Below are positions 1 through 59,735 of a stretch of 59,735 nucleotides of DNA, piece after piece. The translations under genes were made by a program, and so were the position numbers. Source of the stretch: Candidatus Woesearchaeota archaeon. Lineage in GTDB: Archaea; Nanobdellota; Nanobdellia; SCGC-AAA011-G17; UBA489. The notes beneath the pieces were generated by a model. That model searched no databases. It saw nothing but the letters and a program-made list of their open reading frames with translations, and had not been told where the DNA came from. The stretch's first letter is position 1, and each line of letters begins with the position of its first letter. The DNA lies in the NCBI GenBank assembly GCA_964390715.1, contig CAYMIM010000016.1, forward strand, positions 1-59,735. Direction: 5' to 3'.

Positions 1-210
1 GCGGCAAAGGGAAAGGTTCGCATCCATGGACGACTGCATATTCGTTGCAGACGCTGTGGTCAACCTTCTTTCCACAAGATCAAGAGAATCTGCAGCCATT
101 GTGGTTTTGGCAAGACTCCAACGCTTCGCACTTACAAGTGGCTGAAGAAGAAAGTCAGCAAGTGGTATCCTGGACGCAAAAGAATTCACAAGTTCCCTGG
201 AAGCCAATAG
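1..210 (+). CDS. rpl37e: 50S ribosomal protein L37e (eL37), 5' end cut by window edge
   Basis: Frame 1 is open from base 1 to TAG at 208-210. It reads AAKGKVRIHGRLHIRCRRCGQPSFHKIKRICSHCGFGKTPTLRTYKWLKKK..., a CxxC...CxxC zinc ribbon in a very basic small protein typical of eL37. The track ORF 45..242 is an out-of-frame shadow. Confidence 0.8.
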   Translation, partial: AAKGKVRIHGRLHIRCRRCGQPSFHKIKRICSHCGFGKTPTLRTYKWLKKKVSKWYPGRKRIHKFPGSQ

Positions 211-226
211 TTAATTTTTCCTATAT

Positions 227-268
227 ATTGTATATCCCATAGTCTTTATTGTATATCCCATAGTCTTA
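227..268. repeat. Tandem direct repeat, 2 x 21 bp (attgtatatcccatagtctt + 1 nt)
   Basis: attgtatatcccatagtctt occurs at 227-246 and again at 248-267, head to tail, in the rpl37e/DUF1399 intergenic spacer. The second copy runs into a TATA-like cttataag about 25 nt before ATG 294. Confidence 0.85.
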
Positions 269-293
269 TAAGAATAACCTATAAATCACTTCT

Positions 294-719
294 ATGCAAA
301 CTTTACCTTTGGAAATTTCAGTAGATCTAATTCAAGCTGCACAAAAATCTGAAGAAAATAGAAAATTATTCCAAGGAATAAATGTTGATCAGGCTTATGA
401 GCGTTATATTCAATATTTAGGATTGATTCAAAATCACCCAGGAGCTAATATTGCACCTACACGCGACATTGATTTAATGTGGCATGTTCATATGTTACAT
501 CCACGACAATATTACGAAGATTGCCAACGCCTCTTTGGAGACATTCTTGACCATGATGGTGGATTTGGTGAAGCTCCAGAAGAAAAACCAGAATTAGAAC
601 GAGTATTTGCTGAAACTGCCAAACTTTGGGAACAAACTTATAGCACTCCTTATTCTTCCGCTACAAACTGTAGAAGAAATTGTTCTAGTCGTTGTACTAA
701 ATGTAGAAGACGTGTTTAA
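294..719 (+). CDS. GRDP-like / DUF1399 domain protein with Cys/Arg-rich C-terminal tail
   Basis: ATG start. The motif DIDLMWHVHMLHPRQYYEDC matches the conserved D-L-x-W-H-x-H-x-L-x-P-x-x-Y-x-x-D-C core of the glycine-rich-domain-protein-like family. The tail is NCRRNCSSRCTKCRRRV. Confidence 0.6.
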   Translation: MQTLPLEISVDLIQAAQKSEENRKLFQGINVDQAYERYIQYLGLIQNHPGANIAPTRDIDLMWHVHMLHPRQYYEDCQRLFGDILDHDGGFGEAPEEKPELERVFAETAKLWEQTYSTPYSSATNCRRNCSSRCTKCRRRV

Positions 720-1297
720 ATTTTATTTATAATCTTTTCAAATCCTTCTTTTTTTGCAATTTCCCAGGCATGCTTATATTCTGGAGATTTACTGTCAAAT
801 TCTATGATATTATTTAGACGATTTTTTCCAAACATTTGCATGTAGAGAATAGCTAAAATTGCATTGACTGGGATATGATTGATGGTAAATCGTGTATTTT
901 TTTTGTATTTTTTTTCGAAATATTTAAAACAAGAATTAGCAGTATTATCTACAGCAATCAAATTATGGATTAGTTCGTGAATTAAAGTATCAATAAAATC
1001 ATTTTTATTTTTGTAAGGTCTTATAGTTAATGGACTAGAAAATGGTCTACAAAATCCAACAACATAACATGGAATCTTTTTTCTTTTCCATTTAAGCCCT
1101 GTAATCTCTGTAAGCGTTTGTAGAACTTCTTTTTCTCTTTTTTTCCATACTGGTGCAATATTTTTTATATATTGAATGGTTTTCTTTGGAGATGGGTAAC
1201 TTCTTTGCAGATGTCTACGAAGAGCGCTCTTTTCTGTGACTGATCTCCAATGTCCATCATATACTGAAGAATATTCAAAGATAACTTCTGGCATCAT
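716..1297 (-). CDS. Hypothetical protein with HExxH motif (possible metallopeptidase-like)
   Basis: The ORF is 716..1390, but its first start is GTG, abutting the tRNA 5' end at 1391. ATG-ATG at 1292-1297 (MMPEVIF...) sits about 25 nt downstream of a TTTTTATAG box (1318-1326). It contains HELIH. Confidence 0.5.
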   Translation of the reverse strand: MMPEVIFEYSSVYDGHWRSVTEKSALRRHLQRSYPSPKKTIQYIKNIAPVWKKREKEVLQTLTEITGLKWKRKKIPCYVVGFCRPFSSPLTIRPYKNKNDFIDTLIHELIHNLIAVDNTANSCFKYFEKKYKKNTRFTINHIPVNAILAILYMQMFGKNRLNNIIEFDSKSPEYKHAWEIAKKEGFEKIINKI

Positions 1298-1421
1298 AAG
1301 AGAAATGAGATTTAATTCTATAAAAACTATTCTTTTTCCGAAATCTCTAAAAGCAATCTTTTTATAGGCTATTTTGCACTTATTTCGCACGCAGGGGTGG
1401 CGGAGCGGTCAAACGCGCCAG

Positions 1422-1455
1422 ATCTTGACTACAAGTTAAAAAGTCGAGAGGCGAA
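1422..1455 (+). other. tRNA-Leu intron 1 (34 nt, non-canonical position 30/31)
   Basis: The central helix is cgcc(1416-1419):ggcg(1450-1453). The 3-nt bulges are aga (1420-1422) and aag (1454-1456). An 8-bp inner helix pairs 1423-1430 with 1442-1449, closing an 11-nt loop. Confidence 0.75.
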
Positions 1456-1462
1456 GCTTAGG

Positions 1463-1476
1463 AGTTTGACTAAGTC
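1463..1476 (+). other. tRNA-Leu intron 2 (14 nt, canonical position 37/38)
   Basis: The central helix is ctta(1457-1460):taag(1471-1474). The bulges are gga (1461-1463) and tca (1475-1477). A 2-bp inner helix closes a 3-nt loop. The junction could shift by one A (1463 versus 1477) without changing the product. Confidence 0.7.
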
Positions 1477-1546
1477 ACCTGGAGGCTTAGTGCCTACCTA
1501 GGTTCGAATCCTAGCCCCTGCATTTTATTTTCTTATTTCTCAGAAA

Positions 1547-1840
1547 TCAAACAACTTCCTCTTGCATTACATATTGCTTTATCTCGCTTACCTTTCTTGA
1601 ATTTAAAGCAACATGATGATCAGATCCTTTTCCTGTTTTCTTTGCTACGACAATAATCCATTCATCATTTACAAGCTCTTTCACGACCTTTTCAACGATT
1701 TTTCTTCCTTTGTGTGTGTTCTGATAATGGTCTGGTATTCCTTTTTTGACAAAATCAAGAGGCGTGTGCTTACCTCCCAAAATATTGGCACGTACCAACT
1801 TCCGCAAGATATGCTTTTTTATGATGTTTTCTTCTTCCAT
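1547..1840 (-). CDS. Hypothetical small basic protein (possible winged-helix)
   Basis: 97-aa ORF with an ATG start, divergent from the 1912..2247 regulator. I recognise no family. Confidence 0.4.
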   Translation of the reverse strand: MEEENIIKKHILRKLVRANILGGKHTPLDFVKKGIPDHYQNTHKGRKIVEKVVKELVNDEWIIVVAKKTGKGSDHHVALNSRKVSEIKQYVMQEEVV

Positions 1841-1911
1841 TCTTTCAATGCAATTGTATATCGATGTATATTAATGAAAGATTTAAATATGAAGAAAATA
1901 TAGCTATTCCT

Positions 1912-2247
1912 ATGACTAAAGAACTATTTCTCTTCTTGGACTATGTAGGCGATACTCCGCGCATGCGAGTCCTACAATATTTCATAGAAGGGCGTGAATT
2001 TGACTATATCCTCACTGATTTGCTTAATGCTGGTGTCAGCTGGGGGACTTTGAATAGTTTAGTTCCTCTTTTAGCTAAGAAAGGGATTATCATTAAGACT
2101 CGTAAAATCGGAAGAGCGACGCTTTACAAGATTAATCAAGAGAGTTTTGTCGCGCAACAACTGATAAAACTGTATGATTATTTAATTCTTGAGGAGTTAA
2201 CACGTCGAGAGCACTCTACGAAAGAAGTTGTTAAACAAATTGCTTAA
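1912..2247 (+). CDS. Winged helix-turn-helix transcriptional regulator
   Basis: The ORF is 1864..2247 and the likely start is ATG 1912 (MTKELFLFLDYVGDTPRMRVLQYF...). The pattern R-x-R-V-L-x-Y-F...G-x-S-W-G-T-L...L-x-K-K-G-I-I is typical of small archaeal wHTH regulators. Confidence 0.55.
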   Translation: MTKELFLFLDYVGDTPRMRVLQYFIEGREFDYILTDLLNAGVSWGTLNSLVPLLAKKGIIIKTRKIGRATLYKINQESFVAQQLIKLYDYLILEELTRREHSTKEVVKQIA

Positions 2248-2401
2248 ATGGCTAGCTAAGAAAAAATATACATAACAAGATTTAGGATTTTAATAGCTTT
2301 TTCTTTCTCTAACTGTGTTATCCGAAAAATTTACGGAAATGTCGGAAAACTTCTAAATATACATCAGAAAGATAGTTGACTTCTCAAAGTGCCTCATAGA
2401 G

Positions 2402-2409
2402 TTTATAAA
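2402..2409 (+). promoter_or_regulatory. TATA box (TTTATAAA), leaderless spacing to ATG 2431
   Basis: The 8-mer centre lies about 26 nt upstream of the start codon. Confidence 0.5.
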
Positions 2410-2430
2410 GTTCTAAATTAGTTTCTTTTT

Positions 2431-3303
2431 ATGGACAAAGAGAAAGCCTTGGTTGTTTTTCAAGATAAGAAGATTAGACGTATTTGGCATAAAAATGAGT
2501 GGTTTTATTCGGTTGTTGATATTATTGAAGTGCTTACTGATAGTCCTACGCCTCGACAGTATTGGGGTAAAATTAAGGATAGGGAGTTTATCAAGCTTGA
2601 ACTGTCCCCAATTTGGGTACTGTTGAAATTAATTGCAGAAGATGGAAAATTAAGAGAAACTGATTGTATAAACACTAAAAACGCCTTTAGACTTATTCAA
2701 TCTATTCCTTCTCCTAAAGCAGAACCTTTCAAACAATGGCTTGCACAAGTAGGACATGAACGCATACAAGAAATAGAAAATCCAGAATTAGCTCAGGACA
2801 GAGTGAAACAGTATTATGAACTTAAAGGTTATCCTAAGGACTGGATTGACAAACGGTTACGAGGCATAGTTATAAGACAAGAATTAACTGATGAATGGAA
2901 AAATAGAAATATAACTGAAGAAAAAGACTTCGCGATTCTCACGAATGAAATAAGTAAAGCAACTTTTGATAAAACTGTTCAAGAATATAAAGAATTTAAA
3001 GGACTCGAAAGAAAAAATAAAAATTTACGTGACCACATGACCAACTGGGAACTTATTCTTACTATGATAGGGGAAAAGGCAACAACAGATATTACTGTTA
3101 CCAGAGATTCTCAAGGCTTGGACGAACGCAAAGACTCGGCGCTTGAAGGCGGAACCATAGCCCAGCATACGAGAAAAGAACTTGAACAAAAAATAGGCAG
3201 ACCTCTTGTTTCACCAGATAATTTTCTCCACTTAGATACATCTAAGAAAAAACAAATTGAGAGTCCTAAAAAATGTTCATTGACTGATACTTCTAAAGCT
3301 TAG
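2431..3303 (+). CDS. Bro-N domain protein (DinD / phage antirepressor-like)
   Basis: The N terminus VFQDKKIRRIWHKNEWFYSVVDIIEVLTDSPTPRQYW fits the Bro-N fold signature. The C-terminal half is DinD-like. A TTTATAAA box lies at 2402-2409. Confidence 0.65.
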   Translation: MDKEKALVVFQDKKIRRIWHKNEWFYSVVDIIEVLTDSPTPRQYWGKIKDREFIKLELSPIWVLLKLIAEDGKLRETDCINTKNAFRLIQSIPSPKAEPFKQWLAQVGHERIQEIENPELAQDRVKQYYELKGYPKDWIDKRLRGIVIRQELTDEWKNRNITEEKDFAILTNEISKATFDKTVQEYKEFKGLERKNKNLRDHMTNWELILTMIGEKATTDITVTRDSQGLDERKDSALEGGTIAQHTRKELEQKIGRPLVSPDNFLHLDTSKKKQIESPKKCSLTDTSKA

Positions 3304-3332
3304 AATATCTAACAAACAATACCGGCTAAAAT

Positions 3333-4130
3333 TTATTTTCTAGCAACTTCATCGACTTTTATCTGGAAAACTATTTTCGTCCAAATGAGCAAGACTATAC
3401 CTACGATCAAATAGAGTGTTAAGGGAGTTAAAGGCAAGAGAAAATCAATTCCTTTTGTGTAAGTGACGAAGAGTGAAGAGAGCAAATATAATACTAAACA
3501 TAACACGACTAAGTAGATAATAAAAGGAAGAATAATTCTGTGTGGTCTTTTTAGCATTTTTCCCGTGTGCTTGAGCGTTGTCAGGAAGGATTCATTGCCT
3601 AGACGCGTGAGCGCCGCATGCGTTACAAAGAAAAGCACGAAGAGCAATACTCCTTTTAAAATAAGCGTGTCTATTTCGTCGAAGATACTAAATGTTATTG
3701 GGATCATTAAGATGAGCAAGATAAACACTAAAGCTATAGCACTTATCACACAAAACTTCCAGAAAAACGATTTGAAAGACTTTATTGTCTTCTCTTTGAC
3801 GGTTTTCCAGACGATGCTTTGCGTCGCGCACCAGATGATGAACAACACTAGAGGGATGATGACATAGATGAAGAACATCGCTTCGTTGGTAAGACTTTGA
3901 AACTGATCTAAGAATTGCGCTACTTGCGCTTGACTCGCTCCTTGCGGTATTCCCGCCGCGTTATTAGCGAATCCTTGCAGTTGTGCTATGTAAGCTGCCA
4001 GCTTATTTCTTGCGAAGACTGTGAAGAAGAACGTCAAGAAAAAGAACGCCAACTCCGCTAATAAAAGCACGTAGATTTTCTCTTTCAAGAGTCTGAGGGA
4101 TTTTTTGAGGAACATGTTTAACGTAAACAT
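3333..4130 (-). CDS. Polytopic membrane protein (about 6 TM), last gene of the giant-protein operon
   Basis: Repeated 20-25 residue hydrophobic stretches. The start overlaps the stop of the giant gene by 13 nt; an alternative ATG is at 4113-4115. Confidence 0.55.
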   Translation of the reverse strand: MFTLNMFLKKSLRLLKEKIYVLLLAELAFFFLTFFFTVFARNKLAAYIAQLQGFANNAAGIPQGASQAQVAQFLDQFQSLTNEAMFFIYVIIPLVLFIIWCATQSIVWKTVKEKTIKSFKSFFWKFCVISAIALVFILLILMIPITFSIFDEIDTLILKGVLLFVLFFVTHAALTRLGNESFLTTLKHTGKMLKRPHRIILPFIIYLVVLCLVLYLLSSLFVTYTKGIDFLLPLTPLTLYLIVGIVLLIWTKIVFQIKVDEVARK

Positions 4131-7100
4131 CCTTGATTATAATTCTCAATCATTTTTGCTATGGTTTCATCGCCACATTGGGCGGTACGATATAACTCTT
4201 GAACATCCCATGAATCCGCATTCCATGTAAATGCTCTATCTATGAATCCCTCATTTAAAGCGCTTAGTAGCTGTGCATAATAAGCTCTTCTCAAGTCGAT
4301 CATTGATTGTGTTTTCCAAGGACTGCTTTGATCATTACAGTTGCTCACACCCTTCCAAGGATTTCTTATTGCGTCAACCATGTCACCACTTCCTCCACCT
4401 ATACCGATCTCAGAAAACTGTAGCGATATTTTTACAGGAATTTTAATATCGTTATTTTTAAATGTTTTGAGATAATACTCTTTCATCGCTTTAAAATCTC
4501 TTTGTTGAGGATAATAACTAACTGAATAATATGCACTCAATCCTAATATATCTACTACGTCGATTAATTTTTGGAATTCTATTTTTTCCTCATCAGAACT
4601 AAACAAATTAGCATCATCTCTTTTTCCGTTCAGATTATTAAAATTGGTGTTTATTCCTATTCTAACATTTTTTGGCATTTTTGCTCGGTATTCTTTAACT
4701 AAAGATAACCAATTAGATGTATACTCGAACAACGTTCTTCCCATCTCTCCTTGCATAGTGAAATCTACAATATTTGTACTTCTGGTTTGCGCTAATGCAT
4801 CATGAAGAGCTATCGCAATCGGTTCTAGAAGAACATCTTTATAAGAATAACCAGCTAAGTTTTCCACTGGGTTAAAAATATATCCATTCCGCCACGTTGT
4901 TCCTTCACCATCGCCTCCATAATCTAAATGAGGTCTTATAGACAAATCCATATCATTATCTAAAACTGCTGAAAAGCATGCCGTTAGCTTCTCTTTTATA
5001 TATTCAATGTTCTCATTGTCCACTATTTTATTTTCTGCATTTGGATAAGTCTTTGGCCACATATATCTTTTTACGCGGTCGTTTTTATCTATATATCCTT
5101 TTAGCGTTGGAATGATGTTTACTGCGGTTGCTCCTTTTTCTTTTGCTTTGAGCACAGTATTAGCACATTCTGCGTAATCTCTATCGATAAATAGACTAAT
5201 TGTCATTCCTAGTGGATGTTCTGCATTATTACCATTAGGATTACAACTAAGCAATTCAGTTTGTATCTCTTCTGAAGTGTCTTTGAGTTGTGTGTTTGTC
5301 GTGAAGATGCTATTTTCTTGCTGACTGGGATTCTTGTTTAATATTTTATTAAAATCACTACCACTGGTTGTTCCTGTAGAAGTTATAGTACTAGGATTTG
5401 TCGACTGGAAATTATTATCTGGTAAACTTTTTTCAGTAGATGTTTGTTTTTTCCTTGTTGGCATTGAAATAACATTCTTATTTGGTATTGCTCTCTTGAC
5501 TTTTATTGTTTCTGATGTTTTCTCTTGACCGTTTCTTGATAACGCAATAAAATAATATTCTTCATCCTCTTCGTCGTTTGTCAATAGAGCTTTCCAAGTT
5601 TGTTTATTAGGCTCGTTGAAAGGGATGCCAAGCGTAGTTATGATCTCATCTCTAGCAAGCCAATCCATTCTTAGTGTCTTTCTTACTTTCATCACTGTTG
5701 CCATTACTAATTCATCTTTACAATCTCCCCTCCACTCTAGCGAAAGATAAACATTTCTTCCCTGTAGAACTTCTACAATTACGTTTTTACCATCGCTCCA
5801 ATAGGTCTCTATAATACTGCAGACTTCTTTTGTAGTTTCTATTGTTTGTGTACTTGTTCCAGATTTTATAGTGAGCGTTAAAGCACTACTTTTTTGTCCA
5901 TTTACATTTATTACCTTTAAGTTATAAACATTTGGAGCAGCACCAGATGCTATTGTCAACTCAATTTCATTTTCATTAAGACGCTTCATAGGAAAATCCT
6001 TAGGATCGAGAATAGTACCGCTTGCTTCAATACCAAATATCTCATCAAATTTGCTTCCCTTGAGAATAATTTTTGTTTCTTTATCATTATTTATTTCTGT
6101 TTGACTTAAACTTGTTAATGCTGGTACTCTAACTGTTGTAGTTGTTACAGATGTTTGTTTTTTGAGACTTATTCGCGCTTCAAGTTCATAGGATTCAGCT
6201 AACTTAAACTGCATTCTTGCTCCATCAGGATCATCTAGGAGAGCACTACCTATCACTTGTTGATAGATCGCACGACCACTTTCAAAAGCATTTGGCGTAT
6301 TTGCGTTTTTGATAATGGCATCTGCTTCTTTTTCCTTGAGAGCAATATCCTCTTTCTTCAAAATATAATATCCTGGAATCGTTTCTCCTTGTTTTTCTGC
6401 TTCATTTACTACTTCTTGCGCAGTTTTCGCTAATGATGTATTTAGGTCAAGACGTGCGCTTACTTCCTTGATTGCATTCTTTGCTGCAGGCACATATAAC
6501 CAACACGTTCCTAAATCTCTTTCTCGATCATCTTCACCACATGTACCAACAGGAGACCATTTTACTTCATCACCACCAACACCAGGATTATATTTGGAAC
6601 ATTTTCTAATGATGCCAGATTGAATGAAACCACTTGAAACCGTACCTGCTGTGCCTTCTACCGCTCCTAGTTCTGTAATAGTTGGAGGACTTGTAGGAAC
6701 ACATTGTGCTGAAGTACTAATCTGTTTTTTTGCTTCATTCTGCGCAAATTGATCTGATATATAATCGATTGCAAAGCTCGTCGATACTTTTCCAAATCCA
6801 CATTCTACCTTTCGACCATAAATCTTGCTGTTAATTTCTACACAAATTTCTTTCATGCCTGATGGCAAGATAACATCTGGACTTTCATCTGCGAACGAAC
6901 CTCTGGGTAAACGTCTATTTTGCGTGATACCTTTACTGTCTTTCAAGACGTGTGGTTGAATAATAAATTGACCTGTGTAAGGATCAAGAGCTTGCATGTA
7001 GACTGAGTAAATTATATCTTCATTATCTCCTGCATAGATATGATATGTCACTTTGTACTGGCTTAAAGGCTGGTTACCTAAGTCTGAATAAGGAGCTTCA

Positions 7101-10100
7101 TCAAAGAACGCTGTGAACTGCGGAGGACTTTCTGGTTTTGAGATCTGATCAAACATATTGCCTAATCCCGGAGCTTTACCAAATATAGCTGCTTTACAAA
7201 TTTCTGTACCTAATTCTGGCAATGCTCCTCCATTATACATAGCGAACGTGTTCTTAGCATACGATTGTGTGAAATATTGCAGACTACCTACTGAGCTATC
7301 GACTGCTTTTTCAAATGATGAATATTCTCCACCACCACTTCCTGATTTACCTAAGAAGAAATTGACAATATTTCTGAAAATACCTTTCTTTGCACTGAAG
7401 AGAGCTAATCCTTCTTTCCATAAAATTTCACAAATACCATAAGAGCGTAGACGATCACAGATACCTACAGATCTTCCTGAAACTTTTGATGTGATTAAAC
7501 ATTGTCTATAGCCTTCGATGACTGAACGAATATTTTGCAGACCCGCATAGATACCTGATAAGCAAATCGGCATGACTACTCCACCTGGTTTACCGATACC
7601 GAGAGGTTCAATACCAAAGTTTGGCAAACATAAGAGTGCACTTCCAATGATTCCTGTCTGAATAACATTATCGACTTGCCATTCTCCACCTAAGTTACAA
7701 CGTGATGGGGGACAAATAACTGGATCACATGCGTTGAATAATAATTTACAATCTCCTGGACTCATGAATTCTGTGCAACTTGCACCAATACTAGCTGCTG
7801 CTGTGTCTATAGTATATGCACCTAATCCTCCACAATCTACGGATTGCAAAGGAATGACTTCACCACGGGAATATTTTCCACCTGCATTTTTCTTGTTGAT
7901 GACACCTACACAATCTTGTCCTTTTTTGATGTTGTCATAGATACCTTTATCGGGATTGTCTTTCTCGCTTTTTATTTTCTGATAGCGATCCATTAACTGT
8001 CCGTCAACGACGCCTAAATAGACATCACTAGGACTGCCCATACGACCATTCGGTTGGGATCGTTTATAGAGATCATATTTGGTTGGACGACCAGCAGTGT
8101 TGTACGAAACTTGCAGATAGTTGAAAGCGTCGATACTGATAAATTCTGTGTATCCTTTTTGACGACCTTGATCTAAAACTGCAACATTGGGATTGTGCTT
8201 GAATTCCCCTAATTGTGTTGTTGTGATTACACCATAAGACTCTTTGAGTTTTCCTATATAGTCATTATCCTTTTCTGTTGGAGCTCCCAGGCTTGTTCCT
8301 TTTTTTTGCACATCTTCTAGATGTGTCTTCATGTTAGTATTTATATCTGTTTCCCGTTGTAAAGGTAAAAAGCGAGTGCTATAGGTTCTCCATAAAAATG
8401 CATTATCTTCTTGTTTATCTTTAGGAGGATTAAATTTCTCCACAATATCTTTCTTGTATGTTCCTACAATTTTATCTGCATCAACTCCAGATGCTTTTAC
8501 CTCATCATAAGTTTTTATTCTTCCTTCTGTAAAGAATTTGTCAGTGAATTTCTTTTCTTCACTAGCTCTTGTCAATCTCGCATCTAGTTCATAATATTTG
8601 TCACGATATTGTTGATTACTTGGATCTTGGCTGACTAGATTTCCATAGTATCCTAGATTTTTCTTAGAATCATCATATTCTTTTCCTAAATCCTTGAATG
8701 CTTCCTGATTGTAATCTCCTTTGTTCGCTGCGTTTATTGCAGTTTGTGACTGAGAGATCATATGATCATATTCTGCCTGATTCTTGAAGACACACTCATC
8801 ATAACTAAGAGCTCTACAGTTTTTCGGATCTTCTGTGCCGAGATTTCTATACTCATCGTATTTCTTCTCGAAAGCTTCATTCGTTCTTTCTCTAGCAACT
8901 GCCCCTGAGCCTCCAAAGACACCTGAAAAGAAGTTTTTTACCCAGACAACTGCAAATGTGACGAAACAGAACTTCTTCCAATATTCTGTTATTTTTCCTA
9001 CATTGTCAATAATCTTATCCAATTTCGCCAACAAATCTTCAGTCTTAGCGATTTCATCTTCGTATGAGTCGGAGAACAAAGGAAGATCGAGAGCACGTTT
9101 CTCTATGGGAATGTGCAATGAGAATATTGCTTCTGAAAATGCAGCTTCGGTATTTGGACTTATCGTGATGGAGACTTCTTTTTTCATGTCAGCTTTTGTA
9201 AGTTTTATATTTCTTTTTGTATTTGTTCCTGTGTTGATTGATTTAGCTTGATTTTTTGTCAGTGATTCTTGCTGTTTTGTTTTATCTTCTATCAAAATAA
9301 TTTCACTGTCACGAATTTCCTTCACGAACCATTTTAGTTGGTCTTTATCATCTTGTAAGAGTTGTTCACCTTCACGATATTCTTTTGCTGGATATCCTTC
9401 CACTTCAATAGTCGCTTTTGATTTCTGACTATCAGGAACACTAGACCCTCCAATTAATGTTACATAGAAAATATCATTGGTACTTGGATCTTTGACTTCA
9501 GCGATTGCACTTTGGAAGTCTGATTGTAAACTGTTCAATAAGTCTAATAATTTCTGAATTGTTTCTTTTGTTGCGATAGATTGGTATTCTTCTGGTTTGT
9601 AGTTACGGAGCATAATTTCTAAGTGATTGATAGCACCTGCACGATCATTGATTCCAGGTAATAAGGCAAGATTAGCTATTTTCCAGTGCGCTGCTACAAC
9701 TTTATCCTTCACTACAGGATAAGCGTTAATGAGATGTTCATATTCAGCTATAGCAAGTCTGTAGAGCGTTACAGGACTGTCGGTTGCGACTATATTTGAA
9801 GGTTCTTGGGAAATGTTTTCTTGTTGTTTGAGTATATTTTCTAGAGGAGTTAAACGATTACTGACATCGTCTCTTGCTTTTATCAATAGACTTTTCTGAG
9901 CATTGTTTGTTTCTAGATTGATTGCTGCTTCCAATTCTACTCTTTTTTGCGCATAATAATTGCGAATGAGCTTGAGAAGGTTAAATGCCTGATTCTTCGT
10001 TGTTATTGTTACGCCATCTGTATTATCTATAAAATTTGTTTTTATTTTTTCTACAATATTGGAAAAATCTTTTGTTTCTTCTGTTTTTTCTTTCTTATCT

Positions 10101-11290
10101 GCAAGCGCATAATACTCCGTAATACTAGCTTTCAAAAGATCTTGTTTTTCTTTTTCCTTGGGGTTTTGTGTTACCTGCGTTGTAGAAGAAGACTGTATTT
10201 GATCTGGTCTTGGCACATCTGCTTTTGTTGCTTTGAGTGTTTTTGCTTCTCTGGTTACTTTGTTTTTGAGTGTAACTTCTAAAGAAGTTCCTTTGACGTC
10301 GCTAGCAATACTTTCGACATACCATGAAGACCCTTTATAGAGATCATCTCCTTCTGAAAGATATGCTGCTTGTGCATTGCCATTTCTATTCACTAAGAGA
10401 CGTACTTTATCGCTGATACTCTTAACACTATTGAGACGCAGGGTGTATCTGTCAAATAATCTTCCGTAGGTAATATATCCACCACGATTAGCGCTTAATG
10501 AACGGGAAGTTTGACCTACAGCCAGTGTAATAGGGGTTTGTGTCAATGCATTGAGTTGATTATCATAAACCATGAAAGAGGCTTGATTTCCTTTAACTTC
10601 TGTGGCTTGGAGATATCCTGCATAGAAACTGTGATCTTCTTTTGTTAGCTTCCATTCTTCTAAATTTTGTGCTGTTAAAATATCTTGGACAGGACCAAAG
10701 AATAATCCTTCTGATACATCGAAGAATATACGTGCGTCAATATCGAGAATAATTTCATCAGGCACTTTTCCTTCCTGTGGAATCTGACGAATAGGAATAA
10801 CTAATGTACCTAGATTATCATAAGTCAATTCGCGATTTTGAGGAACAATATGAGTGATACGACCAACAGATACTGGCAATCCTTGCGGAACCGTTGTGAC
10901 TTTTTGACTTCGAATAACAATGTTCCGAATTTTTGGCACGGTGATAGTAGGGTTAGTTGGTGTGCCGCTGATTAAAGCATGCACAAAAATACCAGAATCT
11001 TCCAATAAAGAACTACGAATAATACGTGGTTGATAATCGTCTACCTGGACAATAATATCTTCACCAATCAGATCTTCTGGACTATCTATAATGCCCTGTA
11101 AATCATCCAGTGTTTCATCGCGTATAGCTTCTCCTTGTCGTGTGAAATCATTTGGAATATCTTTAGAACGATCAATGGTTTGTTGTCCCGCTGAAGATGT
11201 TGGGTTGGCTGCATAAGCCTGCTCTAAGGGTAGCATCATGACTAGCAAAAGCAAGAAATACGTCGTCCACCTTTTTTTTTCTAAAAACAT
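4118..11290 (-). CDS. Giant secreted multi-domain surface protein (about 2390 aa)
   Basis: Uninterrupted ORF. The track start is TTG 11299; ATG 11290 gives MFLEKKRWTTYFLLLLVMMLPLEQAYA, a signal peptide. Also present are coiled-coil and Lys/Glu-rich segments, a hydrophobic segment (FCFVTFAVVWVKNFF), a Cys-rich core (about 6500-7910), an IPT/TIG-like domain (about 5860-6075) and a C-terminal TIM-barrel-like module (about 4118-5250). Confidence 0.85.
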   Translation of the reverse strand: MFLEKKRWTTYFLLLLVMMLPLEQAYAANPTSSAGQQTIDRSKDIPNDFTRQGEAIRDETLDDLQGIIDSPEDLIGEDIIVQVDDYQPRIIRSSLLEDSGIFVHALISGTPTNPTITVPKIRNIVIRSQKVTTVPQGLPVSVGRITHIVPQNRELTYDNLGTLVIPIRQIPQEGKVPDEIILDIDARIFFDVSEGLFFGPVQDILTAQNLEEWKLTKEDHSFYAGYLQATEVKGNQASFMVYDNQLNALTQTPITLAVGQTSRSLSANRGGYITYGRLFDRYTLRLNSVKSISDKVRLLVNRNGNAQAAYLSEGDDLYKGSSWYVESIASDVKGTSLEVTLKNKVTREAKTLKATKADVPRPDQIQSSSTTQVTQNPKEKEKQDLLKASITEYYALADKKEKTEETKDFSNIVEKIKTNFIDNTDGVTITTKNQAFNLLKLIRNYYAQKRVELEAAINLETNNAQKSLLIKARDDVSNRLTPLENILKQQENISQEPSNIVATDSPVTLYRLAIAEYEHLINAYPVVKDKVVAAHWKIANLALLPGINDRAGAINHLEIMLRNYKPEEYQSIATKETIQKLLDLLNSLQSDFQSAIAEVKDPSTNDIFYVTLIGGSSVPDSQKSKATIEVEGYPAKEYREGEQLLQDDKDQLKWFVKEIRDSEIILIEDKTKQQESLTKNQAKSINTGTNTKRNIKLTKADMKKEVSITISPNTEAAFSEAIFSLHIPIEKRALDLPLFSDSYEDEIAKTEDLLAKLDKIIDNVGKITEYWKKFCFVTFAVVWVKNFFSGVFGGSGAVARERTNEAFEKKYDEYRNLGTEDPKNCRALSYDECVFKNQAEYDHMISQSQTAINAANKGDYNQEAFKDLGKEYDDSKKNLGYYGNLVSQDPSNQQYRDKYYELDARLTRASEEKKFTDKFFTEGRIKTYDEVKASGVDADKIVGTYKKDIVEKFNPPKDKQEDNAFLWRTYSTRFLPLQRETDINTNMKTHLEDVQKKGTSLGAPTEKDNDYIGKLKESYGVITTTQLGEFKHNPNVAVLDQGRQKGYTEFISIDAFNYLQVSYNTAGRPTKYDLYKRSQPNGRMGSPSDVYLGVVDGQLMDRYQKIKSEKDNPDKGIYDNIKKGQDCVGVINKKNAGGKYSRGEVIPLQSVDCGGLGAYTIDTAAASIGASCTEFMSPGDCKLLFNACDPVICPPSRCNLGGEWQVDNVIQTGIIGSALLCLPNFGIEPLGIGKPGGVVMPICLSGIYAGLQNIRSVIEGYRQCLITSKVSGRSVGICDRLRSYGICEILWKEGLALFSAKKGIFRNIVNFFLGKSGSGGGEYSSFEKAVDSSVGSLQYFTQSYAKNTFAMYNGGALPELGTEICKAAIFGKAPGLGNMFDQISKPESPPQFTAFFDEAPYSDLGNQPLSQYKVTYHIYAGDNEDIIYSVYMQALDPYTGQFIIQPHVLKDSKGITQNRRLPRGSFADESPDVILPSGMKEICVEINSKIYGRKVECGFGKVSTSFAIDYISDQFAQNEAKKQISTSAQCVPTSPPTITELGAVEGTAGTVSSGFIQSGIIRKCSKYNPGVGGDEVKWSPVGTCGEDDRERDLGTCWLYVPAAKNAIKEVSARLDLNTSLAKTAQEVVNEAEKQGETIPGYYILKKEDIALKEKEADAIIKNANTPNAFESGRAIYQQVIGSALLDDPDGARMQFKLAESYELEARISLKKQTSVTTTTVRVPALTSLSQTEINNDKETKIILKGSKFDEIFGIEASGTILDPKDFPMKRLNENEIELTIASGAAPNVYNLKVINVNGQKSSALTLTIKSGTSTQTIETTKEVCSIIETYWSDGKNVIVEVLQGRNVYLSLEWRGDCKDELVMATVMKVRKTLRMDWLARDEIITTLGIPFNEPNKQTWKALLTNDEEDEEYYFIALSRNGQEKTSETIKVKRAIPNKNVISMPTRKKQTSTEKSLPDNNFQSTNPSTITSTGTTSGSDFNKILNKNPSQQENSIFTTNTQLKDTSEEIQTELLSCNPNGNNAEHPLGMTISLFIDRDYAECANTVLKAKEKGATAVNIIPTLKGYIDKNDRVKRYMWPKTYPNAENKIVDNENIEYIKEKLTACFSAVLDNDMDLSIRPHLDYGGDGEGTTWRNGYIFNPVENLAGYSYKDVLLEPIAIALHDALAQTRSTNIVDFTMQGEMGRTLFEYTSNWLSLVKEYRAKMPKNVRIGINTNFNNLNGKRDDANLFSSDEEKIEFQKLIDVVDILGLSAYYSVSYYPQQRDFKAMKEYYLKTFKNNDIKIPVKISLQFSEIGIGGGSGDMVDAIRNPWKGVSNCNDQSSPWKTQSMIDLRRAYYAQLLSALNEGFIDRAFTWNADSWDVQELYRTAQCGDETIAKMIENYNQGCLR

Positions 11291-11291
11291 T

Positions 11292-13268
11292 TTACTCAAG
11301 CGCTGGCTTCTTCACCTCATTATTTTGTTTTTGCACAGCTTCATAAACCTTACTTACCTCTTCGATAGACTTGGGTGTTGGACCACGGAGCGAATAAAAG
11401 GTTACCTTTCGCGCATTAGCAACTGCCGCTCTTGATATGGTCCAGCTTGTTGAGGAACCACCGCCAATGATCTGCTCTAATTTTGTAGCTTCGAATTTTT
11501 GCTTAGCACATTGTCGCGTTGTTAGCCCCGCAATACCTAAAACACCTTTCTGTGGAACATCATTACAAATCTCTATTTCTTTTTCTGGGAAATTAAATCC
11601 ACCAGCATTCTCGACAATAATTCGTGTGGTAACTAGCGTATCTCCTGGAATCAGCTTGATGGTTTTTTGATCTGGATAGAGGATTGTTGTAGCATATTTT
11701 TTCTCTTGATTGTCTAAAGTAATCATGATTTTTTCTGTCTGATAAGGAGAACGCTCTTGCTGATTATCGATTACTTTTATATCGAGAGTCACTTCTTTAA
11801 TAGGTTCGAGATAGACTACTACTTCTCCTGACGCAGTATTTGTTGAGACTGGCAATTCACCCCGATGGTATCCTTCTTTCTCCGCGATCATCACCCCATC
11901 AGAGCATTGTGGAAACATAGTTGTGAGCGCCGCTCCACGAGCATCCGCAAGGGTTACTCCACGATCACAGACTTGATCTAGACACTTATATGAGATTCTC
12001 GCGTTTGGCAACTCTTGGAGACTATCATCAGCACGATACGCCGCCGCGACTATAGTTAATTCTTTACCTGGATACTGGCAAATCTCCGCTTGAGCATCAA
12101 AACTTACAGGGGTGACCCGATTTTCCCGGGGTTGGTTATGGTCGATGACAACGAGTGTCGCGAACTGAAACATCGAGTCACCATCCTGCAAAGAAATGAG
12201 CATGGGAAACTTAAGATTGTAGACAAAATGGTTGTCATTCATACAGAACAGTGGCAGGAGGAAACGACTGGCGGCATTTTCAGCAGTGAATGGTTTTCCA
12301 CGGAGGATTTCTTCATTTTCTCCTACCACGTCCATGAGGAGCGGCCATTGCTCTTGATAACTAAAGAGAATACTCGCGTCTGTCTTTTTTGACAACGCGT
12401 CAATAACAAAGGATTTAGCGTCTTTCGCGTTTTCCCCATATCGCGATCCTTCAATGCGAAGCGTTGGGAAATTCAGAGCAAATATTTTCTTGAGCTCCTT
12501 TTGAACGTTTGTTTTTAGCCAAGCGCGCGGAGCGCATTGCGTGTCAATACCAGAGAAGGGAATAGTATCATAGACTGTCATCATGTCTATCGCTCGGTTC
12601 TCTAAGTAATAGTCTGTGCTTTCTGCTTGCATCAGTTCAACAGCAGTTTGGTAAAGTTTTCCCATCCTGGACTTGATGGTCTTCTTGAAAGTGGTAAATG
12701 TAAAGGAAAAATCATCTTTGGTCAAAGTCAAAGGATACTTTGTTTCTATTATCATCGTTTCTTCATTGATGATGATTTTGGAGCGTGGCTGCTCTTCACT
12801 GAATCCATACCCCTGATCTTTTAATGGCTTGAGATCATTGAGACATTGCTTTATGTTTTCATCGATATACGCCGCGAGTCCGGTTTCCATCTGCGCTTTG
12901 GTAGGAACTTGATTTTTCCGCAAACTATTTTCCGTCTCCGTCAACCAATAGGCTACCTGACCTGATCCTGTATTAAAAATATCAAGCGCATCTCCAAAAG
13001 GACTAATGAGTGATGGTACTTGTTCTTGCGGCAATTCCATATATCCTCCTTGTGCGCTCATGATCGCGATGCCTTGCGTCGCTAAAGTTTCCAAGCACGT
13101 GTCTACGTAGATTTTCGCGCGCTCCGCCTGTGGCGGGACTGTAAGAGATTTTTGCAGTTCTTGTCCTGTAAACGCTGAGAAAATTTCCTGACGGAAAGTA
13201 AAGACTGTCACACCTAACGCGAGGATTACAATACCCAGAATAATGAACGCCGTGACTTGTCCTTTCAT
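11292..13268 (-). CDS. N-terminally anchored extracellular protein (658 aa), uncharacterised
   Basis: ATG start. The N terminus MKGQVTAFIILGIVILALGV is a KGQ-plus-hydrophobic stretch resembling an archaeal class III (pilin-like) signal or anchor. Its stop is 1 nt before the giant-gene ATG, and its start overlaps the upstream stop (TAATG). Confidence 0.7.
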   Translation of the reverse strand: MKGQVTAFIILGIVILALGVTVFTFRQEIFSAFTGQELQKSLTVPPQAERAKIYVDTCLETLATQGIAIMSAQGGYMELPQEQVPSLISPFGDALDIFNTGSGQVAYWLTETENSLRKNQVPTKAQMETGLAAYIDENIKQCLNDLKPLKDQGYGFSEEQPRSKIIINEETMIIETKYPLTLTKDDFSFTFTTFKKTIKSRMGKLYQTAVELMQAESTDYYLENRAIDMMTVYDTIPFSGIDTQCAPRAWLKTNVQKELKKIFALNFPTLRIEGSRYGENAKDAKSFVIDALSKKTDASILFSYQEQWPLLMDVVGENEEILRGKPFTAENAASRFLLPLFCMNDNHFVYNLKFPMLISLQDGDSMFQFATLVVIDHNQPRENRVTPVSFDAQAEICQYPGKELTIVAAAYRADDSLQELPNARISYKCLDQVCDRGVTLADARGAALTTMFPQCSDGVMIAEKEGYHRGELPVSTNTASGEVVVYLEPIKEVTLDIKVIDNQQERSPYQTEKIMITLDNQEKKYATTILYPDQKTIKLIPGDTLVTTRIIVENAGGFNFPEKEIEICNDVPQKGVLGIAGLTTRQCAKQKFEATKLEQIIGGGSSTSWTISRAAVANARKVTFYSLRGPTPKSIEEVSKVYEAVQKQNNEVKKPALE

Positions 13269-13462
13269 TAATCTGACCTCCGGAGCATGACCACTTTTGA
13301 GCCGCCGAATTTGCGCACTTCGACTAGTTTTTTCTTTTCCAATGGCTTAAGGATGTCTGGGACAGTCGCGTTTTTAATGTCGAATCGCTTCGCTATAGCG
13401 CTTAGATTCACTAGATCATGCTTTTTCAAGAAGTCCACCAGCTCTTTTTCCGTTGGTATCAT
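13268..13462 (-). CDS. Small winged-helix DNA-binding protein, first gene of the giant-protein operon
   Basis: 64 aa. The sequence LVDFLKKHDLVNLSAIAKRFDIKNATVPDILKPLEKKKLVEV has an HTH-plus-wing pattern. Its stop overlaps the next ATG. Confidence 0.55.
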   Translation of the reverse strand: MIPTEKELVDFLKKHDLVNLSAIAKRFDIKNATVPDILKPLEKKKLVEVRKFGGSKVVMLRRSD

Positions 13463-13594
13463 TAAAGAAAACCCTTAAAAGCCTCTTTTTTTCTTTTCAA
13501 GCCTTTTTCAACCTCTTTTTTTCCATATAAACTCTTTAAAGAGCTTAGTAGCTAGAACTCTAAGAACTATATAAAGATTACTGTTTTTTCAGAA

Positions 13595-14818
13595 TTAGCG
13601 TCTCTGTGGTCTGCGATCGTTAAATCTGCGCTTCGCGCCAAAACTATTCCCTTTAAATCTTGGAGCGAAGCTTCTCTGCATGAAAGGCTGGAACTGGACA
13701 ATCTCATATTTCGGCAAGGGCAATTTCTCTATTTTCAAAGAACGATCATCCAAAACACGTCTAAAATTGTCATAATCTTTTTCAGAAACAAGCGTAACCG
13801 CAATACCTTCTTCACCAGCGCGAGCAGTGCGACCAATACGATGCACATATTCTTTTGGAGTTTTTGGCACGTCAAAGTTATAGACATGTGTCAACATCTT
13901 GATATCCAGACCACGAGCAGCAATGTCGCTGGCAACTAAGATTTCTGTATTCTTGCCTTGGAATGACTCCATCACTTGTTTTCTTCTGGATTGTGTTAGA
14001 CCACCATGGATAGCTTTCGCCTGCAAGCCATTTTTGTTGAGATTGTATTCCACTAAATCTACCGCTCTTCTTGTGCCGCAAAAGACAATAGCATAAGGAG
14101 CTTTTTCATTCTTTAGCAGATGAACTAGAAGGTGGAAACGATCACGAATAGGAACGTCATAGTAATACTGCTTGAGCAGACCTTTGTCCACTTGCTCTTT
14201 GGTTCTTATTATCTGCGGATCACGCATATGCTTTTGTATGATGTGCATAACTTCTTTGGGCATGGTAGCGCTGAACATTAACGTTTGTCGTTTGGTTGGC
14301 GTAGTTTTAATGATAAACTCGACGTCTTCGATGAATCCCATATCCAACATCTTATCCGCCTCATCCAAGACCAAAAATTTTATGGCATCCAAGCGGAGCA
14401 CTCTTCGCTGCAAGACATCTTTCATACGACCGGGCGTGCCTACAATAATATTCGCGTCGGGAATTTTTCTGATTTGTCCATCAATAGAAACACCACCATA
14501 GACTTTCAGGACGTTAATGGATTTGTACCGAGTTAATTTGCTACATTCCTCAGCGACCTGCTCACAGAGTTCTCTAGTTGGAACAAGCACTACCGCCTGT
14601 AATCCTTCTGAGGTTTTTATCTTCTCAATGATAGGAATAGCGAAAGCGAAAGTCTTTCCAGAGCCAGTGCTCGATTGACCAACGACGTCATGTCCTGCCT
14701 GTACCAGCGGGATAGCGCGTTCCTGGATGGGTGTAGGTTCTAGAATACCTATTTCTTTCAAAGATTTCCTGATGAATGGATCTGAGACTAACTTCTCGAA
14801 TGTCATACGTTCTTCCAT
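13595..14818 (-). CDS. DEAD-box ATP-dependent RNA helicase
   Basis: Motifs present: PTPIQ, GSGKT (Walker A), DEAD, SAT, HRIGRTAR, and a basic C-terminal tail. ATG 14818 lies 23 nt downstream of TTTATAAA (14841-14848). The longer track ORF start (14872) is less likely. Confidence 0.9.
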   Translation of the reverse strand: MEERMTFEKLVSDPFIRKSLKEIGILEPTPIQERAIPLVQAGHDVVGQSSTGSGKTFAFAIPIIEKIKTSEGLQAVVLVPTRELCEQVAEECSKLTRYKSINVLKVYGGVSIDGQIRKIPDANIIVGTPGRMKDVLQRRVLRLDAIKFLVLDEADKMLDMGFIEDVEFIIKTTPTKRQTLMFSATMPKEVMHIIQKHMRDPQIIRTKEQVDKGLLKQYYYDVPIRDRFHLLVHLLKNEKAPYAIVFCGTRRAVDLVEYNLNKNGLQAKAIHGGLTQSRRKQVMESFQGKNTEILVASDIAARGLDIKMLTHVYNFDVPKTPKEYVHRIGRTARAGEEGIAVTLVSEKDYDNFRRVLDDRSLKIEKLPLPKYEIVQFQPFMQRSFAPRFKGNSFGAKRRFNDRRPQRR

Positions 14819-14840
14819 GACAAAAAGGAGTTTTAAGGGG

Positions 14841-14848
14841 TTTATAAA
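14841..14848 (-). promoter_or_regulatory. TATA box (TTTATAAA) for DEAD-box helicase
   Basis: The centre lies about 26 nt upstream of ATG 14818. Confidence 0.5.
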
Positions 14849-14892
14849 GGGTTTGCTTGAAAAAAATATCAATGGTATGTAGTTGGAACTTG

Positions 14893-15771
14893 TTAGAAAC
14901 TCAACTGACCACCAAAAGTGACTGTGAATGAATTACCAGCAAAATCAATATCCGCCTCTCTACCAAGAGGATGATCTTTTTTATTGAGAATATTCTGCGT
15001 GCCGAGTTCAAGAAATAGGTATCCCTTACCACTAGGGCGATATTTCAACGATCCTACTACTGAGCCAACAGTCATATCCACAAGATTGAACTCCTTTTCT
15101 CTACTAAGGTCACCATACGCAGAACCTGTTAAATATCCTCTTTCCGCAACCAGATCTTCTCTCCAAAGTTTATAACCCGCACCAAGCGTGAATGTGTCAG
15201 AAATCTTTGTTTCTAATCCTGTAAATACTTTTGGAATCAGAAATGAATTCCAATTAGGTCCAGCTTTTGTGTATAAAGAATAATAACTTGGATCGACAGT
15301 AGTGAAACCGCTGTCAGGATTGTCGGCAGCAGGCATACCACTAAGCTCCATTTCAACACCTGCCCTCAAAAATAGACTGTCCTTCACCAATCTCAGTTTC
15401 TCTCCATATCTCATAAACATACCAGTTCTTGGTCCCACTGTAACTTCATCATCCGTGATACGTGACGTTCCCAAGGAAAAATGATGTGGTAAGGTTCTTA
15501 TTTCTAAAGGTACATTTCTTACTTCACTTACTAACGAATGTCTATATACTGGGCCTATCTCCCAAAAACCTTCTACACTCTTGTTGGGATCTTCTTTATG
15601 TCCATCAGTTTGTGATAACGCTAAACCTACACCGCCTATCATAGGTCCTACTACTGAAAATGCTCGATGAGCCTCCGTTGATGAAGCGCATCCGCTCAGA
15701 AGAAGTGTAAGGGTAGCTGCTGTTGTCTTTTTACCTAAAGAATTTGATTTCATATTAGGAGCATACTTCAT
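14893..15771 (-). CDS. Putative lipoprotein with beta-strand-rich, OMP-like body ending in Phe
   Basis: Signal plus lipobox LLLSGC. Alternating hydrophobic and polar strands include FTLGAGYKLW, VVGSLKYR, YLFLELGT and FTVTFGGQLSF-COOH. Confidence 0.6.
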   Translation of the reverse strand: MKYAPNMKSNSLGKKTTAATLTLLLSGCASSTEAHRAFSVVGPMIGGVGLALSQTDGHKEDPNKSVEGFWEIGPVYRHSLVSEVRNVPLEIRTLPHHFSLGTSRITDDEVTVGPRTGMFMRYGEKLRLVKDSLFLRAGVEMELSGMPAADNPDSGFTTVDPSYYSLYTKAGPNWNSFLIPKVFTGLETKISDTFTLGAGYKLWREDLVAERGYLTGSAYGDLSREKEFNLVDMTVGSVVGSLKYRPSGKGYLFLELGTQNILNKKDHPLGREADIDFAGNSFTVTFGGQLSF

Positions 15772-15815
15772 AGGTAATAAGAATCTATCTCATTGCTAGT
15801 TAGTAGTAATTATAG

Positions 15816-15888
15816 TGGGCCCGACAGGATTTGAACCTGTGACCTCCTCCATGTCATGGAGACGTCATAACCGCTAGACTACGGGCCC
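15816..15888 (-). tRNA. tRNA-Val(GAC)
   Basis: The reverse complement is GGGCCCG-TA-GTCT-AGCGGTTA-TGAC-G-TCTCC-ATGACAT-GGAGG-AGGTC-ACAGG-TTCAAAT-CCTGT-CGGGCCC-A. It forms a 73-nt cloverleaf with no intron. Confidence 0.85.
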
Positions 15889-15937
15889 TTGGAGTAAAAT
15901 CATTGAGAGTGTGTTTTTAAAGTTACCTTTTGGTTCA

Positions 15938-16510
15938 TTAATTGATACCTGGCTTCTTCTTTTCTGCTACTCGTTGCACAACCATAGCAATTCTCTTTTG
16001 TCTTGTTTCTGGTCTTTTTGCTCGTTCGATCCAACGCACATAATATCTTTTGTAGGATGGGGCAAGTGTGTTGAAATACTCTAAGGCTTTTCCCTGCTTC
16101 TTTAAAGCTTCTAGCAAGTCTTGTTGTGGTTCTGGATTCTTTTCTATACCATGATCTATAGGTTTTTGTTTTAATCCCAGTCGATATGCTTTGATTCCTG
16201 CTGGAGCCATCTTTTTTTGCTTGAGCAATTGTTTAGCATAACTTAACGTCGCAGTACTCCATTTTCCTTTTTCTGTTCTTCTTCTAAAACATCTTGCATA
16301 TTTATTCTCGTCAATGCTTTTGATAGTAGTATCGATCCATCCGAAACAGATTGCTTCTTCTAATGATTCTCGATGAGAAATAAATGGGTTACCTGTATGT
16401 CTTTTATGATGTATCAGCCAGATGAACTTCTCTTTTTGATGATTCTTCTTGAGCCAATTTCTCCAATCTTCTCGACTGGTTGGACAAATTGATTTTGTTA
16501 TGGGAGGCAT
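15938..16510 (-). CDS. YdeI/OmpD-associated (OmdA) family protein
   Basis: WRNWLKKNH...EAICFGWIDT...YYVRWIERAKRPETRQKRI is characteristic of the family. The first track start (16528) would overlap the tRNA-Thr 3' end, so ATG 16510 (MPPITK) is preferred. Confidence 0.65.
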   Translation of the reverse strand: MPPITKSICPTSREDWRNWLKKNHQKEKFIWLIHHKRHTGNPFISHRESLEEAICFGWIDTTIKSIDENKYARCFRRRTEKGKWSTATLSYAKQLLKQKKMAPAGIKAYRLGLKQKPIDHGIEKNPEPQQDLLEALKKQGKALEYFNTLAPSYKRYYVRWIERAKRPETRQKRIAMVVQRVAEKKKPGIN

Positions 16511-16522
16511 GTGAAAATAAAA

Positions 16523-16608
16523 AGCCACCGGAGGGATTTGAACCCACGGCCCCCTGTTCTCTTGACGAGATACAAGACAGGAGCTCTACCAGGCTGAGCT
16601 ACAGTGGC
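16523..16608 (-). tRNA. tRNA-Thr(UGU) with 12-nt canonical intron
   Basis: The reverse complement is GCCACTG-TA-GCTC-AGCCTGGTA-GAGC-T-CCTGT-CTTGTA[TCTCGTCAAGAG]A-ACAGG-GGGCC-GTGGG-TTCAAAT-CCCTC-CGGTGGC-T. CTTG pairs with intron CAAG as the BHB central helix. There is one U-U mismatch in the T stem. Confidence 0.75.
16559..16570 (-). other. tRNA-Thr intron (12 nt, position 37/38)
   Basis: The 4-bp helix is C32-U33-U34-G35 paired with intron C7-A8-A9-G10. The 3-nt bulges are UA|U and AG|A. Confidence 0.65.
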
Positions 16609-16649
16609 ATTAGCTACACAGCGATTTATGACGTTTAAAAACCTTATGA

Positions 16650-17738
16650 CTAATCTAAGAAGTCCTGATTCTTAATTTTCTCGGGGAGATACTTGTTTGA
16701 GATAAAACTAATACCTTGAGCAGACAGCGCTTGAATTTCCGCTTTGGCATTGAGCTTCTTGAATGCTTCGAATTCTTTCTGCCATTCTTTGTTGTCTTTG
16801 AACCAATCGTATTCCATAATCTGCTTGAGACGTTTGGTATCATTCTCGTTCAACTGGATCAAATTCTTTCGCAAGCCATACTTGTCAATGTCACCAACAC
16901 GGATACCTAAATATCTAACGCCCGGAATAGCCATGCGCTCTGAGATGTGAGCTAAATTAATAGAGCCGTACTTGATAACGGAATAAATATAGTGACCCCA
17001 CGGATCTAAATCTGTCAAGACATAAATTGGTAATTTGTGTTCTTCATACAATCGCTGCAATAATCTACGAATACCACGAGTAGTCTGCCCTTGTGAACTC
17101 ATGATGATACAATTTTGCTTTTCCCAGAACTTGTCTTCATGCAAACGTTCCCATACAGCAGCTTTCTCCATATAAAGAATGTATTTTACATCTACTTTCT
17201 TGAATTTTAATTCTTCAGTGTTCGAAGGAATACTCCAACCACCAGAACCCATTTTGGACCAATTAATAGTATCTCCACGATCTTCGATAATTACATTACC
17301 AGCAACTGAGCCATTTTTGTTTGCGTTGACATGTAAATTTTCTCTCGATAATGTTGTGATAACCTCTAAATCTTCAATAACGTCATCAGATTCTGTTTGT
17401 TCATCGACTAAGTTAATTTTTGTATTGGGGATAGTTCTTTTAGCCATGTAGAAGACATCTCTTAGAGAAGCATGCTTGCCCTCTTTTGCGAGCTCTATAA
17501 TCTTGGAAGCTACCTCCACAGTTTGCAGGAATTTCTTCGCGTGGGCAACATTAAAGAAAGTACGTTTTGCCATCTTCTTACCTAATACCAGCGTCTTTGA
17601 TTTCTTATCAAACTCAACATTGGATAAACCACGCACTAATAGATTAATTTCTGGATTTTTTCCCGCTTTGATATCACGAACTAATTTTTCACCAAATTCT
17701 TTCAATACTTCTGCTGCAGGTCTTTTCTTTTCGCTCAT
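16650..17738 (-). CDS. top6A: DNA topoisomerase VI subunit A (Spo11-like)
   Basis: It has the expected length, a winged-helix region with catalytic Tyr, and a Toprim motif (YVLTDLDPWGHYIY). ATGA overlap with top6B. Confidence 0.9.
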   Translation of the reverse strand: MSEKKRPAAEVLKEFGEKLVRDIKAGKNPEINLLVRGLSNVEFDKKSKTLVLGKKMAKRTFFNVAHAKKFLQTVEVASKIIELAKEGKHASLRDVFYMAKRTIPNTKINLVDEQTESDDVIEDLEVITTLSRENLHVNANKNGSVAGNVIIEDRGDTINWSKMGSGGWSIPSNTEELKFKKVDVKYILYMEKAAVWERLHEDKFWEKQNCIIMSSQGQTTRGIRRLLQRLYEEHKLPIYVLTDLDPWGHYIYSVIKYGSINLAHISERMAIPGVRYLGIRVGDIDKYGLRKNLIQLNENDTKRLKQIMEYDWFKDNKEWQKEFEAFKKLNAKAEIQALSAQGISFISNKYLPEKIKNQDFLD

Positions 17739-19327
17739 TGCTGTTGCTCCAAAATCAATGGAAGGTCTTTCTTCAAACGTTCTTTAAGCTTTTCTTCTAA
17801 CTCTGTTTTTTTAGCACCTGTGATAGCAGATAACGAAGATGCCAATTCAGGGATATAATTATCGAATAAGGACGCACGCTCTTTTTGCTCTCGCATACGA
17901 ACGGTCTTTCTGACAAAGGCGTAGAGCTTTCTTCCTACTTCTTGGACTGCTAATTTTATTTCTTTAATAATCTCTGGATAATGTGCGATAGCTTCTTTAG
18001 ACTCTGAGGTAAATGGCACCCAGACAGAGACAATATGCACTACAATGACCGCGGGACCAGAAGGGATTCCACCCTTACTTTGATCAAGACCATAATTTCT
18101 CCATACTGTATTAATAATGGAACGAGTCATCGCGCAGGCTGATTGCTGATACTGCAAGGGAACTTTATTAGCGAAACGAACTAGCCTAACTAACTCTTCT
18201 TTAGGTAGAGAACCTCCATAAGCTATCGCAGCTTCTATTTGAAATGGGATACCACGATAGACTGATGGAGAGCGAGTCGTTGAAGCGTAAAATTCCGCTG
18301 GAAATTCTTTCTTTAGTGACGCTGTTAAAATTTCTTCTCCAATTGGACTGAGACAATCTGTAGGAGGAGCCATAATTTTTGTTTCTTGAATAGATTTGAA
18401 TAACTTCTCCGCTTGTTCATGTGTAATATCATCAGGTTTTATTTCTTGAGGCACTTGCGCTTTGTTCAAGATCTCATGCGCGACGTTTGAGGAAACACGA
18501 GAGAATTCATTCGTGAAGAATTGCAAGATAGTTTTCGCTTTTGTTCCCTTCATCATCTGCATTAAGGCACCGAGCTCTACACCATGAGGATGCGGCTGGA
18601 TTTTCTTCGCCTGCGCGGGCATTTGATTTGTCGCGCGCTTGTATCCTATTTTTTCTTTGAGAGGGTTGATGTACATAAATTCCGCGTGTGGATTAGAAAT
18701 AGCGCTTTGTTTCATATATTCGTCGACACTTAATTTTCCTTTCTGGTATTTTCCTTCCAAGTCAATTTCAACACGCGTACCGTGCTGCTTGTTGAGCCAC
18801 TCGATTTCCTTTTCCACAAGCACATCTGGCTCGTTTTTCGCAGTGTCGATACGCAATTGCAAGAAGTTTGCTGGGTGCTTTGCGTCTATACGGGAAGTGA
18901 TATGAGCTGGCTTTCCTGTGGTTAATTGACCATAGAGGATGGATGCTGAAACTCCTATGCCTTGCTGTCCGCGACCTTGCTTCATGGCATGGAACTTGCT
19001 TCCATAAAGCAAACGGGCAAAGACGTTGGGGAGCTGCTCTTTGGTGATTCCTGGACCATTATCCTCGACAATGATCAAGAATTTATTTTCCGCGGTCTGA
19101 CGAATTTCTACTAGAATTTCTGGCAAGACACGCATTTCCTCGCAGGCATCAAGAGCATTGTCCACTAATTCCTTGACTGTCGTTGATAAAGCCTTGAGTG
19201 GATTATCAAAGCCAAGCAAATGTCTGTTCTTGAGAAAAAATTCCGAGACGCTGACTTGCTTTTGCTCTTTTGCTAACTCTTGCGCCTTAATTTTAGTTGT
19301 TTCTCTTTTTTCTTTTGCTTGAGCCAC
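17735..19327 (-). CDS. top6B: DNA topoisomerase VI subunit B (GHKL ATPase)
   Basis: Bergerat-fold motifs ELVDNALDA, DNGPGI and GxxGxG (GQQGIG). GTG start, 23 nt downstream of TTTATAAA (19350-19357). Confidence 0.9.
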   Translation of the reverse strand: MAQAKEKRETTKIKAQELAKEQKQVSVSEFFLKNRHLLGFDNPLKALSTTVKELVDNALDACEEMRVLPEILVEIRQTAENKFLIIVEDNGPGITKEQLPNVFARLLYGSKFHAMKQGRGQQGIGVSASILYGQLTTGKPAHITSRIDAKHPANFLQLRIDTAKNEPDVLVEKEIEWLNKQHGTRVEIDLEGKYQKGKLSVDEYMKQSAISNPHAEFMYINPLKEKIGYKRATNQMPAQAKKIQPHPHGVELGALMQMMKGTKAKTILQFFTNEFSRVSSNVAHEILNKAQVPQEIKPDDITHEQAEKLFKSIQETKIMAPPTDCLSPIGEEILTASLKKEFPAEFYASTTRSPSVYRGIPFQIEAAIAYGGSLPKEELVRLVRFANKVPLQYQQSACAMTRSIINTVWRNYGLDQSKGGIPSGPAVIVVHIVSVWVPFTSESKEAIAHYPEIIKEIKLAVQEVGRKLYAFVRKTVRMREQKERASLFDNYIPELASSLSAITGAKKTELEEKLKERLKKDLPLILEQQQ

Positions 19328-19349
19328 GAATGGGTTCTCTTTTCATGGC

Positions 19350-19357
19350 TTTATAAA
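19350..19357 (-). promoter_or_regulatory. TATA box (TTTATAAA) for top6BA operon
   Basis: The centre lies about 26 nt upstream of GTG 19327. Confidence 0.5.
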
Positions 19358-19370
19358 TTTTACCTGAGAA

Positions 19371-19889
19371 TTAATTTTTCAAATTTCTCATTTGCGATTC
19401 AATAAAATGATAAACATTACCATGCGGCGAGCCATTTAATAACTTTTCAACAGCTTGTCGCGCGATATGCACTTCCTCTACTGTGCCAATTACCGCCGCG
19501 GTTCTTCCAAGCACCGCGATATAAGTGTTAGTCAATTTTTCCAACATCATTCTCGCTTTCCCTCCTGTACCTATGACTCTTGCGCGAATGCGCTGCATTC
19601 TCGCTTTGGAATCTTTGGAGAAATCACGCAAGTCTATAATCTCCAAATGGAAATTATCTTTCGCCAATAACATAGCGATTTCAGGATTGAAGCCCCGAGC
19701 TATCGCCCGAACAATGGGTGTCGCGATAAAAGTATTAAAGCTATCTTCCGCAGTTATGTATACTTCCCCTTCTTTAGTGACCCGTATCTTTGTCTTTGTT
19801 TTCTGCTGAATCGCACGCTTAGTCTCTCCCTTTTTCCCAATTAAGACAGCCATACGCTCTTTTGGTATCTTTATTTCTTCTTCGAACAT
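19371..19889 (-). CDS. KH-domain RNA-binding protein (aDim2/Pno1-like)
   Basis: Two KH modules with GxxG loops (IGKKGETKR, IGTGGKARM), of typical archaeal Dim2p size. Confidence 0.75.
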   Translation of the reverse strand: MFEEEIKIPKERMAVLIGKKGETKRAIQQKTKTKIRVTKEGEVYITAEDSFNTFIATPIVRAIARGFNPEIAMLLAKDNFHLEIIDLRDFSKDSKARMQRIRARVIGTGGKARMMLEKLTNTYIAVLGRTAAVIGTVEEVHIARQAVEKLLNGSPHGNVYHFIESQMRNLKN

Positions 19890-19890
19890 G

Positions 19891-20235
19891 TTAGAATTCT
19901 TGGAACTCTTCCAATTGCTTTAGATATCCATTTCTCTGCAACCAACCGACTTGTGTTTGCTTATATTTGAATATAATGTCACCTTTTTCATCGCCACCTA
20001 ATTCCCAAGGCTCTACCAGCAGCGTGTCTCCTTCCTGCACCCATATTTTTCTCTTTAAGCGACCAGGAATTCTACAGATTCTTGTTTTTCCATCCAAGCA
20101 ACGAACCCGCATGCGAGAAGCACCTAGACGCTGATCGAGAATGCCCAAAGTTTCTTTATCCCTTGGCAGACGAACACGCCTGATTTCTTCAGCAATTTGC
20201 TGTTGCCTTTCTAATTCTTCTTTCTTTCGTGACAT
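19891..20235 (-). CDS. eif1a: Translation initiation factor aIF-1A
   Basis: The S1/OB core reads [50 protein letters not shown] box lies at 20262-20269. Confidence 0.9.
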
Positions 20236-20261
20236 AGATATTTTAAGAACGAGATAGGCAA

Positions 20262-20269
20262 TTTATAAA
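20262..20269 (-). promoter_or_regulatory. TATA box (TTTATAAA) for aIF-1A/KH genes
   Basis: The 14-mer tttataaaggtatt is identical to the one upstream of tbp (28681-28694). It lies about 30 nt upstream of ATG 20235. Confidence 0.5.
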
Positions 20270-20284
20270 GGTATTGCTCTTTCG

Positions 20285-22609
20285 CTATTTCAAGAGCGTA
20301 AATACGTAATAGAGGATAATCAGCATCAAGAGAACTAACCCTATGTTTATTGCTAAAAGTCCCGCTGTCATTGTTCTTCCACATTTTCCTTCCTCGCATC
20401 TGCCTACTTTACATTCATAAGCATCCGCGCATGTTTCCCCATTTTTTTTCAAGGGAACTAGAAGCCCTGATTTACCACAATATAATGTACCTACGAGTGT
20501 GCCAAAGGTAAGACAATTTTTCTTTCCTTTTTCCAAAGTTTGCCAGCACCCATTACAAGACTCTTCCTGCTTTTCTTGAGGAGCACAAATCTTTGGGCAA
20601 GGACCTCCACAATCAGCGCCTTCTTCTCCTTGATTTTTTATACCGTCGTTACAAGTTGGACACGCACCACATGAACCACCACAATCAATGCCTGTCTCAT
20701 CGCTGTCTTGTTTTCCGTTTGTACATTGCGTTTCTTTTGACTCTTCTACTTTCGTTTGGATTTTTACTCCTGTGCCCACATCAAGAACTACTTTCCCAAA
20801 AAGCTGAGACTGTGGATAATCTATAGTTAATGTATCTGCCTTGTCTGCGCTTGAAAGCAAATCAACACGAACTCCATAATTTGACAACCCTAGTATATGA
20901 CTAGCTCCGGACTTTACTGTAGTCAAACTTCCGACAGTTTCCGAAAGACCTACAAGCGTTGTTTGTGATGTCTGTATGGTGAACGTGAGCGTCTCAGAAG
21001 TTGTCGATTCATCGAATTGACTGCCATCAGTTGTTAATGTAAGATCATATGGCGCCACTGGACTGTTTGTCGCTCCTGGATCAAGAATGCCTCCTCCTTT
21101 AGTGATAATATCCATAGCATCTGTGTTTGAGACATCGCCATCACCGTTGAGATCGATCGCTAAGCGGTTTGGTGATGCCTCTTCAATATAAAATTTTGTG
21201 GTTATAGATCCTATAGATAGTGTTCCTTCTCCCAAAGTACCGGCATTTGATGAATTACTGTAACTAAATGTTTTTTGAGAACCACCGACTTCAGTAAAGA
21301 TGATAGTATTTGTCTCGTTATTTACTGAATCGTAGGTTAGGACATAGGTTTTTCCATTTTTAGCGTTTGCTGTGGTTAAGACGAAGTAATCATTTCTCTC
21401 TATGCCGAAATCTGTTGCGCTTGCTCCTTCAACGATGAAAAGATCTCTAGTACTCTCTCCTAACTTAAAAGTAGAACCTTTATTTGAAATAAAAGGAATG
21501 CTAATCTGTTTATCTTCACTTGAAGTAAATTCTAACCTATACTCGTCATCTGCATTTGCAGGGACAAGCTTTATTTTGCTTACAGATGTTGATTCAAGAC
21601 CTGTAAAACGAATATCCCAATCCGCAATCATCCCTTGTGATTCCTTCAAAGATTTTTTTACTCCTTCTCCAGCTTTTACATATACTGCGATTGGATTAGT
21701 CAAGCGATATTTTATTGAGGCTATCTTAAACACATCTCCGACCAGTGATGCCGCGACTTTAACAAACCCATTCTCAATCTTCACCTTGTTGAGACTAACA
21801 TCTCTTGTAAATGTATCATCTTCATAATTTTCATCTGTTATTTCTAGGACGCTGGCACCGATAAAGAACTTGACACCACTTCCCTTAGGATCATTACTGT
21901 TAGGGATTACGTCACTAACTCCTATAAAGATTCCTGCGTCCATATTCGCTATTTCTCCTTTCTTCAATTGCTGTATCTCCTTACCATCTACTTTAAACTT
22001 GACACTTTTTGTCGCTAGCTCTATGCTTGTGATCTCGATTTCATAGGCTTTTTCCCCGAGTGTATACACTTTCTTTTCTTGCTGACGCAACAAGTCATTA
22101 ATCGCCCCTTTTGCGAGCACTAGATGAATTTCACGATTTTCCACCAAAGAATCAATGATAGTATACTCATCATTCAGGAAAGATATCTTAACATCATCCA
22201 ATCCATCGAGACGTGTTGCTGTTATTTTACTCTTTAAGCCTTCATCAAAAGTAATATGCCATTCAAAGAACGCATCAGTTACTGCAGTTCCTGGATTGAA
22301 CACTAAAAATTCCCCTACTTCATCCGTATCTGTTGATCTGGTAAATCTTATAGATGATGTATTTAATGCTGTAGTTACATCTCTAAATCGCAAGAATTGC
22401 GCGTATTTTGTTACTCCTTCCTTTGTGCTGACTGATCCTGCTTTTATATCGCCGAGCTGCGCTGTTGTTACGGCTTCAAGAACATCTCCCATCGCTTCAC
22501 CAACACCCATCTTATCTGTTGCTCCTTTGAAGTCGAATGAGCCCGCGGCAACAAGAGCAATACCTAAGAGCAAAAACATTACTGGAGTCAGAATTACTTT
22601 TTTCATCAT
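20285..22609 (-). CDS. Secreted surface (S-layer-like) protein with Cys-rich stalk and C-terminal TM anchor
   Basis: ATG-ATG at 22604-22609 follows AGAGGT. It has a signal peptide MMKKVILTPVMFLLLGIALVAAG and a beta-rich Thr/Ser-rich body. The C terminus has two DCGGxC motifs, further Cys pairs and the TM segment LLAINIGLVLLMLIILYYVF. Confidence 0.7.
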   Translation of the reverse strand: MMKKVILTPVMFLLLGIALVAAGSFDFKGATDKMGVGEAMGDVLEAVTTAQLGDIKAGSVSTKEGVTKYAQFLRFRDVTTALNTSSIRFTRSTDTDEVGEFLVFNPGTAVTDAFFEWHITFDEGLKSKITATRLDGLDDVKISFLNDEYTIIDSLVENREIHLVLAKGAINDLLRQQEKKVYTLGEKAYEIEITSIELATKSVKFKVDGKEIQQLKKGEIANMDAGIFIGVSDVIPNSNDPKGSGVKFFIGASVLEITDENYEDDTFTRDVSLNKVKIENGFVKVAASLVGDVFKIASIKYRLTNPIAVYVKAGEGVKKSLKESQGMIADWDIRFTGLESTSVSKIKLVPANADDEYRLEFTSSEDKQISIPFISNKGSTFKLGESTRDLFIVEGASATDFGIERNDYFVLTTANAKNGKTYVLTYDSVNNETNTIIFTEVGGSQKTFSYSNSSNAGTLGEGTLSIGSITTKFYIEEASPNRLAIDLNGDGDVSNTDAMDIITKGGGILDPGATNSPVAPYDLTLTTDGSQFDESTTSETLTFTIQTSQTTLVGLSETVGSLTTVKSGASHILGLSNYGVRVDLLSSADKADTLTIDYPQSQLFGKVVLDVGTGVKIQTKVEESKETQCTNGKQDSDETGIDCGGSCGACPTCNDGIKNQGEEGADCGGPCPKICAPQEKQEESCNGCWQTLEKGKKNCLTFGTLVGTLYCGKSGLLVPLKKNGETCADAYECKVGRCEEGKCGRTMTAGLLAINIGLVLLMLIILYYVFTLLK

Positions 22610-22651
22610 ACCTCTTTTCTCATTTCTCAAAGTTTCAATTCTTTATATAAT

Positions 22652-22960
22652 TTACTGTTTTAAGCGGAAAAGGACTGTCGCGCGATACAGAACAACGCCC
22701 GTCTGCCTATCTAGCTTATTTATTTTTTTTGAGATAGTAAGCTTTCCGTCAAATCTATCATTCAGTTTCTTACCCAAGGCTCTCGCGAAACGCTGCGATG
22801 AGAGAAAAAAATCCACTCCTGTTTTCAACTCCTCTGTTCTAGTGAGGAATACATCTTTTCTTTTTCCTACTTCAGCCACTATGAATTGCAATACTTCCTG
22901 CTTGAAGGGGCGCAACTGAATAATCGCCTCGTAATAGTTATTATGTGTAGGCTTGCGCAT
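22652..22960 (-). CDS. Short NMD3-family-like protein
   Basis: YYEAIIQLRP...FLSSQRFARALGKKL resembles the NMD3 N-terminal domain core without the Cys4 clusters. ATG 22960; the track start 22969 is GTG. It overlaps the upstream stop by 20 nt. Confidence 0.45.
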   Translation of the reverse strand: MRKPTHNNYYEAIIQLRPFKQEVLQFIVAEVGKRKDVFLTRTEELKTGVDFFLSSQRFARALGKKLNDRFDGKLTISKKINKLDRQTGVVLYRATVLFRLKQ

Positions 22961-23228
22961 GTGGCACACCCGCTATCAGTTTAATATTCTCTTTGGTAAT
23001 AATACCCAATTTAATTCCCAAATTGACTGCCTCTCCCCCCATCATATTCACATTTGTTGCCTGTTTCAGCAGTGGTTTTATTTTTGTACTATTCATTTTT
23101 TCTCCCTTATAGAAATGCTCTGAGATTTTTACTTGATATTTTTCATCTTTCAATGTTTTTCCAAGAAGATTTTCATCACAGATCGCAAGAACATCACCAT
23201 TTTGTGATTTGTGCAGCTTGACGTACAT
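22941..23228 (-). CDS. DUF424 family protein
   Basis: VLAICDENLLGK...FYKGE...NMMGGEAV...IAGVPHAQ matches the conserved archaeal DUF424 pattern. Confidence 0.6.
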   Translation of the reverse strand: MYVKLHKSQNGDVLAICDENLLGKTLKDEKYQVKISEHFYKGEKMNSTKIKPLLKQATNVNMMGGEAVNLGIKLGIITKENIKLIAGVPHAQAYT

Positions 23229-23229
23229 G

Positions 23230-23640
23230 TTATCTTCCTTTTACTGGTTGTTTTGCTCCACACGCCGTACATTTCATGAATGTTACGCGGTCCTCTTTTA
23301 GCAGCTGAGTATCTGGCTTACCACATTCCCTACAAAGCACAAGATCCTTGCAGAACTGTGTTATCTTCGCGTTGATCAATTGTGAAGCTAACTTTCTCCC
23401 TAATACGAGGCGTGGACCATCGAGGACAGCTGGTGTCGCTAGTTCGCGCTGGATATATTTTAAAAGCTCGCTCGGATCACGACGAATGACTGAACAAATT
23501 TGACTAAAATTAGTTATGACTGTTTTCACACCTTGGATATGCCCTGTCACCTTAGGTATTTCAAAACGTTCCGCGCTTGTTTTTACTTCTGGCAGGTGTT
23601 CTTTCGCTTTTTTAAGTAGTTCTATGTAGTTGAATTCCAT
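23230..23640 (-). CDS. eif2b: Translation initiation factor aIF-2 beta subunit
   Basis: The C-terminal zinc ribbon CRECGKPDT...CTACGA and its size (136 aa) are typical. Confidence 0.85.
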   Translation of the reverse strand: MEFNYIELLKKAKEHLPEVKTSAERFEIPKVTGHIQGVKTVITNFSQICSVIRRDPSELLKYIQRELATPAVLDGPRLVLGRKLASQLINAKITQFCKDLVLCRECGKPDTQLLKEDRVTFMKCTACGAKQPVKGR

Positions 23641-23681
23641 AGAGGAAACCGCGGATTAGACCTATTTAAACCTTCTCTTGC

Positions 23682-24368
23682 TTAAATGATTTTGAGCACT
23701 CCTGGACGTGACATATAGATTTCACCTTCTTTAATGAGCTCCTCGATTATTTTCTCAGCCGCTTCCTCTTCTGTTTCTGAAGTTTGAATAAGCATATCAA
23801 TATCCATGCCCAGCTCTCCTTGACTTTCCAGTACATTAAGTATTTTTTGTCTCGCGATCTCATTTCCTGACAATGGAGCATGTGTCGCGATAAGCTCTTC
23901 ACGCGTCTCACGATTATTTGGCTCTACTATTATTTGAGGAATTTGTTTTTTTGGCAAGACATTTCCCCTCATCTGCACCAGCTCCGCTTTCCTGACTTTC
24001 ATCCACGCAGCATTCCCTAATTTTTTTACAATTTCCGGCACAAGGTAAATTTCATTTTGATATTGTTTTGGTCTGCCAATAACTAAAATGGAATCTCCTA
24101 TATTTAATCCAGCTACTACTTTGACATCTTCCTTGAACGCGCGAATCGCGATCTGCGCACTACCATCTTCAATAGTTATTGTCGCGTAATCAACTGTCGC
24201 GTTGGTAAATACTTCGGTAATTGTTCCAAGAATATTGACGCGAGCTACCTTCACTCCCTTTACATCCAAGTAATTAGGCTCCCATTCACCCTCTTCACGA
24301 ATATAGTCAGCGTCAACTATTTCCGCTATCCAGAGTTTGTAGGCAGTCTGACGGCCTTGCATGGTCAT
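23682..24368 (-). CDS. OB-fold nucleic-acid-binding protein with C-terminal winged helix (RPA32/Stn1-like)
   Basis: The OB core reads VARVNILGTITEVF...ITIEDGSAQIAIRAF...GDSILVIGRP. The acidic wH-like tail is EEAAEKIIEELIKEGEIY. ATGA overlap with the mcm stop. Confidence 0.55.
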   Translation of the reverse strand: MTMQGRQTAYKLWIAEIVDADYIREEGEWEPNYLDVKGVKVARVNILGTITEVFTNATVDYATITIEDGSAQIAIRAFKEDVKVVAGLNIGDSILVIGRPKQYQNEIYLVPEIVKKLGNAAWMKVRKAELVQMRGNVLPKKQIPQIIVEPNNRETREELIATHAPLSGNEIARQKILNVLESQGELGMDIDMLIQTSETEEEAAEKIIEELIKEGEIYMSRPGVLKII

Positions 24369-27300
24369 AACTTCGAGATCCAGCCACGTTTTGGTTCATA
24401 AATCTCACCTTCTTTTTTTAGCTTCTCTAGGATCTCTTCAACCTGTGGTTCTGTTAAATTTTTTTCTCCTGCTTCTGCAAAAATATCTTCAATAGGGATT
24501 GTTTTCTTGCCACGAGCTTCCAATTCATGGATAATCTCTTTGATGACTAATATTTTGTTTCTTGTGGACGCTGGGACTCCTGTCGCTATTCTATCCATAT
24601 CAAACTGGCCAGTCTCGTAGTCGAAGCCGACCTGCATCATGCAGAATTTAAGAATCTTGATAGCATTACGCGCATCTTTTTTTGTGACTTGGTTGGACAA
24701 GCGAACACGAGCAGATCCTTCCGCTAAACGAACTAAAGCTTCCAATTGACGAGCAGAGATAGGGATTGGTTTTATTCCTCCCTGATCGCTAGAGTTAGCT
24801 GAGTTACGAAGACCTACATAAAACTCCTTGATTTCTTCTATAGCTCCTGGAGATAATTTTGGAAAAACATGTTGATGCACATATGCTATATACTTTCTTA
24901 ATATGTCTGTAGAAATTTCTTGCTCCTTAATTCCTGTGGCGTGCCCTTCTAAAATATGTGAAGCTATTTTCGCATCTGTCTCTTTATTAGGAATATCACG
25001 TACTGGAAAGATCAAGTCGAAACGGTTGATTAACGCTGGCGGTAAATTGATTTGCGCCGCGATTGGTTGGAAAGGATCAAAGCGACCTAACTTTGGGTTT
25101 GCCGCGGCCAAGACTGTAGTTTGCGCGCTTAGAGTCGCTTGAATATTCGCTTTACTAATAGTAACTTGCTGTTGCGCCATAGCTTCATGTAACGCTGATG
25201 TGTCTTCCATCGACATCTTGTCCATCTCATCAAGACAATTATGTACTATGACCCCATTGGCGACAAAATTATGTGTTTCTGGCACATAAATATCATAAAC
25301 ATATCCTTCATGAACTTGTTCTTCTATGTTTACAATTTCATCTATAAAATAATCTCTTGCTATGATTGTAGCTATTTGTCGCTTCATCTCTGAAGAGAGT
25401 ATGAGTTTTTGCATAATTTTTATCATCTGATCTCTTGAAGGCTCAATCAATCTGCGCTTATATCGATACAGAGTACTCCAAATTCCCTCCTTTACTAAAT
25501 GCGAGGTATTACTTTCATCAATTATCTTTTTTGCGATGGCCGCGATTGGAACGCCTGGAATTTTTTGACTGATACTTGAAATGTTTTTTCTTGTTGCTAA
25601 AATATCTTTGTTTTTTGCTTTTACCGAGTATTTTTCAATCTCTTTTTTGAGTGCCGCTACATCTGTTCTTCCTGTTAGTTCTACTAAGAAATAATTATTT
25701 TGTCTTATCAGTTTTCCGTAACAATCAAGTCTACGTAGAGCAAGAATAAAATTCATATTAGCCTCTTTATTTACTGTATCAAACATGAAGTCAATGTGCT
25801 GGACTTGATATTTCTTTTTTGTTTTCTCACTTGTTTTCGTGCTTATGCAACCGTCAGAGTCCATAACACCAGCAATAAAGGCCTTAAGTGTTTCATCGTC
25901 AAGGAGGAGAAGATTCGCTAGATTGTTTCCTGTAACGAAGGTATAAATATTTCCCAATAAATTACTTCCATGGTAGAAAATTTTACACTGCGAGTTTACT
26001 TCTTTTCCTCTGATAATTGATTTGGACAAATATTTAATATAAGAGATATCCTTGCCAAATACCTTTTTCCAGTGATAAGTAAACTGATTACTGTATGATT
26101 GGTGAATCAACGATTGTATCATTCTTATTTGTGTTCTTCTTTGTGAAATTTGTACGGTGCCGTCACCATACAGAAATCCTAAAATATATCCCAGACTTGG
26201 AGTGATGGTCGTTATTTCTAATCGTTCACCCCTATGTTTTCTCGAATAATTCAGCGTTTTATGCTTCCATTCCTGCTGTTTGTCTAAAAAAGAAAGTATT
26301 GTTTTCAGTTGTTTTAAAGTGAATTGTCGATTACCAGACAGATAAGAACGATCAAGATTAAAATATTTATTACATGACGCGAGTGTTGTAAATTTTTCCC
26401 TTAAACTTTTTTTTATATCATCTTTTTCTTCTTTATTAAGACTTACCTTCCACAGATCCGGCAAAATGTCAAATAAAACTATCTGCTCTTTTTTTTCTGG
26501 TAGTTTTAATGGCGCAATTACTTTATCCCCTATTCTAAATTCTTGCGCTGGCTTCCAAATTACATCACTTCCATTTAGTAGTTTATGCTCTGGCGTTAAT
26601 GTTAATGAGAATCCTGATCGAAAATGCAAAGTCATTATCTTATTTTTATATTTTTTTCTTCTAATTTTTGTCGCTCTTCCATTTTTCATTTGGAAAGCCT
26701 TTGTGTCAAATGTTGGGACCTTAATATTTAAATTGTGATATTCTATTTCCTCGCCAGCCTGCATTCCTAGCTGTTTTTTCTCTTCGTCAAAGAGTTCTTT
26801 TATCTTGACAATTTTATTATCCCCAACTATCTCTGTATCGGGGTGAAGACATAAAATTCCTTTATTAGCCAGTACAATAGCACCAGCCTCTAGAGCCCAA
26901 CCCCTCATAAATTCATCTTTGACCACGGAAGCAGTAATACCCGCAGCGCTCGCGCCACGACCCGCAACATATCTGGCACGAGGAGCCATCTTTGAGATAA
27001 AGGTTAGTAATGTAGATTTAGCCGCGCCAGGATCTCCTACGAGAAGGATGTGCATATCACCACGGACTGATGTACCATCAGAACGCTCTTTGCGAACTCC
27101 CCCCATCAATTGCAATACCAAGGCGCCTTTAATTTCCTCATGACCATAGACAGAAGGAGCAATGGAATTAATTAGCTTTTGATACACATTAGCGTCATTA
27201 GCCAATTCTTTTATTTTCTGCTCATCTTCCTGTGTAATATCAATATCATCATAGGTTTGCTGGACTGACTCAATAGAATTTGTTTCCAAAGCAAGATCAT

Positions 27301-27997
27301 ACCTTGTCAATTGACCACCAGACTTCGCTGTTAACGGCACTTCCTTGAGAATACCAATGACTTTTACCTTAGAGCCAGGAGTAGTTTTTTTCTCCATTTT
27401 TGGCTCGACCATGTCCTCACGAACAAACACAGACAATCTTTTTGGCTGCTCTCCGCCTTGCAAAGCATCTGTTGACTCTTCGATAACAAGACGCTGGGCA
27501 TCCACTAGTATTTTTTCTGAAACACGGAAACGACCACGAGCGCCGCAAGAACATCGTTGTGGTTCTCTGAACTTACTTTCTATTTGTGGAACAGTAATAA
27601 GATTTCCACAGGAACGACATTCAAATTTCGCTGAGATCACTTGTGGACGGACATCAGACGCCTGACGCACGATGCCTTCAATCATGATGAGATTATCCAG
27701 ATGCGTGCTACGGATGTCACGTATTTTTACTTTTTGTGAGTTTGGGAGATTGAGAAAGCGAATACGAAACTCTTCTTTGGGCAAATCAAACTGCTGCAAC
27801 GCAACTTCTGACGCTTTAATAGTCTCTTCCGGTTCCATCAAAAGCTGCTCCGCTAACTCAGGATCCTGCTGCGCTAGCTCTGGAAACTCAATATAGAGAG
27901 AACGCTTACCACTACTGACTAGCTCATGGATTTTTTTTAGATAACTGGCTTCTAAGAACTCTTGAAACCTTTGAATTTGATCTCTAGCATCGACCAA
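24365..27997 (-). CDS. mcm: MCM replicative helicase, intein-containing (672-aa extein + 538-aa intein)
   Basis: It has an N-terminal Zn motif (CRSCG...CSCG), Walker A GDPGAAKS, Walker B CLDEMDKM after the intein, an arginine finger region and a C-terminal wH. TTG start preceded by GAGGGGG. Confidence 0.9.
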   Translation of the reverse strand: MVDARDQIQRFQEFLEASYLKKIHELVSSGKRSLYIEFPELAQQDPELAEQLLMEPEETIKASEVALQQFDLPKEEFRIRFLNLPNSQKVKIRDIRSTHLDNLIMIEGIVRQASDVRPQVISAKFECRSCGNLITVPQIESKFREPQRCSCGARGRFRVSEKILVDAQRLVIEESTDALQGGEQPKRLSVFVREDMVEPKMEKKTTPGSKVKVIGILKEVPLTAKSGGQLTRYDLALETNSIESVQQTYDDIDITQEDEQKIKELANDANVYQKLINSIAPSVYGHEEIKGALVLQLMGGVRKERSDGTSVRGDMHILLVGDPGAAKSTLLTFISKMAPRARYVAGRGASAAGITASVVKDEFMRGWALEAGAIVLANKGILCLHPDTEIVGDNKIVKIKELFDEEKKQLGMQAGEEIEYHNLNIKVPTFDTKAFQMKNGRATKIRRKKYKNKIMTLHFRSGFSLTLTPEHKLLNGSDVIWKPAQEFRIGDKVIAPLKLPEKKEQIVLFDILPDLWKVSLNKEEKDDIKKSLREKFTTLASCNKYFNLDRSYLSGNRQFTLKQLKTILSFLDKQQEWKHKTLNYSRKHRGERLEITTITPSLGYILGFLYGDGTVQISQRRTQIRMIQSLIHQSYSNQFTYHWKKVFGKDISYIKYLSKSIIRGKEVNSQCKIFYHGSNLLGNIYTFVTGNNLANLLLLDDETLKAFIAGVMDSDGCISTKTSEKTKKKYQVQHIDFMFDTVNKEANMNFILALRRLDCYGKLIRQNNYFLVELTGRTDVAALKKEIEKYSVKAKNKDILATRKNISSISQKIPGVPIAAIAKKIIDESNTSHLVKEGIWSTLYRYKRRLIEPSRDQMIKIMQKLILSSEMKRQIATIIARDYFIDEIVNIEEQVHEGYVYDIYVPETHNFVANGVIVHNCLDEMDKMSMEDTSALHEAMAQQQVTISKANIQATLSAQTTVLAAANPKLGRFDPFQPIAAQINLPPALINRFDLIFPVRDIPNKETDAKIASHILEGHATGIKEQEISTDILRKYIAYVHQHVFPKLSPGAIEEIKEFYVGLRNSANSSDQGGIKPIPISARQLEALVRLAEGSARVRLSNQVTKKDARNAIKILKFCMMQVGFDYETGQFDMDRIATGVPASTRNKILVIKEIIHELEARGKKTIPIEDIFAEAGEKNLTEPQVEEILEKLKKEGEIYEPKRGWISKL
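25238..26851 (-). mobile_element. MCM intein with LAGLIDADG homing-endonuclease domain
   Basis: Residues 383-920 start CLHPDTEIV (block A), contain TLTPEHKLL (block B) and end NGVIVHN followed by +1 Cys. Two LAGLIDADG motifs are present (LGYILGFLYGDGTV, LKAFIAGVMDSDGCI). Removal restores ANKGIL-CLDEMDKM. Confidence 0.85.
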
Positions 27998-28073
27998 TTT
28001 TTCAACCCCCTCAGCGTGAAAATAGGAGGAAGTATAAAAAGGTTCCTAGGGAACTTGAGAAATTAAGACTTTT

Positions 28074-28628
28074 TTACTTCTTTTTGACATTCAATAACTT
28101 AGTAATTAACATGTCAACGGCTTGACGCAGTTTTCCTTCTGAACGAGTGCCTGTGCAGACAATTTTCCCATTACTGAACAGCAAGAAAGTCGCGCGAGTA
28201 TCAGGCAACTTGTAGACAAGACCAGGAAACTGTTCTGGCTCATATTCTGTATTTTCCAATTCCATGGCGAGCATGTTTAAATTCAAATCCATGCCAACGG
28301 AGCCGGAGGCGACCATATTCTGCACCTTGATTTTTGGATCAACTGTGATCTTGATCTTGATCTTCTCGATGTTTTGGATGATTTTTTTGACTGATTCCTT
28401 CACTTTAGCCATTGATTTCGCGCCAGTACAGACAATTTTTCCTGAACTGAAGATTAAAGCTGATGTCTTTGGCTCTTTGATACGCATGACTAATCCTGGA
28501 AACTGCTCTGGATTGTATTCTGTGTTGGGTAAAGCCTCCGCTAACTTGATTAATGGAATGTCTTTTTCTAAAGAAGCAGACGCGACAATATTCTGTATCT
28601 TGATTTCTTTCTTAGGTCTTCTTGGCAT
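28074..28628 (-). CDS. tbp: TATA-box binding protein
   Basis: Two direct repeats are present (IQNIVAS...PEQFPGLV...IFSSGKIVCTGAKS and VQNMVAS...PEQFPGLVY...LFSNGKIVCTGTRS). ATG 28628; the track start 28643 is GTG. Confidence 0.9.
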   Translation of the reverse strand: MPRRPKKEIKIQNIVASASLEKDIPLIKLAEALPNTEYNPEQFPGLVMRIKEPKTSALIFSSGKIVCTGAKSMAKVKESVKKIIQNIEKIKIKITVDPKIKVQNMVASGSVGMDLNLNMLAMELENTEYEPEQFPGLVYKLPDTRATFLLFSNGKIVCTGTRSEGKLRQAVDMLITKLLNVKKK

Positions 28629-28680
28629 ATATAATCCCCCCACTATCTCGAAATTGCCTTTTTTTGTGAAGGAGTGAGGG

Positions 28681-28688
28681 TTTATAAA
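28681..28688 (-). promoter_or_regulatory. TATA box (TTTATAAA) upstream of tbp
   Basis: It shares the 14-mer found at 20262. It lies about 55 nt upstream of ATG 28628, so a short leader with a GGGGGG stretch is implied. Confidence 0.4.
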
Positions 28689-28779
28689 GGTATTTAAAGG
28701 GAAAGTTCAAACTATGAAAAGAAGAGAATGAGCTAAAATACACAAAATAAGCTTAAAAAACGCTTCTAAATGGCGAGAT

Positions 28780-28866
28780 TCATAAACTTAAAAGGATAAG
28801 TAGTGTAATAAGCGTCATTATGCCATAGAGCAAGAGAACTCCTTTTTTCTGTTGTTTTGTTTCCAT
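28780..28866 (-). CDS. Possible 28-aa single-pass membrane micro-protein
   Basis: The minus-strand ORF reads METKQQKKGVLLLYGIMTLITLLILLSL. An AAATTATATTC TATA-like box lies about 30 nt upstream (28893-28903). It falls below the ORF-track cutoff and I recognise no homology. Confidence 0.25.
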   Translation of the reverse strand: METKQQKKGVLLLYGIMTLITLLILLSL

Positions 28867-29074
28867 TGTGTATTCCTCTTGTTGCCTTAGCGAATATAAT
28901 TTGGAGAGGAGCATGCGTTAAGCACACCCCTACTCCATGGGTTTAGGTTGAGTTATTCTTTCTGTGCGCGGTCCTTTATTTATATCTTGAGAGGTCTTTT
29001 CTTCGTATCAAAAGCTAATTTTAAGTCCTTTTTGTTAAATCTTTCCGCCGTACAGCCCGATTTGTAAATAATTC

Positions 29075-30091
29075 TTAATTTTCCTTGCCCAAGAACCAAT
29101 CTGTTAATTTTATCTTCTTTAATTTGCCTATAGTTTCAATAGAAATCACTTTTTTGTTTTGCAAACTCATGAAAATACGGACTAGTGTAGTCTTAGGAAT
29201 GGCTGTTTCATAGCGAATTTTCGCCTGTGTGCTCTGATGATCACTCTTCAGAAGGAACGCAACGACTTTATTTTCTTTTTCATTCAAAGTATTAACAATG
29301 TCTTGCGCGCGTTTGCTTACTATCGCTATCTCTGGTTGCCGCTGTACTTCTTCTTTTTCTTCTGGCTTGTGGTGTGGCTTTACTTGTTTGGTTTTTTTCC
29401 AGTAGTTCCATCCATACCATCCTACCGCTCCCAATATTACTACTCCTATTCCTATAAAAAAGAGCATCCATCCATTTCCTTCTTCTGAAATAACCGCGCG
29501 ATCCAATCGAATTTCTATGTTTTGTGACGCGCCTTTATCGACTGTTATTTTTCCTCTTCCCGCCGCGTTGCGCGCTGTAGCAGTGATTGTACATTCGCCG
29601 ATCGGCGCATAATCCATAGAGAATGAACCTACTTTGTCTGTTTCTTCTGGCGCTTTTTCACCATACGCTTTACTGCATTCGATGTTTAACTTTGCTTTAC
29701 TTACTAGATTATTCAAATTATCATAAACTACTCCCTTCAATGAACCTACAGGGAAAACTATAACTTCTTGTTCTACTTGTTTTTCCAAGAGTATTTCCTG
29801 CTCGCCATAGAAGTCCTTTCCAGGAGTCTGGAGATTATCAATCTTGAATGCCAGCAAGTATTCTCCTTTAGGTAATCGCAAAGTAATAGGATTGTTACGA
29901 ATAAATGAGGAGATAGTACGTTCGGCTCCTGATGGTTTTTCTACAATAACAATGCTGACTAAAACATCTTTGACTTCCTTATTGCCTTCCGCTTGTTTTA
30001 ATGTGATTTTGATGGTTTGTTCTTCTTGCGCATACACGAGAAAAGCGCTAACTAGGAGCATGACTGCTATAAGCACCATTTTTTGTTTCAT
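29075..30091 (-). CDS. Membrane-spanning protein: extracellular CarboxypepD_reg-like beta domains, one TM, cytoplasmic wHTH
   Basis: It has a signal peptide, beta-sandwich-like repeats, the TM segment WMLFFIGIGVVILGAVGWYGWNYW, a Lys/Glu linker, and NEKENKVVAFLLKSDHQSTQAKIRYETAIPKTTLVRIFMSLQNKKVI (wHTH). Its ATG directly follows the ileS stop (TAGATG). Confidence 0.65.
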   Translation of the reverse strand: MKQKMVLIAVMLLVSAFLVYAQEEQTIKITLKQAEGNKEVKDVLVSIVIVEKPSGAERTISSFIRNNPITLRLPKGEYLLAFKIDNLQTPGKDFYGEQEILLEKQVEQEVIVFPVGSLKGVVYDNLNNLVSKAKLNIECSKAYGEKAPEETDKVGSFSMDYAPIGECTITATARNAAGRGKITVDKGASQNIEIRLDRAVISEEGNGWMLFFIGIGVVILGAVGWYGWNYWKKTKQVKPHHKPEEKEEVQRQPEIAIVSKRAQDIVNTLNEKENKVVAFLLKSDHQSTQAKIRYETAIPKTTLVRIFMSLQNKKVISIETIGKLKKIKLTDWFLGKEN

Positions 30092-32935
30092 CTATACCTG
30101 CTTGAACGCGATTTGCACTTCGCATTCCTTCACTCGCTCTTTTTTAATGGTATCGTATCCTTCTAGTGATTCATCTTTCTTTTTCCAAGTTAAAGTTTTC
30201 GCGCCTACTTTTTGCTTGATCTCTTCCTCGAATAGCTTGAGGTCTTCACTTATCATGATCGCTAAAGTAATCCTGTCTTCAATCTTCAATCCTTTGGTTT
30301 TTCGATAGCCGTTGACTATTCTGATTAATTCTCTAGCCATCCCTTCCTTAAAGAGAGCGCGCGTAATCTTTGTGTCTAAGCTTACCCTTAGAGTCTTTCC
30401 TTTTTTCATCATTACTTCCTTCACGTTTACTTCTTCACTGATCAAAGAAAGATACTTCTTATCGAGCATCGCTCCTTCGATTTCGAGCTTACTTAAAACT
30501 TGACGCAGTGGAATTTTCGCGATTTCCCTCGCCTCCAGACCTTTGCTAACAATCTCACGAACGAGTCGCATTTCTTCATTGAGCTTTTTGTTGATTACTC
30601 TTATATCAACGGATGGCCAAGCTTCCAAATGAACTGATTCCGCGATTTTTTTGTTTGCTGATCTCAATGCTTGATGGACTTCCTCGGCAATAAAAGGCGT
30701 TATTGGCGCTAGGAGTTTTGCTAAGGTATGGAGAGTATATGCTAAAGTTCTGATTGCTTTTTTCTGTTCCTTTGCATCGTCGAATTTAAATCGATCTCTA
30801 CTTCCGCGGACATACCATGTGGAGAGCTCATCAATGAACTGCAACAAGGAACCGCATGTTGTGACTGTATCATATGCTTCCATGCTAGCGGTTACTTCTT
30901 TAATAAGAGTGTGTAATCTGCTTAAAATCCATTGATCCAATATGTGCTCTGATGAAGTGTCATCAAAGATCGTGTTTTCTTTTCCGTAAAGACTATAAAA
31001 CTGCTGGATATTTTCTGTGATGATAATCACTTTTCTGCATGTTTCTTTAACGCCTTCTTCGCTAAAATTAAGATCTTCCGCTTTCATCAAAGATGATCCC
31101 ATTAAGTAGAAACGCAACGCGTCCGCGCCATATTTCTCAAAGATGATGTGTGGATCTGGGAAGTTTCCCTTGGACTTGGCCATTTTTGAACCATCCGCCG
31201 CCAAGACTGTTCCTGTGACCGCGACGTGCTTGAATGGCGCTTTTTCAAATAATATTACTGACAAGACATGCATGTAGTAGAACCATGTACGAACTTGCGC
31301 GATATACTCTGAAACTAAGTCCGCTGGAAAATTTTCCTTAAACCATTCTTTATTCTCGAAAGGATAATGTTTCGCGGCATAAGGCATACTTCCTGACTCA
31401 AACCAACAATCCATCACCTCAGGAATTCTAGACATGCTTCCTTTACATTTTTTACATTTGAGATGGATAGTATCGACGACATGCTTATGAAGATCGAGCG
31501 TATTCGCGACTTTTTCAACAGATTTTTCTTGCAACTCCTTGACACTTCCTATGACTTCTAAAGCAATACATTTTTTACATTTCCAAACGGGAATTGCTGT
31601 GGCCCAGAAACGGTTTCTAGAGATGCACCAGTCGGGGGCAGTTTCGAGAATGTGCTTAAAACGACCTTCTTTGATATGATCTGGATGCCAATTGATTTCT
31701 TTATTCTTCTTGAGCAACTTATCTTTTATTTTTTGAATATCAACGAACCATGAATCTACCGCGTTGTAGAACAAAGGAGTTTCACATCGATAACAGAAAG
31801 GATAGGAATGTGTGTAAGGCTCTGTCTTGTAAAGGAGCGAGCGTTTTTCTAAATCTTCCAACACTTTGCCATCTGCTTTCTTGAACCATAATCCAACCCA
31901 TTCTTTTGGACCTAGATTTATTTTTCCTTGGTGACTTACATGTTGAATGACTGGTAGATTATATTTTTTGATCATGCGATAATCGAATTCACCATACAAT
32001 GCCATGTGTACAACGCCCGTTCCTTCTGTTGCTGTGACTTCATTGCCGCCATCAATAACGTAGTGACCTTTCTTATCAGAGGGAAGCGCATAGAGAGGTT
32101 CGTATTCTTTCTTGATGAGTTTTGCTCCTTTTATCTCTTCGACTATTTCGTATTTTTCTTTGATTTCCAACAAGCGATCTTTAGCAAGAATGTACTGTTC
32201 TTTGTTTTGCTTGATCTTTACATAAGTTAATACAGGATTAATGGCTAAAGCAACATTTCCAATCAGCGTCCAAGGCGTCGTTGACCAAGCTAGCAAATAA
32301 GTCTCTTTCTCATCCTTGAGCTTAAATTTCGCGACCGCTGATTTTTCTGTTACATTATGATAACTATTATCCATGGCGATCTCTGATGCAGCTAAAGGAG
32401 TCTCACAGCGCGGACAATAAAGCAAGATTTTTTTTCCTTCGTAGATATATCCATCATCGTATAATTTTTTGAAGAGATACCAAACACTTTCCATATATTC
32501 ATTGTCCATAGTCTTGTAAGCGTTATCAAAGTCAATCCATTTACCCATACGAAGAATTGTTTTTTTCCATTCCTTTGCAAAGGAGAGCACTTTAGAGCGA
32601 CAGAAGTCGTTGAACTTTGCTACACCCATCTCTTCAATCTGCTTCTTTTCCTTGATGCCGAGCTCTTTTTCCGCGATCGTTTCAATAGGCAGACCATGAC
32701 AGTCCCAACCCCAACGTCTTTCAACGCGGAATCCTTTCATTGTCCAAAATCGTGGAAATACATCTTTACTGGTGAGACCAAGAATATGCCCATAGTGAGG
32801 AAGACCTGTCGCGAAAGGAGGACCATCATAGAAAATGTACTGCTTCTTTTTTGGACGCTGCTCTACAGACTTCTCGAAAATCTTATTCTTTTCCCAAAAA
32901 GCGGTGATAATTTCTTCTCGTTCTTTATGTCCCAT
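30092..32935 (-). CDS. ileS: Isoleucyl-tRNA synthetase
   Basis: PPFATGLPHYGHIL (HIGH), KMAKSKGN (KMSKS) and WCISRNRFWA are present, together with an editing domain. ATG 32935; the track start is TTG 32956. Confidence 0.9.
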   Translation of the reverse strand: MGHKEREEIITAFWEKNKIFEKSVEQRPKKKQYIFYDGPPFATGLPHYGHILGLTSKDVFPRFWTMKGFRVERRWGWDCHGLPIETIAEKELGIKEKKQIEEMGVAKFNDFCRSKVLSFAKEWKKTILRMGKWIDFDNAYKTMDNEYMESVWYLFKKLYDDGYIYEGKKILLYCPRCETPLAASEIAMDNSYHNVTEKSAVAKFKLKDEKETYLLAWSTTPWTLIGNVALAINPVLTYVKIKQNKEQYILAKDRLLEIKEKYEIVEEIKGAKLIKKEYEPLYALPSDKKGHYVIDGGNEVTATEGTGVVHMALYGEFDYRMIKKYNLPVIQHVSHQGKINLGPKEWVGLWFKKADGKVLEDLEKRSLLYKTEPYTHSYPFCYRCETPLFYNAVDSWFVDIQKIKDKLLKKNKEINWHPDHIKEGRFKHILETAPDWCISRNRFWATAIPVWKCKKCIALEVIGSVKELQEKSVEKVANTLDLHKHVVDTIHLKCKKCKGSMSRIPEVMDCWFESGSMPYAAKHYPFENKEWFKENFPADLVSEYIAQVRTWFYYMHVLSVILFEKAPFKHVAVTGTVLAADGSKMAKSKGNFPDPHIIFEKYGADALRFYLMGSSLMKAEDLNFSEEGVKETCRKVIIITENIQQFYSLYGKENTIFDDTSSEHILDQWILSRLHTLIKEVTASMEAYDTVTTCGSLLQFIDELSTWYVRGSRDRFKFDDAKEQKKAIRTLAYTLHTLAKLLAPITPFIAEEVHQALRSANKKIAESVHLEAWPSVDIRVINKKLNEEMRLVREIVSKGLEAREIAKIPLRQVLSKLEIEGAMLDKKYLSLISEEVNVKEVMMKKGKTLRVSLDTKITRALFKEGMARELIRIVNGYRKTKGLKIEDRITLAIMISEDLKLFEEEIKQKVGAKTLTWKKKDESLEGYDTIKKERVKECEVQIAFKQV

Positions 32936-33107
32936 AGTGCACAACTCAATATTCAATCTCTCTTAGTTATTCATTTAGATTAGTTTTTATGTCTTTCCAT
33001 AAAGCTTTTATACCCTGTTCTCCGCACGTTTTTAACGCAGTCAAAGAAATACATACTATTTCTGAGATATGTGTAATTAGCAAATACCATTAAGGAGAGT
33101 ACATACC

Positions 33108-33446
33108 ATGGAAAGATACGGAGATAGAGGATACGGAAGACAACCTACAGCGCCTATTAAAGTTGGCGACGTTGTTGAAGTAACTATAGAGGCAGTTGGA
33201 GAGAAAGGCGACGGTCTAGCGAAGATCAGCGGTTTTGTTCTCTTTATTCCTGGCGTTAAACAGGGAGAAAAACATACAGTCAAGATCACACGCGTCTTAC
33301 GCAGCGTCGGTTTTGCGGAAGTTGTCACTGGTGAAGCAGCTACCAAGACATCTGCAAATGACGAGACTACAGACTCTTCTGATGGTAATTACACGGAAGA
33401 AGCACCTGAAGAAAACCAAGACGCTCAAGACTCTGAAGACTTCTAA
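33108..33446 (+). CDS. TRAM domain protein with acidic tail
   Basis: The TRAM fold reads PIKVGDVVEVTIEAVGEKGDGLAKISGFVLFIPGVKQGEKHTVKITRV. GGAG lies upstream of the ATG. Confidence 0.75.
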   Translation: MERYGDRGYGRQPTAPIKVGDVVEVTIEAVGEKGDGLAKISGFVLFIPGVKQGEKHTVKITRVLRSVGFAEVVTGEAATKTSANDETTDSSDGNYTEEAPEENQDAQDSEDF

Positions 33447-33478
33447 AGTCTTCTTTTCTTTTTTTTATTTTTTCTGAT

Positions 33479-33751
33479 TTATTTCTTTTCTGTTAAAATT
33501 GCTTTAATTTTTTCTAGTTGTGGTTCATTTTGGAAATCGTTTTGTATCTTCTCTACAATTTTTTTTCTATATTTATATGTATTTGCCTGTTTCGCATAGC
33601 CGTGCCATCCAACTAAAGAATTCTCAACGGTTTCAAAGAGCATTTTATTTTCATCATACTGCTCTTTATAGTTTTTCAACTTCTTTTCCATTTTTCTTTT
33701 TTTGTTTTTTCTCAATAATTTGTGCAGAACATGAAATTTATCTATTAGCAT
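33479..33751 (-). CDS. Hypothetical Lys-rich protein
   Basis: 90-aa ORF, divergent from the antitoxin gene. I recognise no family with confidence. Confidence 0.3.
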   Translation of the reverse strand: MLIDKFHVLHKLLRKNKKRKMEKKLKNYKEQYDENKMLFETVENSLVGWHGYAKQANTYKYRKKIVEKIQNDFQNEPQLEKIKAILTEKK

Positions 33752-33794
33752 AAAGCTTATATAGTTGTTATATAACTAATATATAGACATTCCT

Positions 33795-34025
33795 ATGACT
33801 GAACAATCAACTATACTTTTAGAGAAGAACACCATAGAAACGCTCAAGAAAGCAAAGGAATATCCTAGACAGACCTATGATGAACTCGTTAAGGAAATGA
33901 CAGTAGTTTTCCTCAAACATAAGAAACAGCGACAAGAATATGACTTTTTTCTGCATAAAATTCAACAGCCTAAAATGAAAGAGCTCTGGGATAACAAAGA
34001 AGACGAAGCGTGGGAACGTGCATAA
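33795..34025 (+). CDS. Putative antitoxin of MazF/PemK-like toxin
   Basis: This small acidic protein lies immediately upstream of the toxin gene and overlaps it by 8 nt. Confidence 0.5.
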   Translation: MTEQSTILLEKNTIETLKKAKEYPRQTYDELVKEMTVVFLKHKKQRQEYDFFLHKIQQPKMKELWDNKEDEAWERA

Positions 34026-34323
34026 ACTGGGAACAGTCATTCTGGCAGAGGTACAATTTACTGATCTACCAGAAACCAAAATAAGACCTGCAGTGGTTCT
34101 TTTTGAAGAATATGGAAATGTAGTTGTGGCAGGCATCACTAGCAACATACACATGGAAGGTATTCCCCTGACAAAAGCAGAAGGCGCTGTTCAGGAGAGC
34201 ATCATTAAACTCAATTATATTTTTACCATTTCATCAGCTCTCGTGTATAAAGTGCTTTTTTCTTTATCACCTGAAAAGAAGAAATTGGTAGTTGACACGC
34301 TAACAAAAAAACTATCTGTTTGA
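34018..34323 (+). CDS. PemK/MazF-family toxin (endoribonuclease-like)
   Basis: GTVILAEVQFTDLPETKIRPAVVL...VVAGITSN matches the MazF/PemK N-terminal signature. GTG start. A hairpin (aatctat...atagatt, about 34341-34363) follows the stop. Confidence 0.6.
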   Translation: MHKLGTVILAEVQFTDLPETKIRPAVVLFEEYGNVVVAGITSNIHMEGIPLTKAEGAVQESIIKLNYIFTISSALVYKVLFSLSPEKKKLVVDTLTKKLSV

Positions 34324-34395
34324 TATCTTTCTATGCGTTACTAAATCTATTCTAGATGATAGATTCATAAAAGCTTCTTTTTGAACCTCATAAAC

Positions 34396-34403
34396 CTTAT
34401 AAA
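34396..34403 (+). promoter_or_regulatory. TATA box (CTTATAAA) for rfcS-rfcL-gtrA
   Basis: The centre lies about 26 nt upstream of ATG 34426. Confidence 0.5.
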
Positions 34404-34425
34404 TTGAACTTCTTTTTCTTCTTTC

Positions 34426-35394
34426 ATGCCAGAACATGAAGAACAGCATCAACTTTGGATCGAGAAGTATAGACCCCAAACTTTCGCTGAAGTAAAAGGT
34501 CATAAGGAAATTGTCAAAAGACTACAAGCATTTGTCGACCAGAAAAATATCCCTCACATTCTTCTTTCTGGACCTGCAGGCGTAGGTAAAACGACTTTGT
34601 CCTTAATTATCGCCAAAACGCTTTATGGAGATACCTGGCGCAGTAATTTTTTAGAGCTCAACGCGAGTGACGACAGGGGAATAGACGTCGTTAGAAATAC
34701 CATTAAAGATTTCGCGCGCACTAAAGCACTGGGGACAGACTTACCTAAGATTATCTATTTAGATGAATGTGACTCTCTGACCAAAGAAGCGCAGCAAGCA
34801 TTGCGTAGAACTATGGAGACTCATACCAGAACTGCTCGATTTATTTTAAGCTGCAACTTCTCGAGCAAGATTATTGACCCTATTCAGTCTCGATGCACTA
34901 TTTTCCGTTTCAAACCTTTGGCAAAAGAAGATGTAAAAACTATTATTGAACATATCGCGCAACGAGAAGGACTCAAAGTAGACGCAAAGGCCATGGAAGC
35001 TATAATTACTGTAACGAGAGGAGACGCTAGACGCGCAGAAAATATACTACAAAGCTGCAGTGTCATGAGCAAGTCTATTACTGAAAAATTAATCTATGAG
35101 ATCGTGAGCGCGGCACACCCTGAAGAAATGCAAGATGTTCTTCAGTTAGCTGTTCAAGGAGCATTTGTTCAGGCACGTGACCGATTATTGGATGTAATGT
35201 TGAAACATGGCATGTCTGGAGAAGAAGTCGTTAAACAGATCCAGGAAACAGTGTGGAAGCTTTCCATTTCTGATCAAGCAAAGATGCAGTTGATTGAAAA
35301 ATGCGGTGAAGCAGAGTTTCGCATGGTTGAAGGCAGTGATGAATTCGTCCAACTAGAAAGCCTTTTAGCGAGTTTTGTTCTGGCAAAAAAATGA
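34426..35394 (+). CDS. rfcS: Replication factor C small subunit
   Basis: W-x-EKYRP, GPAGVGKT, DECD, SRC motif (QSRC). The box CTTATAAA (34396-34403) lies 23 nt upstream of the ATG. Confidence 0.9.
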   Translation: MPEHEEQHQLWIEKYRPQTFAEVKGHKEIVKRLQAFVDQKNIPHILLSGPAGVGKTTLSLIIAKTLYGDTWRSNFLELNASDDRGIDVVRNTIKDFARTKALGTDLPKIIYLDECDSLTKEAQQALRRTMETHTRTARFILSCNFSSKIIDPIQSRCTIFRFKPLAKEDVKTIIEHIAQREGLKVDAKAMEAIITVTRGDARRAENILQSCSVMSKSITEKLIYEIVSAAHPEEMQDVLQLAVQGAFVQARDRLLDVMLKHGMSGEEVVKQIQETVWKLSISDQAKMQLIEKCGEAEFRMVEGSDEFVQLESLLASFVLAKK

Positions 35395-36575
35395 ACACTA
35401 TAGCCGCACCTTGGTTAGAGAAATATAAACCTACAACTGTTCAAGATATTCATGGACAAGAGCAAGCTTTAGCACGTTTACGACAAGCAGTCACAGCAAA
35501 AAAACCTGTACTTCTCTATGGACCTGTTGGTTCTGGTAAGACTTCAAGCGTGTATGCTTTGGCACAGGAATTAAATTATGAAATTATCGAGATCAATGCT
35601 TCTGACGTCCGCAATAAAGAAGCTATCAACACTGTCATTGGATCTTCACTAAATCAGATGAGCTTGTTTGGTCGAGGAAAAATTATTTTAGTCGATGAGG
35701 TTGATGGCATCGCGGGCAATAGTGATAGAGGAGGAGTACCTGCCCTTGTAGAATTGATTGGTAACGCGAAGCAAGCTGTTGTGATGACCGCGAACGATCC
35801 TTGGGATTCCAAATTTTCAGCTTTACGAAAAGCCAGCGTGGTTGTAGAATTTATCCCCATCTCTCTTCAAGCTACTGTTCAGCTTTTACAAACCATTGTG
35901 CGACAGGAAAAACTCGAAGTATCTGAAGAAGTGTTAAAAAAAATTGCACGAAAAGTCAATGGTGATCTACGCGCAGCTATTCTTGATCTCGAATCTTTAG
36001 CACAAGGCAAGAAAAACATTAGTATTGAAGATGTTGCTGTCCTTGATGATCGCCTTCGGGAACAACCTCTTACGGATGCTTTACGCTTTATCTTTAAAAG
36101 CACGAGACCGGAAGAAACTCTTACTGCTTTTGAACGTGTGGACGATGATTTACCAGAAGCTTTGTTATGGGTGGAAGAAAATATCCCCAGAGAATATGCT
36201 GGAGAAGATTTAGCGAGAGGTTTTGACGCATTAAGCAAAGCTTCACTCTTTTACGGCAGAATTATGCGATGGCAACATTGGCGCTTTTTAGTCTATATGA
36301 ACGCTTTTTTAACCGCAGGCATTAGTCTTGCCAAAAAAGAAAAAACTCCTGGTATTGTTGATTACAAGAGAAATTCACGCATCTTACGCTACTGGATGGC
36401 AAAACAGAAACGATTGAAATTACAAGGCATTATGCAGCAACTACCTGGAGAGCTGCATGGATCTTCTCGTGACTTGATGAAAGAGGTATTCCCTTATTTA
36501 CGATTGATGTTGAGAAAGAACAAACAAATGACTTTTGGACTGGCAAAAGAAGATATATCTTATCTGACGAAGTGA
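35391..36575 (+). CDS. rfcL: Replication factor C large subunit
   Basis: WLEKYKP, GPVGSGKT and DEVD are present. ATGA overlap with rfcS. Confidence 0.85.
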   Translation: MNTIAAPWLEKYKPTTVQDIHGQEQALARLRQAVTAKKPVLLYGPVGSGKTSSVYALAQELNYEIIEINASDVRNKEAINTVIGSSLNQMSLFGRGKIILVDEVDGIAGNSDRGGVPALVELIGNAKQAVVMTANDPWDSKFSALRKASVVVEFIPISLQATVQLLQTIVRQEKLEVSEEVLKKIARKVNGDLRAAILDLESLAQGKKNISIEDVAVLDDRLREQPLTDALRFIFKSTRPEETLTAFERVDDDLPEALLWVEENIPREYAGEDLARGFDALSKASLFYGRIMRWQHWRFLVYMNAFLTAGISLAKKEKTPGIVDYKRNSRILRYWMAKQKRLKLQGIMQQLPGELHGSSRDLMKEVFPYLRLMLRKNKQMTFGLAKEDISYLTK

Positions 36576-36579
36576 CCGC

Positions 36580-36972
36580 ATGAAAATTGTTTCTGAACTT
36601 GGACGATCTATTCTTGTTGGCGTTATGGGAACTGTGTTGAATCTCGTTTTATTGTACTTTTTTAAAGAATATCTGGCAGCCTATTACCTTTTTGGTGCGA
36701 CGCTTGCAAATACGGTAACAATGTTCTCTATTTTCATTGCCGATCGTTGTTACACCTTTAAACATGGTAGTGGCAAGATCCAGATCCAATTTATGAAATA
36801 TCTTGGTGTTTATCTGCTAAGCAATGCAAGCAGTGTTGGGCTTCTAGCATTTTTTGTTGAAGTGTTTGGCTGGTATTATTTAGTTGCACAGGCGATAGCC
36901 ACTACACTTGTGAGCTTTATGACGTTTCTTGTCCTCAAATACTGGATTTTTCGCTCGTATGTGTGGCGATAA
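36580..36972 (+). CDS. GtrA-family membrane protein
   Basis: It has four TM segments, about 130 aa, and the motif ending KYWIF, typical of GtrA-like proteins. Confidence 0.6.
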   Translation: MKIVSELGRSILVGVMGTVLNLVLLYFFKEYLAAYYLFGATLANTVTMFSIFIADRCYTFKHGSGKIQIQFMKYLGVYLLSNASSVGLLAFFVEVFGWYYLVAQAIATTLVSFMTFLVLKYWIFRSYVWR

Positions 36973-37033
36973 AAGATTAGAGCAACATTTATAAATCATT
37001 ATTTGTGGGAAGTAGCATCAGGGGGAACATCAA

Positions 37034-37321
37034 ATGCAAATTAGCGAGCTTAAAGCAAGACAAGGTAAAGTTGAACTAGAGGCAGAAATCACACAGAAAG
37101 GAGAAGTCCGCACGTTTGACAAATTTGGCAAGCAGGGACGCGTGTGCAATGCTACTATCAAAGACGCTTCTGGTGAAATGAAACTTACTTTATGGAACGA
37201 TGAAATAGATATGGTCAATGTCGGCGACAAGATAAAAATCAGCAATGGCTATGTCAATGAATTTCAGGGAGAAAAACAACTCACCGCAGGACGCTTTGGC
37301 AAACTAGAGATACTCAAATAA
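37034..37321 (+). CDS. Single OB-fold ssDNA-binding protein (short RPA/SSB-like)
   Basis: GKVELEAEI...RVCNATIKDASGEMKLTLWNDEID...GDKIKISNGYVNEFQGEKQL has the OB-fold pattern of archaeal short RPAs. Confidence 0.6.
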   Translation: MQISELKARQGKVELEAEITQKGEVRTFDKFGKQGRVCNATIKDASGEMKLTLWNDEIDMVNVGDKIKISNGYVNEFQGEKQLTAGRFGKLEILK

Positions 37322-38347
37322 TTATTCTTCTTTTTCTTCTGTTGTCGCTTTCGTAAAGCGCTCTATTTTTGCTGTAGCCATAAGCTCTTTCAAGTATTTG
37401 TTCGCGCTTTCCTTGTTCTTTTCATCCTGCAAGAACTTACGAATATCCTCTTTAGCCTCAGTTAAAGACAACTTTCCCGCCTTTTTCTTCTCATGCACAA
37501 CGATGACATGGTAACCGAACTGCGATTTGACCGGTTCAGAAAATTCACCGACTTCTAACGTGAAAGCCGCCTTTTCAAATTCAGGAACCATAGCTCCTTT
37601 ACCAAATAATCCTAAGTTTCCGCCGTTCGTCTTCGCTGAAGGGTCAATTGATTTTTCTTTCGCTAGCTTAGCGAAGTCTTCACCGTCGTTTAGACGCTTG
37701 AGAACGTCTTTTGCCTCCGCTTCGGTAGCTACTAAAATATGTGAAGCATTAACCTGCTCTTCTGTTACCAATGACGCCTCATTCTCTTCATAGAAGGTCT
37801 GAATTTGCTCATCAGTGATAACTGTTTTCACTTGGTTTTTAGCAAGTAGGTTTGTAATTATAAGTTGTTCTTTTATCTGCTCTCTGAATTCTTTTTCTGT
37901 AATCTGCATTTTTTCCAAGAGAGGATCGATAGACTGCCCGATTAATTGCTCCAAATCAGCAATATATTTGTCAACCGCCGCGTCATCAACACTCATTTTT
38001 TGTTTTTTCGCTTCCTGTAACAGCAACTTCTTTGTGATTAGCTGTTCAAGCACTTGATCTTCTGTGAGTGGGAATCCCTGTTGTTGGGCTTGGGCGTTGA
38101 GCTTCGCTACGTCGCTGGCATATACTGGCTCGCCGTTGACTTTTGCCTTGATTGTTTGATCCATAGTGTTTTCTCCTTTGCCGACCAAAAGCCATAACAA
38201 TCCTGCTGCAAGAATAACTATGATTGCAACAACAATAATTGTTTTTTTCTTTGAAGATTTTCTTATGTGTGTAGTATCATGATGTAATAGCTGCTTTTCT
38301 ACAGTTTTACCAGCATGCACTGATTTTGTCTTTGCACCTTTTTTCAT
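37322..38347 (-). CDS. Membrane-anchored parvulin-type peptidyl-prolyl isomerase (PrsA/SurA-like)
   Basis: It has an N-terminal TM and a PpiC domain ASHILV...GGNLGLFGKGAMVPEFEKAAF...SQFGYHVI. ATG 38347; the track start is TTG. Confidence 0.8.
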   Translation of the reverse strand: MKKGAKTKSVHAGKTVEKQLLHHDTTHIRKSSKKKTIIVVAIIVILAAGLLWLLVGKGENTMDQTIKAKVNGEPVYASDVAKLNAQAQQQGFPLTEDQVLEQLITKKLLLQEAKKQKMSVDDAAVDKYIADLEQLIGQSIDPLLEKMQITEKEFREQIKEQLIITNLLAKNQVKTVITDEQIQTFYEENEASLVTEEQVNASHILVATEAEAKDVLKRLNDGEDFAKLAKEKSIDPSAKTNGGNLGLFGKGAMVPEFEKAAFTLEVGEFSEPVKSQFGYHVIVVHEKKKAGKLSLTEAKEDIRKFLQDEKNKESANKYLKELMATAKIERFTKATTEEKEE

Positions 38348-38362
38348 TCCTTGAGGCAAACC

Positions 38363-38370
38363 TTTATATC
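38363..38370 (+). promoter_or_regulatory. TATA box (TTTATATC) for HerA-like ATPase
   Basis: The centre lies about 26 nt upstream of ATG 38393. Confidence 0.45.
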
Positions 38371-38392
38371 TTTAAAAAGGTTTCCATTCTCC

Positions 38393-39709
38393 ATGGGGAA
38401 CAAGATTATCATCGGCAGAAATGAAGCAGATAAAAAAGAGTTTGGCGAAGCAGGCACTGTTTATCTGGGAAAATTATTTGTCAATATGGGGCAGACGACT
38501 GCTTTGAGCAACGAGATTTATTTGGATGTTGTGCGGACACATGTCATGTTAATTAGCGGCAAACGTGGCGGAGGAAAAAGTTATTCAGCTTCTGTGATCG
38601 CAGAAGAAATGTCTCGACTGCCTGATGATATTAAGAAAAATATTACTGTTTTATTTTTTGATACTATGGGTGTGTTCTGGACGATGAAATATCCCAATAC
38701 TCGACAAGAAGACTTATTGATACAGTGGGGATTGACTGCTGAAGGGATAAATATTATACTCTATACACCTAAAGGTTATTTTCAACAACAAAAAGAAAAA
38801 GGTATTCCAGTAGATTTTTCATTCGCTCTTAAAACTAGCGAATTAAATGCTGGCGACTGGTGTAATGTCTTCGATATTAAATTAACTGATCCTTTAGGCA
38901 TTCTTATAGAAAGAACTTTAGATATTGCGCAAAAACAAAAAAAGGAATATGATATTCAAGATATTATTAATGTTATTTCCAATGACACCAAAAGCAAAAA
39001 AGAAGATCGAAATGGCGCAGAAATACGTTTTTTAGCAGCAAATAAATGGGGACTTTTTGCTCGCGATGGAACAACAATAGAACAATTACTTCAACCAGGT
39101 AGTGTGAATGTCATCGATATCAGTGTTTATACAAATACTGCTGGTAACTGGGGCATTAAAAATTTAGTTATAGGTTTAGTTTCAAGAAAAATATTTGAAG
39201 AACGCATGAAGGCGCGTAAAATAGAAGAAATTGTAGACATTCAAAAACATAAAAGTTATTTCTCCGAAGACGAAGCACAAGGAACTCCAATGGTATGGAT
39301 TATGATTGATGAAGCCCATGAAGCATTGCCCAGAGTTGGCAAGACACCCGCGACTGATGCTCTCGTGCAATTATTACGTGAAGGACGACAGCCAGGCATC
39401 TCTCTCTGTTTAGTCACGCAGCAACCTGGAGAAATCCATCATGATGTCATGACGCAGGCAGATATTGTCTTAAGCCATAGACTGACTGCCAAGCGAGACA
39501 TTGAAGCGTTGAACAGCATGATGCAAAGCTATTTAGTAACTGATTTACAAGAATACTTGAACACGCTACCGAGAGACAAAGGAGCCGCTATTTTATTAGA
39601 TGATAATTCTGAAAGAATTTACCCTATGCGCGTGCATCCCAAAAGAAGCTGGCATGGTGGAGACGCTCCTGCCGCGATTAAAACGAAGAAAAAGATTCTA
39701 GAATTTTAA
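38393..39709 (+). CDS. HerA/DUF87-like P-loop ATPase
   Basis: Walker A is SGKRGGGKS and Walker B is VWIMIDEAHE. There is a FtsK/HerA-type C-terminal arginine region. ATG 38393 is 23 nt downstream of TTTATATC (38363-38370); the track start is TTG 38351. Confidence 0.7.
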   Translation: MGNKIIIGRNEADKKEFGEAGTVYLGKLFVNMGQTTALSNEIYLDVVRTHVMLISGKRGGGKSYSASVIAEEMSRLPDDIKKNITVLFFDTMGVFWTMKYPNTRQEDLLIQWGLTAEGINIILYTPKGYFQQQKEKGIPVDFSFALKTSELNAGDWCNVFDIKLTDPLGILIERTLDIAQKQKKEYDIQDIINVISNDTKSKKEDRNGAEIRFLAANKWGLFARDGTTIEQLLQPGSVNVIDISVYTNTAGNWGIKNLVIGLVSRKIFEERMKARKIEEIVDIQKHKSYFSEDEAQGTPMVWIMIDEAHEALPRVGKTPATDALVQLLREGRQPGISLCLVTQQPGEIHHDVMTQADIVLSHRLTAKRDIEALNSMMQSYLVTDLQEYLNTLPRDKGAAILLDDNSERIYPMRVHPKRSWHGGDAPAAIKTKKKILEF

Positions 39710-39878
39710 TACTCTTGATCTTCCGCTTCTTTTTTCGCAATATTTAAGCAATTTTTCAGAAATTATGCGACTGAACTCTCCTTATTTTCGAGATTTTACC
39801 AGTAAAGTAGTTAAAAGTTGCAACATCTACTCTGCTATGGAAAAGTTTATAACTAGTACATGCTTCATGCAGAATGCA

Positions 39879-40112
39879 ATGATTGTCGAATTAAGCAAAG
39901 GTCGGCAGATTACTATCCCTGCTGAGATTCGGGAGCAATTAAACCTGAAAATAGGATCAAAATTAGAGATAACTAGAAGAAAAGATGAGATTATTTTAAA
40001 ACCCTTGGGAGAAGGTCTAGAAAAATTATTTACTGAGGCCAAAACCTTAAAACCAAAACATAATCTTAGCCCTCAACAAATGGATGAGTTGAACGAGGGA
40101 ATGTTTCGATGA
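39879..40112 (+). CDS. vapB: AbrB/SpoVT-family antitoxin (VapB-like)
   Basis: MIVELSKGRQITIPAEIREQLNLKIGSKLEI is a swapped-hairpin barrel motif. The start is uncertain (ATG 39867 or 39879); TTTATAAC at about 39846-39853 favours 39879. Confidence 0.6.
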   Translation: MIVELSKGRQITIPAEIREQLNLKIGSKLEITRRKDEIILKPLGEGLEKLFTEAKTLKPKHNLSPQQMDELNEGMFR

Positions 40113-40480
40113 AATTTCTTGATAGCAATGTTCTCGCTTACGCTTTTTATAGTAATGAACATACGCAACGGTGTCAAGAGATTATTCGTGAAGGGGGATT
40201 AATTAATACAGCGAATTTAGTTGAAACCTATAATATTCTTCAATTTGAAACAAGTGCTGAACGCGCTACGGCCGCTATCAAAGAGCTTCTCAAATCTAAT
40301 TTAAAAGTTGTAGACTTAGATATTAATCTTGTTTTTGAAGCGCTCAAAAGAACCGCGAAACATCAACAATTAAAGTTTATGGATTTAATTCATTATGTTA
40401 CTAGTCTTCTTTATAATTGCAGCGAAATCATCAGTTTTGATAAAGATTTTGATAATTTAGAAATTCCTCGAACTACTTAA
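40109..40480 (+). CDS. vapC: PIN-domain toxin VapC
   Basis: MKFLDSNVL supplies the first acidic residue, with further D and E positions downstream. ATGA overlap with vapB. Confidence 0.7.
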   Translation: MKFLDSNVLAYAFYSNEHTQRCQEIIREGGLINTANLVETYNILQFETSAERATAAIKELLKSNLKVVDLDINLVFEALKRTAKHQQLKFMDLIHYVTSLLYNCSEIISFDKDFDNLEIPRTT

Positions 40481-41277
40481 ACAGTCAATTCCAAACAAAT
40501 TCTAGAAACACCAGGGCTATATTTTCCACATTCCACGAGCATTACTTTCTTGAAGCGTCGTTGATATGCTTTTTTCACTGCCGCGAAATCATCTTCCGCC
40601 GCGAACAGATACAAATATATTTTTCCTTTTGGTTTTAGTTTAGTCAGAGCTAAATCGAGAAAGTCTTCAGCTTTTTTTGGGAGAGGCAATACTATTTTGT
40701 CAAATTTCTCTTTCAACTTGGGAACTATTTTTTTGACATCTCCCTGCAACAGCTTAACATTGTTTAGTTTATTGATTCTCACGTTTTGTACCGCATACTT
40801 ATGTGCCTGCTTATTGACTTCTATACCATAGACTACTGAAGATTTGCTGTTTTTTGCTATAACACAAGGGAAGGGAGCGACTCCAGAAAACAGCACTAAT
40901 ACCTTATCTCCTTTCTTTACTTGTTTAGCGACACGCAGGCGCTCTGTCGCTGTTCTTGTTGAAAAATAACACGTTTCTACATTCAATCGTAGGCTAACAG
41001 CATTTTCCCGATGGAGAGTTTCTTTTGTTTTCTCTCCCGCTATAATTATAATCTTAGGTGTTCGATATTTTCCCGCGTATCTTCCTGTTTTTTTCGCGAC
41101 TGTTTTAATTTGAGGATGCAACCGCATTAAAGCTTGCGCAATTATTTTTTCTTTTTTCTTCAGCGCTTTAGGAAATTCATTGAAGATAGCTATACTGCCG
41201 ACCATATCGAATGCTCGTGGCACTACTTCTACTTCCTTTTTACTTAATTTTTTTCTCAGTGTTTCGGCGAGTTTCAT
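40477..41277 (-). CDS. trm5: Trm5/Met-10+ family SAM-dependent tRNA methyltransferase
   Basis: FDMVGSIAIF...ETCYFSTRTATER...VLVLFSGVAPFP is typical of tRNA (m1G37) methyltransferase Trm5/Taw22. ATG 41277. Confidence 0.7.
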   Translation of the reverse strand: MKLAETLRKKLSKKEVEVVPRAFDMVGSIAIFNEFPKALKKKEKIIAQALMRLHPQIKTVAKKTGRYAGKYRTPKIIIIAGEKTKETLHRENAVSLRLNVETCYFSTRTATERLRVAKQVKKGDKVLVLFSGVAPFPCVIAKNSKSSVVYGIEVNKQAHKYAVQNVRINKLNNVKLLQGDVKKIVPKLKEKFDKIVLPLPKKAEDFLDLALTKLKPKGKIYLYLFAAEDDFAAVKKAYQRRFKKVMLVECGKYSPGVSRICLELTV

Positions 41278-41278
41278 G

Positions 41279-42169
41279 TTATAAGACAATTAAATATGTG
41301 GCAATGACCATTAAAAGAGATGCAATTATTTTTTGTGGCATCTTATGCTCGTGAAATAGTTCTCCGCCTATAAAGACTACGATTAATGTAGATAAAGAAG
41401 ATAGTGTCACTACTAAAGACACTGGACCGTCTTGGAGAGCAAGATAATAAATGACGTTGGCAGCAATATTAAAGAGCGCAGTAGCCACAATGGGTAAGCA
41501 CCTGTGTTTGAGCGCATGACGCAATCCCTGAGCACTTTTTCTTTTGCAGGACAAGAGCACTATAAAATTCAGAGCCATGCCTACTCGCGTGATAAAAAAG
41601 AGCGTTGTCGGAGCTACCGGATCTATGGGCACTCTAAGAAGTTCAGGGTTTAAGGCTATTTTCTCGAAGATAACGATAACACTAGCGGCCAGAAGCGCCA
41701 TGAAAGTGTACGCTATATACTTTGTTTTGAATTTCTTGACGACTTTTCTGATATGTGTTAGTTTTACTCCCAGCTCTATAATGTAAGAACCCGCGATCAT
41801 GAAGATTATACCTATCCAATTTTTCAAAGTAACATTTTCATTAAGGACAAGCACACTCAAGAGCACGATCAAGACCAATGAGAGATTCATTAATGGAGTT
41901 ACTTCTGAAGATTCTAAATGTTTGAATGACCGCGCAATAAAAACGAAGAAGACTGTCAAGAGGAGAGAAATGAGATATAACCAGAGCCATGTTCCTGTTG
42001 AGAGGTGGAAAGAGCTATTGTTCGCCAGAGGAAAAGAAAAGACTACTGTACAGATAGCCATAATAGTCAAATATTCCCAAATGTGTTCTCTATGGATGGT
42101 TTTATGGAAGAGCAGGAAGTAAATAGCATACAGCACCGCGGAAGCTAAAGCATAGAAGACCCAAGTCAC
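41279..42169 (-). CDS. EamA/DMT-family transporter
   Basis: It has ten predicted TM segments in two EamA-like halves. GTG start overlaps the fen stop (GTGA). Confidence 0.65.
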   Translation of the reverse strand: MTWVFYALASAVLYAIYFLLFHKTIHREHIWEYLTIMAICTVVFSFPLANNSSFHLSTGTWLWLYLISLLLTVFFVFIARSFKHLESSEVTPLMNLSLVLIVLLSVLVLNENVTLKNWIGIIFMIAGSYIIELGVKLTHIRKVVKKFKTKYIAYTFMALLAASVIVIFEKIALNPELLRVPIDPVAPTTLFFITRVGMALNFIVLLSCKRKSAQGLRHALKHRCLPIVATALFNIAANVIYYLALQDGPVSLVVTLSSLSTLIVVFIGGELFHEHKMPQKIIASLLMVIATYLIVL

Positions 42170-43182
42170 TTGAAGAAGTCACCTAATCCTTTTTGCTCTT
42201 TTTTCTTTGTACTTTCATGTAATTTTTCCAAGGTCGCATCGACACGTTCTGGAGAGAATTCATGACGCTCTACTAAAATTTCCTTAATTTTTTCTGGATC
42301 TGGCTTGTTCCACTGGAGCTTGTAGTCTTTTGTTGTTGGCATTTTTTTAAATAAGTCCATAATTTCTTTCCAATCAAAATCCGCCTCTACCTCATTGAAG
42401 AGCTGGTCGAAAGACTTGTGTTGTTTCACTAGCTTTAACGCAGTTTTTGGACCTACTCGATTGACGCCTGGATGATAATCTGTTCCCACGAGGATAGCGA
42501 TAGCAATCAATTGGTCGTGCGTGATGTCCAATGCTTTCAAGACTTCTTGCAATTCTATCAATTCTGGTGTGATTTTGACGTATGTGCCATTAGGCAATTT
42601 TCTTCGTTGTGACAAGGTGAGATTTGTGATGGATCTGGGACAGCCATGCAATAACACATCAACGTCTGAAGTTGCTGCCGCATAGACTTCTTCTCTTTGG
42701 ACCATAACTGCAATTTGCGCGTCTGATTCAGAGGGAGCTTGAATAACTGGCAGACCCATCGCTTCCATGAGTTCTTTTGCTTCCGTGATCATCTCTTTAC
42801 TTAATTTAGTTGTCTGCTTCGCATATTTCGCCATGGATTGGATATCTTCATCTTGTTGCGCTTGCTTGAATTTTTCTTCAGCTAATTCTTTTCTGTGCGC
42901 GCGTTGCTCTTGTTCTTTGATCTTCAAGATAGGAGCTTTTCCATCTAGGATTATAGCTAATTGGATATTTCTCTGCATTAAATTTGTGAAACGAGTCCAG
43001 ATACCCATCAGGTGGCTGGTCGTTCTTCCCTTGCTATCCATGAGTGGAGTACCATCTGGCTGTCTAATAGAGGATAAAAATTGGTAAGCACTGTTAGAGA
43101 AGTCTATGGCTATTTTTTTTCCTTCTAACGCCTCAAACTTGATTTCCTTTCTTGGAATAATGTCTCGGAGATTAACACCCAT
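42166..43182 (-). CDS. fen: Flap endonuclease 1
   Basis: It has the XPG-N segment MGVNLRDII...IAIDFSNSAYQFL and an XPG-I region with acidic residues. An H3TH motif (GTDY) and a C-terminal PIP-like GLGDFF are also present. Confidence 0.9.
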   Translation of the reverse strand: MGVNLRDIIPRKEIKFEALEGKKIAIDFSNSAYQFLSSIRQPDGTPLMDSKGRTTSHLMGIWTRFTNLMQRNIQLAIILDGKAPILKIKEQEQRAHRKELAEEKFKQAQQDEDIQSMAKYAKQTTKLSKEMITEAKELMEAMGLPVIQAPSESDAQIAVMVQREEVYAAATSDVDVLLHGCPRSITNLTLSQRRKLPNGTYVKITPELIELQEVLKALDITHDQLIAIAILVGTDYHPGVNRVGPKTALKLVKQHKSFDQLFNEVEADFDWKEIMDLFKKMPTTKDYKLQWNKPDPEKIKEILVERHEFSPERVDATLEKLHESTKKKEQKGLGDFFK

Positions 43183-43185
43183 GTT

Positions 43186-43596
43186 TTATTTCAACCTTTC
43201 TTTGATTATTGCTTTTAACTTTGCTATTATCTCAACAACATCCTTTACCCTTCTTTCTGCATAATCTTCAGTGACAAAAAAACCGTCATACGCGATCTTA
43301 TTTCTCACAACTCTCAAGTCATCTATAATCATTATTTCTTGTTGATTACATTGTTTATAATTTGCTTGTAAATATTCAATTAGCTTCTTGTGCGCTCCTT
43401 CTCCCAAAGTTTTGTATCCGTCCATGAGCAGAATAATGCTTATCAATTCTCTAATGATATCATAGTATTCTTTTATAATGTTTGAAGGAAATTTTCTTCG
43501 GTCTATAGTTTTGACCATTTCTATACTGGTCTCCACCATTTTAAGCATTGATTTTGCCTTTTCCCTGTCTGACGTTATTTTTATTATTCCTTCCAT
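43186..43596 (-). CDS. HEPN-domain protein (toxin of MNT-HEPN pair)
   Basis: It has an R-x4-H-like motif region (RVVRNKIAYDG) and is about 135 aa. It lies 1 nt after the nucleotidyltransferase gene. Confidence 0.6.
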   Translation of the reverse strand: MEGIIKITSDREKAKSMLKMVETSIEMVKTIDRRKFPSNIIKEYYDIIRELISIILLMDGYKTLGEGAHKKLIEYLQANYKQCNQQEIMIIDDLRVVRNKIAYDGFFVTEDYAERRVKDVVEIIAKLKAIIKERLK

Positions 43597-43597
43597 T

Positions 43598-44134
43598 TCA
43601 AAATACCTTGAGATATCCTTTTAAAATTACCCCATTAATAATATTGTTTTTTAATTCTTTACTTAGCTTGTTAAACTCTTCTTCAAAAAAGATGTTTATA
43701 TGCCTTTTTAAGGTATTTTCATATTTCTTAATATCCATTTTTTTCTCTTTACTTTGCACAAATAAGTCTATGTCACTTTCTTTTATGTCTTCTCCTCTTG
43801 CCGCTGAACCAAAAAGAATTATTGTTTCCGGCATACATTCTTTATCTATATGCTCCAAAAGTCCAGAATCCTTCATAAGATACATAGTGTCTATTTTCTT
43901 AAGTAGCCTAAAAAACTCATTTTCCCTATTAGCCATATAGATGGGATAGTTATGAATTCTATGTTTTGCCTTTATAATTAGATTTTTTTTGATCAATTCT
44001 GTAAGATAATTCTTTACCGATGGTGGAGCTAGATTAATCTTTTTACTTATTTCTCTAAGCTGCAACCCGGTGCTAGGAGCTGGATCATTAAAAAAAACCC
44101 TTAGAACAGACCATCTGTTATTTTTTTGTAACAT
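43598..44134 (-). CDS. Nucleotidyltransferase (MNT) with N-terminal wHTH
   Basis: It has a Pol-beta-type NTase motif LFGSAARGEDIKESDIDL and an N-terminal wHTH (LQLREISKKINLAPPSVKNYLTEL). Confidence 0.7.
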   Translation of the reverse strand: MLQKNNRWSVLRVFFNDPAPSTGLQLREISKKINLAPPSVKNYLTELIKKNLIIKAKHRIHNYPIYMANRENEFFRLLKKIDTMYLMKDSGLLEHIDKECMPETIILFGSAARGEDIKESDIDLFVQSKEKKMDIKKYENTLKRHINIFFEEEFNKLSKELKNNIINGVILKGYLKVF

Positions 44135-44253
44135 ATGTGATAATATTATAACAACTGTTATATAAATGTTTCTATTTTCTTTATACCTCGCTGATAGACA
44201 ACCTCAATATTTATAAGGAAGCTCTGTTGAGAACTGTTTTGAGGTAAAAAAGA

Positions 44254-44907
44254 GTGATCCACGCGACAACCATGAACCATAGCGGAGGCTTTTACTGCTA
44301 TAGGGTGCACGAACCTAAACTGAATGGATTATGCGCGTCGAATGGCTTTCTCTCGCTGAAATCTTTCTTGCAACAAGTCTTTCATGAACGTCCAGACAGC
44401 TATTTTCAGAAAGGACCTAGAAGCAGCATGTTAAAATTCAAATTACCCTGTGATCCTCTGCAAGTCCAAGGCCATGAAGTCTCTACGTTAGCGCGACTAG
44501 GACTGGAATTGAACAAAGAACGCTTCAAAGACGCTCACTCTCAGGTGCAGATGTATATGCTAGAACAAGATCAGCAAACTGTCGCGATGGAAGTGCCTTT
44601 ATGGATGGAGAAAGAAGAGTTGGAAAGCTACAAGAGAATTATGGAGAGCACCCAGCCCTTGACTGGTCATATTGATGTCTTGCGTGTTGAAGGAGATAAA
44701 GTGTGGATCTGGGACTACAAGCCGAACGCTCATAAAGAAAAATTCGCCGCGACACAAGTGTATTTCTACGCTTTAATGCTGAGCAGGAGAACGCAATTGT
44801 CTTTAGATCATTTTAGATGCGGATATTTTGACGCTAAAACCGCTTTTGTTTTTCAACCGACACAGCAACTGATCACGAAGAATACTGAACTGACCGCGTT
44901 TAGTTAA
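44254..44907 (+). CDS. PD-(D/E)XK nuclease-superfamily protein (Cas4/RecB-like core)
   Basis: GHIDVL...IWDYKPN supplies the D...D-x-K element, followed by QVYFYALML (QxxxY). GTG 44254 is preceded by GAGGT; an alternative ATG is at 44272. Confidence 0.5.
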   Translation: MIHATTMNHSGGFYCYRVHEPKLNGLCASNGFLSLKSFLQQVFHERPDSYFQKGPRSSMLKFKLPCDPLQVQGHEVSTLARLGLELNKERFKDAHSQVQMYMLEQDQQTVAMEVPLWMEKEELESYKRIMESTQPLTGHIDVLRVEGDKVWIWDYKPNAHKEKFAATQVYFYALMLSRRTQLSLDHFRCGYFDAKTAFVFQPTQQLITKNTELTAFS

Positions 44908-44916
44908 TTAGATAAT

Positions 44917-45735
44917 TTATTTCTTTTTAGGCTGAGCTTTTTCTTCTTCTGACAAGAATTCATTCCAACGATGTAGCGCGAGCGTATATTTTTTGTCTAT
45001 AGGTTTTTTATTCAAATCTATAATCTGAAGACCACCATAATCTCTATCACTCTTTCCACATTTTTCTGGACGCGCATATTTTCTCCATTCTTCCAATAGT
45101 CCTGGGGAGATCGCGCTGATATCATCGCGAGTACCTACGCTTTCAACTACAAACCCATTACCAAGATAGGTTTGCACATGCACCGCTTTTCCACCCTCTA
45201 TAAAGAAAATAAGATCCGCTGGACGCGATTGCTTTATGACAACATTTACATCTTTTGTCGCTTTTATGATTGGCTTTGTTTTCTCAGCATAACCTTGGGC
45301 AGTCAAACGACCATATGAAAAACCAAGTGTTTTTTCTATTTGAAATACTAAGCCTGAACAATCTACACCTGGCACTGTAGGTTGACCCGCTCTCCAGCTT
45401 CCGCTTGGTTGTTTGGAAGTAACACTATCTTTATACAATTTATTTTGCTCTTCTAGTGATTCAAAACCGTCTCCACCCCATACATAGGGTTTAGCACCAT
45501 GTTTGTTTTGCATATCTATGACTACTTCAAGTAATTTTTCAGCGAGTTTCGCTTCCGCTTTTGTCTTATAGCTGTAGGTTGCACCAAGAGCATTGACTTT
45601 CCCACCTTCTTCTTTTACTTCAGCCTTTACTGTAGGTTGTGAGGTTGGTTTTTCTATAGGCTGAGCTACTTGACCCACGATTGGTCCTGCTAGAAGCGCT
45701 GTTAAAGTTACTTTTTGAAGGATTTTTCTGAGCAT
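44917..45735 (-). CDS. Secreted NlpC/P60 (C40) peptidase
   Basis: It has a signal peptide. The motifs are YVWGGDG, GVDCSGLV (catalytic Cys) and ADLIFF...HVQTYLGNG (His). Confidence 0.75.
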   Translation of the reverse strand: MLRKILQKVTLTALLAGPIVGQVAQPIEKPTSQPTVKAEVKEEGGKVNALGATYSYKTKAEAKLAEKLLEVVIDMQNKHGAKPYVWGGDGFESLEEQNKLYKDSVTSKQPSGSWRAGQPTVPGVDCSGLVFQIEKTLGFSYGRLTAQGYAEKTKPIIKATKDVNVVIKQSRPADLIFFIEGGKAVHVQTYLGNGFVVESVGTRDDISAISPGLLEEWRKYARPEKCGKSDRDYGGLQIIDLNKKPIDKKYTLALHRWNEFLSEEEKAQPKKK

Positions 45736-45748
45736 AGTATTAGTTTTT

Positions 45749-46492
45749 TCACTTCTTCTTTATCTTTAATTTCTCTAATTCTTGAATATATTTCTGTGCA
45801 ATAGATTCTAATGTGTCTTCTAAAGAAAAAATTCGCGCTGTGCCTTCGGCGCTTGCGTGACGTACCCCGACGAATTGGCCATAGTCGCTCAGATAGTCGC
45901 CACCGAGACCGTTGAGGCCGTAGTCGCCCAGATAGAGCAAACGCGCGAGTGGTGATTCATCAGTAAGATCATCAACATGCCAAACACCAATGGTTTTTGT
46001 GTTGTATGCTTTTGCGTGTTTTGACAAGTAACGTTCTGCGCGTTCTTGTCCGCCTAAAAATGGAATAGTTTGTGGATGCTTGATTGCATCTGTGATTTTT
46101 ATTCTGCCTGAAGCAGTTCTCTTGAGATCAGCATAATCAACAACCCAGACCTTTTGCTTGTCTTCAGCATCAACGAGTCTTTGGAATTCGTCTTGAGGAA
46201 AACGACCTGCGCCGTTTACTAAGCCTTGTTCTTTCGCTGTTCTGATGTTCGCTGGATTCGCTAGCCAATTAGGAATATGCGCGTAGACAACGACCGCGCT
46301 GCCTTGCTTTGTTCTGCCTGTTGCTCTGATGCTTGGCGTTGAATACCCTGTATTCCACAGTACTAGTCCTTGTACACGAGCTTCTGCTAATTCCGGCATA
46401 TAGATGGCTGTATGTTTTTCTTGACAATTCTCGAGAGCTTGTGCTAAATCTTCGTGATAAAATGGTTTGAATCTTGGATGTGAATCTGTCAT
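45749..46492 (-). CDS. Hypothetical protein (247 aa), no recognisable family
   Basis: Clean ORF with an ATG start. Its composition is visibly less AT-rich than its neighbours, and it is co-oriented with the NlpC/P60 gene 13 nt downstream. Confidence 0.5.
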   Translation of the reverse strand: MTDSHPRFKPFYHEDLAQALENCQEKHTAIYMPELAEARVQGLVLWNTGYSTPSIRATGRTKQGSAVVVYAHIPNWLANPANIRTAKEQGLVNGAGRFPQDEFQRLVDAEDKQKVWVVDYADLKRTASGRIKITDAIKHPQTIPFLGGQERAERYLSKHAKAYNTKTIGVWHVDDLTDESPLARLLYLGDYGLNGLGGDYLSDYGQFVGVRHASAEGTARIFSLEDTLESIAQKYIQELEKLKIKKK

Positions 46493-46572
46493 TTTACTGT
46501 TACTTTATAGTAGTTAATTATTTATAAATGTATGGGTTATCTATTTAAACCCTGGTCTGGTTTTTAAGATTT

Positions 46573-47439
46573 ATGGAACCATGGATTCACTCAGGCAAGA
46601 TTTCTGCAGAAGCTAGAGAATATGGCAAAACACTGTGTATACCTGGCGCTAAAATCGTTGATATTGCTGACAAAATTGAACAGAAGATTATTGCTCTGGG
46701 AGGAAAACCAGCATTTCCTGTTGATATTTCTATCAATACTATGGCCGCACATTATTGTCCATTTGTGGATGATCCAATTACATTACAAAAAGGAGATCTT
46801 GTTAAACTAGATTTGGGAACTCATATCGATGGTCATGTGACGGATACTGCTGTGACTATTGAAGTGGGCGGCACTGATAAATACAAAAAAATGCGAGAGG
46901 CTGCGCATGCCGCGATTGAAGCCGCGATCGCTGTTGCGCAACCTGGAGTGACTGTTGGCCAAATTGGCGCTGCTATTGAACAAGCGATCGCTTCATCTGG
47001 ATATAAGCCTATCAAAAATTTATGTGGTCATGGTGTTGGCGACTATGAAGTGCATACGAAACCTACTATTCCCAATTACGATAATAAAGATCCAACGAAA
47101 CTTGTCGCTGGGCAGAGAATCGCGATTGAACCTTTCGTGACTGATGGTGAAGGGATGATCAAGGAAGGAAAGCCTTCTGGCATTTATGCATTGGTCAATC
47201 AAAAACCTGTACGACTTGATAGCGCAAGAAAGATGATTCAACATATTTTAAAAGAATGGAAGACGTTACCTTTTACTGTGCGATGGGTGAAACACATTCC
47301 TAATTATCAATTCTTATTGAACTATTTAGAGAAAGAAGGAGTCCTTATGCAATACGGTCAATTGCCTGAACGCAGTGGCGGCATGGTCACGCAAGAAGAA
47401 CATACAATTATGGTTGGCACTGGTGTGCTGACACGATGA
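46573..47439 (+). CDS. map: Methionine aminopeptidase, type 2 (archaeal)
   Basis: It has a pita-bread fold with metal ligands (D...D...H...E...E), including CGHGVG and AIEPF. Confidence 0.9.
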   Translation: MEPWIHSGKISAEAREYGKTLCIPGAKIVDIADKIEQKIIALGGKPAFPVDISINTMAAHYCPFVDDPITLQKGDLVKLDLGTHIDGHVTDTAVTIEVGGTDKYKKMREAAHAAIEAAIAVAQPGVTVGQIGAAIEQAIASSGYKPIKNLCGHGVGDYEVHTKPTIPNYDNKDPTKLVAGQRIAIEPFVTDGEGMIKEGKPSGIYALVNQKPVRLDSARKMIQHILKEWKTLPFTVRWVKHIPNYQFLLNYLEKEGVLMQYGQLPERSGGMVTQEEHTIMVGTGVLTR

Positions 47440-47960
47440 GAAGAATTATTTTCATTGGGACTATACATTGTGGCGCTACGAATGAAAAAGAGTTAGAGTC
47501 ATTATTAAACAACTATAATCCTGATCAACTTCTTGTTGAAATAACACAAGAAGACCTCGATAAAAATAGAATAAATTCTTACCCTCCAGAAATGATTTTT
47601 GCATATAAATGGGCAAAAAAGCATAAAATAAAAGTCAATGGTTTTGACTCTCCCATAGATACTTTAAAAAAAGGCCATACCGCAGAAGATGATAAAAGAA
47701 TAACTGAAGAACAACTAGCGATAGTGAAAAAATATAACTGGAAGGACTTTAATAAAGAAAGTTATTCAAAAAAATTGATGTTTTATGATACATCTATAGA
47801 CTTAAAAAAACACAAGGCAAGAAATGAAGAGATGACTAAAAATATAGAAAGTTTAATACAACCAACTGGAACTGTTGTTATCTTAACAGGCGCTGGAAAT
47901 CTTAATTACTTTGAAAAACATGTCAAAGGCGCTGAATTTCCTCTGCGTTATCCTAAATAA
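47436..47960 (+). CDS. TraB/PrgY-like small protein (tentative)
   Basis: The N terminus IIFIGTIHCG...NPDQLLVEI resembles the TraB family GT-x-H...VELC start. ATGA overlap with map. Confidence 0.35.
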   Translation: MRRIIFIGTIHCGATNEKELESLLNNYNPDQLLVEITQEDLDKNRINSYPPEMIFAYKWAKKHKIKVNGFDSPIDTLKKGHTAEDDKRITEEQLAIVKKYNWKDFNKESYSKKLMFYDTSIDLKKHKARNEEMTKNIESLIQPTGTVVILTGAGNLNYFEKHVKGAEFPLRYPK

Positions 47961-50653
47961 CTTGGCCTTTGCGCAATGACACTGGCTATTTTTGCTTTTC
48001 TCAAGTACTTCTCTTCTACGTCTTTGTATCTTTTCAGATCTTCTTCTTTGAGCGATGGAGAAACTTTACTCAATGCTTCTTCAAAGTCTGCGCTCGTGAC
48101 TTCAGTGGCTTCATTGTCTTTTCTAAGCGCATGCATGGCTGCTTCACGAGCAATACCATAGATGTCTGCACCGCTATATCCTTCTGTTCGCTCTGCTATC
48201 TTGTCTAGGTCAATATCTTTTGCCAACGGCATTTTACCAATATGCACTTTCAAAATTGCTAGACGTGATTCCTTATTAGGCATGTGTGCTTGGATGACTC
48301 TGTCGAATCTTCCTGGACGCAAAAGACTTGGATCCATGAGATCGGGACGATTTGTTGCTGCAATAACTACAACATCCGCTAATTCTTCCAGACCATCCAT
48401 TTCAACAAGCAGTGTATTGACAATACGCTCAGTCACATTTGAACCGATGTCTGTTCCTCTTCGCGGAGCGATAGAATCAATTTCGTCGAAAAAGATAATC
48501 GTCGGAGCCGCTTGTCTTGCTTTTTCAAAAATCTTGCGAACTGCTTTTTCTGATTCACCTACATATTTATTTATCACTTCAGGTCCTTTGACGGAAATAA
48601 AATTTGCTTCAGATTCATGAGCAACAGCTTTCGCCAACATAGTTTTACCCGTACCTGGAGGACCGTAGATTAAGATGCCCCGTGGCGGTTTGATGCCGAG
48701 GCGTGAAAACATCTTTGGATTTTTGAGTGGCCATTCCACAGCTTCTTTCAATTGTTGTTTCAACTCTTGTAATCCACCAATATCTTCCCAGCGCGTTGTT
48801 GGTCTTTCAATCAAGACTTCACGAAGAGCTGATGGACGAACTATCTTGAGTGCTTCCTTAAAATCTTTTGGCTTTATTTTTAACTTCTCTAAAACTTCAG
48901 GAGGAATCTTTTCACTTTCATTTTTTAAATCTGGCAGGACACGACGAATGACATTCATAGCCGCTTCCTTACATAACGCCTGAAGATCCGCGCCAACGAA
49001 TCCGTGTGTAATCTCTGCTAATCTCTCAAGTTCTTTCTTTACACTTTTGTCTCTGACACGATCATAGAAACTTGAACTAATAATTTTAAGCTCCTTAAGA
49101 TCCCTTATAATTGGCTCTAAGTCTTCAGCAATTAATTTACTCTTCTTTTTTTCCAAAAGTATTGCTCTGGCATCACTTTCTTCTATTTTCTCTTTATGTC
49201 TTTCTATTTGATATAATTCTTCTATGACTGCGTCTAATTTATCCTTTTGTGAAAATAATTTGCTATACTGCTCTAATTTTTCTAACTTCGTATTTACTCC
49301 ATGTAGTATATTTGCAAGCTTATCTAAGAAGGACTTTTCTCCAGCTTTTTTCACTTTTAATTCATTGATCTGCTGTTCTGTTTTTTCTCTTTCTACCTTA
49401 TTATCTTTGAGATGTACTTCTATTTCATACACTAACTCTTTCCCCATAATCTCCTTATCTAGAGGGACTTCTATAGGCATATTACGAGTATGAATTTTTA
49501 AAATATTGAGACGGCCTTTTTTATTTGGAACGCCTATGGATATTTCTCTGTCAAATCTTCCAGGACGACGTAACGCTGGATCAATAGAATTTGGACGATT
49601 TGTTGCACCAATAACAACCACTTTACCACGACTCTTTAATCCGTCCATAACCGTTAACAATTGCGAAACCATTCTTCTCTCAACCTCTCCATAAGTTTCG
49701 TCACGCTTTGGAGCGAGAGCATCGATCTCGTCAATGAAAATAATAGAGGGAGCATTTTTTTCCGCCTCCTCAAACAAATCACGAATACGTTTTTCTGTTT
49801 CCCCATAGAACTTTGATGTAAGCTCCGGTCCGTTTACAAGTAAAAAGTTTGCCTCAGTTTCATATGCTACTGCTTTAGCTAACAATGTTTTACCAGTTCC
49901 TGGAGGACCATAGAGCAAGACTCCTTTTGGAGGCTCCACACCTAAACGCTCGAAGATTTCCGGGTTCTTGATAGGAAGCTCGACCATTTCTCTCAATTTA
50001 TCGATCTCTTCTTTTAATCCACCAATATCTTCATAGGTGACATCAGGGACACGCTCTTCTGTTACCTGCACCGCCTTGGAAGACACTTTAACTTCTGTAT
50101 TCTCTGTAATAATAACCGCGGTCTTAGGATTTGATTCAGCGACAATAAATTTCAAACTACCAAAACCAAAATTACCCATGAATCCCTCTTCGAACACGTT
50201 GAAGATATCATCGAAGTTTGATCCTGAAAGCGTTCTGCGACGACGTCTTGCTCCACCAAGAGAAATAATATCTCCTTTGACGACCGCTCTTCCCAGTAAT
50301 CCTTGCTTGAACAACTCATTATTCGCTTGAATCATGACACCTTGCTGCGCTGGCGCGATGGTGACTGATTTCGCTTCTTTTACTTCTACTTTTCTTACCT
50401 TGACATTTTCACCAATACCTGTTTTCGCGTTACGACGAAGGATACCATCCATACGAATAATCGTTTGACCAATATCAGAAGGATAGGAACGATCGACAAT
50501 ACCTACGGTCTTCCTGCCACCTTCAATTTCAATGATATCTCCCGCGCGAACGTCAATCTGACGCATGGTCTGCGCATCTATACGGACGATACCTTTGTAG
50601 GCTTCTTCCTGTAAAGCTTCCTGCACTTTGAGTGAGATTTCTTGCTGCGCCAT
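47948..50653 (-). CDS. cdc48: CDC48/VCP-type AAA+ ATPase with large insertion in D1
   Basis: It has an N domain and two AAA modules (GPPGTGKT twice, DEID twice, SRH regions). The length is 901 aa, with a Lys/Glu coiled-coil block between NMPI and [13 protein letters not shown]. Confidence 0.9.
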
Positions 50654-50658
50654 AGGAA

Positions 50659-51033
50659 TTACCTCGCAAAACCATCCTTCATAAATCTTTTCAATTTACC
50701 TGAGAAGAAGATGCTTATTTTTTCTGGACTGTCTAGAGACAAGCGAATCATGTCATCCATTTCACGACGCATTTCCTCTTCAAACTCAATAATTTCACGC
50801 GGGATAGAAATGGTGTATGAATTACCCACAAGACGCAATTTGACCTGAAATTGTTTGCTTCTTAATTTCTGGAAGTTCTCGTATTCCTGCATATCCAAAG
50901 GATGAGGCCATATCTTTTGGCAGCCGTTACAGCGCCAAGCGCGCATGCGAAACCCTTCCTTTTCTGTGAGAATCTTCTCTGTCTTATTGTCACATTCTTC
51001 ACAGACGATGGTCGTTTCAAAGATATCTTTCAT
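50659..51033 (-). CDS. Zinc-ribbon + AbrB/SpoVT-like small protein
   Basis: CEECDN...CNGC forms the zinc ribbon, followed by VKLRLVGNSYTISIPREI. It ends 5 nt upstream of the cdc48 ATG. Confidence 0.45.
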   Translation of the reverse strand: MKDIFETTIVCEECDNKTEKILTEKEGFRMRAWRCNGCQKIWPHPLDMQEYENFQKLRSKQFQVKLRLVGNSYTISIPREIIEFEEEMRREMDDMIRLSLDSPEKISIFFSGKLKRFMKDGFAR

Positions 51034-51118
51034 GTGTATACGGTTAAGTGTATACTATTTAAAGGTTACGATTGCATTACCTAAATCATTTTAAATTCAA
51101 ATCATCGAAAGTTTTCTT

Positions 51119-51772
51119 ATGGATTTACTGACTGATTTTATTAATAGTTTAAAGAAGGAATTGACGGTCGTCTATGGTGGTCCCGCATCTGGCAAGACTC
51201 TCCTCTGTCTGACCGCCGCCGCGCATATAGTGAAACAGGGGAAGAAAGTCATTTTCATTGATACTGAAAAAGGATTTTTTATAGAACGATTTCAACACCT
51301 GCTTCACTCCCAAGATCCAAAATATCTAGATTTAGTCATTGTTTTCAGACCAGCAAATTTCAAAGGACAGCATGAACAGATTTTGCAACTGGAAAAAATT
51401 CTTCAACAACCCAACATAGGACTGCTCATTGTAGATACTTTAGGCTATTATTACAGAAGGCTCTTGAAGAACAAAACGCTCTTGGCAAACAGAATGCTGA
51501 TTATGCAAGTGAACACGCTGCGCTCCTACGCAAAACATCTTCCAGTCATAGTCACCAATCAAATCTATATGGACATCGAGACACAGGCACAGAAAATTGT
51601 TGGAGGAGAGATTTTATTACGGTCTGGACAACGCATTATTGAACTCCAGAAAGATCCTAGAAAACTACTGCTCAAGCAACCTGAGAAAAAAGAATCACTT
51701 TTCACCATCGACGCCACTGGCTTCCACTTTTGCGTTCTTTTCTTGCTGCTTTTTTATCCACTCTTCCTTTAG
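51119..51772 (+). CDS. radB: RadB (RecA/RadA paralog)
   Basis: It has Walker A GGPASGKT and Walker B LLIVDT, and is about 217 aa. The hydrophobic last 25 codons overlap the topA 3' end on the opposite strand. Confidence 0.7.
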   Translation: MDLLTDFINSLKKELTVVYGGPASGKTLLCLTAAAHIVKQGKKVIFIDTEKGFFIERFQHLLHSQDPKYLDLVIVFRPANFKGQHEQILQLEKILQQPNIGLLIVDTLGYYYRRLLKNKTLLANRMLIMQVNTLRSYAKHLPVIVTNQIYMDIETQAQKIVGGEILLRSGQRIIELQKDPRKLLLKQPEKKESLFTIDATGFHFCVLFLLLFYPLFL

Positions 51773-53809
51773 TTTACATTGCTTGTTAATACAGTAATTA
51801 AAAGGACGCTTTCCCTGGCGGATGATCAGGACTTCCGGGAAATTACACTCTTTGCAGAAATTCTTCGTTACTTTTGGCAGACCTTGCGGCAAACCGAATG
51901 TGGCTTTACATTTTGGATATGCTGAACAACCGACAAAATTGCTCTTGAATTTTGGCGAATATCTCAATTGCAAGTCGCCTTGCTTGCAGAGGGGGCAGGG
52001 AGCAATGGTACTCATTTCCGTGCGCGTTTCTTTGGTCGCTAGTAATAATCCTTGACCGATCTCTTTCTCGTGCTTCTTGAATGTTGTCAATATTTTTGTC
52101 AATGATTCCTTGGCTTCTTTGATAATATCTTCTGGCTTCTTTTTTTCCTCGCGAATTAATTCCATATCTTCCTCAAAGTGACGAGTCAAATGCTCATCGA
52201 TAATTTCTGGACAATATTTTTCCAGTGTCTCTACAGCCGCGATGCCCAATTTTGTCGCCTCAATAGATTTTTCATGCACATATTGTCGTCGATAGAGCGT
52301 GTCAATAATGTTTGTGCGTGTCGCTTTTGTTCCAAGATTTCTTTTTTCTAATTCTTTGATGATAGACGCTGGAGTAAAACGCTTGGGCGGTTTTGTCTGG
52401 TCTTCCAAAGAGGTTACTTGTGGATTCTTGACTTCCATACCTTCTTCCATAGGCGGCAATTCTTCGTCTTTTTCTTTCGCGTAAGCCCCATAGAAGGTAT
52501 ACCAACCAGCTTCTTTCGTGACTGATCCACGAGCGATAAAGTTTTCTCCATTGACGTCAATATCTGCTTTCATCAATTCATTTTTCGCTGGGTCTGCAAA
52601 TGTGGCTAATGTTCTGCGAGCGACTAGATCATAGATTTTAGCGTCTCTTTCTGTCAGCTTCTTTGGCACTTCTCCTGTCGCGTGAATAGCTGGGTGAGCT
52701 GGATCATTTTTTGGACCTTCATTGGGCTTGAGTATTTTTTTCTTGAGCAATCGCTCCGCTAACTCCTTGAACGCGCTTTGCTTGCCTAAATCTTGGATAA
52801 TTTTTTTGTAGTCTAAAGCGATAGGCAACTTATTAGAGCTAGAACGAGGATAAGAAATATATCCATGGAGATACAGATTTTGCGTGATGGACATCGTCTC
52901 TTTAGGAGAGATACCAAAACAACGATAAGCTTCTGTCTGCAAAGTCGTTAAGTCGAACGGATAAGGTGGCTGGACCAACATCTCTTTTTTCTTGACGGAA
53001 GTAACGACAGCTTTTTTTCCTTGTGTCTTTTTCAACACTGTCTCCGCTTTCGCTTTTTCCCAGAACTTGTCTTCTTCGTGCCACGCGATGATGGGTTCTT
53101 TATCGACATTACCCTCGAGCTTTAATTCCCAATAGGTTTCTGGCTTGAATTTCGCGATCTCACGATCTTTGTCTACGATGATTTTCAACGCTGGCCCCTG
53201 GACACGACCTGTCGAGAGAATTTTGAACATACCCGCGGTTTTCAGCGCCAAAGTTAACGCGCGAGAGTTGTTGATTCCATAAATCCAATCCAATTCGTGA
53301 CGAGTAATACCCGCGTGCGCTTGGTCCCAGTCCATGTGCTTCATTTTGCGCTCATAAGAGTCTACTAAATCTTTCTTCGTTAACGTTGAGAATTTCATTC
53401 TATTGGCATCTTTTTGGCCGCAGGCGAAACGCACCGCATTCAATCCCAAGACTGTCCCTTCGTCATCGAAATCTGTGCAGACGGTGAAGACATCCGCGTT
53501 TTTCGCCAGCTTTTTGAGCGTGTCAATAAAGTCTTTGGTTTGACTGGCGAATTTTCCCTGCTCATACAACGGTTTCCATTCATAACTGAAGACTGGATAA
53601 GTCCATCCTTTTTTGTCTTTCTCCGCAAGACCATAGAGATGGCCCAGACAACTAGCAATGATAATGGGTTTTCCTTTATGGGCGAAAGTATAATACGTGA
53701 CTTTTTTGTTTTTTCCCTGAGTAACTTTGTCATCCGCCAGAGCTTCCGCTATCTTCTTCGCGCTTGTTGGCTTCTCCGCGATAAGCAACTCATACGATTC
53801 CGCTTTCAT
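51695..53809 (-). CDS. topA: DNA topoisomerase I (type IA) with C-terminal zinc ribbons
   Basis: It has a Toprim N terminus (LLIAEKPSxAKKIA, DxDxEG as TDFDDEG) and a catalytic Tyr region (GYISYPRS). C-terminal CxxC...CxxC fingers are present. Confidence 0.9.
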   Translation of the reverse strand: MKAESYELLIAEKPTSAKKIAEALADDKVTQGKNKKVTYYTFAHKGKPIIIASCLGHLYGLAEKDKKGWTYPVFSYEWKPLYEQGKFASQTKDFIDTLKKLAKNADVFTVCTDFDDEGTVLGLNAVRFACGQKDANRMKFSTLTKKDLVDSYERKMKHMDWDQAHAGITRHELDWIYGINNSRALTLALKTAGMFKILSTGRVQGPALKIIVDKDREIAKFKPETYWELKLEGNVDKEPIIAWHEEDKFWEKAKAETVLKKTQGKKAVVTSVKKKEMLVQPPYPFDLTTLQTEAYRCFGISPKETMSITQNLYLHGYISYPRSSSNKLPIALDYKKIIQDLGKQSAFKELAERLLKKKILKPNEGPKNDPAHPAIHATGEVPKKLTERDAKIYDLVARRTLATFADPAKNELMKADIDVNGENFIARGSVTKEAGWYTFYGAYAKEKDEELPPMEEGMEVKNPQVTSLEDQTKPPKRFTPASIIKELEKRNLGTKATRTNIIDTLYRRQYVHEKSIEATKLGIAAVETLEKYCPEIIDEHLTRHFEEDMELIREEKKKPEDIIKEAKESLTKILTTFKKHEKEIGQGLLLATKETRTEMSTIAPCPLCKQGDLQLRYSPKFKSNFVGCSAYPKCKATFGLPQGLPKVTKNFCKECNFPEVLIIRQGKRPFNYCINKQCKLKEEWIKKQQEKNAKVEASGVDGEK

Positions 53810-53923
53810 ACTATGAACTAGTCCATCCCGCTATTAATAAATCTTTTTAGGCCTTGTTGATTCTGTTGAGAATGTTGTCGCTTAGCGTGACAGTCAATAA
53901 TAGCATTTAGAAGTATCGAACAG

Positions 53924-54616
53924 TTATTTTAATTTATTTTTTAATAGTCTCAAGCTTCTTATTGTGCTAGAACAAAATTGTCCTACTTCGTGTTCTTTTA
54001 AATCTTTAAATCGCAGATCCACATTTCTAAAGGCGTTTTTAAACAATTTTAGAGCATCTTCGTTTACGACCGCTGTGATAAACTCTTCTATCAACTTAAT
54101 AACTTCTTGGTTATGTCTAAACGTATGAATATTAATACGAGTTGTTAAGTGCGCTATATCGTAGAGGTCTTTGAATTCTCTTCTACTGATGAACGTCACC
54201 ATCTTTGTGATAAATAGCCTTTCCGGAGAATAATACAACAATTTTCCTTTATTATGAAGATTCCCAGAGATTTTAACAAAATCAACATCTATTTTTGTGT
54301 CAAATGTTTTATATGTTTCTAATTGTAGTTTCATGTGGTATCTCTTGGTAGCCGCTAATCCGCTCTTACCTTTTGAGAATTCTTTAAGAATCTTTTTTTG
54401 TTTTAGTTTTTCCAGAATGTTGATAAAATACGCTTCTATTTCTTTATAATCTTTTAGACGAGATATGTCTACATCAAAATCTAGGTCTTCAGATTCACGA
54501 TGGTGATCGAGATACAACAAAGATAAGGCTGTACCTCCTTTAATAACAAGATTGTAAGGATTGTTTCTTTCAATTTCATTCAGAAATTTTTCTAAAATTG
54601 CAAGTATCCTTGACAT
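53924..54616 (-). CDS. AbiEii/AbiGii-family nucleotidyltransferase toxin
   Basis: LVIKGGTALSLLYLDHHRESEDLDFDV is the family GG-T-A...S-x-D-L-D motif. Confidence 0.7.
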   Translation of the reverse strand: MSRILAILEKFLNEIERNNPYNLVIKGGTALSLLYLDHHRESEDLDFDVDISRLKDYKEIEAYFINILEKLKQKKILKEFSKGKSGLAATKRYHMKLQLETYKTFDTKIDVDFVKISGNLHNKGKLLYYSPERLFITKMVTFISRREFKDLYDIAHLTTRINIHTFRHNQEVIKLIEEFITAVVNEDALKLFKNAFRNVDLRFKDLKEHEVGQFCSSTIRSLRLLKNKLK

Positions 54617-55222
54617 TCAAACTCCGTATTTCGCATAATTAATTATTTCTGGTTTTTGAATATATGACTTAAATTTGGTATAATTTTTTACAAATAGATT
54701 TCCATACCTATTTAACATTTGTTTCCATACATTTTTCGCATATGTATTTTTTATTATGTTTATATCCTTGATTATTTGCTCATTGTCGGCATATTTTAAT
54801 CCTGTCTTTTTGTCGATGGAATATTTACTTTTTTCTATTGATTTGACTCTGAAAAACTTTACTGTTTTATGCGCAATACTAAGTTTTCCTTCTATCTTTG
54901 TGTTTATGATCTCTATGATCTTAGACTCAAAATACCACCCAAATCCATTATGTTTCAACGCTTCTAATCCTGTGATATAATAAGACTCTAAGCTACCTAA
55001 GAATACATTATACTCGCTTATACCTTCAATGCTACTGTCCATACATCTCTTAAGTATGTTTAACTTACCTCTCATTTTTCCTCTTAAATACCTTTTTTCG
55101 TTATCTGTTAATTCTTTTCCTATATCGAGTTTTTTTAGTATATTAAATTGCACTGGTTTAAAGAGCGTTGGAACTATTAAATCCTCCATTTCCACTAGTT
55201 TTTGTATTATTTTTTGATGCAT
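54617..55222 (-). CDS. Putative AbiEi-like antitoxin partner
   Basis: Its stop directly abuts the AbiEii ATG (TGAATG). The assignment is by position and size only. Confidence 0.4.
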   Translation of the reverse strand: MHQKIIQKLVEMEDLIVPTLFKPVQFNILKKLDIGKELTDNEKRYLRGKMRGKLNILKRCMDSSIEGISEYNVFLGSLESYYITGLEALKHNGFGWYFESKIIEIINTKIEGKLSIAHKTVKFFRVKSIEKSKYSIDKKTGLKYADNEQIIKDINIIKNTYAKNVWKQMLNRYGNLFVKNYTKFKSYIQKPEIINYAKYGV

Positions 55223-55289
55223 AGGATATAAATGTATCCGCTACTATATAAATGCTTCTATCAAAAATAGTGGGTGTATTTGGAAATGC

Positions 55290-55366
55290 TCATCCGTAAA
55301 CGCTTCCGCTATCTTCTTCGCGCTTGTCGGCTTCTCCGCGATGAGCAACTCGTATTTTTCAGGCAT
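55290..55366 (-). pseudogene. Displaced topA 5' fragment (copy B)
   Basis: The minus strand reads ATG-MPEKYELLIAEKPTSAKKIAEAFTDE then diverges and stops. In the 52-nt core I aligned there are three third-position differences from the live topA start. Confidence 0.8.
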
Positions 55367-55444
55367 GATTATCTTTCTGTTGTTTGTATATTTTTATGAA
55401 GTGCAGCGAAAAAAGATAAACCCAGCACATGTTCTCTATTCAAA

Positions 55445-55801
55445 CTACTTCTTTTTTCTTACTGCTTTCTTGAATTTTTTGTCTAAATATTCAACTTCAT
55501 TCAGCATCATTCTTTTAAGAAGAGTCCATTCATAGAGATTGTGAGTTTTTCCCCTGTATTTGTCCCAATATTTCCTATTTAACTGGTTAGGAGCATCTTC
55601 CAGCTTCATTAGCCTGCCTTTCCAGAAAATTAAAACATAGACATTGCCATTATGAAGTTCGAGAGGAACTCTCCATCCAAAAGCATCGTGATCTTCTTTA
55701 TAAGGAGAGAGCTTATCTAAAATCTCCAGATCTTTCTTTTTCAAATTCTTTAATCTTGCTCCAAAATCATTATACCTTAAGTAAAAAGTAGTTGTCCCCA
55801 T
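55445..55801 (-). CDS. Hypothetical 118-aa protein coupled to Arch_ATPase gene
   Basis: ATG 55801 lies 1 nt after the ATPase stop (TAA-A-ATG). I recognise no family. Confidence 0.5.
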   Translation of the reverse strand: MGTTTFYLRYNDFGARLKNLKKKDLEILDKLSPYKEDHDAFGWRVPLELHNGNVYVLIFWKGRLMKLEDAPNQLNRKYWDKYRGKTHNLYEWTLLKRMMLNEVEYLDKKFKKAVRKKK

Positions 55802-55802
55802 T

Positions 55803-57170
55803 TTATCTTTTCTCAAGTATATCTTCCATGTCTTTTAAATCAAAACAATAAACTTTTTTCCCTTCAAACTCTTTAATTTTTTTGGTAAAGCTTTTCGCAA
55901 AAACAACAAAGCTCTCTTTTCTTTCATCATTATTCCATGCGATATACTTTGATTTTTCTAAAAGCATTTTTACAATTTCGAAAACATTAACCTTCTCTTG
56001 CCATTTGCACTCTCCAAACAAGATACTTTTTTCCTTATTATTCACCGCAAGAATGTCAATTTCTTTGTCCTTATACCACCATTTGCCATTATCCTCAAAA
56101 TTTTTGAAAAAGGATAAAAAATTTTCCCTGATAAGCATCTCAAACCGTTTTCCTAAATAGCTGTTTAATTCATCATTATTTATTTTATACTCTCGCTTTT
56201 CTATTGACTCTCTATTTTTATGCACAATATTAAACCAAAAATCAAAAAAATTATCCCTTATATAATAGATACCTCTTTTTCTATCTCCCAACATAGAAGT
56301 TTGTCTCGAGATAAATCCATAATTTATCAAAAGCTCTAGATAGGGATATATCTCCCTTGCCTGAATTCCAACAAAATTCGCAATTCCAGAAGGTCGTGAA
56401 CTTCCATACGCAATCGCATTTATAATAGAAAAATAAGTCTTAATCTCTTTAAACTCCTGCGCAAGCAAATAAACAGGCTCTCGAAAAAAATAACCTTCCG
56501 GCTTTAAAAATTCTTCTGAGACAAACTCTGAATATGCCTTATGTTTAGAAGCAATATTGAGGTACTCTGGGATTCCATTTATTGTCAAAAATGTTTTTAT
56601 CAAATCCTCAAAATGAAAAGAGAGAAATTCATTTACAAATCCAATAGGAATTGGCGCTAGTAGAATATCTCTTGTTCTTCTTCCATAAAGAGGAGAAGAG
56701 CTTGACAAAACTTTCTCACTCATTAATCCGAATAAAGAGCCGCTTGTGATGAAAAAAATTCTAGATTCTCTTAAGAATTCATCATTAAATTTTTGTAAGA
56801 CGCTTGTGACAGAAGAATCGTTTTTTATTACGTAGGATAACTCATCTATCCATATGTATATCCTTTTCTCTTTACTTAAAACTTTTGCAAGATAATCAAA
56901 TAAAGAACTCCAGTCAGAAATATGCTGTTTCAGCAAAAAATCATCCTTGAGATACTTCGCTATTATGTCTTTAAATTGCACGATCTGCACAGCTTTATTA
57001 ACATCCTCAGCAGTATACTTTATCCCTTCTTTATTCTTAACAAACTCATTTAACAAAGTAGTTTTGCCTATTCTCCTTCTGCCAAAAACTACGATAAATT
57101 CATTTTTCTTGCTTCTCCAGTCTTTTTCAAGAACCTTTATCTCCTCTATTCTATCAATAAACCTAATCAT
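55803..57170 (-). CDS. Archaeal ATPase (Arch_ATPase/ATPase_2) with C-terminal DUF234 module
   Basis: FIDRIEEIKVLE...VVFGRRRIGKTTLL is the Walker A region and IYIWIDELSYV is Walker B. There is a wH-like middle region and a C-terminal EIDILAV...ILFGECKW, which is DUF234, PD-(D/E)xK-like. Confidence 0.75.
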   Translation of the reverse strand: MIRFIDRIEEIKVLEKDWRSKKNEFIVVFGRRRIGKTTLLNEFVKNKEGIKYTAEDVNKAVQIVQFKDIIAKYLKDDFLLKQHISDWSSLFDYLAKVLSKEKRIYIWIDELSYVIKNDSSVTSVLQKFNDEFLRESRIFFITSGSLFGLMSEKVLSSSSPLYGRRTRDILLAPIPIGFVNEFLSFHFEDLIKTFLTINGIPEYLNIASKHKAYSEFVSEEFLKPEGYFFREPVYLLAQEFKEIKTYFSIINAIAYGSSRPSGIANFVGIQAREIYPYLELLINYGFISRQTSMLGDRKRGIYYIRDNFFDFWFNIVHKNRESIEKREYKINNDELNSYLGKRFEMLIRENFLSFFKNFEDNGKWWYKDKEIDILAVNNKEKSILFGECKWQEKVNVFEIVKMLLEKSKYIAWNNDERKESFVVFAKSFTKKIKEFEGKKVYCFDLKDMEDILEKR

Positions 57171-57230
57171 AATTAGTACTAATCTAAATTAGTATATAAA
57201 TCTTTCGCTCTTAAATCAGTGTTTGTAGAG

Positions 57231-57292
57231 TCCGCTATCTTCTTCGCGCTTGTCGGCTTCTCCGCGATGAGCAACTCGTATTTTCCAGGCAT
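57231..57292 (-). pseudogene. Displaced topA 5' fragment (copy C)
   Basis: The minus strand reads ATG-MPGKYELLIAEKPTSAKKIA then diverges. It is identical to copy B over about 60 nt except for one base. Confidence 0.8.
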
Positions 57293-57317
57293 GCAAGCAT
57301 CTACTAATTCTAAGGTG

Positions 57318-58775
57318 TTAAAAATGTTTCTTTCGCTTAGCTCTATCTTTTGAGCCAGTCATATATTTATAAACTACAAAAGCCACCATCAATGCTAATA
57401 AGAAAACTACACCCCATAAATCTTTATTCAAAAGGGCTTTTGTTATGTTTGATCTCTCTTTTTCCCGTGTTTTTTCTTTAGCTGGCTCTTCTGGAATCTT
57501 CTCAATAATTTTTTGTCTCTTTTCCTCTCTCTGCAGTTTTGTTACTGTAATGGTTATCATATTTTGATTTATATCTTCAAGCAAGATCTTAATATCCTCT
57601 TCTCCATCAAAATCAAGATCTAGAGACACACCTTGTCCTTTTCCAAGATTAACTTTTATACCTAACACCGCAAAGTCTAGTAAGACTGTATCTGCGGATG
57701 GCTTTCCCACCCTCGCACTATATTCTTCCTTACCCCATAAGATGTAAATTTTTCCTATTCTTGCTACAGTATTTGTCTGCTCAACAAATTGATTCATGTC
57801 GAATGAAGCTATTGTGGCAGTTCCCTTTTGACCTCCGCCTCCGCCACCACCTCCAAGTCCATCATCACTAGATCCTCCGCTACCCCCAGAAACGCTCTCA
57901 GAAACTTCATATTGCGAGAAGCCACTTACTATAACCGCGAGCGTTTGCTCATTCAAGGTTTGTGATGTGCAAATAGTAGCTGGACAAGCATCACCGTTAC
58001 GCAACACTTGCGGGTTTGAGAAAGTAATATTATAAAAATTGAGCGCTGCCGCTATTCCTTCCAGATTCGTGAACACAGTCTCGTTGATCCGGATAGTGTT
58101 ATTTTCTATAACAACAAAAGAGTCAAAATCTATAGGAGAGTCAGACAAATTAAAATCACTTAAATTTATATTTTGAAGGAACTGAATCTTGCCGAATGAC
58201 GTGTCTTCTAACGTTAAATTAGTTACATTTTGAAGTTCTGTTTCGTTGAATAAATTAAAGTTTGTGGTTGATCCGTCGAATATCGACGCGTTTACTTCAA
58301 ACCTTATCGATCCATTGACCGCGAAAAACTTCATTGAGACTCCCATTTCATTCCCTGTATTGTTCGCGAAGACTTTGATCGCATGATATCCAAATGGCGC
58401 GTCTATGGTAGTTTGGTTCGTTCCATTGTTATCCATTACAAGCGAAATATTTACTTCTTCATCAATGGTATAAAATACCTTATCGACTGACAAGCTAGAA
58501 CTGTTTACAACAGTAATCTTTAAAGGTATAGACTCATTATTTTCGTATGTTTTATTTTCAGGCCTATTCATGGTAATTATGGGAGGTCTCGCCTCAAGCG
58601 TTGCTGAGACTGACGTTGTTCCTGATGTCGCCGCAGCATCAAACACTGAAGCAGCGTCAATTTTGGACATTCCCTCTTTGAGAATATCTGTTGAGCCTAT
58701 AACCACCAATACAAAAAGAACGCTTAAAGGAAAAAGGAACCTGAACGAGGACAGATAGTTATTACCATCGCGCAT
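57318..58775 (-). CDS. Sequon-rich secreted protein with Gly linker and C-terminal TM anchor
   Basis: It has an N-terminal hydrophobic signal or anchor and many N-x-S/T sequons. A GGSGGSSDDGLGGGGGGGG linker and the C-terminal TM VVFLLALMVAFVVY plus a basic tail follow. Confidence 0.65.
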   Translation of the reverse strand: MRDGNNYLSSFRFLFPLSVLFVLVVIGSTDILKEGMSKIDAASVFDAAATSGTTSVSATLEARPPIITMNRPENKTYENNESIPLKITVVNSSSLSVDKVFYTIDEEVNISLVMDNNGTNQTTIDAPFGYHAIKVFANNTGNEMGVSMKFFAVNGSIRFEVNASIFDGSTTNFNLFNETELQNVTNLTLEDTSFGKIQFLQNINLSDFNLSDSPIDFDSFVVIENNTIRINETVFTNLEGIAAALNFYNITFSNPQVLRNGDACPATICTSQTLNEQTLAVIVSGFSQYEVSESVSGGSGGSSDDGLGGGGGGGGQKGTATIASFDMNQFVEQTNTVARIGKIYILWGKEEYSARVGKPSADTVLLDFAVLGIKVNLGKGQGVSLDLDFDGEEDIKILLEDINQNMITITVTKLQREEKRQKIIEKIPEEPAKEKTREKERSNITKALLNKDLWGVVFLLALMVAFVVYKYMTGSKDRAKRKKHF

Positions 58776-59403
58776 TTTGGCCGTCTACGTTTGCTTTACG
58801 TCCTTTTCTTGATCTGCGAAGAAGCAACCAGACTATTACTACTATGATTAAGACAATGAGCGCTGGTGTCGCTGGTTTTTTTAAGAGTTCTACTGGTGAT
58901 TTTTGTGGCGTCGCTATTGTAGGCGCAATTGTTTCTTTATGTTCTTGGCTTGATTCTGTACTAATAATAAGATCAAATGTCTTTGTTATTCCGACACCTA
59001 GAGCAACCTGCTGCTCTCCTTCTTTTTTGAGTGTCTTAAACGCGACAGTAACAGGCATAACTGTCCCTATCTTCGCGTCAGATGGAACTGCAATGATTAT
59101 AGTTACTGGAATGTCTTTTGTTTTTGCTGGCACTTTATACACTGGTACCTTGTCCTTAAATGTTACATAAGGATTTGGCTGTTCAAGCTCCGCCTGCAGA
59201 GTAAAGTCCTCGTCACCCACCATATTTTGCAAGAGATAAGTCACTTCTCTCGTTTGCCCTGGCTGCAGACTTAAAGGATTTTCCTTCCGGTAAAAAGAAG
59301 TTACCGCTACAGCGTCCACGTGCTGCATTATCCAAATTAAGCTAAAGAAGATAAATATTACTAAGAGTACTCTTCTTTTTATGATTTTTGTTGTTCTTCT
59401 CAT
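58762..59403 (-). CDS. Secreted beta-sandwich-like protein with C-terminal TM anchor
   Basis: It has a signal or anchor VLLVIFIFFSLIWIM, an Ig-like strand pattern, and the C-terminal TM LIVLIIVVIVWLLL followed by RRSRKGRK. It overlaps the next gene by 14 nt. Confidence 0.6.
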   Translation of the reverse strand: MRRTTKIIKRRVLLVIFIFFSLIWIMQHVDAVAVTSFYRKENPLSLQPGQTREVTYLLQNMVGDEDFTLQAELEQPNPYVTFKDKVPVYKVPAKTKDIPVTIIIAVPSDAKIGTVMPVTVAFKTLKKEGEQQVALGVGITKTFDLIISTESSQEHKETIAPTIATPQKSPVELLKKPATPALIVLIIVVIVWLLLRRSRKGRKANVDGQNARW

Positions 59404-59735
59404 TTATATCACCGACACTGTCCAGCCTGTGCCATTCACTGTCGAATAAGTTTGAGCGCTTACTGAAGGAACTAAGTTTAAACACACATATAAATCCTCG
59501 ATACCTGCGGTGCTGATCGAGCGATTACCCGCATAGAGAAGCGAGCTGTTCACGCCGATTGCTGTGTTGTTCACCAGCTGCGCTAGTTCTGTAGCATTAC
59601 ATTCCAAAGCTGGAGATCCGCCAGTTTCTGTACCGACGGTGAAATTTTCCGCGGTGAGCGCTTCTGAGACAGTAACTTCTCCGACGAGATCTAAACCAGT
59701 AACGCGAGTGTTATTCATATCGATGTTATCATTTC
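59404..59735 (-). CDS. Sequon-rich surface protein, N terminus beyond window
   Basis: The frame stays open upstream of Met 59718 to the window edge. Seven N-x-S/T sequons occur in about 100 aa. Its stop abuts the next ATG (TAAATG). Confidence 0.5.
   Translation of the reverse strand, partial: NDNIDMNNTRVTGLDLVGEVTVSEALTAENFTVGTETGGSPALECNATELAQLVNNTAIGVNSSLLYAGNRSISTAGIEDLYVCLNLVPSVSAQTYSTVNGTGWTVSVI

What the first reader, a model, noticed from the sequence alone, without database searches (positions are those of the whole stretch)
1391..1522. tRNA-Leu(UAG) interrupted by two introns, one at non-canonical position 30/31
The 132-nt gene gives a legal cloverleaf only if two segments are removed. 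Intron 1 (1422-1455, 34 nt) splits the 5' strand of the anticodon stem. Intron 2 (1463-1476, 14 nt) sits at the canonical 37/38 site. Splicing creates a perfect CCAGG/CCUGG stem and a CUUAGGA loop (U33, UAG, G37, A38). This is consistent with the long variable arm and A73 of a tRNA-Leu. Both introns show textbook BHB geometry. Intron 1 has a 4-bp helix cgcc:ggcg flanked by 3-nt bulges, plus an 8-bp inner helix. Intron 2 has ctta:taag flanked by 3-nt bulges. The outer helix for intron 2 forms only after intron 1 is removed, which suggests ordered splicing. Multi-intron tRNAs are best known from Thermoproteales, so this is worth noting for this lineage and for splicing-endonuclease type.
Basis: seen in the sequence. 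Interest (0 to 1): 0.65.

Follow-up and report, generated by a model that had tools for sequence, protein, structure and literature searches.

The report
Two-intron tRNA-Leu(UAG) gene, DPANN archaeon
This is a real archaeal leucine tRNA gene split by two short protein-spliced introns, one at the usual site and one inside the anticodon stem; such genes are already known in these tiny DPANN archaea, so it is a well-supported but fairly ordinary find.

Summary
Window 1391-1522 (+) is a genuine tRNA gene: Rfam tRNA scores 42 bits against a threshold of 29, with a 57-nt insert in the anticodon arm. Removing 1422-1455 and 1463-1476 gives an 84-nt cloverleaf that ARAGORN calls tRNA-Leu(UAG).

Related genes support both junctions. 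Syntenic relatives downstream of rpl37e carry the same gene without intron 1. In L056 the exons are identical to the predicted spliced product. L019, labelled Woesearchaeota, has both introns, with compensatory changes in the splice helix, anticodon stem and T stem. Across 20 distinct DPANN tRNA-Leu(UAG) genes with a 30/31 intron, the splice helices are 96% paired against 74% in shuffles.

- Intron 1 has no outer helix, so it is a relaxed motif, not a textbook one.
- Ordered splicing is only an inference. The two required conformers exclude each other.

No RNA data exist. The window holds no splicing endonuclease, but relatives encode a roughly 190-aa alpha-type EndA about 5 kb from the gene.

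Position 30/31 and multi-intron tRNAs in DPANN archaea are already described. This is a new member of a known kind.

The parts
1358..1368 (+). A/T-rich TATA-like box (CTTTTTATAGG), centred about 27 nt upstream of tRNA position 1; likely archaeal promoter
   Evidence: Read directly from the sequence. Similar TTTTTATA / CTATAAAAG boxes lie at about the same distance upstream of the orthologues in L040, L109 and L056. Promoter function is inferred from general knowledge of archaeal promoters and was not tested.
1391..1421 (+). 5' exon: acceptor 5' strand, D arm, G26, anticodon-stem positions 27-30 (CCAG)
   Evidence: Rfam tRNA alignment; ARAGORN cloverleaf; identical to the intron-1-less orthologue L056.
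1416..1419 (+). 5' strand of the central 4-bp helix of splice motif 1 (CGCC = tRNA positions 25-28); followed by the 5' bulge AG|A at 1420-1422
   Evidence: Pairs with 1450-1453. This helix is 97.5% paired across 20 homologues, and two of its pairs show changes on both sides.
1422..1455 (+). Intron 1, 34 nt, at non-canonical position 30/31. Inner helix 1423-1430 with 1442-1449, loop 1431-1441, 3' strand of the central helix GGCG 1450-1453, and last two bases AA of the 3' bulge
   Evidence: Absent as one clean 34-nt gap in syntenic orthologues L056, L093, L040 and L109, and present in L019. Covariation. DNA contigs of runs X1 and X2 carry it unchanged, so it is genomic and not an assembly artefact.
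1456..1462 (+). Middle exon GCTTAGG = G31, C32, U33, anticodon U34-A35-G36, G37
   Evidence: The same heptamer is contiguous with CCAG in the intron-1-less orthologues.
1463..1476 (+). Intron 2, 14 nt, at canonical position 37/38. The central helix pairs CTTA (1457-1460) with TAAG (1471-1474); bulges are GG|A and TC|A
   Evidence: ARAGORN in intron mode on the intron-1-removed sequence reports exactly this 14-nt intron. In 35 distinct homologous 37/38 introns, the four bases before the last two pair with CUUA in 89% of cells. Shifted registers give 50% or less.
1477..1522 (+). 3' exon: A38, anticodon-stem 3' strand CCTGG, long variable arm, T arm, acceptor 3' strand, discriminator A73; no encoded CCA
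1523..1531 (+). T-run (TTTTATTTT) directly after A73; likely transcription stop
   Evidence: Read from the sequence. Function is inferred from general knowledge of archaeal termination at T-runs.

Best explanation
Window 1391-1522 (+) is a functional gene for tRNA-Leu(UAG) of a DPANN archaeon related to MAGs labelled Woesearchaeota. It is probably transcribed from the TATA-like box at about -27 to the T-run after A73. The 132-nt precursor carries two protein-spliced archaeal introns.

Intron 1 (1422-1455) lies between positions 30 and 31. Exon bases 25-28 (CGCC) pair with intron bases GGCG to form the 4-bp central helix. The cuts fall after the second base of the unpaired triplets AG|A and AA|G. 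An 8-bp intron hairpin serves as the inner helix. No outer helix exists, so this is a relaxed motif.

Intron 2 (1463-1476) lies at 37/38. C32-A35 pair with UAAG, with bulges GG|A and UC|A. The anticodon stem serves as the outer helix.

The splicing endonuclease EndA cuts all four sites and an RNA ligase joins the three exons. The product is an 84-nt tRNA with stem CCAGG/CCUGG and loop CUUAGGA.

Shown: gene identity, junctions, and conservation and covariation of the splice helices. Inferred: the enzyme, the ligation, the transcription signals and any order of removal.
For: - Rfam's tRNA model scores 42 bits over exactly 1391-1522.
- ARAGORN returns tRNA-Leu(tag), 84 nt, only after both segments are removed. 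It recovers intron 2 exactly once intron 1 is removed.
- Orthologues lie downstream of the same rpl37e gene. L056, L093, L040 and L109 lack precisely the 34 nt of intron 1. L056 has exons 100% identical to the predicted spliced sequence.
- L019 has both introns with compensatory changes. C27 to U is matched by G to A in the intron partner (1451) and by G43 to A. One T-stem pair changes from U-A to A-U.
- Across 20 distinct genes with a 30/31 intron, the pairs of the central and inner helices are 96.3% paired, against 73.8% in shuffles (0 of 500 reach the observed value). Slid registers give 54% or less. Six of 8 pairs change on both sides.
- For intron 2, the central helix is paired in 89% of cells across 35 distinct introns, against 50% or less when shifted.
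- A sample of homologues contains every combination: no intron, 37/38 only, 30/31 only, and both.
- An alpha-type EndA (PF01974 + PF02778) is encoded about 5 kb from the gene in relatives L056, L109, L121 and L079.
Against: - No RNA evidence exists. Only DNA metagenome runs hold the locus, so splicing and junctions are not seen directly.
- No EndA gene was found in any of the 44 ORFs of 120 aa or more that were scanned against Pfam.
- Intron 1 lacks an outer helix, which strict-specificity EndA types are reported not to accept (PMC5829648, PMC3239211).
- The EndA seen in relatives is a plain alpha-type. It lacks the 5-6-residue insertion before the catalytic His that N. equitans and ARMAN-2 carry.
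Confidence: 0.9

Rival explanations
1. The gene has a single 46-nt intron, giving tRNA-Leu(AAG). This is the ARAGORN single-intron reading of the precursor, with the intron inserted after 1425.
For: ARAGORN -i on the unspliced sequence and on the whole window reports tRNA-Leu(aag) with a 46-nt intron.
Against: - The resulting anticodon stem contains an A-C mismatch and an irregular junction.
- These junctions carry no bulge-helix-bulge geometry.
- The intron-1-less orthologues read CCAG-GCTTAGG, so they contain the UAG anticodon loop that this model discards.
- A34 tRNAs are not expected in archaea. This last point rests on general knowledge and was not tested.
Confidence: 0.02
2. The locus is a decaying tRNA pseudogene whose anticodon arm has been disrupted by insertions and is no longer processed.
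For: No RNA evidence of expression or splicing. The default ARAGORN run misses it. Variable small ORFs and a BRO-N gene flank it, so the neighbourhood is in flux.
Against: - The exons are intact and identical to those of L056.
- Both insertions carry complete splice motifs that covary across 20 genes.
- Compensatory changes against L019 maintain the mature stems.
- A TATA-like box and a T-run are in place.
- The same arrangement recurs in many independent contigs.
Confidence: 0.04
3. The gene structure is as described, but removal is strictly ordered: intron 1 must go first, and only then does the substrate for intron 2 exist.
For: - Splice motif 1 uses C27 and C28 in its central helix and A29, G30 and G31 in its bulges. 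It therefore excludes the anticodon stem that serves as the outer helix of motif 2.
- The conformer with motif 1 formed evaluates about 3 kcal/mol lower than the one with the anticodon stem formed (-40.6 against -37.6).
Against: - The anticodon stem (4 bp plus G31-C39) can be drawn in the full precursor, with intron 1 as a side hairpin. The statement that it forms only after removal of intron 1 is therefore too strong.
- The central helix and bulges of motif 2 are present in both conformers.
- For M. kandleri pre-tRNA-Glu, the canonical intron was removed before the non-canonical one in vitro (PMC5829648).
- Genes with only the 30/31 intron or only the 37/38 intron exist, so each motif works on its own.
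Confidence: 0.35

Closest known systems
Multi-intron archaeal tRNA genes with non-canonical bulge-helix-bulge introns (Thermoproteales; e.g. Pyrobaculum tRNA-Pro with introns at 25/26, 37/38 and 56/57)
   Same: Short protein-spliced introns defined by a 4-bp helix flanked by 3-nt bulges. One is at 37/38 and one is elsewhere in the same gene. Position 30/31 is on the published list of non-canonical sites (PMC4090602).
   Different: The lineage is a DPANN archaeon, not a crenarchaeon. No evidence was sought here for the large-scale intron transposition described in Thermoproteales.
Disrupted tRNA genes of DPANN archaea (Ca. Micrarchaeum ARMAN-2, Nanoarchaeum equitans, surveyed Woese-/Pacearchaeota MAGs)
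   Same: - Same superphylum.
- High load of non-canonical and multiple introns with relaxed motifs (PMC3239211, PMC5829648).
- The Micrarchaeota tRNA-Leu(CAA) genes fetched here (L031, L035, L029) also have a 30/31 intron using positions 25-28 as the central helix.
   Different: - ARMAN-2 uses an epsilon2 EndA and N. equitans an (alpha-beta)2 EndA.
- The relatives of this window show a single full-length alpha-type gene of about 190 aa.
- That gene lacks the 5-6-residue insertion before the catalytic His seen in NEQ205 and ARMAN-2.
- Whether a beta subunit exists elsewhere is unknown.
Canonical archaeal 37/38 tRNA intron (strict hBHBh')
   Same: After removal of intron 1, intron 2 has the standard geometry: the anticodon stem as outer helix, C32-A35 in the central helix, and cuts after position 37 and before position 38. 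The tRNA-Thr(UGU) at 16523-16608 has the same kind of intron, 12 nt long.
   Different: The inner helix is reduced to at most one G-C pair closing a 5-nt loop. In the primary transcript the outer helix competes with splice motif 1.

Membership tests
tRNA-Leu (class II tRNA, archaeal) | Cloverleaf with 7-bp acceptor stem, D arm, 5-bp anticodon stem with 7-nt loop, and T arm with GTTCGAATC | tested here: met
   Rfam RF00005 at 42 bits over the full model 1-71. ARAGORN gives an 84-nt cloverleaf after removal of both introns.
tRNA-Leu (class II tRNA, archaeal) | Leucine anticodon, long variable arm, discriminator A73 | tested here: met
   Anticodon UAG, U33, G37; 4-bp variable stem with 5-nt loop; A at 1522. 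About a hundred homologues share the variable arm and A73. Isotype-specific covariance models (tRNAscan-SE) were not available.
Archaeal bulge-helix-bulge (EndA-spliced) intron | 4-bp central helix flanked on opposite strands by two 3-nt unpaired stretches, with cuts after the second base of each | tested here: met
   Both introns meet this in the window. For intron 1, the central helix is 97.5% paired across 20 homologues, with changes on both sides in 2 of its 4 pairs. For intron 2, 89% of cells pair in register across 35 introns.
Archaeal bulge-helix-bulge (EndA-spliced) intron | Strict form hBHBh': an outer helix h and an inner helix h' on either side | tested here: not met
   - Intron 1: the inner helix is 8 bp and covaries (95% paired). 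An outer helix cannot form; only G24-C32 could pair.
- Intron 2: the outer helix is the anticodon stem and is mutually exclusive with splice motif 1. The inner helix is at most 1 bp.
- Intron 1 is therefore a relaxed form. It is still inside the known substrate range of broad-specificity EndA (PMC5829648).
Archaeal bulge-helix-bulge (EndA-spliced) intron | Actual excision and exon ligation in RNA | not testable with these tools
   Only DNA metagenome runs hold the locus, and no RNA run was found. Indirect support comes from intron-less orthologues identical to the predicted ligated exons.
Archaeal bulge-helix-bulge (EndA-spliced) intron | Genome encodes a splicing endonuclease able to take relaxed, non-canonical substrates | tested here: inconclusive
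   - No PF01974 hit in any of the 44 window ORFs of 120 aa or more that were scanned.
- Relatives L056, L109, L121, L079, L075 and L151 encode an EndA homologue near the tRNA gene. For the four scanned (L056, L109, L121, L079) it is a 189-207-aa ORF with both Pfam domains.
- For the L056 protein, the best solved matches are NEQ205 (1e-33) and M. jannaschii EndA over its full length (3e-30).
- Subunit composition and specificity are unknown.
Multi-intron tRNA with non-canonical intron at 30/31 | Two or more introns in one tRNA gene, one of them between positions 30 and 31 | tested here: met
   Junctions 1421|1456 and 1462|1477. 30/31 is listed among known positions (PMC4090602).

The most novel reading that the evidence does not exclude
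The 30/31 intron of tRNA-Leu(UAG) may be one old, homologous intron family spread through Woese-/Pacearchaeota-like DPANN archaea. It shares sequence beyond what the structure requires: it begins AU(U/C)(C/U)U and ends AGA(A/G)G-N-C-N-AA. It has been lost repeatedly, even between genomes whose exons are identical.

In this reading it is processed by a plain alpha-type EndA that lacks the insertion loops so far linked to broad specificity. If so, a homotetramer-like enzyme would handle a relaxed motif without an outer helix. These lineages would also offer a natural presence/absence series for studying how archaeal tRNA introns are gained and lost.
Probability: 0.2. Interest if true: 0.5.

Novelty: new member of a known kind. 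Interest (0 to 1): 0.3.

Why it matters
For annotation, this gene is missed by default bacterial-mode tRNA finders. Single-intron mode mis-calls it as Leu(AAG). Genomes of this lineage would then appear to lack tRNA-Leu(UAG), or to have a wrong anticodon set, unless tools aware of multiple introns are used.

For biology, it adds a well-documented case to the known link between DPANN archaea and disrupted tRNA genes. The same 30/31 intron recurs in many DPANN tRNA-Leu genes, with clean presence/absence differences between close relatives. It also points to an alpha-type EndA in this lineage whose substrate range would be worth testing. None of this changes current understanding of archaeal tRNA splicing.

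Tried and rejected
- Default ARAGORN on the window finds only tRNA-Val. This is a tool limitation, not evidence against the gene.
- Plain minimum-free-energy folding of the precursor and of the spliced forms does not return a cloverleaf or the splice motifs. I therefore evaluated hand-drawn conformers instead.
- ARAGORN's single-intron reading, Leu(AAG) with a 46-nt intron, is rejected on stem quality and on the orthologues.
- RNA evidence was sought with two run searches and one read-laying. Only DNA contigs came back. X10 holds a related gene with a variant intron 1, not a spliced form.
- Looking up the window's Topo VI A protein to find its contig of origin found nothing.
- EndA in the window: none among the 44 ORFs of 120 aa or more that were scanned. 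A tblastn with an M. jannaschii EndA sequence written from memory gave only a non-significant window hit (E 0.68). It gave clear hits in six related loci, four of which were confirmed by Pfam and one by PDB search.
- Four rows in three loci of the automatic 30/31 classification (L071/L152, L075, L086) were false. These are Leu(CAA), or a long canonical intron containing a second CTTAGG. They were removed by hand.
- The relaxed Rfam search found no further tRNA-like genes in the window.
- The sigma-70 promoter and intrinsic terminator scan is not applicable to archaea and found nothing relevant.

Full report
**Observation**

Rfam's tRNA covariance model matches exactly these coordinates on the + strand. 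It scores 42 bits against a gathering score of 29, with E 1.5e-5. The alignment shows acceptor, D and T arms intact and a 57-nt insert between CCAG and CUGG of the anticodon stem.

Default ARAGORN misses the gene. I removed 1422-1455 and 1463-1476 and reran ARAGORN. It then returns an 84-nt tRNA-Leu(tag) with:
- a 7-bp acceptor stem;
- a 5-bp anticodon stem CCAGG/CCUGG and loop CUUAGGA;
- a 4-bp variable stem;
- the T loop TTCGAAT and discriminator A73.

**Splice motifs**

In the archaeal bulge-helix-bulge motif, each cut falls after the second base of a 3-nt bulge that follows a strand of the 4-bp central helix. This rests on general knowledge and is consistent with PMC5829648.

Intron 1 fits this geometry:
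- CGCC (1416-1419, tRNA positions 25-28) pairs with GGCG (1450-1453).
- The bulges are AG|A (1420-1422) and AA|G (1454-1456).
- An 8-bp inner helix joins 1423-1430 to 1442-1449.

Intron 2 fits as well:
- CTTA (1457-1460, positions 32-35) pairs with TAAG (1471-1474).
- The bulges are GG|A and TC|A.

Intron 1 differs from the textbook form in one respect. Nothing upstream of position 25 can pair with C32 onward, apart from one possible G-C pair. There is therefore no outer helix, and the motif is a relaxed one.

**Comparative evidence**

A D-arm pattern scan of one genome per species returned 35 loci. Most are DPANN archaea: Micrarchaeota, Iainarchaeota, Nanoarchaeia and 'Woesearchaeota'.

L019 comes from a groundwater MAG labelled Candidatus Woesearchaeota. 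It carries the same gene with both introns. Against the window it shows linked changes:
- C27 becomes U.
- The intron partner, window 1451, changes from G to A.
- G43 becomes A.

This single exon base thus covaries with both its pre-splicing and its post-splicing partner. One T-stem pair also changes from U-A to A-U.

After hand correction of four rows, the classification gives:
- about 62 genes without introns;
- 28 with only a 37/38 intron;
- 9 with only a 30/31 intron;
- 14 with both, including the window and L019.

BLAST shows that L056, L093, L040, L109 and L019 share the window's upstream gene. That gene is the C-terminus of ribosomal protein eL37, judged from the zinc-ribbon sequence. 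L093 also shares the ORF at 716-1390.

In the alignment of these orthologues, L056, L093, L040 and L109 lack exactly 34 nt. L056's exons are identical to the predicted spliced window sequence. No other deletion register gives that product, so junction 1421|1456 is fixed by natural intron-less alleles.

**Covariation test**

I cut 20 distinct genes with a 30/31 intron to equal-length constructs around both splice sites and aligned them without gaps. On the 8 pairs of the central and inner helices:
- 96.3% of cells form standard pairs, against 73.8% in shuffles, and 0 of 500 shuffles reach that value.
- Sliding the 3' partners gives 54% or less.
- Six pairs change on both sides.
- The pair between position 27 and the intron occurs as U-A (9), C-G (6) and A-U (4).

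One caveat applies. The classification script chose the intron start where a CAG preceded it and, among alternatives, the register with the most central-helix pairs. This slightly favours helix 1. Helix 2 played no part in the selection and is 95% paired.

For intron 2 the exon strand is fixed by the search pattern, so only one side can vary. In 35 distinct introns, the register-correct tetramer pairs in 89% of cells, against 50% or less for shifted registers.

**Rival readings**

ARAGORN's single-intron mode calls the precursor tRNA-Leu(aag) with a 46-nt intron. That reading has a mismatched stem and no splice motif. It also discards the UAG loop that the intron-less orthologues contain, so I reject it.

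A pseudogene reading is unlikely, given the identical exons, the compensatory changes, the covarying splice motifs and the flanking TATA-like box and T-run.

**Order of splicing**

Splice motif 1 and the anticodon stem use the same bases, so they cannot coexist. The evaluated energies are -40.6 kcal/mol for the cloverleaf with motif 1 formed. The cloverleaf with the anticodon stem formed and intron 1 as a side hairpin evaluates at -37.6.

Removal of intron 1 first is plausible but unproven. In the one published time course I read, the canonical intron went first (PMC5829648).

**Enzyme**

None of the 44 window ORFs of 120 aa or more that I scanned matches the EndA Pfam families.

I ran a tblastn with an M. 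jannaschii EndA sequence recalled from memory, used only as a lead. It hit six related loci. Pfam confirmed N-terminal and catalytic EndA domains in the four ORFs scanned, of 189-207 aa, from L056, L109, L121 and L079. An ORF with a tRNase Z-type metallo-beta-lactamase domain lies next to EndA in L056, and similar ORFs lie next to it in L079 and L121.

For the L056 protein, the best solved relatives are N. equitans NEQ205 and, over its full length, the M. jannaschii homotetramer subunit. The 5-6-residue insertion that NEQ205 and ARMAN-2 carry just before the catalytic His is absent.

In L056 and L109 this gene lies about 5 kb from the tRNA-Leu gene. In the window's genome it may therefore lie just beyond the left end. 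Subunit composition cannot be decided from this.

**RNA data**

None. The locus is found only in DNA metagenome runs. Their contigs carry both introns unchanged.

**Comparison with what is known**

- Non-canonical introns at 30/31 are listed in a review of archaeal tRNA introns (PMC4090602).
- Tests with ARMAN-2's epsilon2 EndA established that DPANN archaea carry many non-canonical and multiple introns (PMC3239211).
- A later survey that included one Woesearchaeota and one Pacearchaeota MAG reported alpha4-type EndAs with an extra loop, associated with increased tRNA gene disruption in DPANN (PMC5829648).
- I found no paper describing this particular 30/31 intron family of tRNA-Leu(UAG).

**Verdict**

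The feature is a new member of a known kind, in a lineage where such genes are expected. Its practical value is correct annotation, plus a clean comparative series for intron gain and loss and for EndA specificity.

Noticed in passing
window 16523-16608 (-): A second intron-containing tRNA: tRNA-Thr(UGU) with a 12-nt canonical 37/38 intron. The central helix pairs CUUG with CAAG, and the bulges are UA|U and AG|A. Default ARAGORN misses it; Rfam (54 bits) and ARAGORN -i find it. tRNA-Val(GAC) at 15815-15888 (-) has no intron.
   Followed up: partly
L056 679-1251 (-) and 1286-2194 (+); L109 5772-6359 (+); L121 3584-4207 (-); L079 163-732 (-): In relatives, an alpha-type splicing endonuclease gene lies about 5 kb from tRNA-Leu(UAG). 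In L056, L079 and L121 it sits back-to-back with a tRNase Z-like metallo-beta-lactamase gene, forming a small tRNA-processing cluster. If synteny holds, the window's copy lies just left of position 1.
   Followed up: partly
window 217-1390 and 1523-3303: In L019 and L056 the tRNA gene follows rpl37e closely, about 50 nt downstream in L019. The window instead has extra ORFs between and after them: a GRDP-like ORF at 294-719, an unknown ORF at 716-1390 (also present in L093), an ORF at 1864-2247, and a BRO-N domain protein at 2431-3303. This suggests insertions of mobile or viral origin next to the tRNA gene.
   Followed up: partly
window 24365-27997 (-): An MCM helicase of 1210 aa is interrupted by an intein. 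Intein_splicing and LAGLIDADG domains sit between the two parts of the P-loop domain.
   Followed up: no
window 4118-13268 (-): A 2393-aa ORF followed by a 658-aa ORF, both without any Pfam match. Parts of the large ORF (about 7000-7800) have homologues in many of the fetched DPANN contigs.
   Followed up: no
window 40477-41289 (-): A Trm5/Tyw2-family methyltransferase. It is a candidate enzyme for m1G37, the modification expected on G37 of this tRNA-Leu. A PIN-domain ORF lies next to it at 40109-40480.
   Followed up: no
window 53924-58000: An AbiEii-type nucleotidyltransferase toxin gene (53924-54616) has an unannotated 201-aa neighbour (54617-55222). Both lie in a stretch of lower G+C (31-35%, against about 39% elsewhere), possibly an acquired island.
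   Followed up: no
L043, L044, L134, L151 (T-arm region); L042, L137, L153 (D-arm region); L010, L014, L016, L018, L020, L022, L023, L027, L028, L030: Other DPANN tRNA-Leu genes carry insertions in the T loop or T arm and in the D loop, and often two or three per gene. Micrarchaeota Leu(CAA) genes (L031, L035, L029) have their own 30/31 intron built on the same exon bases 25-28.
   Followed up: partly
run X10, contig laid on window 1449-1525: A small 2025 run of unstated type holds a near-identical 3' part of the gene: the end of intron 1, the middle exon, intron 2 and the 3' exon, with 1 mismatch. The inner part of intron 1 is different (…TTCAACTGTTTACTTAAAAAGGTTGGAA). This is a third two-intron orthologue.
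   Followed up: no

What the first reader, a model, noticed from the sequence alone, without database searches (positions are those of the whole stretch)
3333..13462. Four-gene, translationally coupled operon: wHTH, 658-aa anchored protein, about 2390-aa Cys-rich giant, polytopic membrane protein
All four junctions are overlapping or separated by 1 nt (TAATG at 13268, TAA-A-ATG at 11290-11294, 13-nt overlap at 4118-4130), which implies co-translation. I can assign no component to a described secretion, adhesion or pilus system. The giant has a signal peptide, long coiled-coil or Lys/Glu-rich stretches and an internal hydrophobic segment. It also has a dense cysteine-rich core, an IPT/TIG-like domain and a C-terminal TIM-barrel-like module. 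The 658-aa protein starts MKGQVTAFIILGIV..., reminiscent of an archaeal class III (prepilin-like) signal. The operon occupies about 17 percent of this window. In small-genome archaea, investment on this scale usually marks cell-cell or host-interaction machinery.
Basis: partly seen in the sequence, partly recalled or inferred. Interest (0 to 1): 0.75.

Follow-up and report, generated by a model that had tools for sequence, protein, structure and literature searches.

The report
Woesearchaeal surface giant with anchored partner
This is a real four-gene operon of a tiny-celled Woesearchaeota archaeon: a prepilin-like membrane-anchored protein sits beside a 2,390-residue secreted giant, a pairing conserved in at least 409 related species, and relatives' giants carry enzymes that cut bacterial cell walls, so it probably works at the contact with other cells.

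Summary
Four same-strand genes (64, 658, about 2390 and 265 aa) are joined by TAATG, TAA-A-ATG and a 13-nt overlap (or a 2-nt gap). The window is from a Woesearchaeota-type DPANN archaeon.

The invariant unit is two genes, not four. A ~650-aa protein with a conserved class-III (prepilin-like) N-terminus lies directly upstream of the giant in 62 of 62 loci where both genes were readable, most often with a 4-nt overlap. The giant's Cys-rich core occurs in at least 409 species-level genomes. The 80 best inspected are Woese-, Pace- or Nanoarchaeota, or unclassified archaeal MAGs. The wHTH and the 6-TM gene belong to a subclade only.

Every giant has a signal peptide, an N-domain, a helical mid-region and a Cys-rich core. 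The core model has no Pfam, PDB or viral-structure match. A hypervariable tail follows. Recognisable tails in relatives are mostly murein hydrolases or binders (SLT, Amidase_3, M23, DPBB, PG_binding_1). The window's tail is IPT/TIG-like plus an uncharacterised, probably glycan-active module.

Best reading: an anchored surface scaffold that displays swappable adhesive or lytic payloads towards a partner or prey cell. The giant family was already noted (Castelle 2021). I found no description of the partner, scaffold or payload logic.

The parts
13463..13600 (-). Promoter and leader of the operon. It holds two TATA-like boxes (TTTATATA at 13568-13575; TTTATAT at 13525-13531), a palindrome CTCTTTAAAGAG (13532-13543) and two AAGAGG(T/C)T repeats before the ATG.
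   Evidence: Sequence read. The TATA box, the palindrome position (with changes on both arms in relatives) and the AAGAGG elements are conserved in an alignment with 5 relatives. Function as promoter or operator is inferred.
13268..13462 (-). 64-aa winged-helix protein, the putative local regulator. Its stop overlaps the next gene's start (TAATG).
   Evidence: About 25 wHTH families hit below threshold (MarR 23.1 bits against a 24.6 cut-off). A profile of 12 orthologues hits a MarR-family PDB chain at E=0.002. It is present directly upstream of the partner gene in 18 of 61 testable loci.
11292..13268 (-). 658-aa partner protein. It has a class-III (prepilin-like) signal or anchor helix (MKG|QVTAFIILGIVILALGV; 13194-13268), then alpha/beta domains, then three beta-sandwich domains. 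10 Cys, 8 of them invariant.
   Evidence: 24 homologues and alignment A3. The N-terminal motif [KR][GAS]-Q-[VAI]-[TS]-x-F-[VI]-I-x-[GA] occurs in 52 of 63 family members. AF2 model: pLDDT 78. Foldseek gives only generic Ig/CnaB-like stalk matches. The gene lies directly upstream of the giant in 62 of 62 loci.
4118..11290 (-). Giant secreted protein, 2390 aa from the ATG at 11288-11290. Order of parts: signal peptide, N-domain, helical mid-region, Cys-rich core, variable tail.
   Evidence: ORF. Start and signal peptide. The conserved portion is residues 1 to about 1700. All 63 giants with an intact N-terminus have an N-terminal hydrophobic h-region.
10160..11209 (-). Conserved N-domain of the giant (ORF residues 31-380).
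   Evidence: jackhmmer finds it in 69 loci, always in the same ORF as the core. No Pfam hit.
7940..10159 (-).
   Evidence: Found in 77 loci. The median maximum hydropathy of the segment is 1.15, and it reaches 1.6 in only 6 of 72 relatives, so it is not a TM helix. The only Pfam signal is a weak GAT hit.
6140..7942 (-). Cys-rich core (residues about 1120-1720). It contains FMSPxDCxxLFNxCDPVxCPxSRC, PESPPQF and CGFGKVST motifs. The model has a helical part, a beta-sandwich and a helical bundle.
   Evidence: 15 invariant Cys in alignment A1. 55 further relatives. 409 species genomes. AF2 pLDDT 72.8. No PDB or BFVD match at E of 0.001 or better. No PDB profile hit.
5855..6127 (-). IPT/TIG-like domain in the variable tail (residues about 1725-1815).
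   Evidence: No Pfam hit on the window sequence itself. It aligns with i-E=1.4e-29 (iterated jackhmmer profile) to P0008 residues about 1898-1998, which Pfam calls TIG (5.8e-06, above cut-off).
5519..5878 (-). Small two-Cys domain (residues about 1808-1927) that recurs, sometimes in tandem, in relatives' tails.
   Evidence: jackhmmer of the window tail against relatives' tails. No Pfam family.
4121..5350 (-). C-terminal payload: an uncharacterised module of about 365 aa with two invariant Glu. It is a putative TIM-barrel glycan-active enzyme.
   Evidence: 238 relatives in the exhaustive search. E202 and E314 are invariant, as are W153-R154-N155. No Pfam or PDB assignment, only a weak GH113 hit at 0.012. 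Bacterial members are fused to GH5 cellulase, fn3 or CBM_10. The one homologue whose source record names an organism (second-best hit overall) is from Bdellovibrionales. One other giant fragment, P0103, carries the same module.
3333..4130 (-). 265-aa polytopic membrane protein with about 6 TM spans. The true start is probably Met6 at 4113-4115.
   Evidence: Hydropathy. The gene lies directly downstream of the giant in 22 of 65 testable loci, always with 6-7 TM. Sequence conservation is very low, with only P93 near-invariant and no catalytic signature. No Pfam, NCBIfam or PHROG hit.

Best explanation
The locus encodes a lineage-specific cell-surface apparatus of Woese-, Pace- and Nanoarchaeota (DPANN).

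Proposed arrangement:
- The 658-aa protein is inserted into the archaeal membrane through a class-III (prepilin-like) N-terminal helix. It projects a stalk of beta-sandwich domains.
- The giant is exported by its Sec-type signal peptide and held at the surface, most simply by the co-expressed partner.
- The giant's conserved N-domain, helical mid-region and disulfide-rich core form a constant scaffold.
- Its C-terminal tail is an exchangeable payload that contacts the envelope of another cell.

In relatives, the payloads that can be identified are mostly enzymes or binders for bacterial peptidoglycan. In this window the payload is an IPT/TIG-like domain, a small Cys domain and an uncharacterised, probably glycan-active catalytic module.

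The apparatus would therefore attach the archaeon to a partner or prey cell, probably a bacterium, and locally open its wall.

The 64-aa winged-helix protein is a local regulator. The 6-TM protein is a subclade-specific membrane accessory for anchoring or assembly.

What is shown: the operon anatomy, the conservation and tight spacing of the pair, the constant-scaffold and variable-payload architecture, and the payload identities in relatives.

What is inferred: surface location, partner-giant binding, prepilin-peptidase processing, catalytic activity of the window's payload, and the identity of the target cell.
For: Operon anatomy is confirmed.

The partner gene is directly upstream of the giant in 62 of 62 loci. 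The spacing is -4 nt in 29 loci and between -14 and +7 nt in 49. The pairing holds in the most distant relatives (hhalign probability 100).

The family occurs in at least 409 species-representative genomes. The top 80 are Woese-, Pace- or Nanoarchaeota, or MAGs labelled only 'archaeon'.

The chromosomal neighbourhood is conserved and housekeeping (LSM, ribosomal S8e, TFIIB), so the pair is inherited vertically and is not a mobile element. There is no phage-family hit.

All giants share N-domain, mid-region and core, with tails of 0-1850 aa.

Pfam on 89 tails and inserts gave SLT x9, Amidase_3 x3, DPBB_1, PG_binding_1, Lysozyme_like, M23, SH3_3, TIG x2, Big domains, trypsin and GDSL lipase. A separate scan found OmpA-like and M23 domains. 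SLT payloads keep the catalytic ES...GLMQ motif.

All 63 giants with an intact N-terminus have a signal-peptide-like N-terminus. The many invariant Cys fit an extracellular, disulfide-bonded protein.

The partner's N-terminal motif is conserved in 52 of 63 members. Its model is an anchor helix followed by Ig-like stalk domains.

The window's C-terminal module has two invariant Glu, and its bacterial relatives are fused to GH5 or CBM domains.

The same window also encodes a signal-bearing NlpC/P60 peptidase.

The literature independently proposed bacterial-wall attachment for large SLT-bearing proteins of these lineages (PMC8204110; PMC9723730).
Against: There is no experimental or expression evidence. 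No localisation predictor was available, so signal peptides were judged by eye and by hydropathy.

Most tails and inserts have no recognisable domain. At most about a quarter of the 89 segments match a murein-related family. The payload logic therefore rests on a minority.

The window's own payload is not a known murein hydrolase and its fold was not modelled.

The scaffold's folds match nothing known, so nothing shows how it would anchor or act.

No pilus-assembly ATPase is linked to the locus (1 of 86 loci), and no prepilin peptidase was found among the window ORFs I scanned.

Near-universal, syntenic, core-genome conservation fits a structural envelope protein at least as well as an attack device.
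Confidence: 0.55

Rival explanations
1. The pair is the main structural cell-envelope (S-layer-type) system of these archaea. The 658-aa protein would be the membrane stalk and the giant the outer canopy, analogous to SlaB and SlaA of Sulfolobales. The enzymatic tails would be secondary decorations.
For: The pair is conserved across at least 409 species (single-copy status was not measured), at a fixed chromosomal place next to housekeeping genes. It is a two-gene unit of an anchor plus a large secreted protein with tight coupling. The partner model is a TM helix followed by beta-sandwich stalk domains. I identified no other S-layer candidate in the window.
Against: There is no sequence or structure similarity to any solved S-layer protein. 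The core keeps roughly 30-55% identity to the window protein across Woese-, Pace- and Nanoarchaeota relatives, whereas S-layer proteins usually diverge fast (general knowledge). Sizes of 1,600-3,700 aa and catalytic murein-hydrolase tails are unusual for lattice proteins. Abundance was not tested.
Confidence: 0.2
2. The 658-aa protein is a true type-IV-pilin-like subunit that is cleaved by a prepilin peptidase and built into a fibre. The giant would be a fibre-associated tip adhesin or enzyme.
For: The conserved [KR]-G/A-Q-x-T/S-x-F-hydrophobic N-terminus fits the archaeal class-III signal pattern (the pattern is recalled from Szabo et al. 2007). The best Foldseek hits are pilus adhesins and pilins of Gram-positive bacteria, though with TM-scores of only 0.11-0.13.
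Against: No PilB/T2SSE ATPase is linked to the locus (1 of 86 loci). No other protein in the window has this N-terminus. At about 70 kDa the protein is far larger than typical pilins. Archaeal class-III signals also occur on non-pilus surface proteins such as the Sulfolobus sugar-binding proteins (general knowledge).
Confidence: 0.1
3. The giant is a released bacteriolytic or polymorphic toxin, a secreted weapon against competing bacteria, rather than a cell-bound attachment device. The neighbouring genes would aid its export.
For: It has a constant N-terminal region and a variable C-terminal enzymatic end, like bacterial polymorphic toxins. Archaeal peptidoglycan hydrolases that kill bacteria are documented, and PGH homologues are frequent in Nanoarchaeota (PMC12352652).
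Against: No immunity-like gene varies together with the tail. The constant part of about 1,700 aa is far larger than a delivery domain needs. The strictly coupled membrane-anchored partner argues for retention at the cell. Many tails are adhesion-type domains (TIG, Big) or absent (tails of 0-30 aa in several loci).
Confidence: 0.1

Closest known systems
[quoted passage not shown] 2021, PMC8204110; also Vigneron et al. 2022, PMC9723730)
   Same: Same lineages, same size class (up to about 3,000 aa) and predicted extracellular. SLT-bearing proteins (P0054, P0056; loci L025, L034, L054, L056, L059, L066, L075, L084) contain the same Cys-rich core. The full-length loci among them have the same partner gene upstream. 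This is very probably the same family.
   Different: SLT is not family-defining. It is found in about 10 of about 85 giants and is absent from the window protein. The constant scaffold, the class-III-signal partner, the regulator and the 6-TM gene are not described in the papers I could read. Identity with fam00969 could not be checked, because the term was not found in the supplementary files held as text.
SlaA/SlaB S-layer system of Sulfolobales
   Same: Two adjacent genes: a membrane-anchored stalk protein with beta-sandwich domains and a large secreted protein that would sit on it.
   Different: No sequence or fold match. SlaB is anchored by its C-terminus, whereas this partner is anchored by a prepilin-like N-terminus. 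This giant is Cys-rich and carries enzymatic tails. Comparison made from general knowledge.
Bacterial polymorphic toxin and surface-display proteins (CdiA, Rhs, MafB, large RTX-type adhesins)
   Same: A constant N-terminal body with a swappable C-terminal functional module. Large size. A role in contact with other cells.
   Different: No homology, no immunity gene, and no dedicated secretion system (TpsB, T6SS, T1SS) at the locus. The payloads here are wall hydrolases and binders, not intracellular toxins.
SPEARE giant surface proteins of Nanohaloarchaeota (Hamm et al. 2019; recalled, not re-read)
   Same: Giant, multi-domain, predicted surface proteins of a DPANN episymbiont, thought to mediate host attachment and envelope breaching.
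   Different: Different lineage, different domains (serine protease, adhesion, restriction endonuclease), an archaeal host, and no similarity detected in any search here.

Membership tests
Pace/Woesearchaeota large SLT-domain extracellular protein family (fam00969, Castelle 2021) | Very large protein (up to about 3,000 aa) restricted to Pacearchaeota and Woesearchaeota | tested here: met
   The window protein is 2390 aa. Relatives are 1,600-3,700 aa. All 80 best genome hits are Woese-, Pace- or Nanoarchaeota MAGs, or MAGs labelled only 'archaeon'.
Pace/Woesearchaeota large SLT-domain extracellular protein family (fam00969, Castelle 2021) | [quoted passage not shown] | tested here: not met
   No SLT hit in the window protein at E up to 1 or 10. 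SLT is present in relatives that share the core. It is therefore an accessory payload, not a feature of every member.
Pace/Woesearchaeota large SLT-domain extracellular protein family (fam00969, Castelle 2021) | Listed as a member of that published cluster | not testable with these tools
   The term fam00969 was not found in the two supplementary files held as text.
Archaeal class-III (type IV prepilin-like) signal peptide proteins | Short basic N-terminus, then [KR]-[GA] followed by a hydrophobic stretch of about 20 residues | tested here: met
   MKG|QVTAFIILGIVILALGVTVF. The motif is conserved in 52 of 63 family members, with Q+1, T/S+3 and F+5 nearly invariant. The consensus pattern itself is recalled from the literature.
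Archaeal class-III (type IV prepilin-like) signal peptide proteins | Cleavage by a PibD/FlaK/EppA-type prepilin peptidase | not testable with these tools
   No Peptidase_A24 was found among the window ORFs scanned, but not all ORFs were scanned and the window covers only part of the genome.
Archaeal class-III (type IV prepilin-like) signal peptide proteins | Genomic linkage to a pilus assembly ATPase and platform (PilB/T2SSE, PilC) | tested here: not met
   A T2SSE gene lies within 10 kb in only 1 of 86 loci.
S-layer anchor and canopy pairs (SlaA/SlaB type) | Sequence or fold similarity to known S-layer proteins | tested here: not met
   No Pfam, PDB-sequence, PDB-profile or Foldseek match to an S-layer protein.
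S-layer anchor and canopy pairs (SlaA/SlaB type) | Forms the abundant two-dimensional envelope lattice | not testable with these tools
   This needs proteomics or cryo-ET.
Clan GH-A type (beta/alpha)8 glycoside hydrolases (for the C-terminal module) | Two catalytic Glu, on strands beta4 and beta7 | tested here: inconclusive
   Two invariant Glu lie 112 residues apart (QGEMG and FSEIGIGG) in 34 sequences.
Clan GH-A type (beta/alpha)8 glycoside hydrolases (for the C-terminal module) | Match to a curated GH family | tested here: not met
   No Pfam hit on the window's module. One of 34 relatives hits GH113 at E=0.012. No PDB hit.
Winged-helix (MarR-like) DNA-binding proteins (for the 64-aa protein) | Match to wHTH family models | tested here: inconclusive
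   MarR scores 23.1 bits against a 24.6 cut-off, and about 25 wHTH families score below threshold. A profile of orthologues hits a MarR-family PDB chain at E=0.002. This is consistent but below the curated cut-offs.
IPT/TIG domain (tail residues about 1725-1815) | Match to PF01833 | tested here: inconclusive
   No direct Pfam hit. The segment is homologous (i-E=1.4e-29, iterated jackhmmer) to the segment of P0008 that scores 26.7 bits against a 20.9 cut-off on PF01833.

The most novel reading that the evidence does not exclude
The constant part of the giant (N-domain, helical mid-region and disulfide-rich core, with no structural relative in PDB or BFVD), together with its prepilin-like partner, is a previously undescribed molecular machine that defines Woese-, Pace- and Nanoarchaeota. 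It would be an envelope-breaching or contact organelle through which these ultra-small archaea dock onto bacteria. The swappable tail would determine which envelope is attacked, so payload type could be used to read the host range of uncultured DPANN archaea.
Probability: 0.25. Interest if true: 0.85.

Novelty: new variant of a known kind. Interest (0 to 1): 0.62.

Why it matters
Woesearchaeota and Pacearchaeota are among the most widespread uncultured archaea. Who their hosts are, and how they contact them, is an open question.

The only molecular lead so far was the occasional 'large murein transglycosylase' annotation. This analysis shows that such proteins are one payload variant of a lineage-wide two-gene module, found in at least 409 species, at a fixed chromosomal place, always with a prepilin-like anchored partner. 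The module's constant 1,700-residue scaffold has no known fold.

This gives three concrete leads:
- A target for structure determination, antibodies or cryo-ET labelling in enrichment cultures.
- A way to classify genomes by payload type (murein hydrolase, amidase, glycanase-like, adhesion-only).
- A testable link between payload type and partner organisms.

It also warns that scoring 'SLT present or absent' in DPANN genomes misses most members of the system.

Tried and rejected
- Known-family assignment. Pfam, NCBIfam and PHROGs on all four proteins and on separate giant segments gave nothing except sub-threshold wHTH hits.
- PDB sequence and profile searches for the giant, the core, the partner and the C-terminal module gave nothing meaningful.
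- Foldseek of the core model against PDB and BFVD matched only a generic beta-sandwich. No hit reached E of 0.001.
- Foldseek of the partner against PDB gave generic Ig/CnaB stalk matches with TM-scores of 0.11-0.13.
- Mobile element or virus. Rejected: no phage families, and the housekeeping neighbourhood is conserved.
- Internal TM anchor in the giant. Rejected: the motif carries an invariant K-N and is not hydrophobic enough in 66 of 72 relatives.
- Linkage to a type IV pilus ATPase. Rejected.
- The 6-TM protein as a prepilin peptidase, sortase-like enzyme or other enzyme. No support: no Pfam hit and no conserved polar residues.
- RHH fold for the small ORF that replaces the wHTH in Pace-like loci. 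Not verified.
- Checking fam00969 membership in the Castelle 2021 supplement. The term was not found in the files held.
- Metaproteomic evidence in a Pacearchaeota-rich chimney paper (PMC11537232). Only unnamed hypothetical proteins are reported.

Full report
**1. Observation**

The window is archaeal. It encodes MCM with an intein, topoisomerase VI, RFC and CDC48, and it has intron-containing tRNAs. GC content is about 38%.

The closest relatives of the genes studied are MAGs named Candidatus Woesearchaeota. The core is up to 77% identical to them and the partner protein about 70%.

I read the junctions from the sequence:
- TAATG between the 64-aa and 658-aa genes.
- TAA-A-ATG between the 658-aa gene and the giant.
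- The giant's TAA is overlapped by the first ATG of the 265-aa gene (13 nt), or followed 2 nt later by the Met6 ATG, which is where relatives start.

The giant most likely starts at the ATG at 11288-11290, giving 2390 aa. This start produces a Sec-type signal peptide (KKRW-TTYFLLLLVMMLPL-EQAYA|ANP) that matches relatives' N-termini. The database gene call of 2373 aa truncates the signal peptide.

An open frame of this length at this GC content cannot arise by chance (about e^-168).

**2. What the four proteins are not**

Pfam, NCBIfam and PHROGs give nothing for the three large proteins. PDB sequence and profile searches also give nothing.

The 64-aa protein hits about 25 winged-helix families just below their cut-offs. 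A profile of its orthologues hits a MarR-family structure at E=0.002.

**3. Relatives and synteny**

The giant has only 14 full-length hits in the word-indexed database. Its Cys-rich core is much more widespread:
- A profile of the core finds 55 more proteins, mostly fragments. Where named, nearly all are Nanoarchaeota, Woesearchaeota, Pacearchaeota or Parvarchaeota (one is labelled Thaumarchaeota, one Patescibacteria).
- A scan of one genome per GTDB species finds 409 genomes. The best 80 are Woese-, Pace- or Nanoarchaeota, or MAGs labelled only 'archaeon'.

I called six-frame ORFs in 86 loci and searched them with iterated profiles. The results:
- A homologue of the 658-aa protein lies immediately upstream of the giant, on the same strand, in all 62 loci where both genes are readable. 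The spacing is -4 nt in 29 loci and between -14 and +7 nt in 49.
- Profile-profile comparison confirms that the upstream genes in the most distant loci (L004, L006) belong to the same family (probability 100).
- The 6-TM gene follows the giant in 22 of 65 testable loci.
- The winged-helix gene precedes the partner in 18 of 61 testable loci. Both belong to the Woesearchaeota-like branch nearest the window.
- In Pace-like loci a different 45-60-aa ORF (MKKYLLLIEDEKLWEKFKEII...) occupies the regulator's position and overlaps the partner's start. Its fold could not be verified.

Flanking genes are housekeeping: LSM, ribosomal protein S8e and TFIIB. They recur in 27-43 loci. The pair is therefore a vertically inherited core locus, not a mobile element.

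**4. Anatomy of the giant**

Every full-length relative has the same order of parts:
- Signal peptide.
- N-domain of about 350 aa.
- Mid-region of about 700 aa.
- Cys-rich core of about 600 aa.
- A tail of 0-1850 aa that shares nothing across the family.

It is not a membrane span.

The core has 15 Cys that are invariant across nine divergent sequences, and motifs such as FMSPxDCxxLFNxCDPVxCPxSRC and PESPPQF.

An AlphaFold2 model built from 50 sequences has a mean pLDDT of 72.8. It shows a helical Cys-rich part, a beta-sandwich, a small Cys-rich beta unit and a helical bundle. Foldseek finds no PDB or viral-protein match at E of 0.001 or better. Only the beta-sandwich draws generic hits.

**5. 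The payloads**

I scanned 89 tails and inter-domain inserts from the family against Pfam. The hits were:
- SLT in 9 segments.
- Amidase_3 in 3.
- DPBB_1 (lytic transglycosylase fold), PG_binding_1, Lysozyme_like, Peptidase_M23 and SH3_3.
- TIG in 2, plus Big domains.
- A trypsin-like protease, a GDSL lipase and transglutaminase-like domains.

Earlier scans had shown SLT in P0054 and P0056, OmpA-like in P0047 and M23 in P0011. SLT payloads keep the catalytic ES...GLMQ motif. SLT-bearing giants of full length have the partner gene upstream like all the others.

The recognisable payloads therefore point mainly at bacterial peptidoglycan, which archaea do not make. Most tails remain unassigned.

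**6. The window's own tail**

Residues about 1725-1815 are homologous to the segment of relative P0008 that Pfam calls IPT/TIG. Pfam misses the domain in the window protein itself.

Residues about 1808-1927 form a small two-Cys domain that recurs in relatives' tails.

The last approximately 365 residues form a module with 238 relatives in the exhaustive search. Most are stand-alone proteins of about 400 aa. In 34 aligned members two Glu are invariant (QGEMG and FSExG), as is a W-R-N triad.

No Pfam or PDB family matches the module. The only signals are weak TIM-barrel-type hits, for example GH113 at 0.012 in one member.

Longer bacterial members are fused to GH5 cellulase, fn3 or CBM_10 domains. 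The one homologue whose source record names an organism (the second-best hit overall) is from a Bdellovibrionales bacterium. One other giant fragment, P0103, carries the same module after its core.

I read the module as a probable glycan-active enzyme of an undescribed family. The TIM-barrel fold is not demonstrated.

**7. The partner and the membrane protein**

The 658-aa family has 24 hits in the database search and 65 in the loci. Its N-terminus is strikingly conserved: M-(K/R)1-3-(G/A/S)-Q-(V/A/I)-(T/S)-x-F-(V/I)-I-x-(G/A), followed by a hydrophobic helix. The motif is present in 52 of 63 members.

This fits the archaeal class-III (prepilin-like) signal pattern, which I recall from the literature. 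Cleavage cannot be tested here.

The AlphaFold2 model (pLDDT 78) shows the N-terminal helix, alpha/beta domains and three beta-sandwich domains. Foldseek returns only low-TM matches to Ig/CnaB-type stalks of Gram-positive pilus adhesins.

Eight Cys are invariant. No pilus ATPase is linked to the locus, and no other ORF in the window has this N-terminus.

The 6-TM protein is poorly conserved. Only one Pro is near-invariant and no polar signature is conserved. This argues for a structural rather than catalytic role.

**8. Regulation**

Upstream of the winged-helix gene there is a TATA box (TTTATATA, 13568-13575) about 105 nt before the ATG. A second TATA-like element lies at 13525-13531.

Between them is a palindrome (CTCTTTAAAGAG). 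In relatives it changes on both arms: CTCTTGCAAGAG in L007 and GGTTTTAAAGCC in L010. Two AAGAGG(T/C)T repeats follow in the leader.

An operator for the winged-helix protein is plausible but untested.

**9. Interpretation**

The best-supported model is an anchored surface scaffold that displays exchangeable adhesive or lytic payloads towards another cell, probably a bacterium.

The model explains:
- the strict pairing and tight spacing of a membrane-anchored protein with a secreted giant;
- the extracellular hallmarks (signal peptides, many invariant Cys);
- the constant-body and variable-tail design;
- the murein-directed payloads.

It also agrees with a signal-bearing NlpC/P60 peptidase elsewhere in the window.

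The main rival is a structural envelope (S-layer-like) role. The near-universal, syntenic conservation fits that equally well. The two readings are not exclusive.

A true pilus role and a released-toxin role are less likely, for the reasons given under the rival explanations.

**10. Relation to the literature**

Castelle et al. 2021 (PMC8204110) reported a family specific to Pacearchaeota and Woesearchaeota (fam00969). [quoted passage not shown]

Vigneron et al. 2022 (PMC9723730) and others repeat the 'large murein transglycosylase' annotation. A 2025 paper found peptidoglycan-hydrolase homologues, including M23, to be prominent in Nanoarchaeota (PMC12352652).

The giant here is very probably a member of that family, although I could not check the published cluster list.

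The following points appear new relative to the papers I could read:
- SLT is only one of many payloads and is absent from most members, including this one.
- The family is defined by a constant scaffold of about 1,700 aa, whose Cys-rich core (the only part modelled) has no known fold.
- The giant is always preceded by a prepilin-like anchored partner.
- Small DNA-binding-type genes and, in one branch, a 6-TM gene complete an operon.

I therefore rate the finding a new variant of a known kind, with moderately high interest.

Noticed in passing
window 1391-1522 (+) and 16523-16608 (-): Rfam calls two tRNAs of 132 and 86 nt, presumably intron-containing. ARAGORN missed both and found only tRNA-Val at 15815-15888.
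   Followed up: no
window 24365-27997 (-): The MCM helicase gene (1210 aa) is interrupted by an intein with a LAGLIDADG homing-endonuclease signature.
   Followed up: no
window 44917-45735 (-): An NlpC/P60-family peptidase with a signal-like N-terminus and the catalytic DCSG motif is encoded in this archaeal genome. It is a second protein aimed at bacterial cell-wall peptides.
   Followed up: partly
window 14893-15771 (-): A 292-aa ORF with a lipobox-like N-terminus (LTLLLSGC|ASS) and no Pfam family lies between the DEAD-box helicase and tRNA-Val.
   Followed up: no
window 2431-3303 (+); L001 14446-15294: A Bro-N domain protein with a strong match to phrog_15286 (4.3e-85) sits next to the operon on the opposite strand, both here and in the 68%-identical relative L001. 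It is the only virus-flavoured gene near the locus.
   Followed up: partly
L051, L053, L055, L057, L059, L069, L073, L077, L082 (just upstream of the partner gene): In Pacearchaeota-like loci the winged-helix gene is replaced by an unrelated 45-60-aa ORF, MKKYLLLIEDEKLWEKFKEII..., that overlaps the partner gene's start. Its strand-helix-helix pattern looks ribbon-helix-helix-like, but a PDB profile search gave no support.
   Followed up: partly
window 13525-13575 (-) and aligned relatives: There is a conserved TATA box, a palindrome whose two arms change together between relatives, and duplicated AAGAGG(T/C)T elements in a leader of about 105 nt. This is a candidate operator or leader structure.
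   Followed up: partly
window 4121-5350 (-); proteins P0094-P0243: The C-terminal module defines an unannotated family of at least 238 proteins at 50% clustering. It has two invariant Glu. It occurs stand-alone (for example in a Bdellovibrionales bacterium) or fused to GH5, fn3 or CBM_10. This is a candidate new glycoside-hydrolase-like family.
   Followed up: partly
L046, L047, L048, L064, L070 (downstream of the giant): In several loci a second large ORF (437-1109 aa, one TM-like segment) starts 1-7 nt inside the end of the giant, which there has almost no tail. The payload may be encoded as a separate gene, or the giant may be split by a frameshift.
   Followed up: no
window 37322-39709: A SurA-like PPIase (345 aa, minus strand) is divergently adjacent to a HerA/DUF87-type ATPase (452 aa, plus strand), overlapping it by 9 nt.
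   Followed up: no

Follow-up and report, generated by a model that had tools for sequence, protein, structure and literature searches.

Introduction

Insertion of mobile elements into the opening codons of housekeeping genes has been described in bacteria, i.e. SXT/R391 in prfC and dusA islands such as IMEVchUSA3. As in the locus reported here, these elements supply a new promoter and a slightly altered N-terminus, the target gene keeps its function, and its former start is left at the other junction. The prfC and dusA sites are hotspots that receive various elements, also in tandem (PMC8409611, PMC5812530). CIMEs, of the ICESt1/ICESt3 family and others, are also comparable, being bounded by attL and attR and devoid of integration and transfer genes; in CIME tandems a newcomer enters the att site that flanks the resident element (PMC5704250). 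Archaeal elements found in tRNA genes and at 3′-distal sites of protein genes share with this locus the att-type repeats of tens of bp and the tandem re-use of a site, and loss of the integrase after integration is documented for them (PMC6563490, PMC8371274). Integron arrays and CALINs, including archaeal ones, resemble it in having short, co-oriented, recombinase-less cassettes, often with toxin-antitoxin genes, that could be moved in trans (PMC9668308).

The locus lies at the start of topA in a 59,735-nt contig of a Candidatus Woesearchaeota archaeon (this whole stretch is termed the window). On balance, the region is probably made up of two small islets integrated in tandem, with the first ~20–27 codons of topA as attachment site. 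Contigs used for comparison are designated by L numbers.

Repeats at the topA start

A repeat search of the whole window yielded one three-copy direct-repeat family of 63 nt, with copies A (53745–53807), B (55305–55367) and C (57231–57293) in the same orientation. The 38-nt core gives three matches at ≤1 mismatch and none in 100 shuffled sequences. No other genuine long direct-repeat family occurs across the 59.7 kb; the remaining 45-nt repeat pair represents two AAA domains within the Cdc48 gene. The features of the region, all on the minus strand, are as follows.

51695–53809 (−): live topA, type IA topoisomerase, 704 aa, intact (open reading frame list; Pfam)
53727–53809 (−): att copy A, attR-like; start ATG AAA GCG GAA TCG, topA-start core, native codons
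53810–53923 (−): cassette 1 right arm with TATA-like box GATTTATTAATAG (sequence; alignment with the L014 right spacer)
53924–54616 (−): AbiEii-family nucleotidyltransferase toxin, 230 aa, cassette 1 cargo (Pfam, PADLOC)
54617–55222 (−): putative AbiEi-type antitoxin, 201-aa open reading frame directly upstream of AbiEii (weak PADLOC match)
55223–55286 (−): cassette 1 left arm with the cargo's own TATA box TTTATATA (sequence comparison)
55287–55367 (−): att copy B, internal; ATG at 55366, native-type start MPEK, core, degenerate topA-like codons AFTDEH
55368–55444 (−): cassette 2 right arm, TATA-like box ATAAAAATATAC ~20–31 nt upstream of the copy B ATG
55445–55816 (−): small open reading frame, 123 aa from TTG or 118 aa from ATG at 55801
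55803–57170 (−): ATPase_2 + DUF234 "archaeal ATPase", 455 aa, cassette 2 cargo (Pfam, PADLOC)
57171–57230 (−): cassette 2 left arm; TTTATATA, the TATA box of the cargo itself, lies ~25 nt ahead of the ATPase ATG
57231–57293 (−): att copy C, attL-like; displaced native topA start, ATG at 57292, MPGKYELLIAEKPTSAKKIA-
57294–58775 (−): native upstream flank; 24-nt spacer, then the gene for a 485-aa membrane/surface protein

The three copies bracket two cassettes of low GC content (~31% vs ~40%), and the lowest-GC bins of the window are the cassettes, at 0.31–0.32 against about 0.34–0.44 elsewhere. The base composition is thus foreign. The original prediction described the integration as nested; the arrangement is instead tandem, with units of 1.56 and 1.93 kb side by side. 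Its other structural observations are upheld: the three co-oriented topA 5′ copies, copy A as the live start, and the few differences among the copies. Between A and B there are three synonymous differences (TAT/TAC, CTT/CTC, CCA/CCG), and a stretch of 26 nt is identical. Copies B and C differ at one base (62/63 identity, 54-nt exact run). The exact zone common to all three is just 23 nt.

Copies B and C each retain an ATG (55366–55364 and 57292–57290) and a TATA-like box and then enter unrelated sequence, as had been claimed. The copy B open reading frame (55244–55366) has 40 aa and ends in ...AFTDEHFQIHPLFLIEAFI*; a 90%-identical 40-aa open reading frame is present in an independent metagenome (P0121/L011). 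That of copy C has 37 aa and ends in ...ADSTNTDLRAKDLYTNLD*, departing from topA past …GCGGA. An A/T-rich TATA-like box can be read ~20–35 nt upstream of the ATG at all three topA starts. These boxes are candidate promoters.

Hybrid junctions

The live topA has the domains Topoisom_bac (Pfam E-value = 2e-119), Toprim and Zn_ribbon_Top1. Its codons 1–5 (MKAES) and upstream promoter are cassette-borne, while the sequence is native from codon ~22 (…AEALADDKV…), as judged by comparison with the topA starts in L001–L006 and L003. Copy A is therefore a foreign promoter and foreign start on native downstream codons (as in L001–L006). The presumed current promoter of topA is GATTTATTAATAG, ~23–35 nt upstream of the live ATG; this box is kept in L014, again upstream of the live topA. 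Copy B is also a hybrid, with the right arm of cassette 2 joined to the left arm of cassette 1. In copy C the native upstream flank and the native start of the lineage, MPGK, run into unrelated DNA; the syntenic relative L003 has MPEK. Homologues of the 485-aa flank gene adjoin the site upstream in L003, L011, L013 and L014, and CATTTTTAAC, at the 3′ end of this gene, is presumed to be the original topA TATA box.

The three junctions match the pattern expected of an attP × attB exchange. The crossover zone in copy A is likely the 26-nt ACAAGCGCGAAGAAGATAGCGGAAGC, the exact match to copy B. The original prediction of elements with topA-mimicking att sites, whose new start displaces the old one, is supported by the native MPEK/MPGK and cassette-borne MKAES starts; a site-specific recombinase as the agent is presumed.

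Cassette contents

The cargo is as predicted, an AbiE pair between A and B and an ATPase_2/DUF234 gene with a small open reading frame between B and C. AbiEii of cassette 1 matches Pfam PF08843 (E-value = 1.4e-21) and PADLOC AbiEii (E-value = 3.8e-15), and L014 has a homologue at the equivalent position with 91% identity. The 201-aa open reading frame shows a weak PADLOC match to AbiEi (E-value = 1.2e-3) and no family in Pfam or NCBIfam; its homologue is paired with an AbiEii homologue in every case, L014–L030. The left arm region shows 140/142 identity with L011. Positions 55263–55223 are part of the conserved cargo body that is present in all contexts.

In PADLOC the ATPase_2/DUF234 gene of cassette 2 hits PDC-S27, a candidate defence family (E-value = 1.7e-46). 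It is widespread in DPANN archaea, with a best outside match of 76% identity, and in L031 promoter and gene are conserved together. Homology to L031 ends at 55767; the small open reading frame is thus outside of the ATPase module seen elsewhere. This 118–123-aa sequence has no family match in Pfam, NCBIfam or PADLOC, and its structure model (pLDDT 48) is unusable.

In agreement with the original prediction, none of the four cassette open reading frames has a recombinase domain. A Pfam scan showed no integrase among the 27 other open reading frames of the window, nor was one found within 20 kb around the L014 array or in L017. Three scans of viral contigs for a free attP-bearing element were empty. 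With these negative results the recombination chemistry can only be postulated.

Occupancy of the site in relatives

Relatives carry one cassette, a different cassette or none at the equivalent place. L014/L015/L016 and L011 have a single cassette at the topA start. In L014/L015, a 240-kb syntenic contig, the order is the upstream gene, a displaced start MVGK…, AbiEi, AbiEii and the live topA MKSES…; the AbiE cassette is flanked by an 80-nt topA-start repeat (91% identity) and the ATPase cassette is absent from this array. In L011 cassette 1 immediately follows the upstream gene and displaced start. In L012 and L013, which overlap (99%), two topA starts are separated by an AbiE pair other than that of the window, and again the second start leads into non-topA DNA. 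L003 is the empty site, with a native start and no cassette. The three-copy arrangement of the window is thus not common to its relatives. As relatives hold fewer or different cassettes there, the topA start is a recurrent integration hotspot, as originally predicted.

Cassette 1 has diverged between the window and L014 to the same degree as topA (88%); therefore it was probably inherited and is not a recent arrival. Cassette 2 looks like a later addition. Both cargo modules are also found elsewhere without att repeats. In L017–L019 the AbiE cargo body, with 81% nt identity across 1,346 nt, is flanked by repeated tRNA-Leu 3′ halves, an arrangement that is classic for integrase-mediated accretion.

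Proposed origin

The best reading is a tandem accretion of integrase-less, att-flanked, CIME-like cassettes at the 5′ end of a protein gene. The cassettes are termed CIME-like, i.e. att-flanked but not self-mobile, because neither encodes a recombinase. Each may have entered as circular DNA that carried a copy of the topA start behind its own promoter and start codon, together with a separately promoted cargo operon. Reciprocal recombination, of the site-specific and not the homologous kind, between this attP-like copy and the chromosomal topA start would insert the circle and displace a truncated start upstream, leaving the cassette-borne promoter and start ahead of topA or of the next cassette. 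Cassette 1, common to related genomes, would have entered first, and cassette 2 later, at the upstream junction of cassette 1. The cassettes may have been moved by an integrase in trans, or may be remnants of larger elements after integrase loss. Toxin-antitoxin and defence cargo would favour retention. The repeats, at 47–80 nt, are similar in size to crenarchaeal att sites (29–69 bp, PMC6563490).

Alternative explanations

The most serious alternative, less probable but still to be reckoned with, is homologous (Campbell-type) recombination, in which circular or linear DNA bearing a topA start is gained, lost and reshuffled by the host RadA pathway, and the variable region is kept by homology of the 50–80-nt repeats without an integrase. 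Homologous recombination has been put forward for archaeal elements integrated in tandem, and with it excision that needs no integrase (PMC8371274). No cassette or array examined has a recombinase, and the right-hand end of the topA homology differs from cassette to cassette, and cassette 1 itself varies in this respect (window and L011 vs L014). The att copies evolve in concert, with 1–3 mismatches per 50 nt within a genome and 5–7 between genomes, a likeness that a fixed-site recombinase explains no better than ongoing homologous recombination or gene conversion. Copies B and C are identical at every synonymous site over 54 nt, though several such sites vary among lineages. However, this process leaves unexplained how a cassette first obtained a topA start fused to a different start codon and a promoter of its own. 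The 23-nt exact zone of all three copies is a short substrate, and the same cargo lies in a tRNA 3′-half array, a hallmark of integrase targets.

It is improbable that the array is an assembly artefact, in which two co-existing strains with one cassette each were falsely joined through the shared repeat. The window is evidently a metagenome contig, the 54-nt exact run in B and C could permit such a join, and a junction of native start to cassette 1 is real in L011 and L014. Common sequencing reads, and the largest k-mers of most metagenome assemblers, are however longer than a 54-nt repeat. In L012/L013, an independent data set, a topA start after one cassette is followed by non-topA DNA, thus tandem arrays occur. 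Even with a false join, both cassettes would still have att-type junctions of their own, and the site would remain a hotspot.

An origin by transposition, with a target-site duplication of unusual length, or by local doubling of the topA start and later insertion of unrelated genes, is very improbable. It would account for the near-perfect 63-nt B/C duplication, which begins 1 nt ahead of the ATG, but is largely contradicted by the lack of terminal inverted repeats at the cassette ends in the repeat search and by the A/B pair, a hybrid of native and foreign arms rather than one sequence duplicated. In addition, 63–80 nt far exceeds transposon target-site duplications (~14–15 bp for casposons), and the same cargo is found between tRNA-half repeats elsewhere.

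An integron array, with an integron integrase moving cassettes via folded attC sites, is hardly credible: co-oriented, recombinase-less 1.5–2 kb cassettes with toxin-antitoxin cargo would suit it, and integrons and integrase-less attC clusters are reported in archaeal MAGs including Nanoarchaeota/DPANN (PMC9668308), but the repeats are nearly identical to one another and code for part of the target gene, TATA-like promoters are present in each cassette, no intI-like open reading frame was found in the window, and the attC reading is contradicted by a fold test in which neither strand of the repeats folds better than shuffled controls (z −0.5 to +1.0).

Comparison with known systems

Integrons and CALINs differ from this array in their attC hairpins; here the sites are copies of the coding start of a host gene and the cassettes bear promoters. 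CIMEs have been described from Firmicutes as decay products of ICEs or IMEs, for the most part located at 3′ gene or tRNA-gene ends. Here no integrase-bearing parent was seen, and both units are minimal, with one cargo operon plus arms. SXT and dusA elements are 25–100 kb in size and have their own tyrosine integrase, a directionality factor and transfer/mobilisation genes, in contrast to units of 1.56 and 1.93 kb without a recombinase, in a DPANN host and with topA as target.

This kind of hotspot is known in bacteria, and no archaeal report was found in the literature. The original prediction considered the arrangement unusual. The novelty is limited to host group, target and minimal cassette size; the principle is not new, because integrase-less att-flanked elements in tandem (CIMEs) are already known (PMC5704250). 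With archaeal tRNA-gene elements there is a direct link in cargo, the AbiE module of cassette 1 being present in the tRNA-Leu array of L017. In a survey of Thaumarchaeota all 14 of 14 protein-gene integrations were 3′-distal, whereas here the target is a 5′ end, and thus the element must also supply the signals for the start of transcription and translation.

Repeated 5′ ends of topA

A repeat search of the window yields a 63-nt family with three copies in the same orientation, as the original prediction had proposed for the 5′ end of topA:

51695–53809, minus strand: live topA (704 aa; Toprim, Topoisom_bac and Zn-ribbon domains)
53745–53807: direct repeat copy A, 63 nt, at the live topA start
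55305–55367: direct repeat copy B, 63 nt
57231–57293: direct repeat copy C, 63 nt, farthest upstream

The 38-nt repeat core gives three matches at ≤1 mismatch in the window and none in 100 shuffles. In a whole-window search the topA-start family is the only real long direct-repeat family; the other repeat pair of similar length consists of two AAA domains inside the Cdc48 gene.

Copies B and C are identical at 62 of 63 positions, with a 54-nt exact run. Between copies A and B, 26 nt match without a break and three synonymous sites are changed; both counts agree with those originally given (one base between B and C, three synonymous changes between A and B). The exact stretch common to all three copies is 23 nt: ACAAGCGCGAAGAAGATAGCGGA. 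Copies B and C each retain an ATG and then leave topA, as was also predicted: copy B reads MPEKYELLIAEKPTSAKKIAEAFTDEHFQ… (40 aa) and copy C reads MPGKYELLIAEKPTSAKKIADSTNTD… (37 aa).

An A/T-rich TATA-like box is present ~20–35 nt upstream of each of the three ATGs, a spacing that would be right for leaderless archaeal transcripts. The box of the live topA lies 23–35 nt upstream of the ATG, and both this box and the foreign 5-codon start that follows it are conserved in L014, a 240-kb NCBI contig of a related genome. At the sequence level, the insertion lies within the first codons of topA, with a cassette-borne N-terminus and a putative promoter. The repeats and cassettes give no Rfam match at E up to 1, i.e. 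no structured RNA was found. The proteins encoded by the window topA and by the upstream gene (a 485-aa membrane/surface protein gene beyond copy C) have no exact-protein match on record.

Cassette contents

The distance from A to B is 1,560 nt start to start, and that from B to C is 1,926 nt. Pfam and PADLOC searches agree with the original reading of an AbiE pair between A and B (cassette 1) and of an Arch_ATPase/DUF234 gene plus a small open reading frame between B and C (cassette 2), the AbiEi match being weak. The toxin gene AbiEii of cassette 1 matches PF08843 (E-value = 1.4e-21, 78 bits vs. a 22.5-bit cut-off) and 26 PADLOC AbiEii models. The adjoining 201-aa open reading frame has a sole, weak match to PADLOC AbiEi (E-value = 1.2e-3 over 50 residues), and its homologue accompanies the AbiEii homologue in every context compared. 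In cassette 2, an ATPase_2 + DUF234 gene product hits PDC-S27, a candidate defence family (E-value = 1.7e-46), and it is joined by a 118–123-aa open reading frame with no family match in Pfam, NCBIfam or PADLOC.

All cassette genes are co-oriented with topA, and each cassette displays TATA-like boxes for its own cargo and for the downstream start. The cassettes are ~31% GC, the lowest bins in the window, compared with roughly 34%–44% elsewhere. By eye, the repeats look GC-rich, like the flanking topA DNA and unlike the cassettes. The sole tRNA gene in the window, a tRNA-Val, is 38 kb off.

Native and foreign segments at the junctions

The single-copy topA starts of six related Woesearchaeota contigs (L001–L006) all read …YELLIAEKPTSAKKIAEALA(D/E)…. 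One of these, L003, has the upstream gene order of the window and its topA begins MPEKYELL…AEALADEKV. From these starts, the native start of the lineage is MPEK/MPGK, as in copies B and C, and the AEALADDKV found downstream in copy A is native topA. The live start MKAES, together with the 114 nt upstream, is foreign.

With this assignment, copy C consists of native flank, native start and a cassette-2 arm (the arms being the cassette ends beside the repeat copies). Copy B is a cassette-2 arm with a native-like start, the core, and a cassette-1 arm that is a degenerate topA mimic (AFTDEH). Copy A is a cassette-1 arm (promoter, MKAES and the TAT/CTT/CCA variants), the core, and native topA. The crossover of cassette 1 maps, by alignment, inside the 26-nt A/B identity. 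In this order C, B and A show the pattern of attL, internal att and attR that two reciprocal insertions into a single site would leave. The topA gene is reconstituted and intact despite its hybrid start. The cassettes stand in tandem, not nested as the original prediction had it.

Occupancy of the site in related genomes

A protein search with the 40-aa copy-B open reading frame returned only three proteins, all short. Further contigs (L014, and the JGI contig L015) were found via an AbiEii search.

L011 (Hainich groundwater, 518 nt) shows the 3′ end of an upstream-gene homologue, a 24-nt spacer, the sequence MTEKYELL…AEALADENFQIHPLFLIEAFI*, and then the beginning of the same AbiEi gene. This contig has cassette 1 directly against the native flank, without cassette 2. 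L014 and L015 are syntenic with the window on both sides and display, in order, a 481-aa upstream gene, a displaced start (MVGKYELLV…ALADDKVTRE…*), AbiEi, AbiEii with 91% aa identity to that of the window, and a live topA (MKSESYELLV…). Here the cassette is bounded by an 80-nt direct repeat of 91% identity, and the ATPase cassette is absent. L016 likewise has cassette 1 only.

A different array is found in L013 and L012, two JGI samples with a 99.2% overlap over 724 nt. An upstream-gene homologue is followed by a first start, MQVIMSKNYELL…ALADTK|APTN…*, by a different AbiEi/AbiEii pair (217 and 319 aa), and by a second start, MVQKYELL…ALADEK|CLIK*. The DNA beyond the second start is not topA, and its first ~33 nt resemble the left arm of window cassette 1.

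L003, from a syntenic groundwater MAG, has no cassette, and its slot is empty save for an IS-like TnpB open reading frame. This TnpB-like frame (413 aa, L003:5114–6355, minus strand) is exactly in the cassette slot of the window, beside topA at L003:6389; its stop is 24 nt from the stop of the upstream gene and its start ~33 nt from the topA ATG. It is called TnpB-like after visual inspection of the C-terminus, which shows a zinc-ribbon/RuvC-like motif (…CSVCG…CGYRDNADRNAAFNI…). More than one kind of insertion seems to be tolerated in the short spacer ahead of topA.

The comparison of relatives thus gives at least four states of the topA site: empty apart from TnpB, cassette 1 alone, cassette 2 plus cassette 1 (the window), and another AbiE cassette upstream of a cassette-1-like arm. 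The empty and alternative sites that the original prediction had said to look for are present (L003 without a cassette; L011, L014–L016 and L012/L013 with other occupancy), and, with occupancy differing among L003 and L011–L016, the relatives do not all carry an identical three-copy array.

Two JGI proteins (P0122 and P0123) of 31 and 43 aa are displaced topA starts that have been annotated as “DNA topoisomerase IA”. Where these lineages have short open reading frames (30–45 aa) annotated in this way, they are displaced gene starts and not genes, and they could be a search handle for such arrays in public annotations.

Age and order of arrival

L014 aligns to the window at 88% identity without a break over the body of cassette 1, its right arm and on into topA. 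As cassette 1 is as diverged as topA, it was probably already present in the common ancestor. The upstream gene has an identity of only ~62%–66% between L014 and the window, and 62%–69% in all comparisons; that gene evolves fast. A recent horizontal transfer, proposed on the basis of a cassette far more conserved than its flank, is weakened accordingly, as the L014 cassette and topA both stand at 88% and the upstream gene is fast. The L011 cassette segment is identical to the window at 124 of 126 positions (98.4%) vs. 116 of 126 (92.1%) for L014, with flanks at 69% and 62%; this closeness, over 126 nt only, suggests a later exchange.

Cassette 2, which neither L011 nor L014 has, lies between two nearly identical repeats, and for these reasons it looks like a later addition that entered at the upstream junction of cassette 1. 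The L012/L013 array has the same layout, with a newcomer of its own preceding a cassette-1-like arm.

The left arm of cassette 1 occurs in a long form (L014:9206–9335) and a short form (window 55286–55264). In L014 and L016 the displaced copy keeps topA sequence up to about codon 30 (…ALADDKVTRE) and is followed by ~130 nt of extra sequence; it is more like the native topA of the window than that of L014 itself. In the window and L011 the long-form stretch is replaced by ~23 nt.

The topA-start copies in the window and L014 are closer to their partner in the same genome than to the equivalent copy of the other genome. Window copies A and B have in common the lineage-specific synonymous variant TTG, and the L014 copies (9141–9220 and 10820–10899) the synonymous variants CTC, GTC and GCA. 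This likeness indicates gene conversion or repeated recombination between repeats.

The same cargo in other settings

The body of cassette 1 (window 55263–53919), which comprises AbiEi, AbiEii and a TATA box of its own, recurs in three settings, one of which is the topA-start arrays. In L017–L020 it is found with 81% nt identity between 34–46-nt direct repeats 1,580 nt apart. These repeats are copies of the 3′ half of tRNA-Leu, the gene for which is at L017 1089–1174:

L017 988–4823: tRNA-Leu 3′-half array of four copies, at 988, 1130 (inside the real tRNA-Leu), 3198 and 4778

Enclosed by these copies are a PIN/MazE pair, a 362-aa protein that looks secreted and, after them, the 1,580-nt AbiEi/AbiEii cassette. 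No integrase is found on this 7.4-kb contig.

In L021–L030 the AbiE pair (73% aa identity) is flanked by rplA (ribosomal protein L1) on one side and on the other by a transglutaminase-like gene, whose stop is only 15 nt away (L021:7398–8693), with no detectable flanking repeats. At least 24 blocks of the collection have contigs with one and the same L021-type AbiEii sequence, L021–L030 being among those listed.

The ATPase module with its own promoter (57206–55767) displays 73% nt identity with a segment of L031, where it is beside a DDE_3 transposase and has no att. Four other DPANN contexts, those of further ATPase_2/DUF234 homologues among the closest (L007–L010), have no flanking repeats. 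This cargo is a widespread accessory gene with which the att arrangement does not travel. Because cargo recurs in other contexts, a cassette is defined by its arms and att copy, the cargo being exchangeable. The left arms of different cassettes show a weak, partly TATA-box-driven similarity (~3 in 1000 shuffles).

Search for a recombinase or a free att site

None of the four cassette open reading frames matches a recombinase family in Pfam, NCBIfam or PADLOC, and the expectation that both cassettes lack one is confirmed. Pfam searches with 27 further window open reading frames did not show a recombinase, and the 123-aa and 201-aa frames gave no sign of a hidden recombinase or an excisionase in NCBIfam or in Pfam (E up to 5). 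The AlphaFold model of the small cassette 2 frame has a pLDDT of 48, too poor for a fold search. The array flanks of L014 and L017 contain no integrase. Three degenerate att patterns gave no match to IMG/VR contigs, i.e. no free attP on a virus or plasmid, and att-pattern scans of genomes and metagenomes returned only single-copy topA starts. The TnpB-like frame of L003 was rejected as the cassette mover; it has no counterpart in the window and is not accompanied by a duplication of the topA start.

Proposed mechanism

The arrangement to be explained comprises repeats, hybrid junctions, cassettes that are foreign in composition and carry no recombinase, and a site whose occupancy differs among relatives. 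Site-specific recombination, by an integrase acting in trans or since lost, is the probable cause. A circular intermediate with one att copy would recombine reciprocally, through that copy, with the chromosomal topA start. With the integrase in trans or lost, the units would be CIME-like (att-bounded, without integration or transfer genes of their own) and would have accumulated by tandem accretion (PMC5704250). Site-specific recombination is favored because the same cargo is found in the tRNA 3′-half array, because the repeat lengths fit archaeal att sites (PMC6563490), because a promoter and start fused to a mimic looks like an adapted attP (cf. SXT/prfC and dusA islands; PMC8409611, PMC5812530), and because archaea offer documented cases of integrase loss and of tandem integration (PMC8371274). 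The keeping of exactly a toxin-antitoxin/defence operon would fit addiction or selection. The original proposal of integration by elements that mimic the topA start is right in substance, given the hybrid junctions and the occupancy; the role of a recombinase in it is one that we infer.

The main rival is homologous recombination on the repeats, which is rather unlikely. The ends of homology vary, att copies differ by 1–3 mismatches per 50 nt within a genome vs. 5–7 between genomes, and no integrase or free attP was found in the window open reading frames, the L014 flanks or the IMG/VR contigs; all of these speak for it. Both processes may be at work: cassettes would enter by means of an integrase, and homologous recombination or gene conversion would act on them later.

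Three other explanations rank lower than homologous recombination. An assembly chimera via the 54-nt B/C identity is very improbable: the independent L012/L013 array has a topA start between two foreign segments, and the att junctions would remain even if a chimera had formed. Integron-type attC sites are rejected, as ssDNA folds of copies B and C on both strands are no better than those of shuffles (z = –0.47 to +1.03); furthermore, the scanned window open reading frames include no integrase-like frame, and the cassettes have their own TATA-like boxes, where integron cassettes mostly lack promoters. Transposon or casposon insertion with target-site duplication is contradicted by cassette ends without terminal inverted repeats, by repeats of 63–80 nt where a short exact duplication is expected, and by the A/B pair, which is hybrid and not a duplicate.

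A more speculative and doubtful proposal is an integron-like DPANN capture system, with promoter-bearing, recombinase-less units of ~1.5–2 kb, att sites from host-gene ends, a recombinase in trans, promoter-proximal entry and rewiring downstream. Three observations point to such a system but are no proof: two independent arrays, in the window and in L012/L013, both show a newcomer of their own ahead of a resident that is cassette-1-like, one AbiE cargo is found with two kinds of att, and there is weak similarity between left arms from one cassette to another. If the capture system exists, its att sites would be built from the topA 5′ end or the tRNA-Leu 3′ half, newcomers would prefer the displaced start nearest the promoter, and with each insertion whatever stands downstream would receive a different promoter and N-terminus.

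Other features of the window

The Cdc48/VCP-like AAA ATPase (47948–50653, minus strand) has 901 aa, compared with 902 aa in L014 and 760 aa in L001. The extra ~140 residues form a Lys/Glu-rich, coiled-coil-looking insert between the two AAA modules, which coincides with a local GC drop to 0.31 (~49000–49500). The 3′ end of topA (minus strand) overlaps that of a convergent RadB/Rad51-like gene (51119–51772, plus strand) by 78 nt, at 51695–51772; in L014 the two genes are separated by a 223-aa open reading frame. The left end of the window (1–11299) is GC-poor (0.34–0.38) and encodes a BRO-N domain protein (2431–3303) adjoining a 2,393-aa open reading frame (4118–11299). BRO-N domains are typical of viruses and mobile elements. 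The left end may be another foreign or fast-evolving region.

Significance

Mobile DNA and gene flow are very poorly understood in DPANN archaea. The first ~60–80 nt of topA form a recurrent landing site for defence and toxin-antitoxin cargo in several groundwater Woesearchaeota populations, and cargo can be stacked there without a resident recombinase gene. Because the target is the 5′ end of a housekeeping gene, a putative promoter and the initial codons of topoisomerase I are supplied by the cassette. Gene starts or ends that are duplicated around ≤3 kb of low-GC DNA make a searchable signature, with which such islets could be mapped in DPANN and other MAGs and the missing recombinase sought there. 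The hotspot is clean, recurrent and previously undescribed, and the archaeal group in which it occurs is poorly known.

Comparison with known systems

Keyword searches of open-access text, which are weak evidence, gave no report of topA as an integration target and none of such arrays in DPANN archaea. The topA array differs from reported archaeal cases in being at a 5′ end; in a survey of Thaumarchaeota, all 14 integrations into protein genes were 3′-distal (PMC6563490). It differs from them also in its units, which are very small and operon-sized. The original description of serial capture at a protein-gene start as unusual holds against these archaeal cases, but a bacterial precedent exists. 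Elements of the SXT/prfC and dusA type insert in the first codons and bring their own promoter and N-terminus, as the topA cassettes appear to do. They differ in having their own tyrosine integrase next to att, and because the topA cassettes are without one, the array is not a member of the 5′-end-targeting group as defined.

The array also works like CIME-type accretion. Direct repeats of the target gene bound each unit here too (the 63-nt family, and the 80-nt pair in L014), and hybrid junctions, variable occupancy and missing integration and transfer genes are all found. The cognate integrase aside, the topA array fits CIME accretion in every feature that can be read from sequence.
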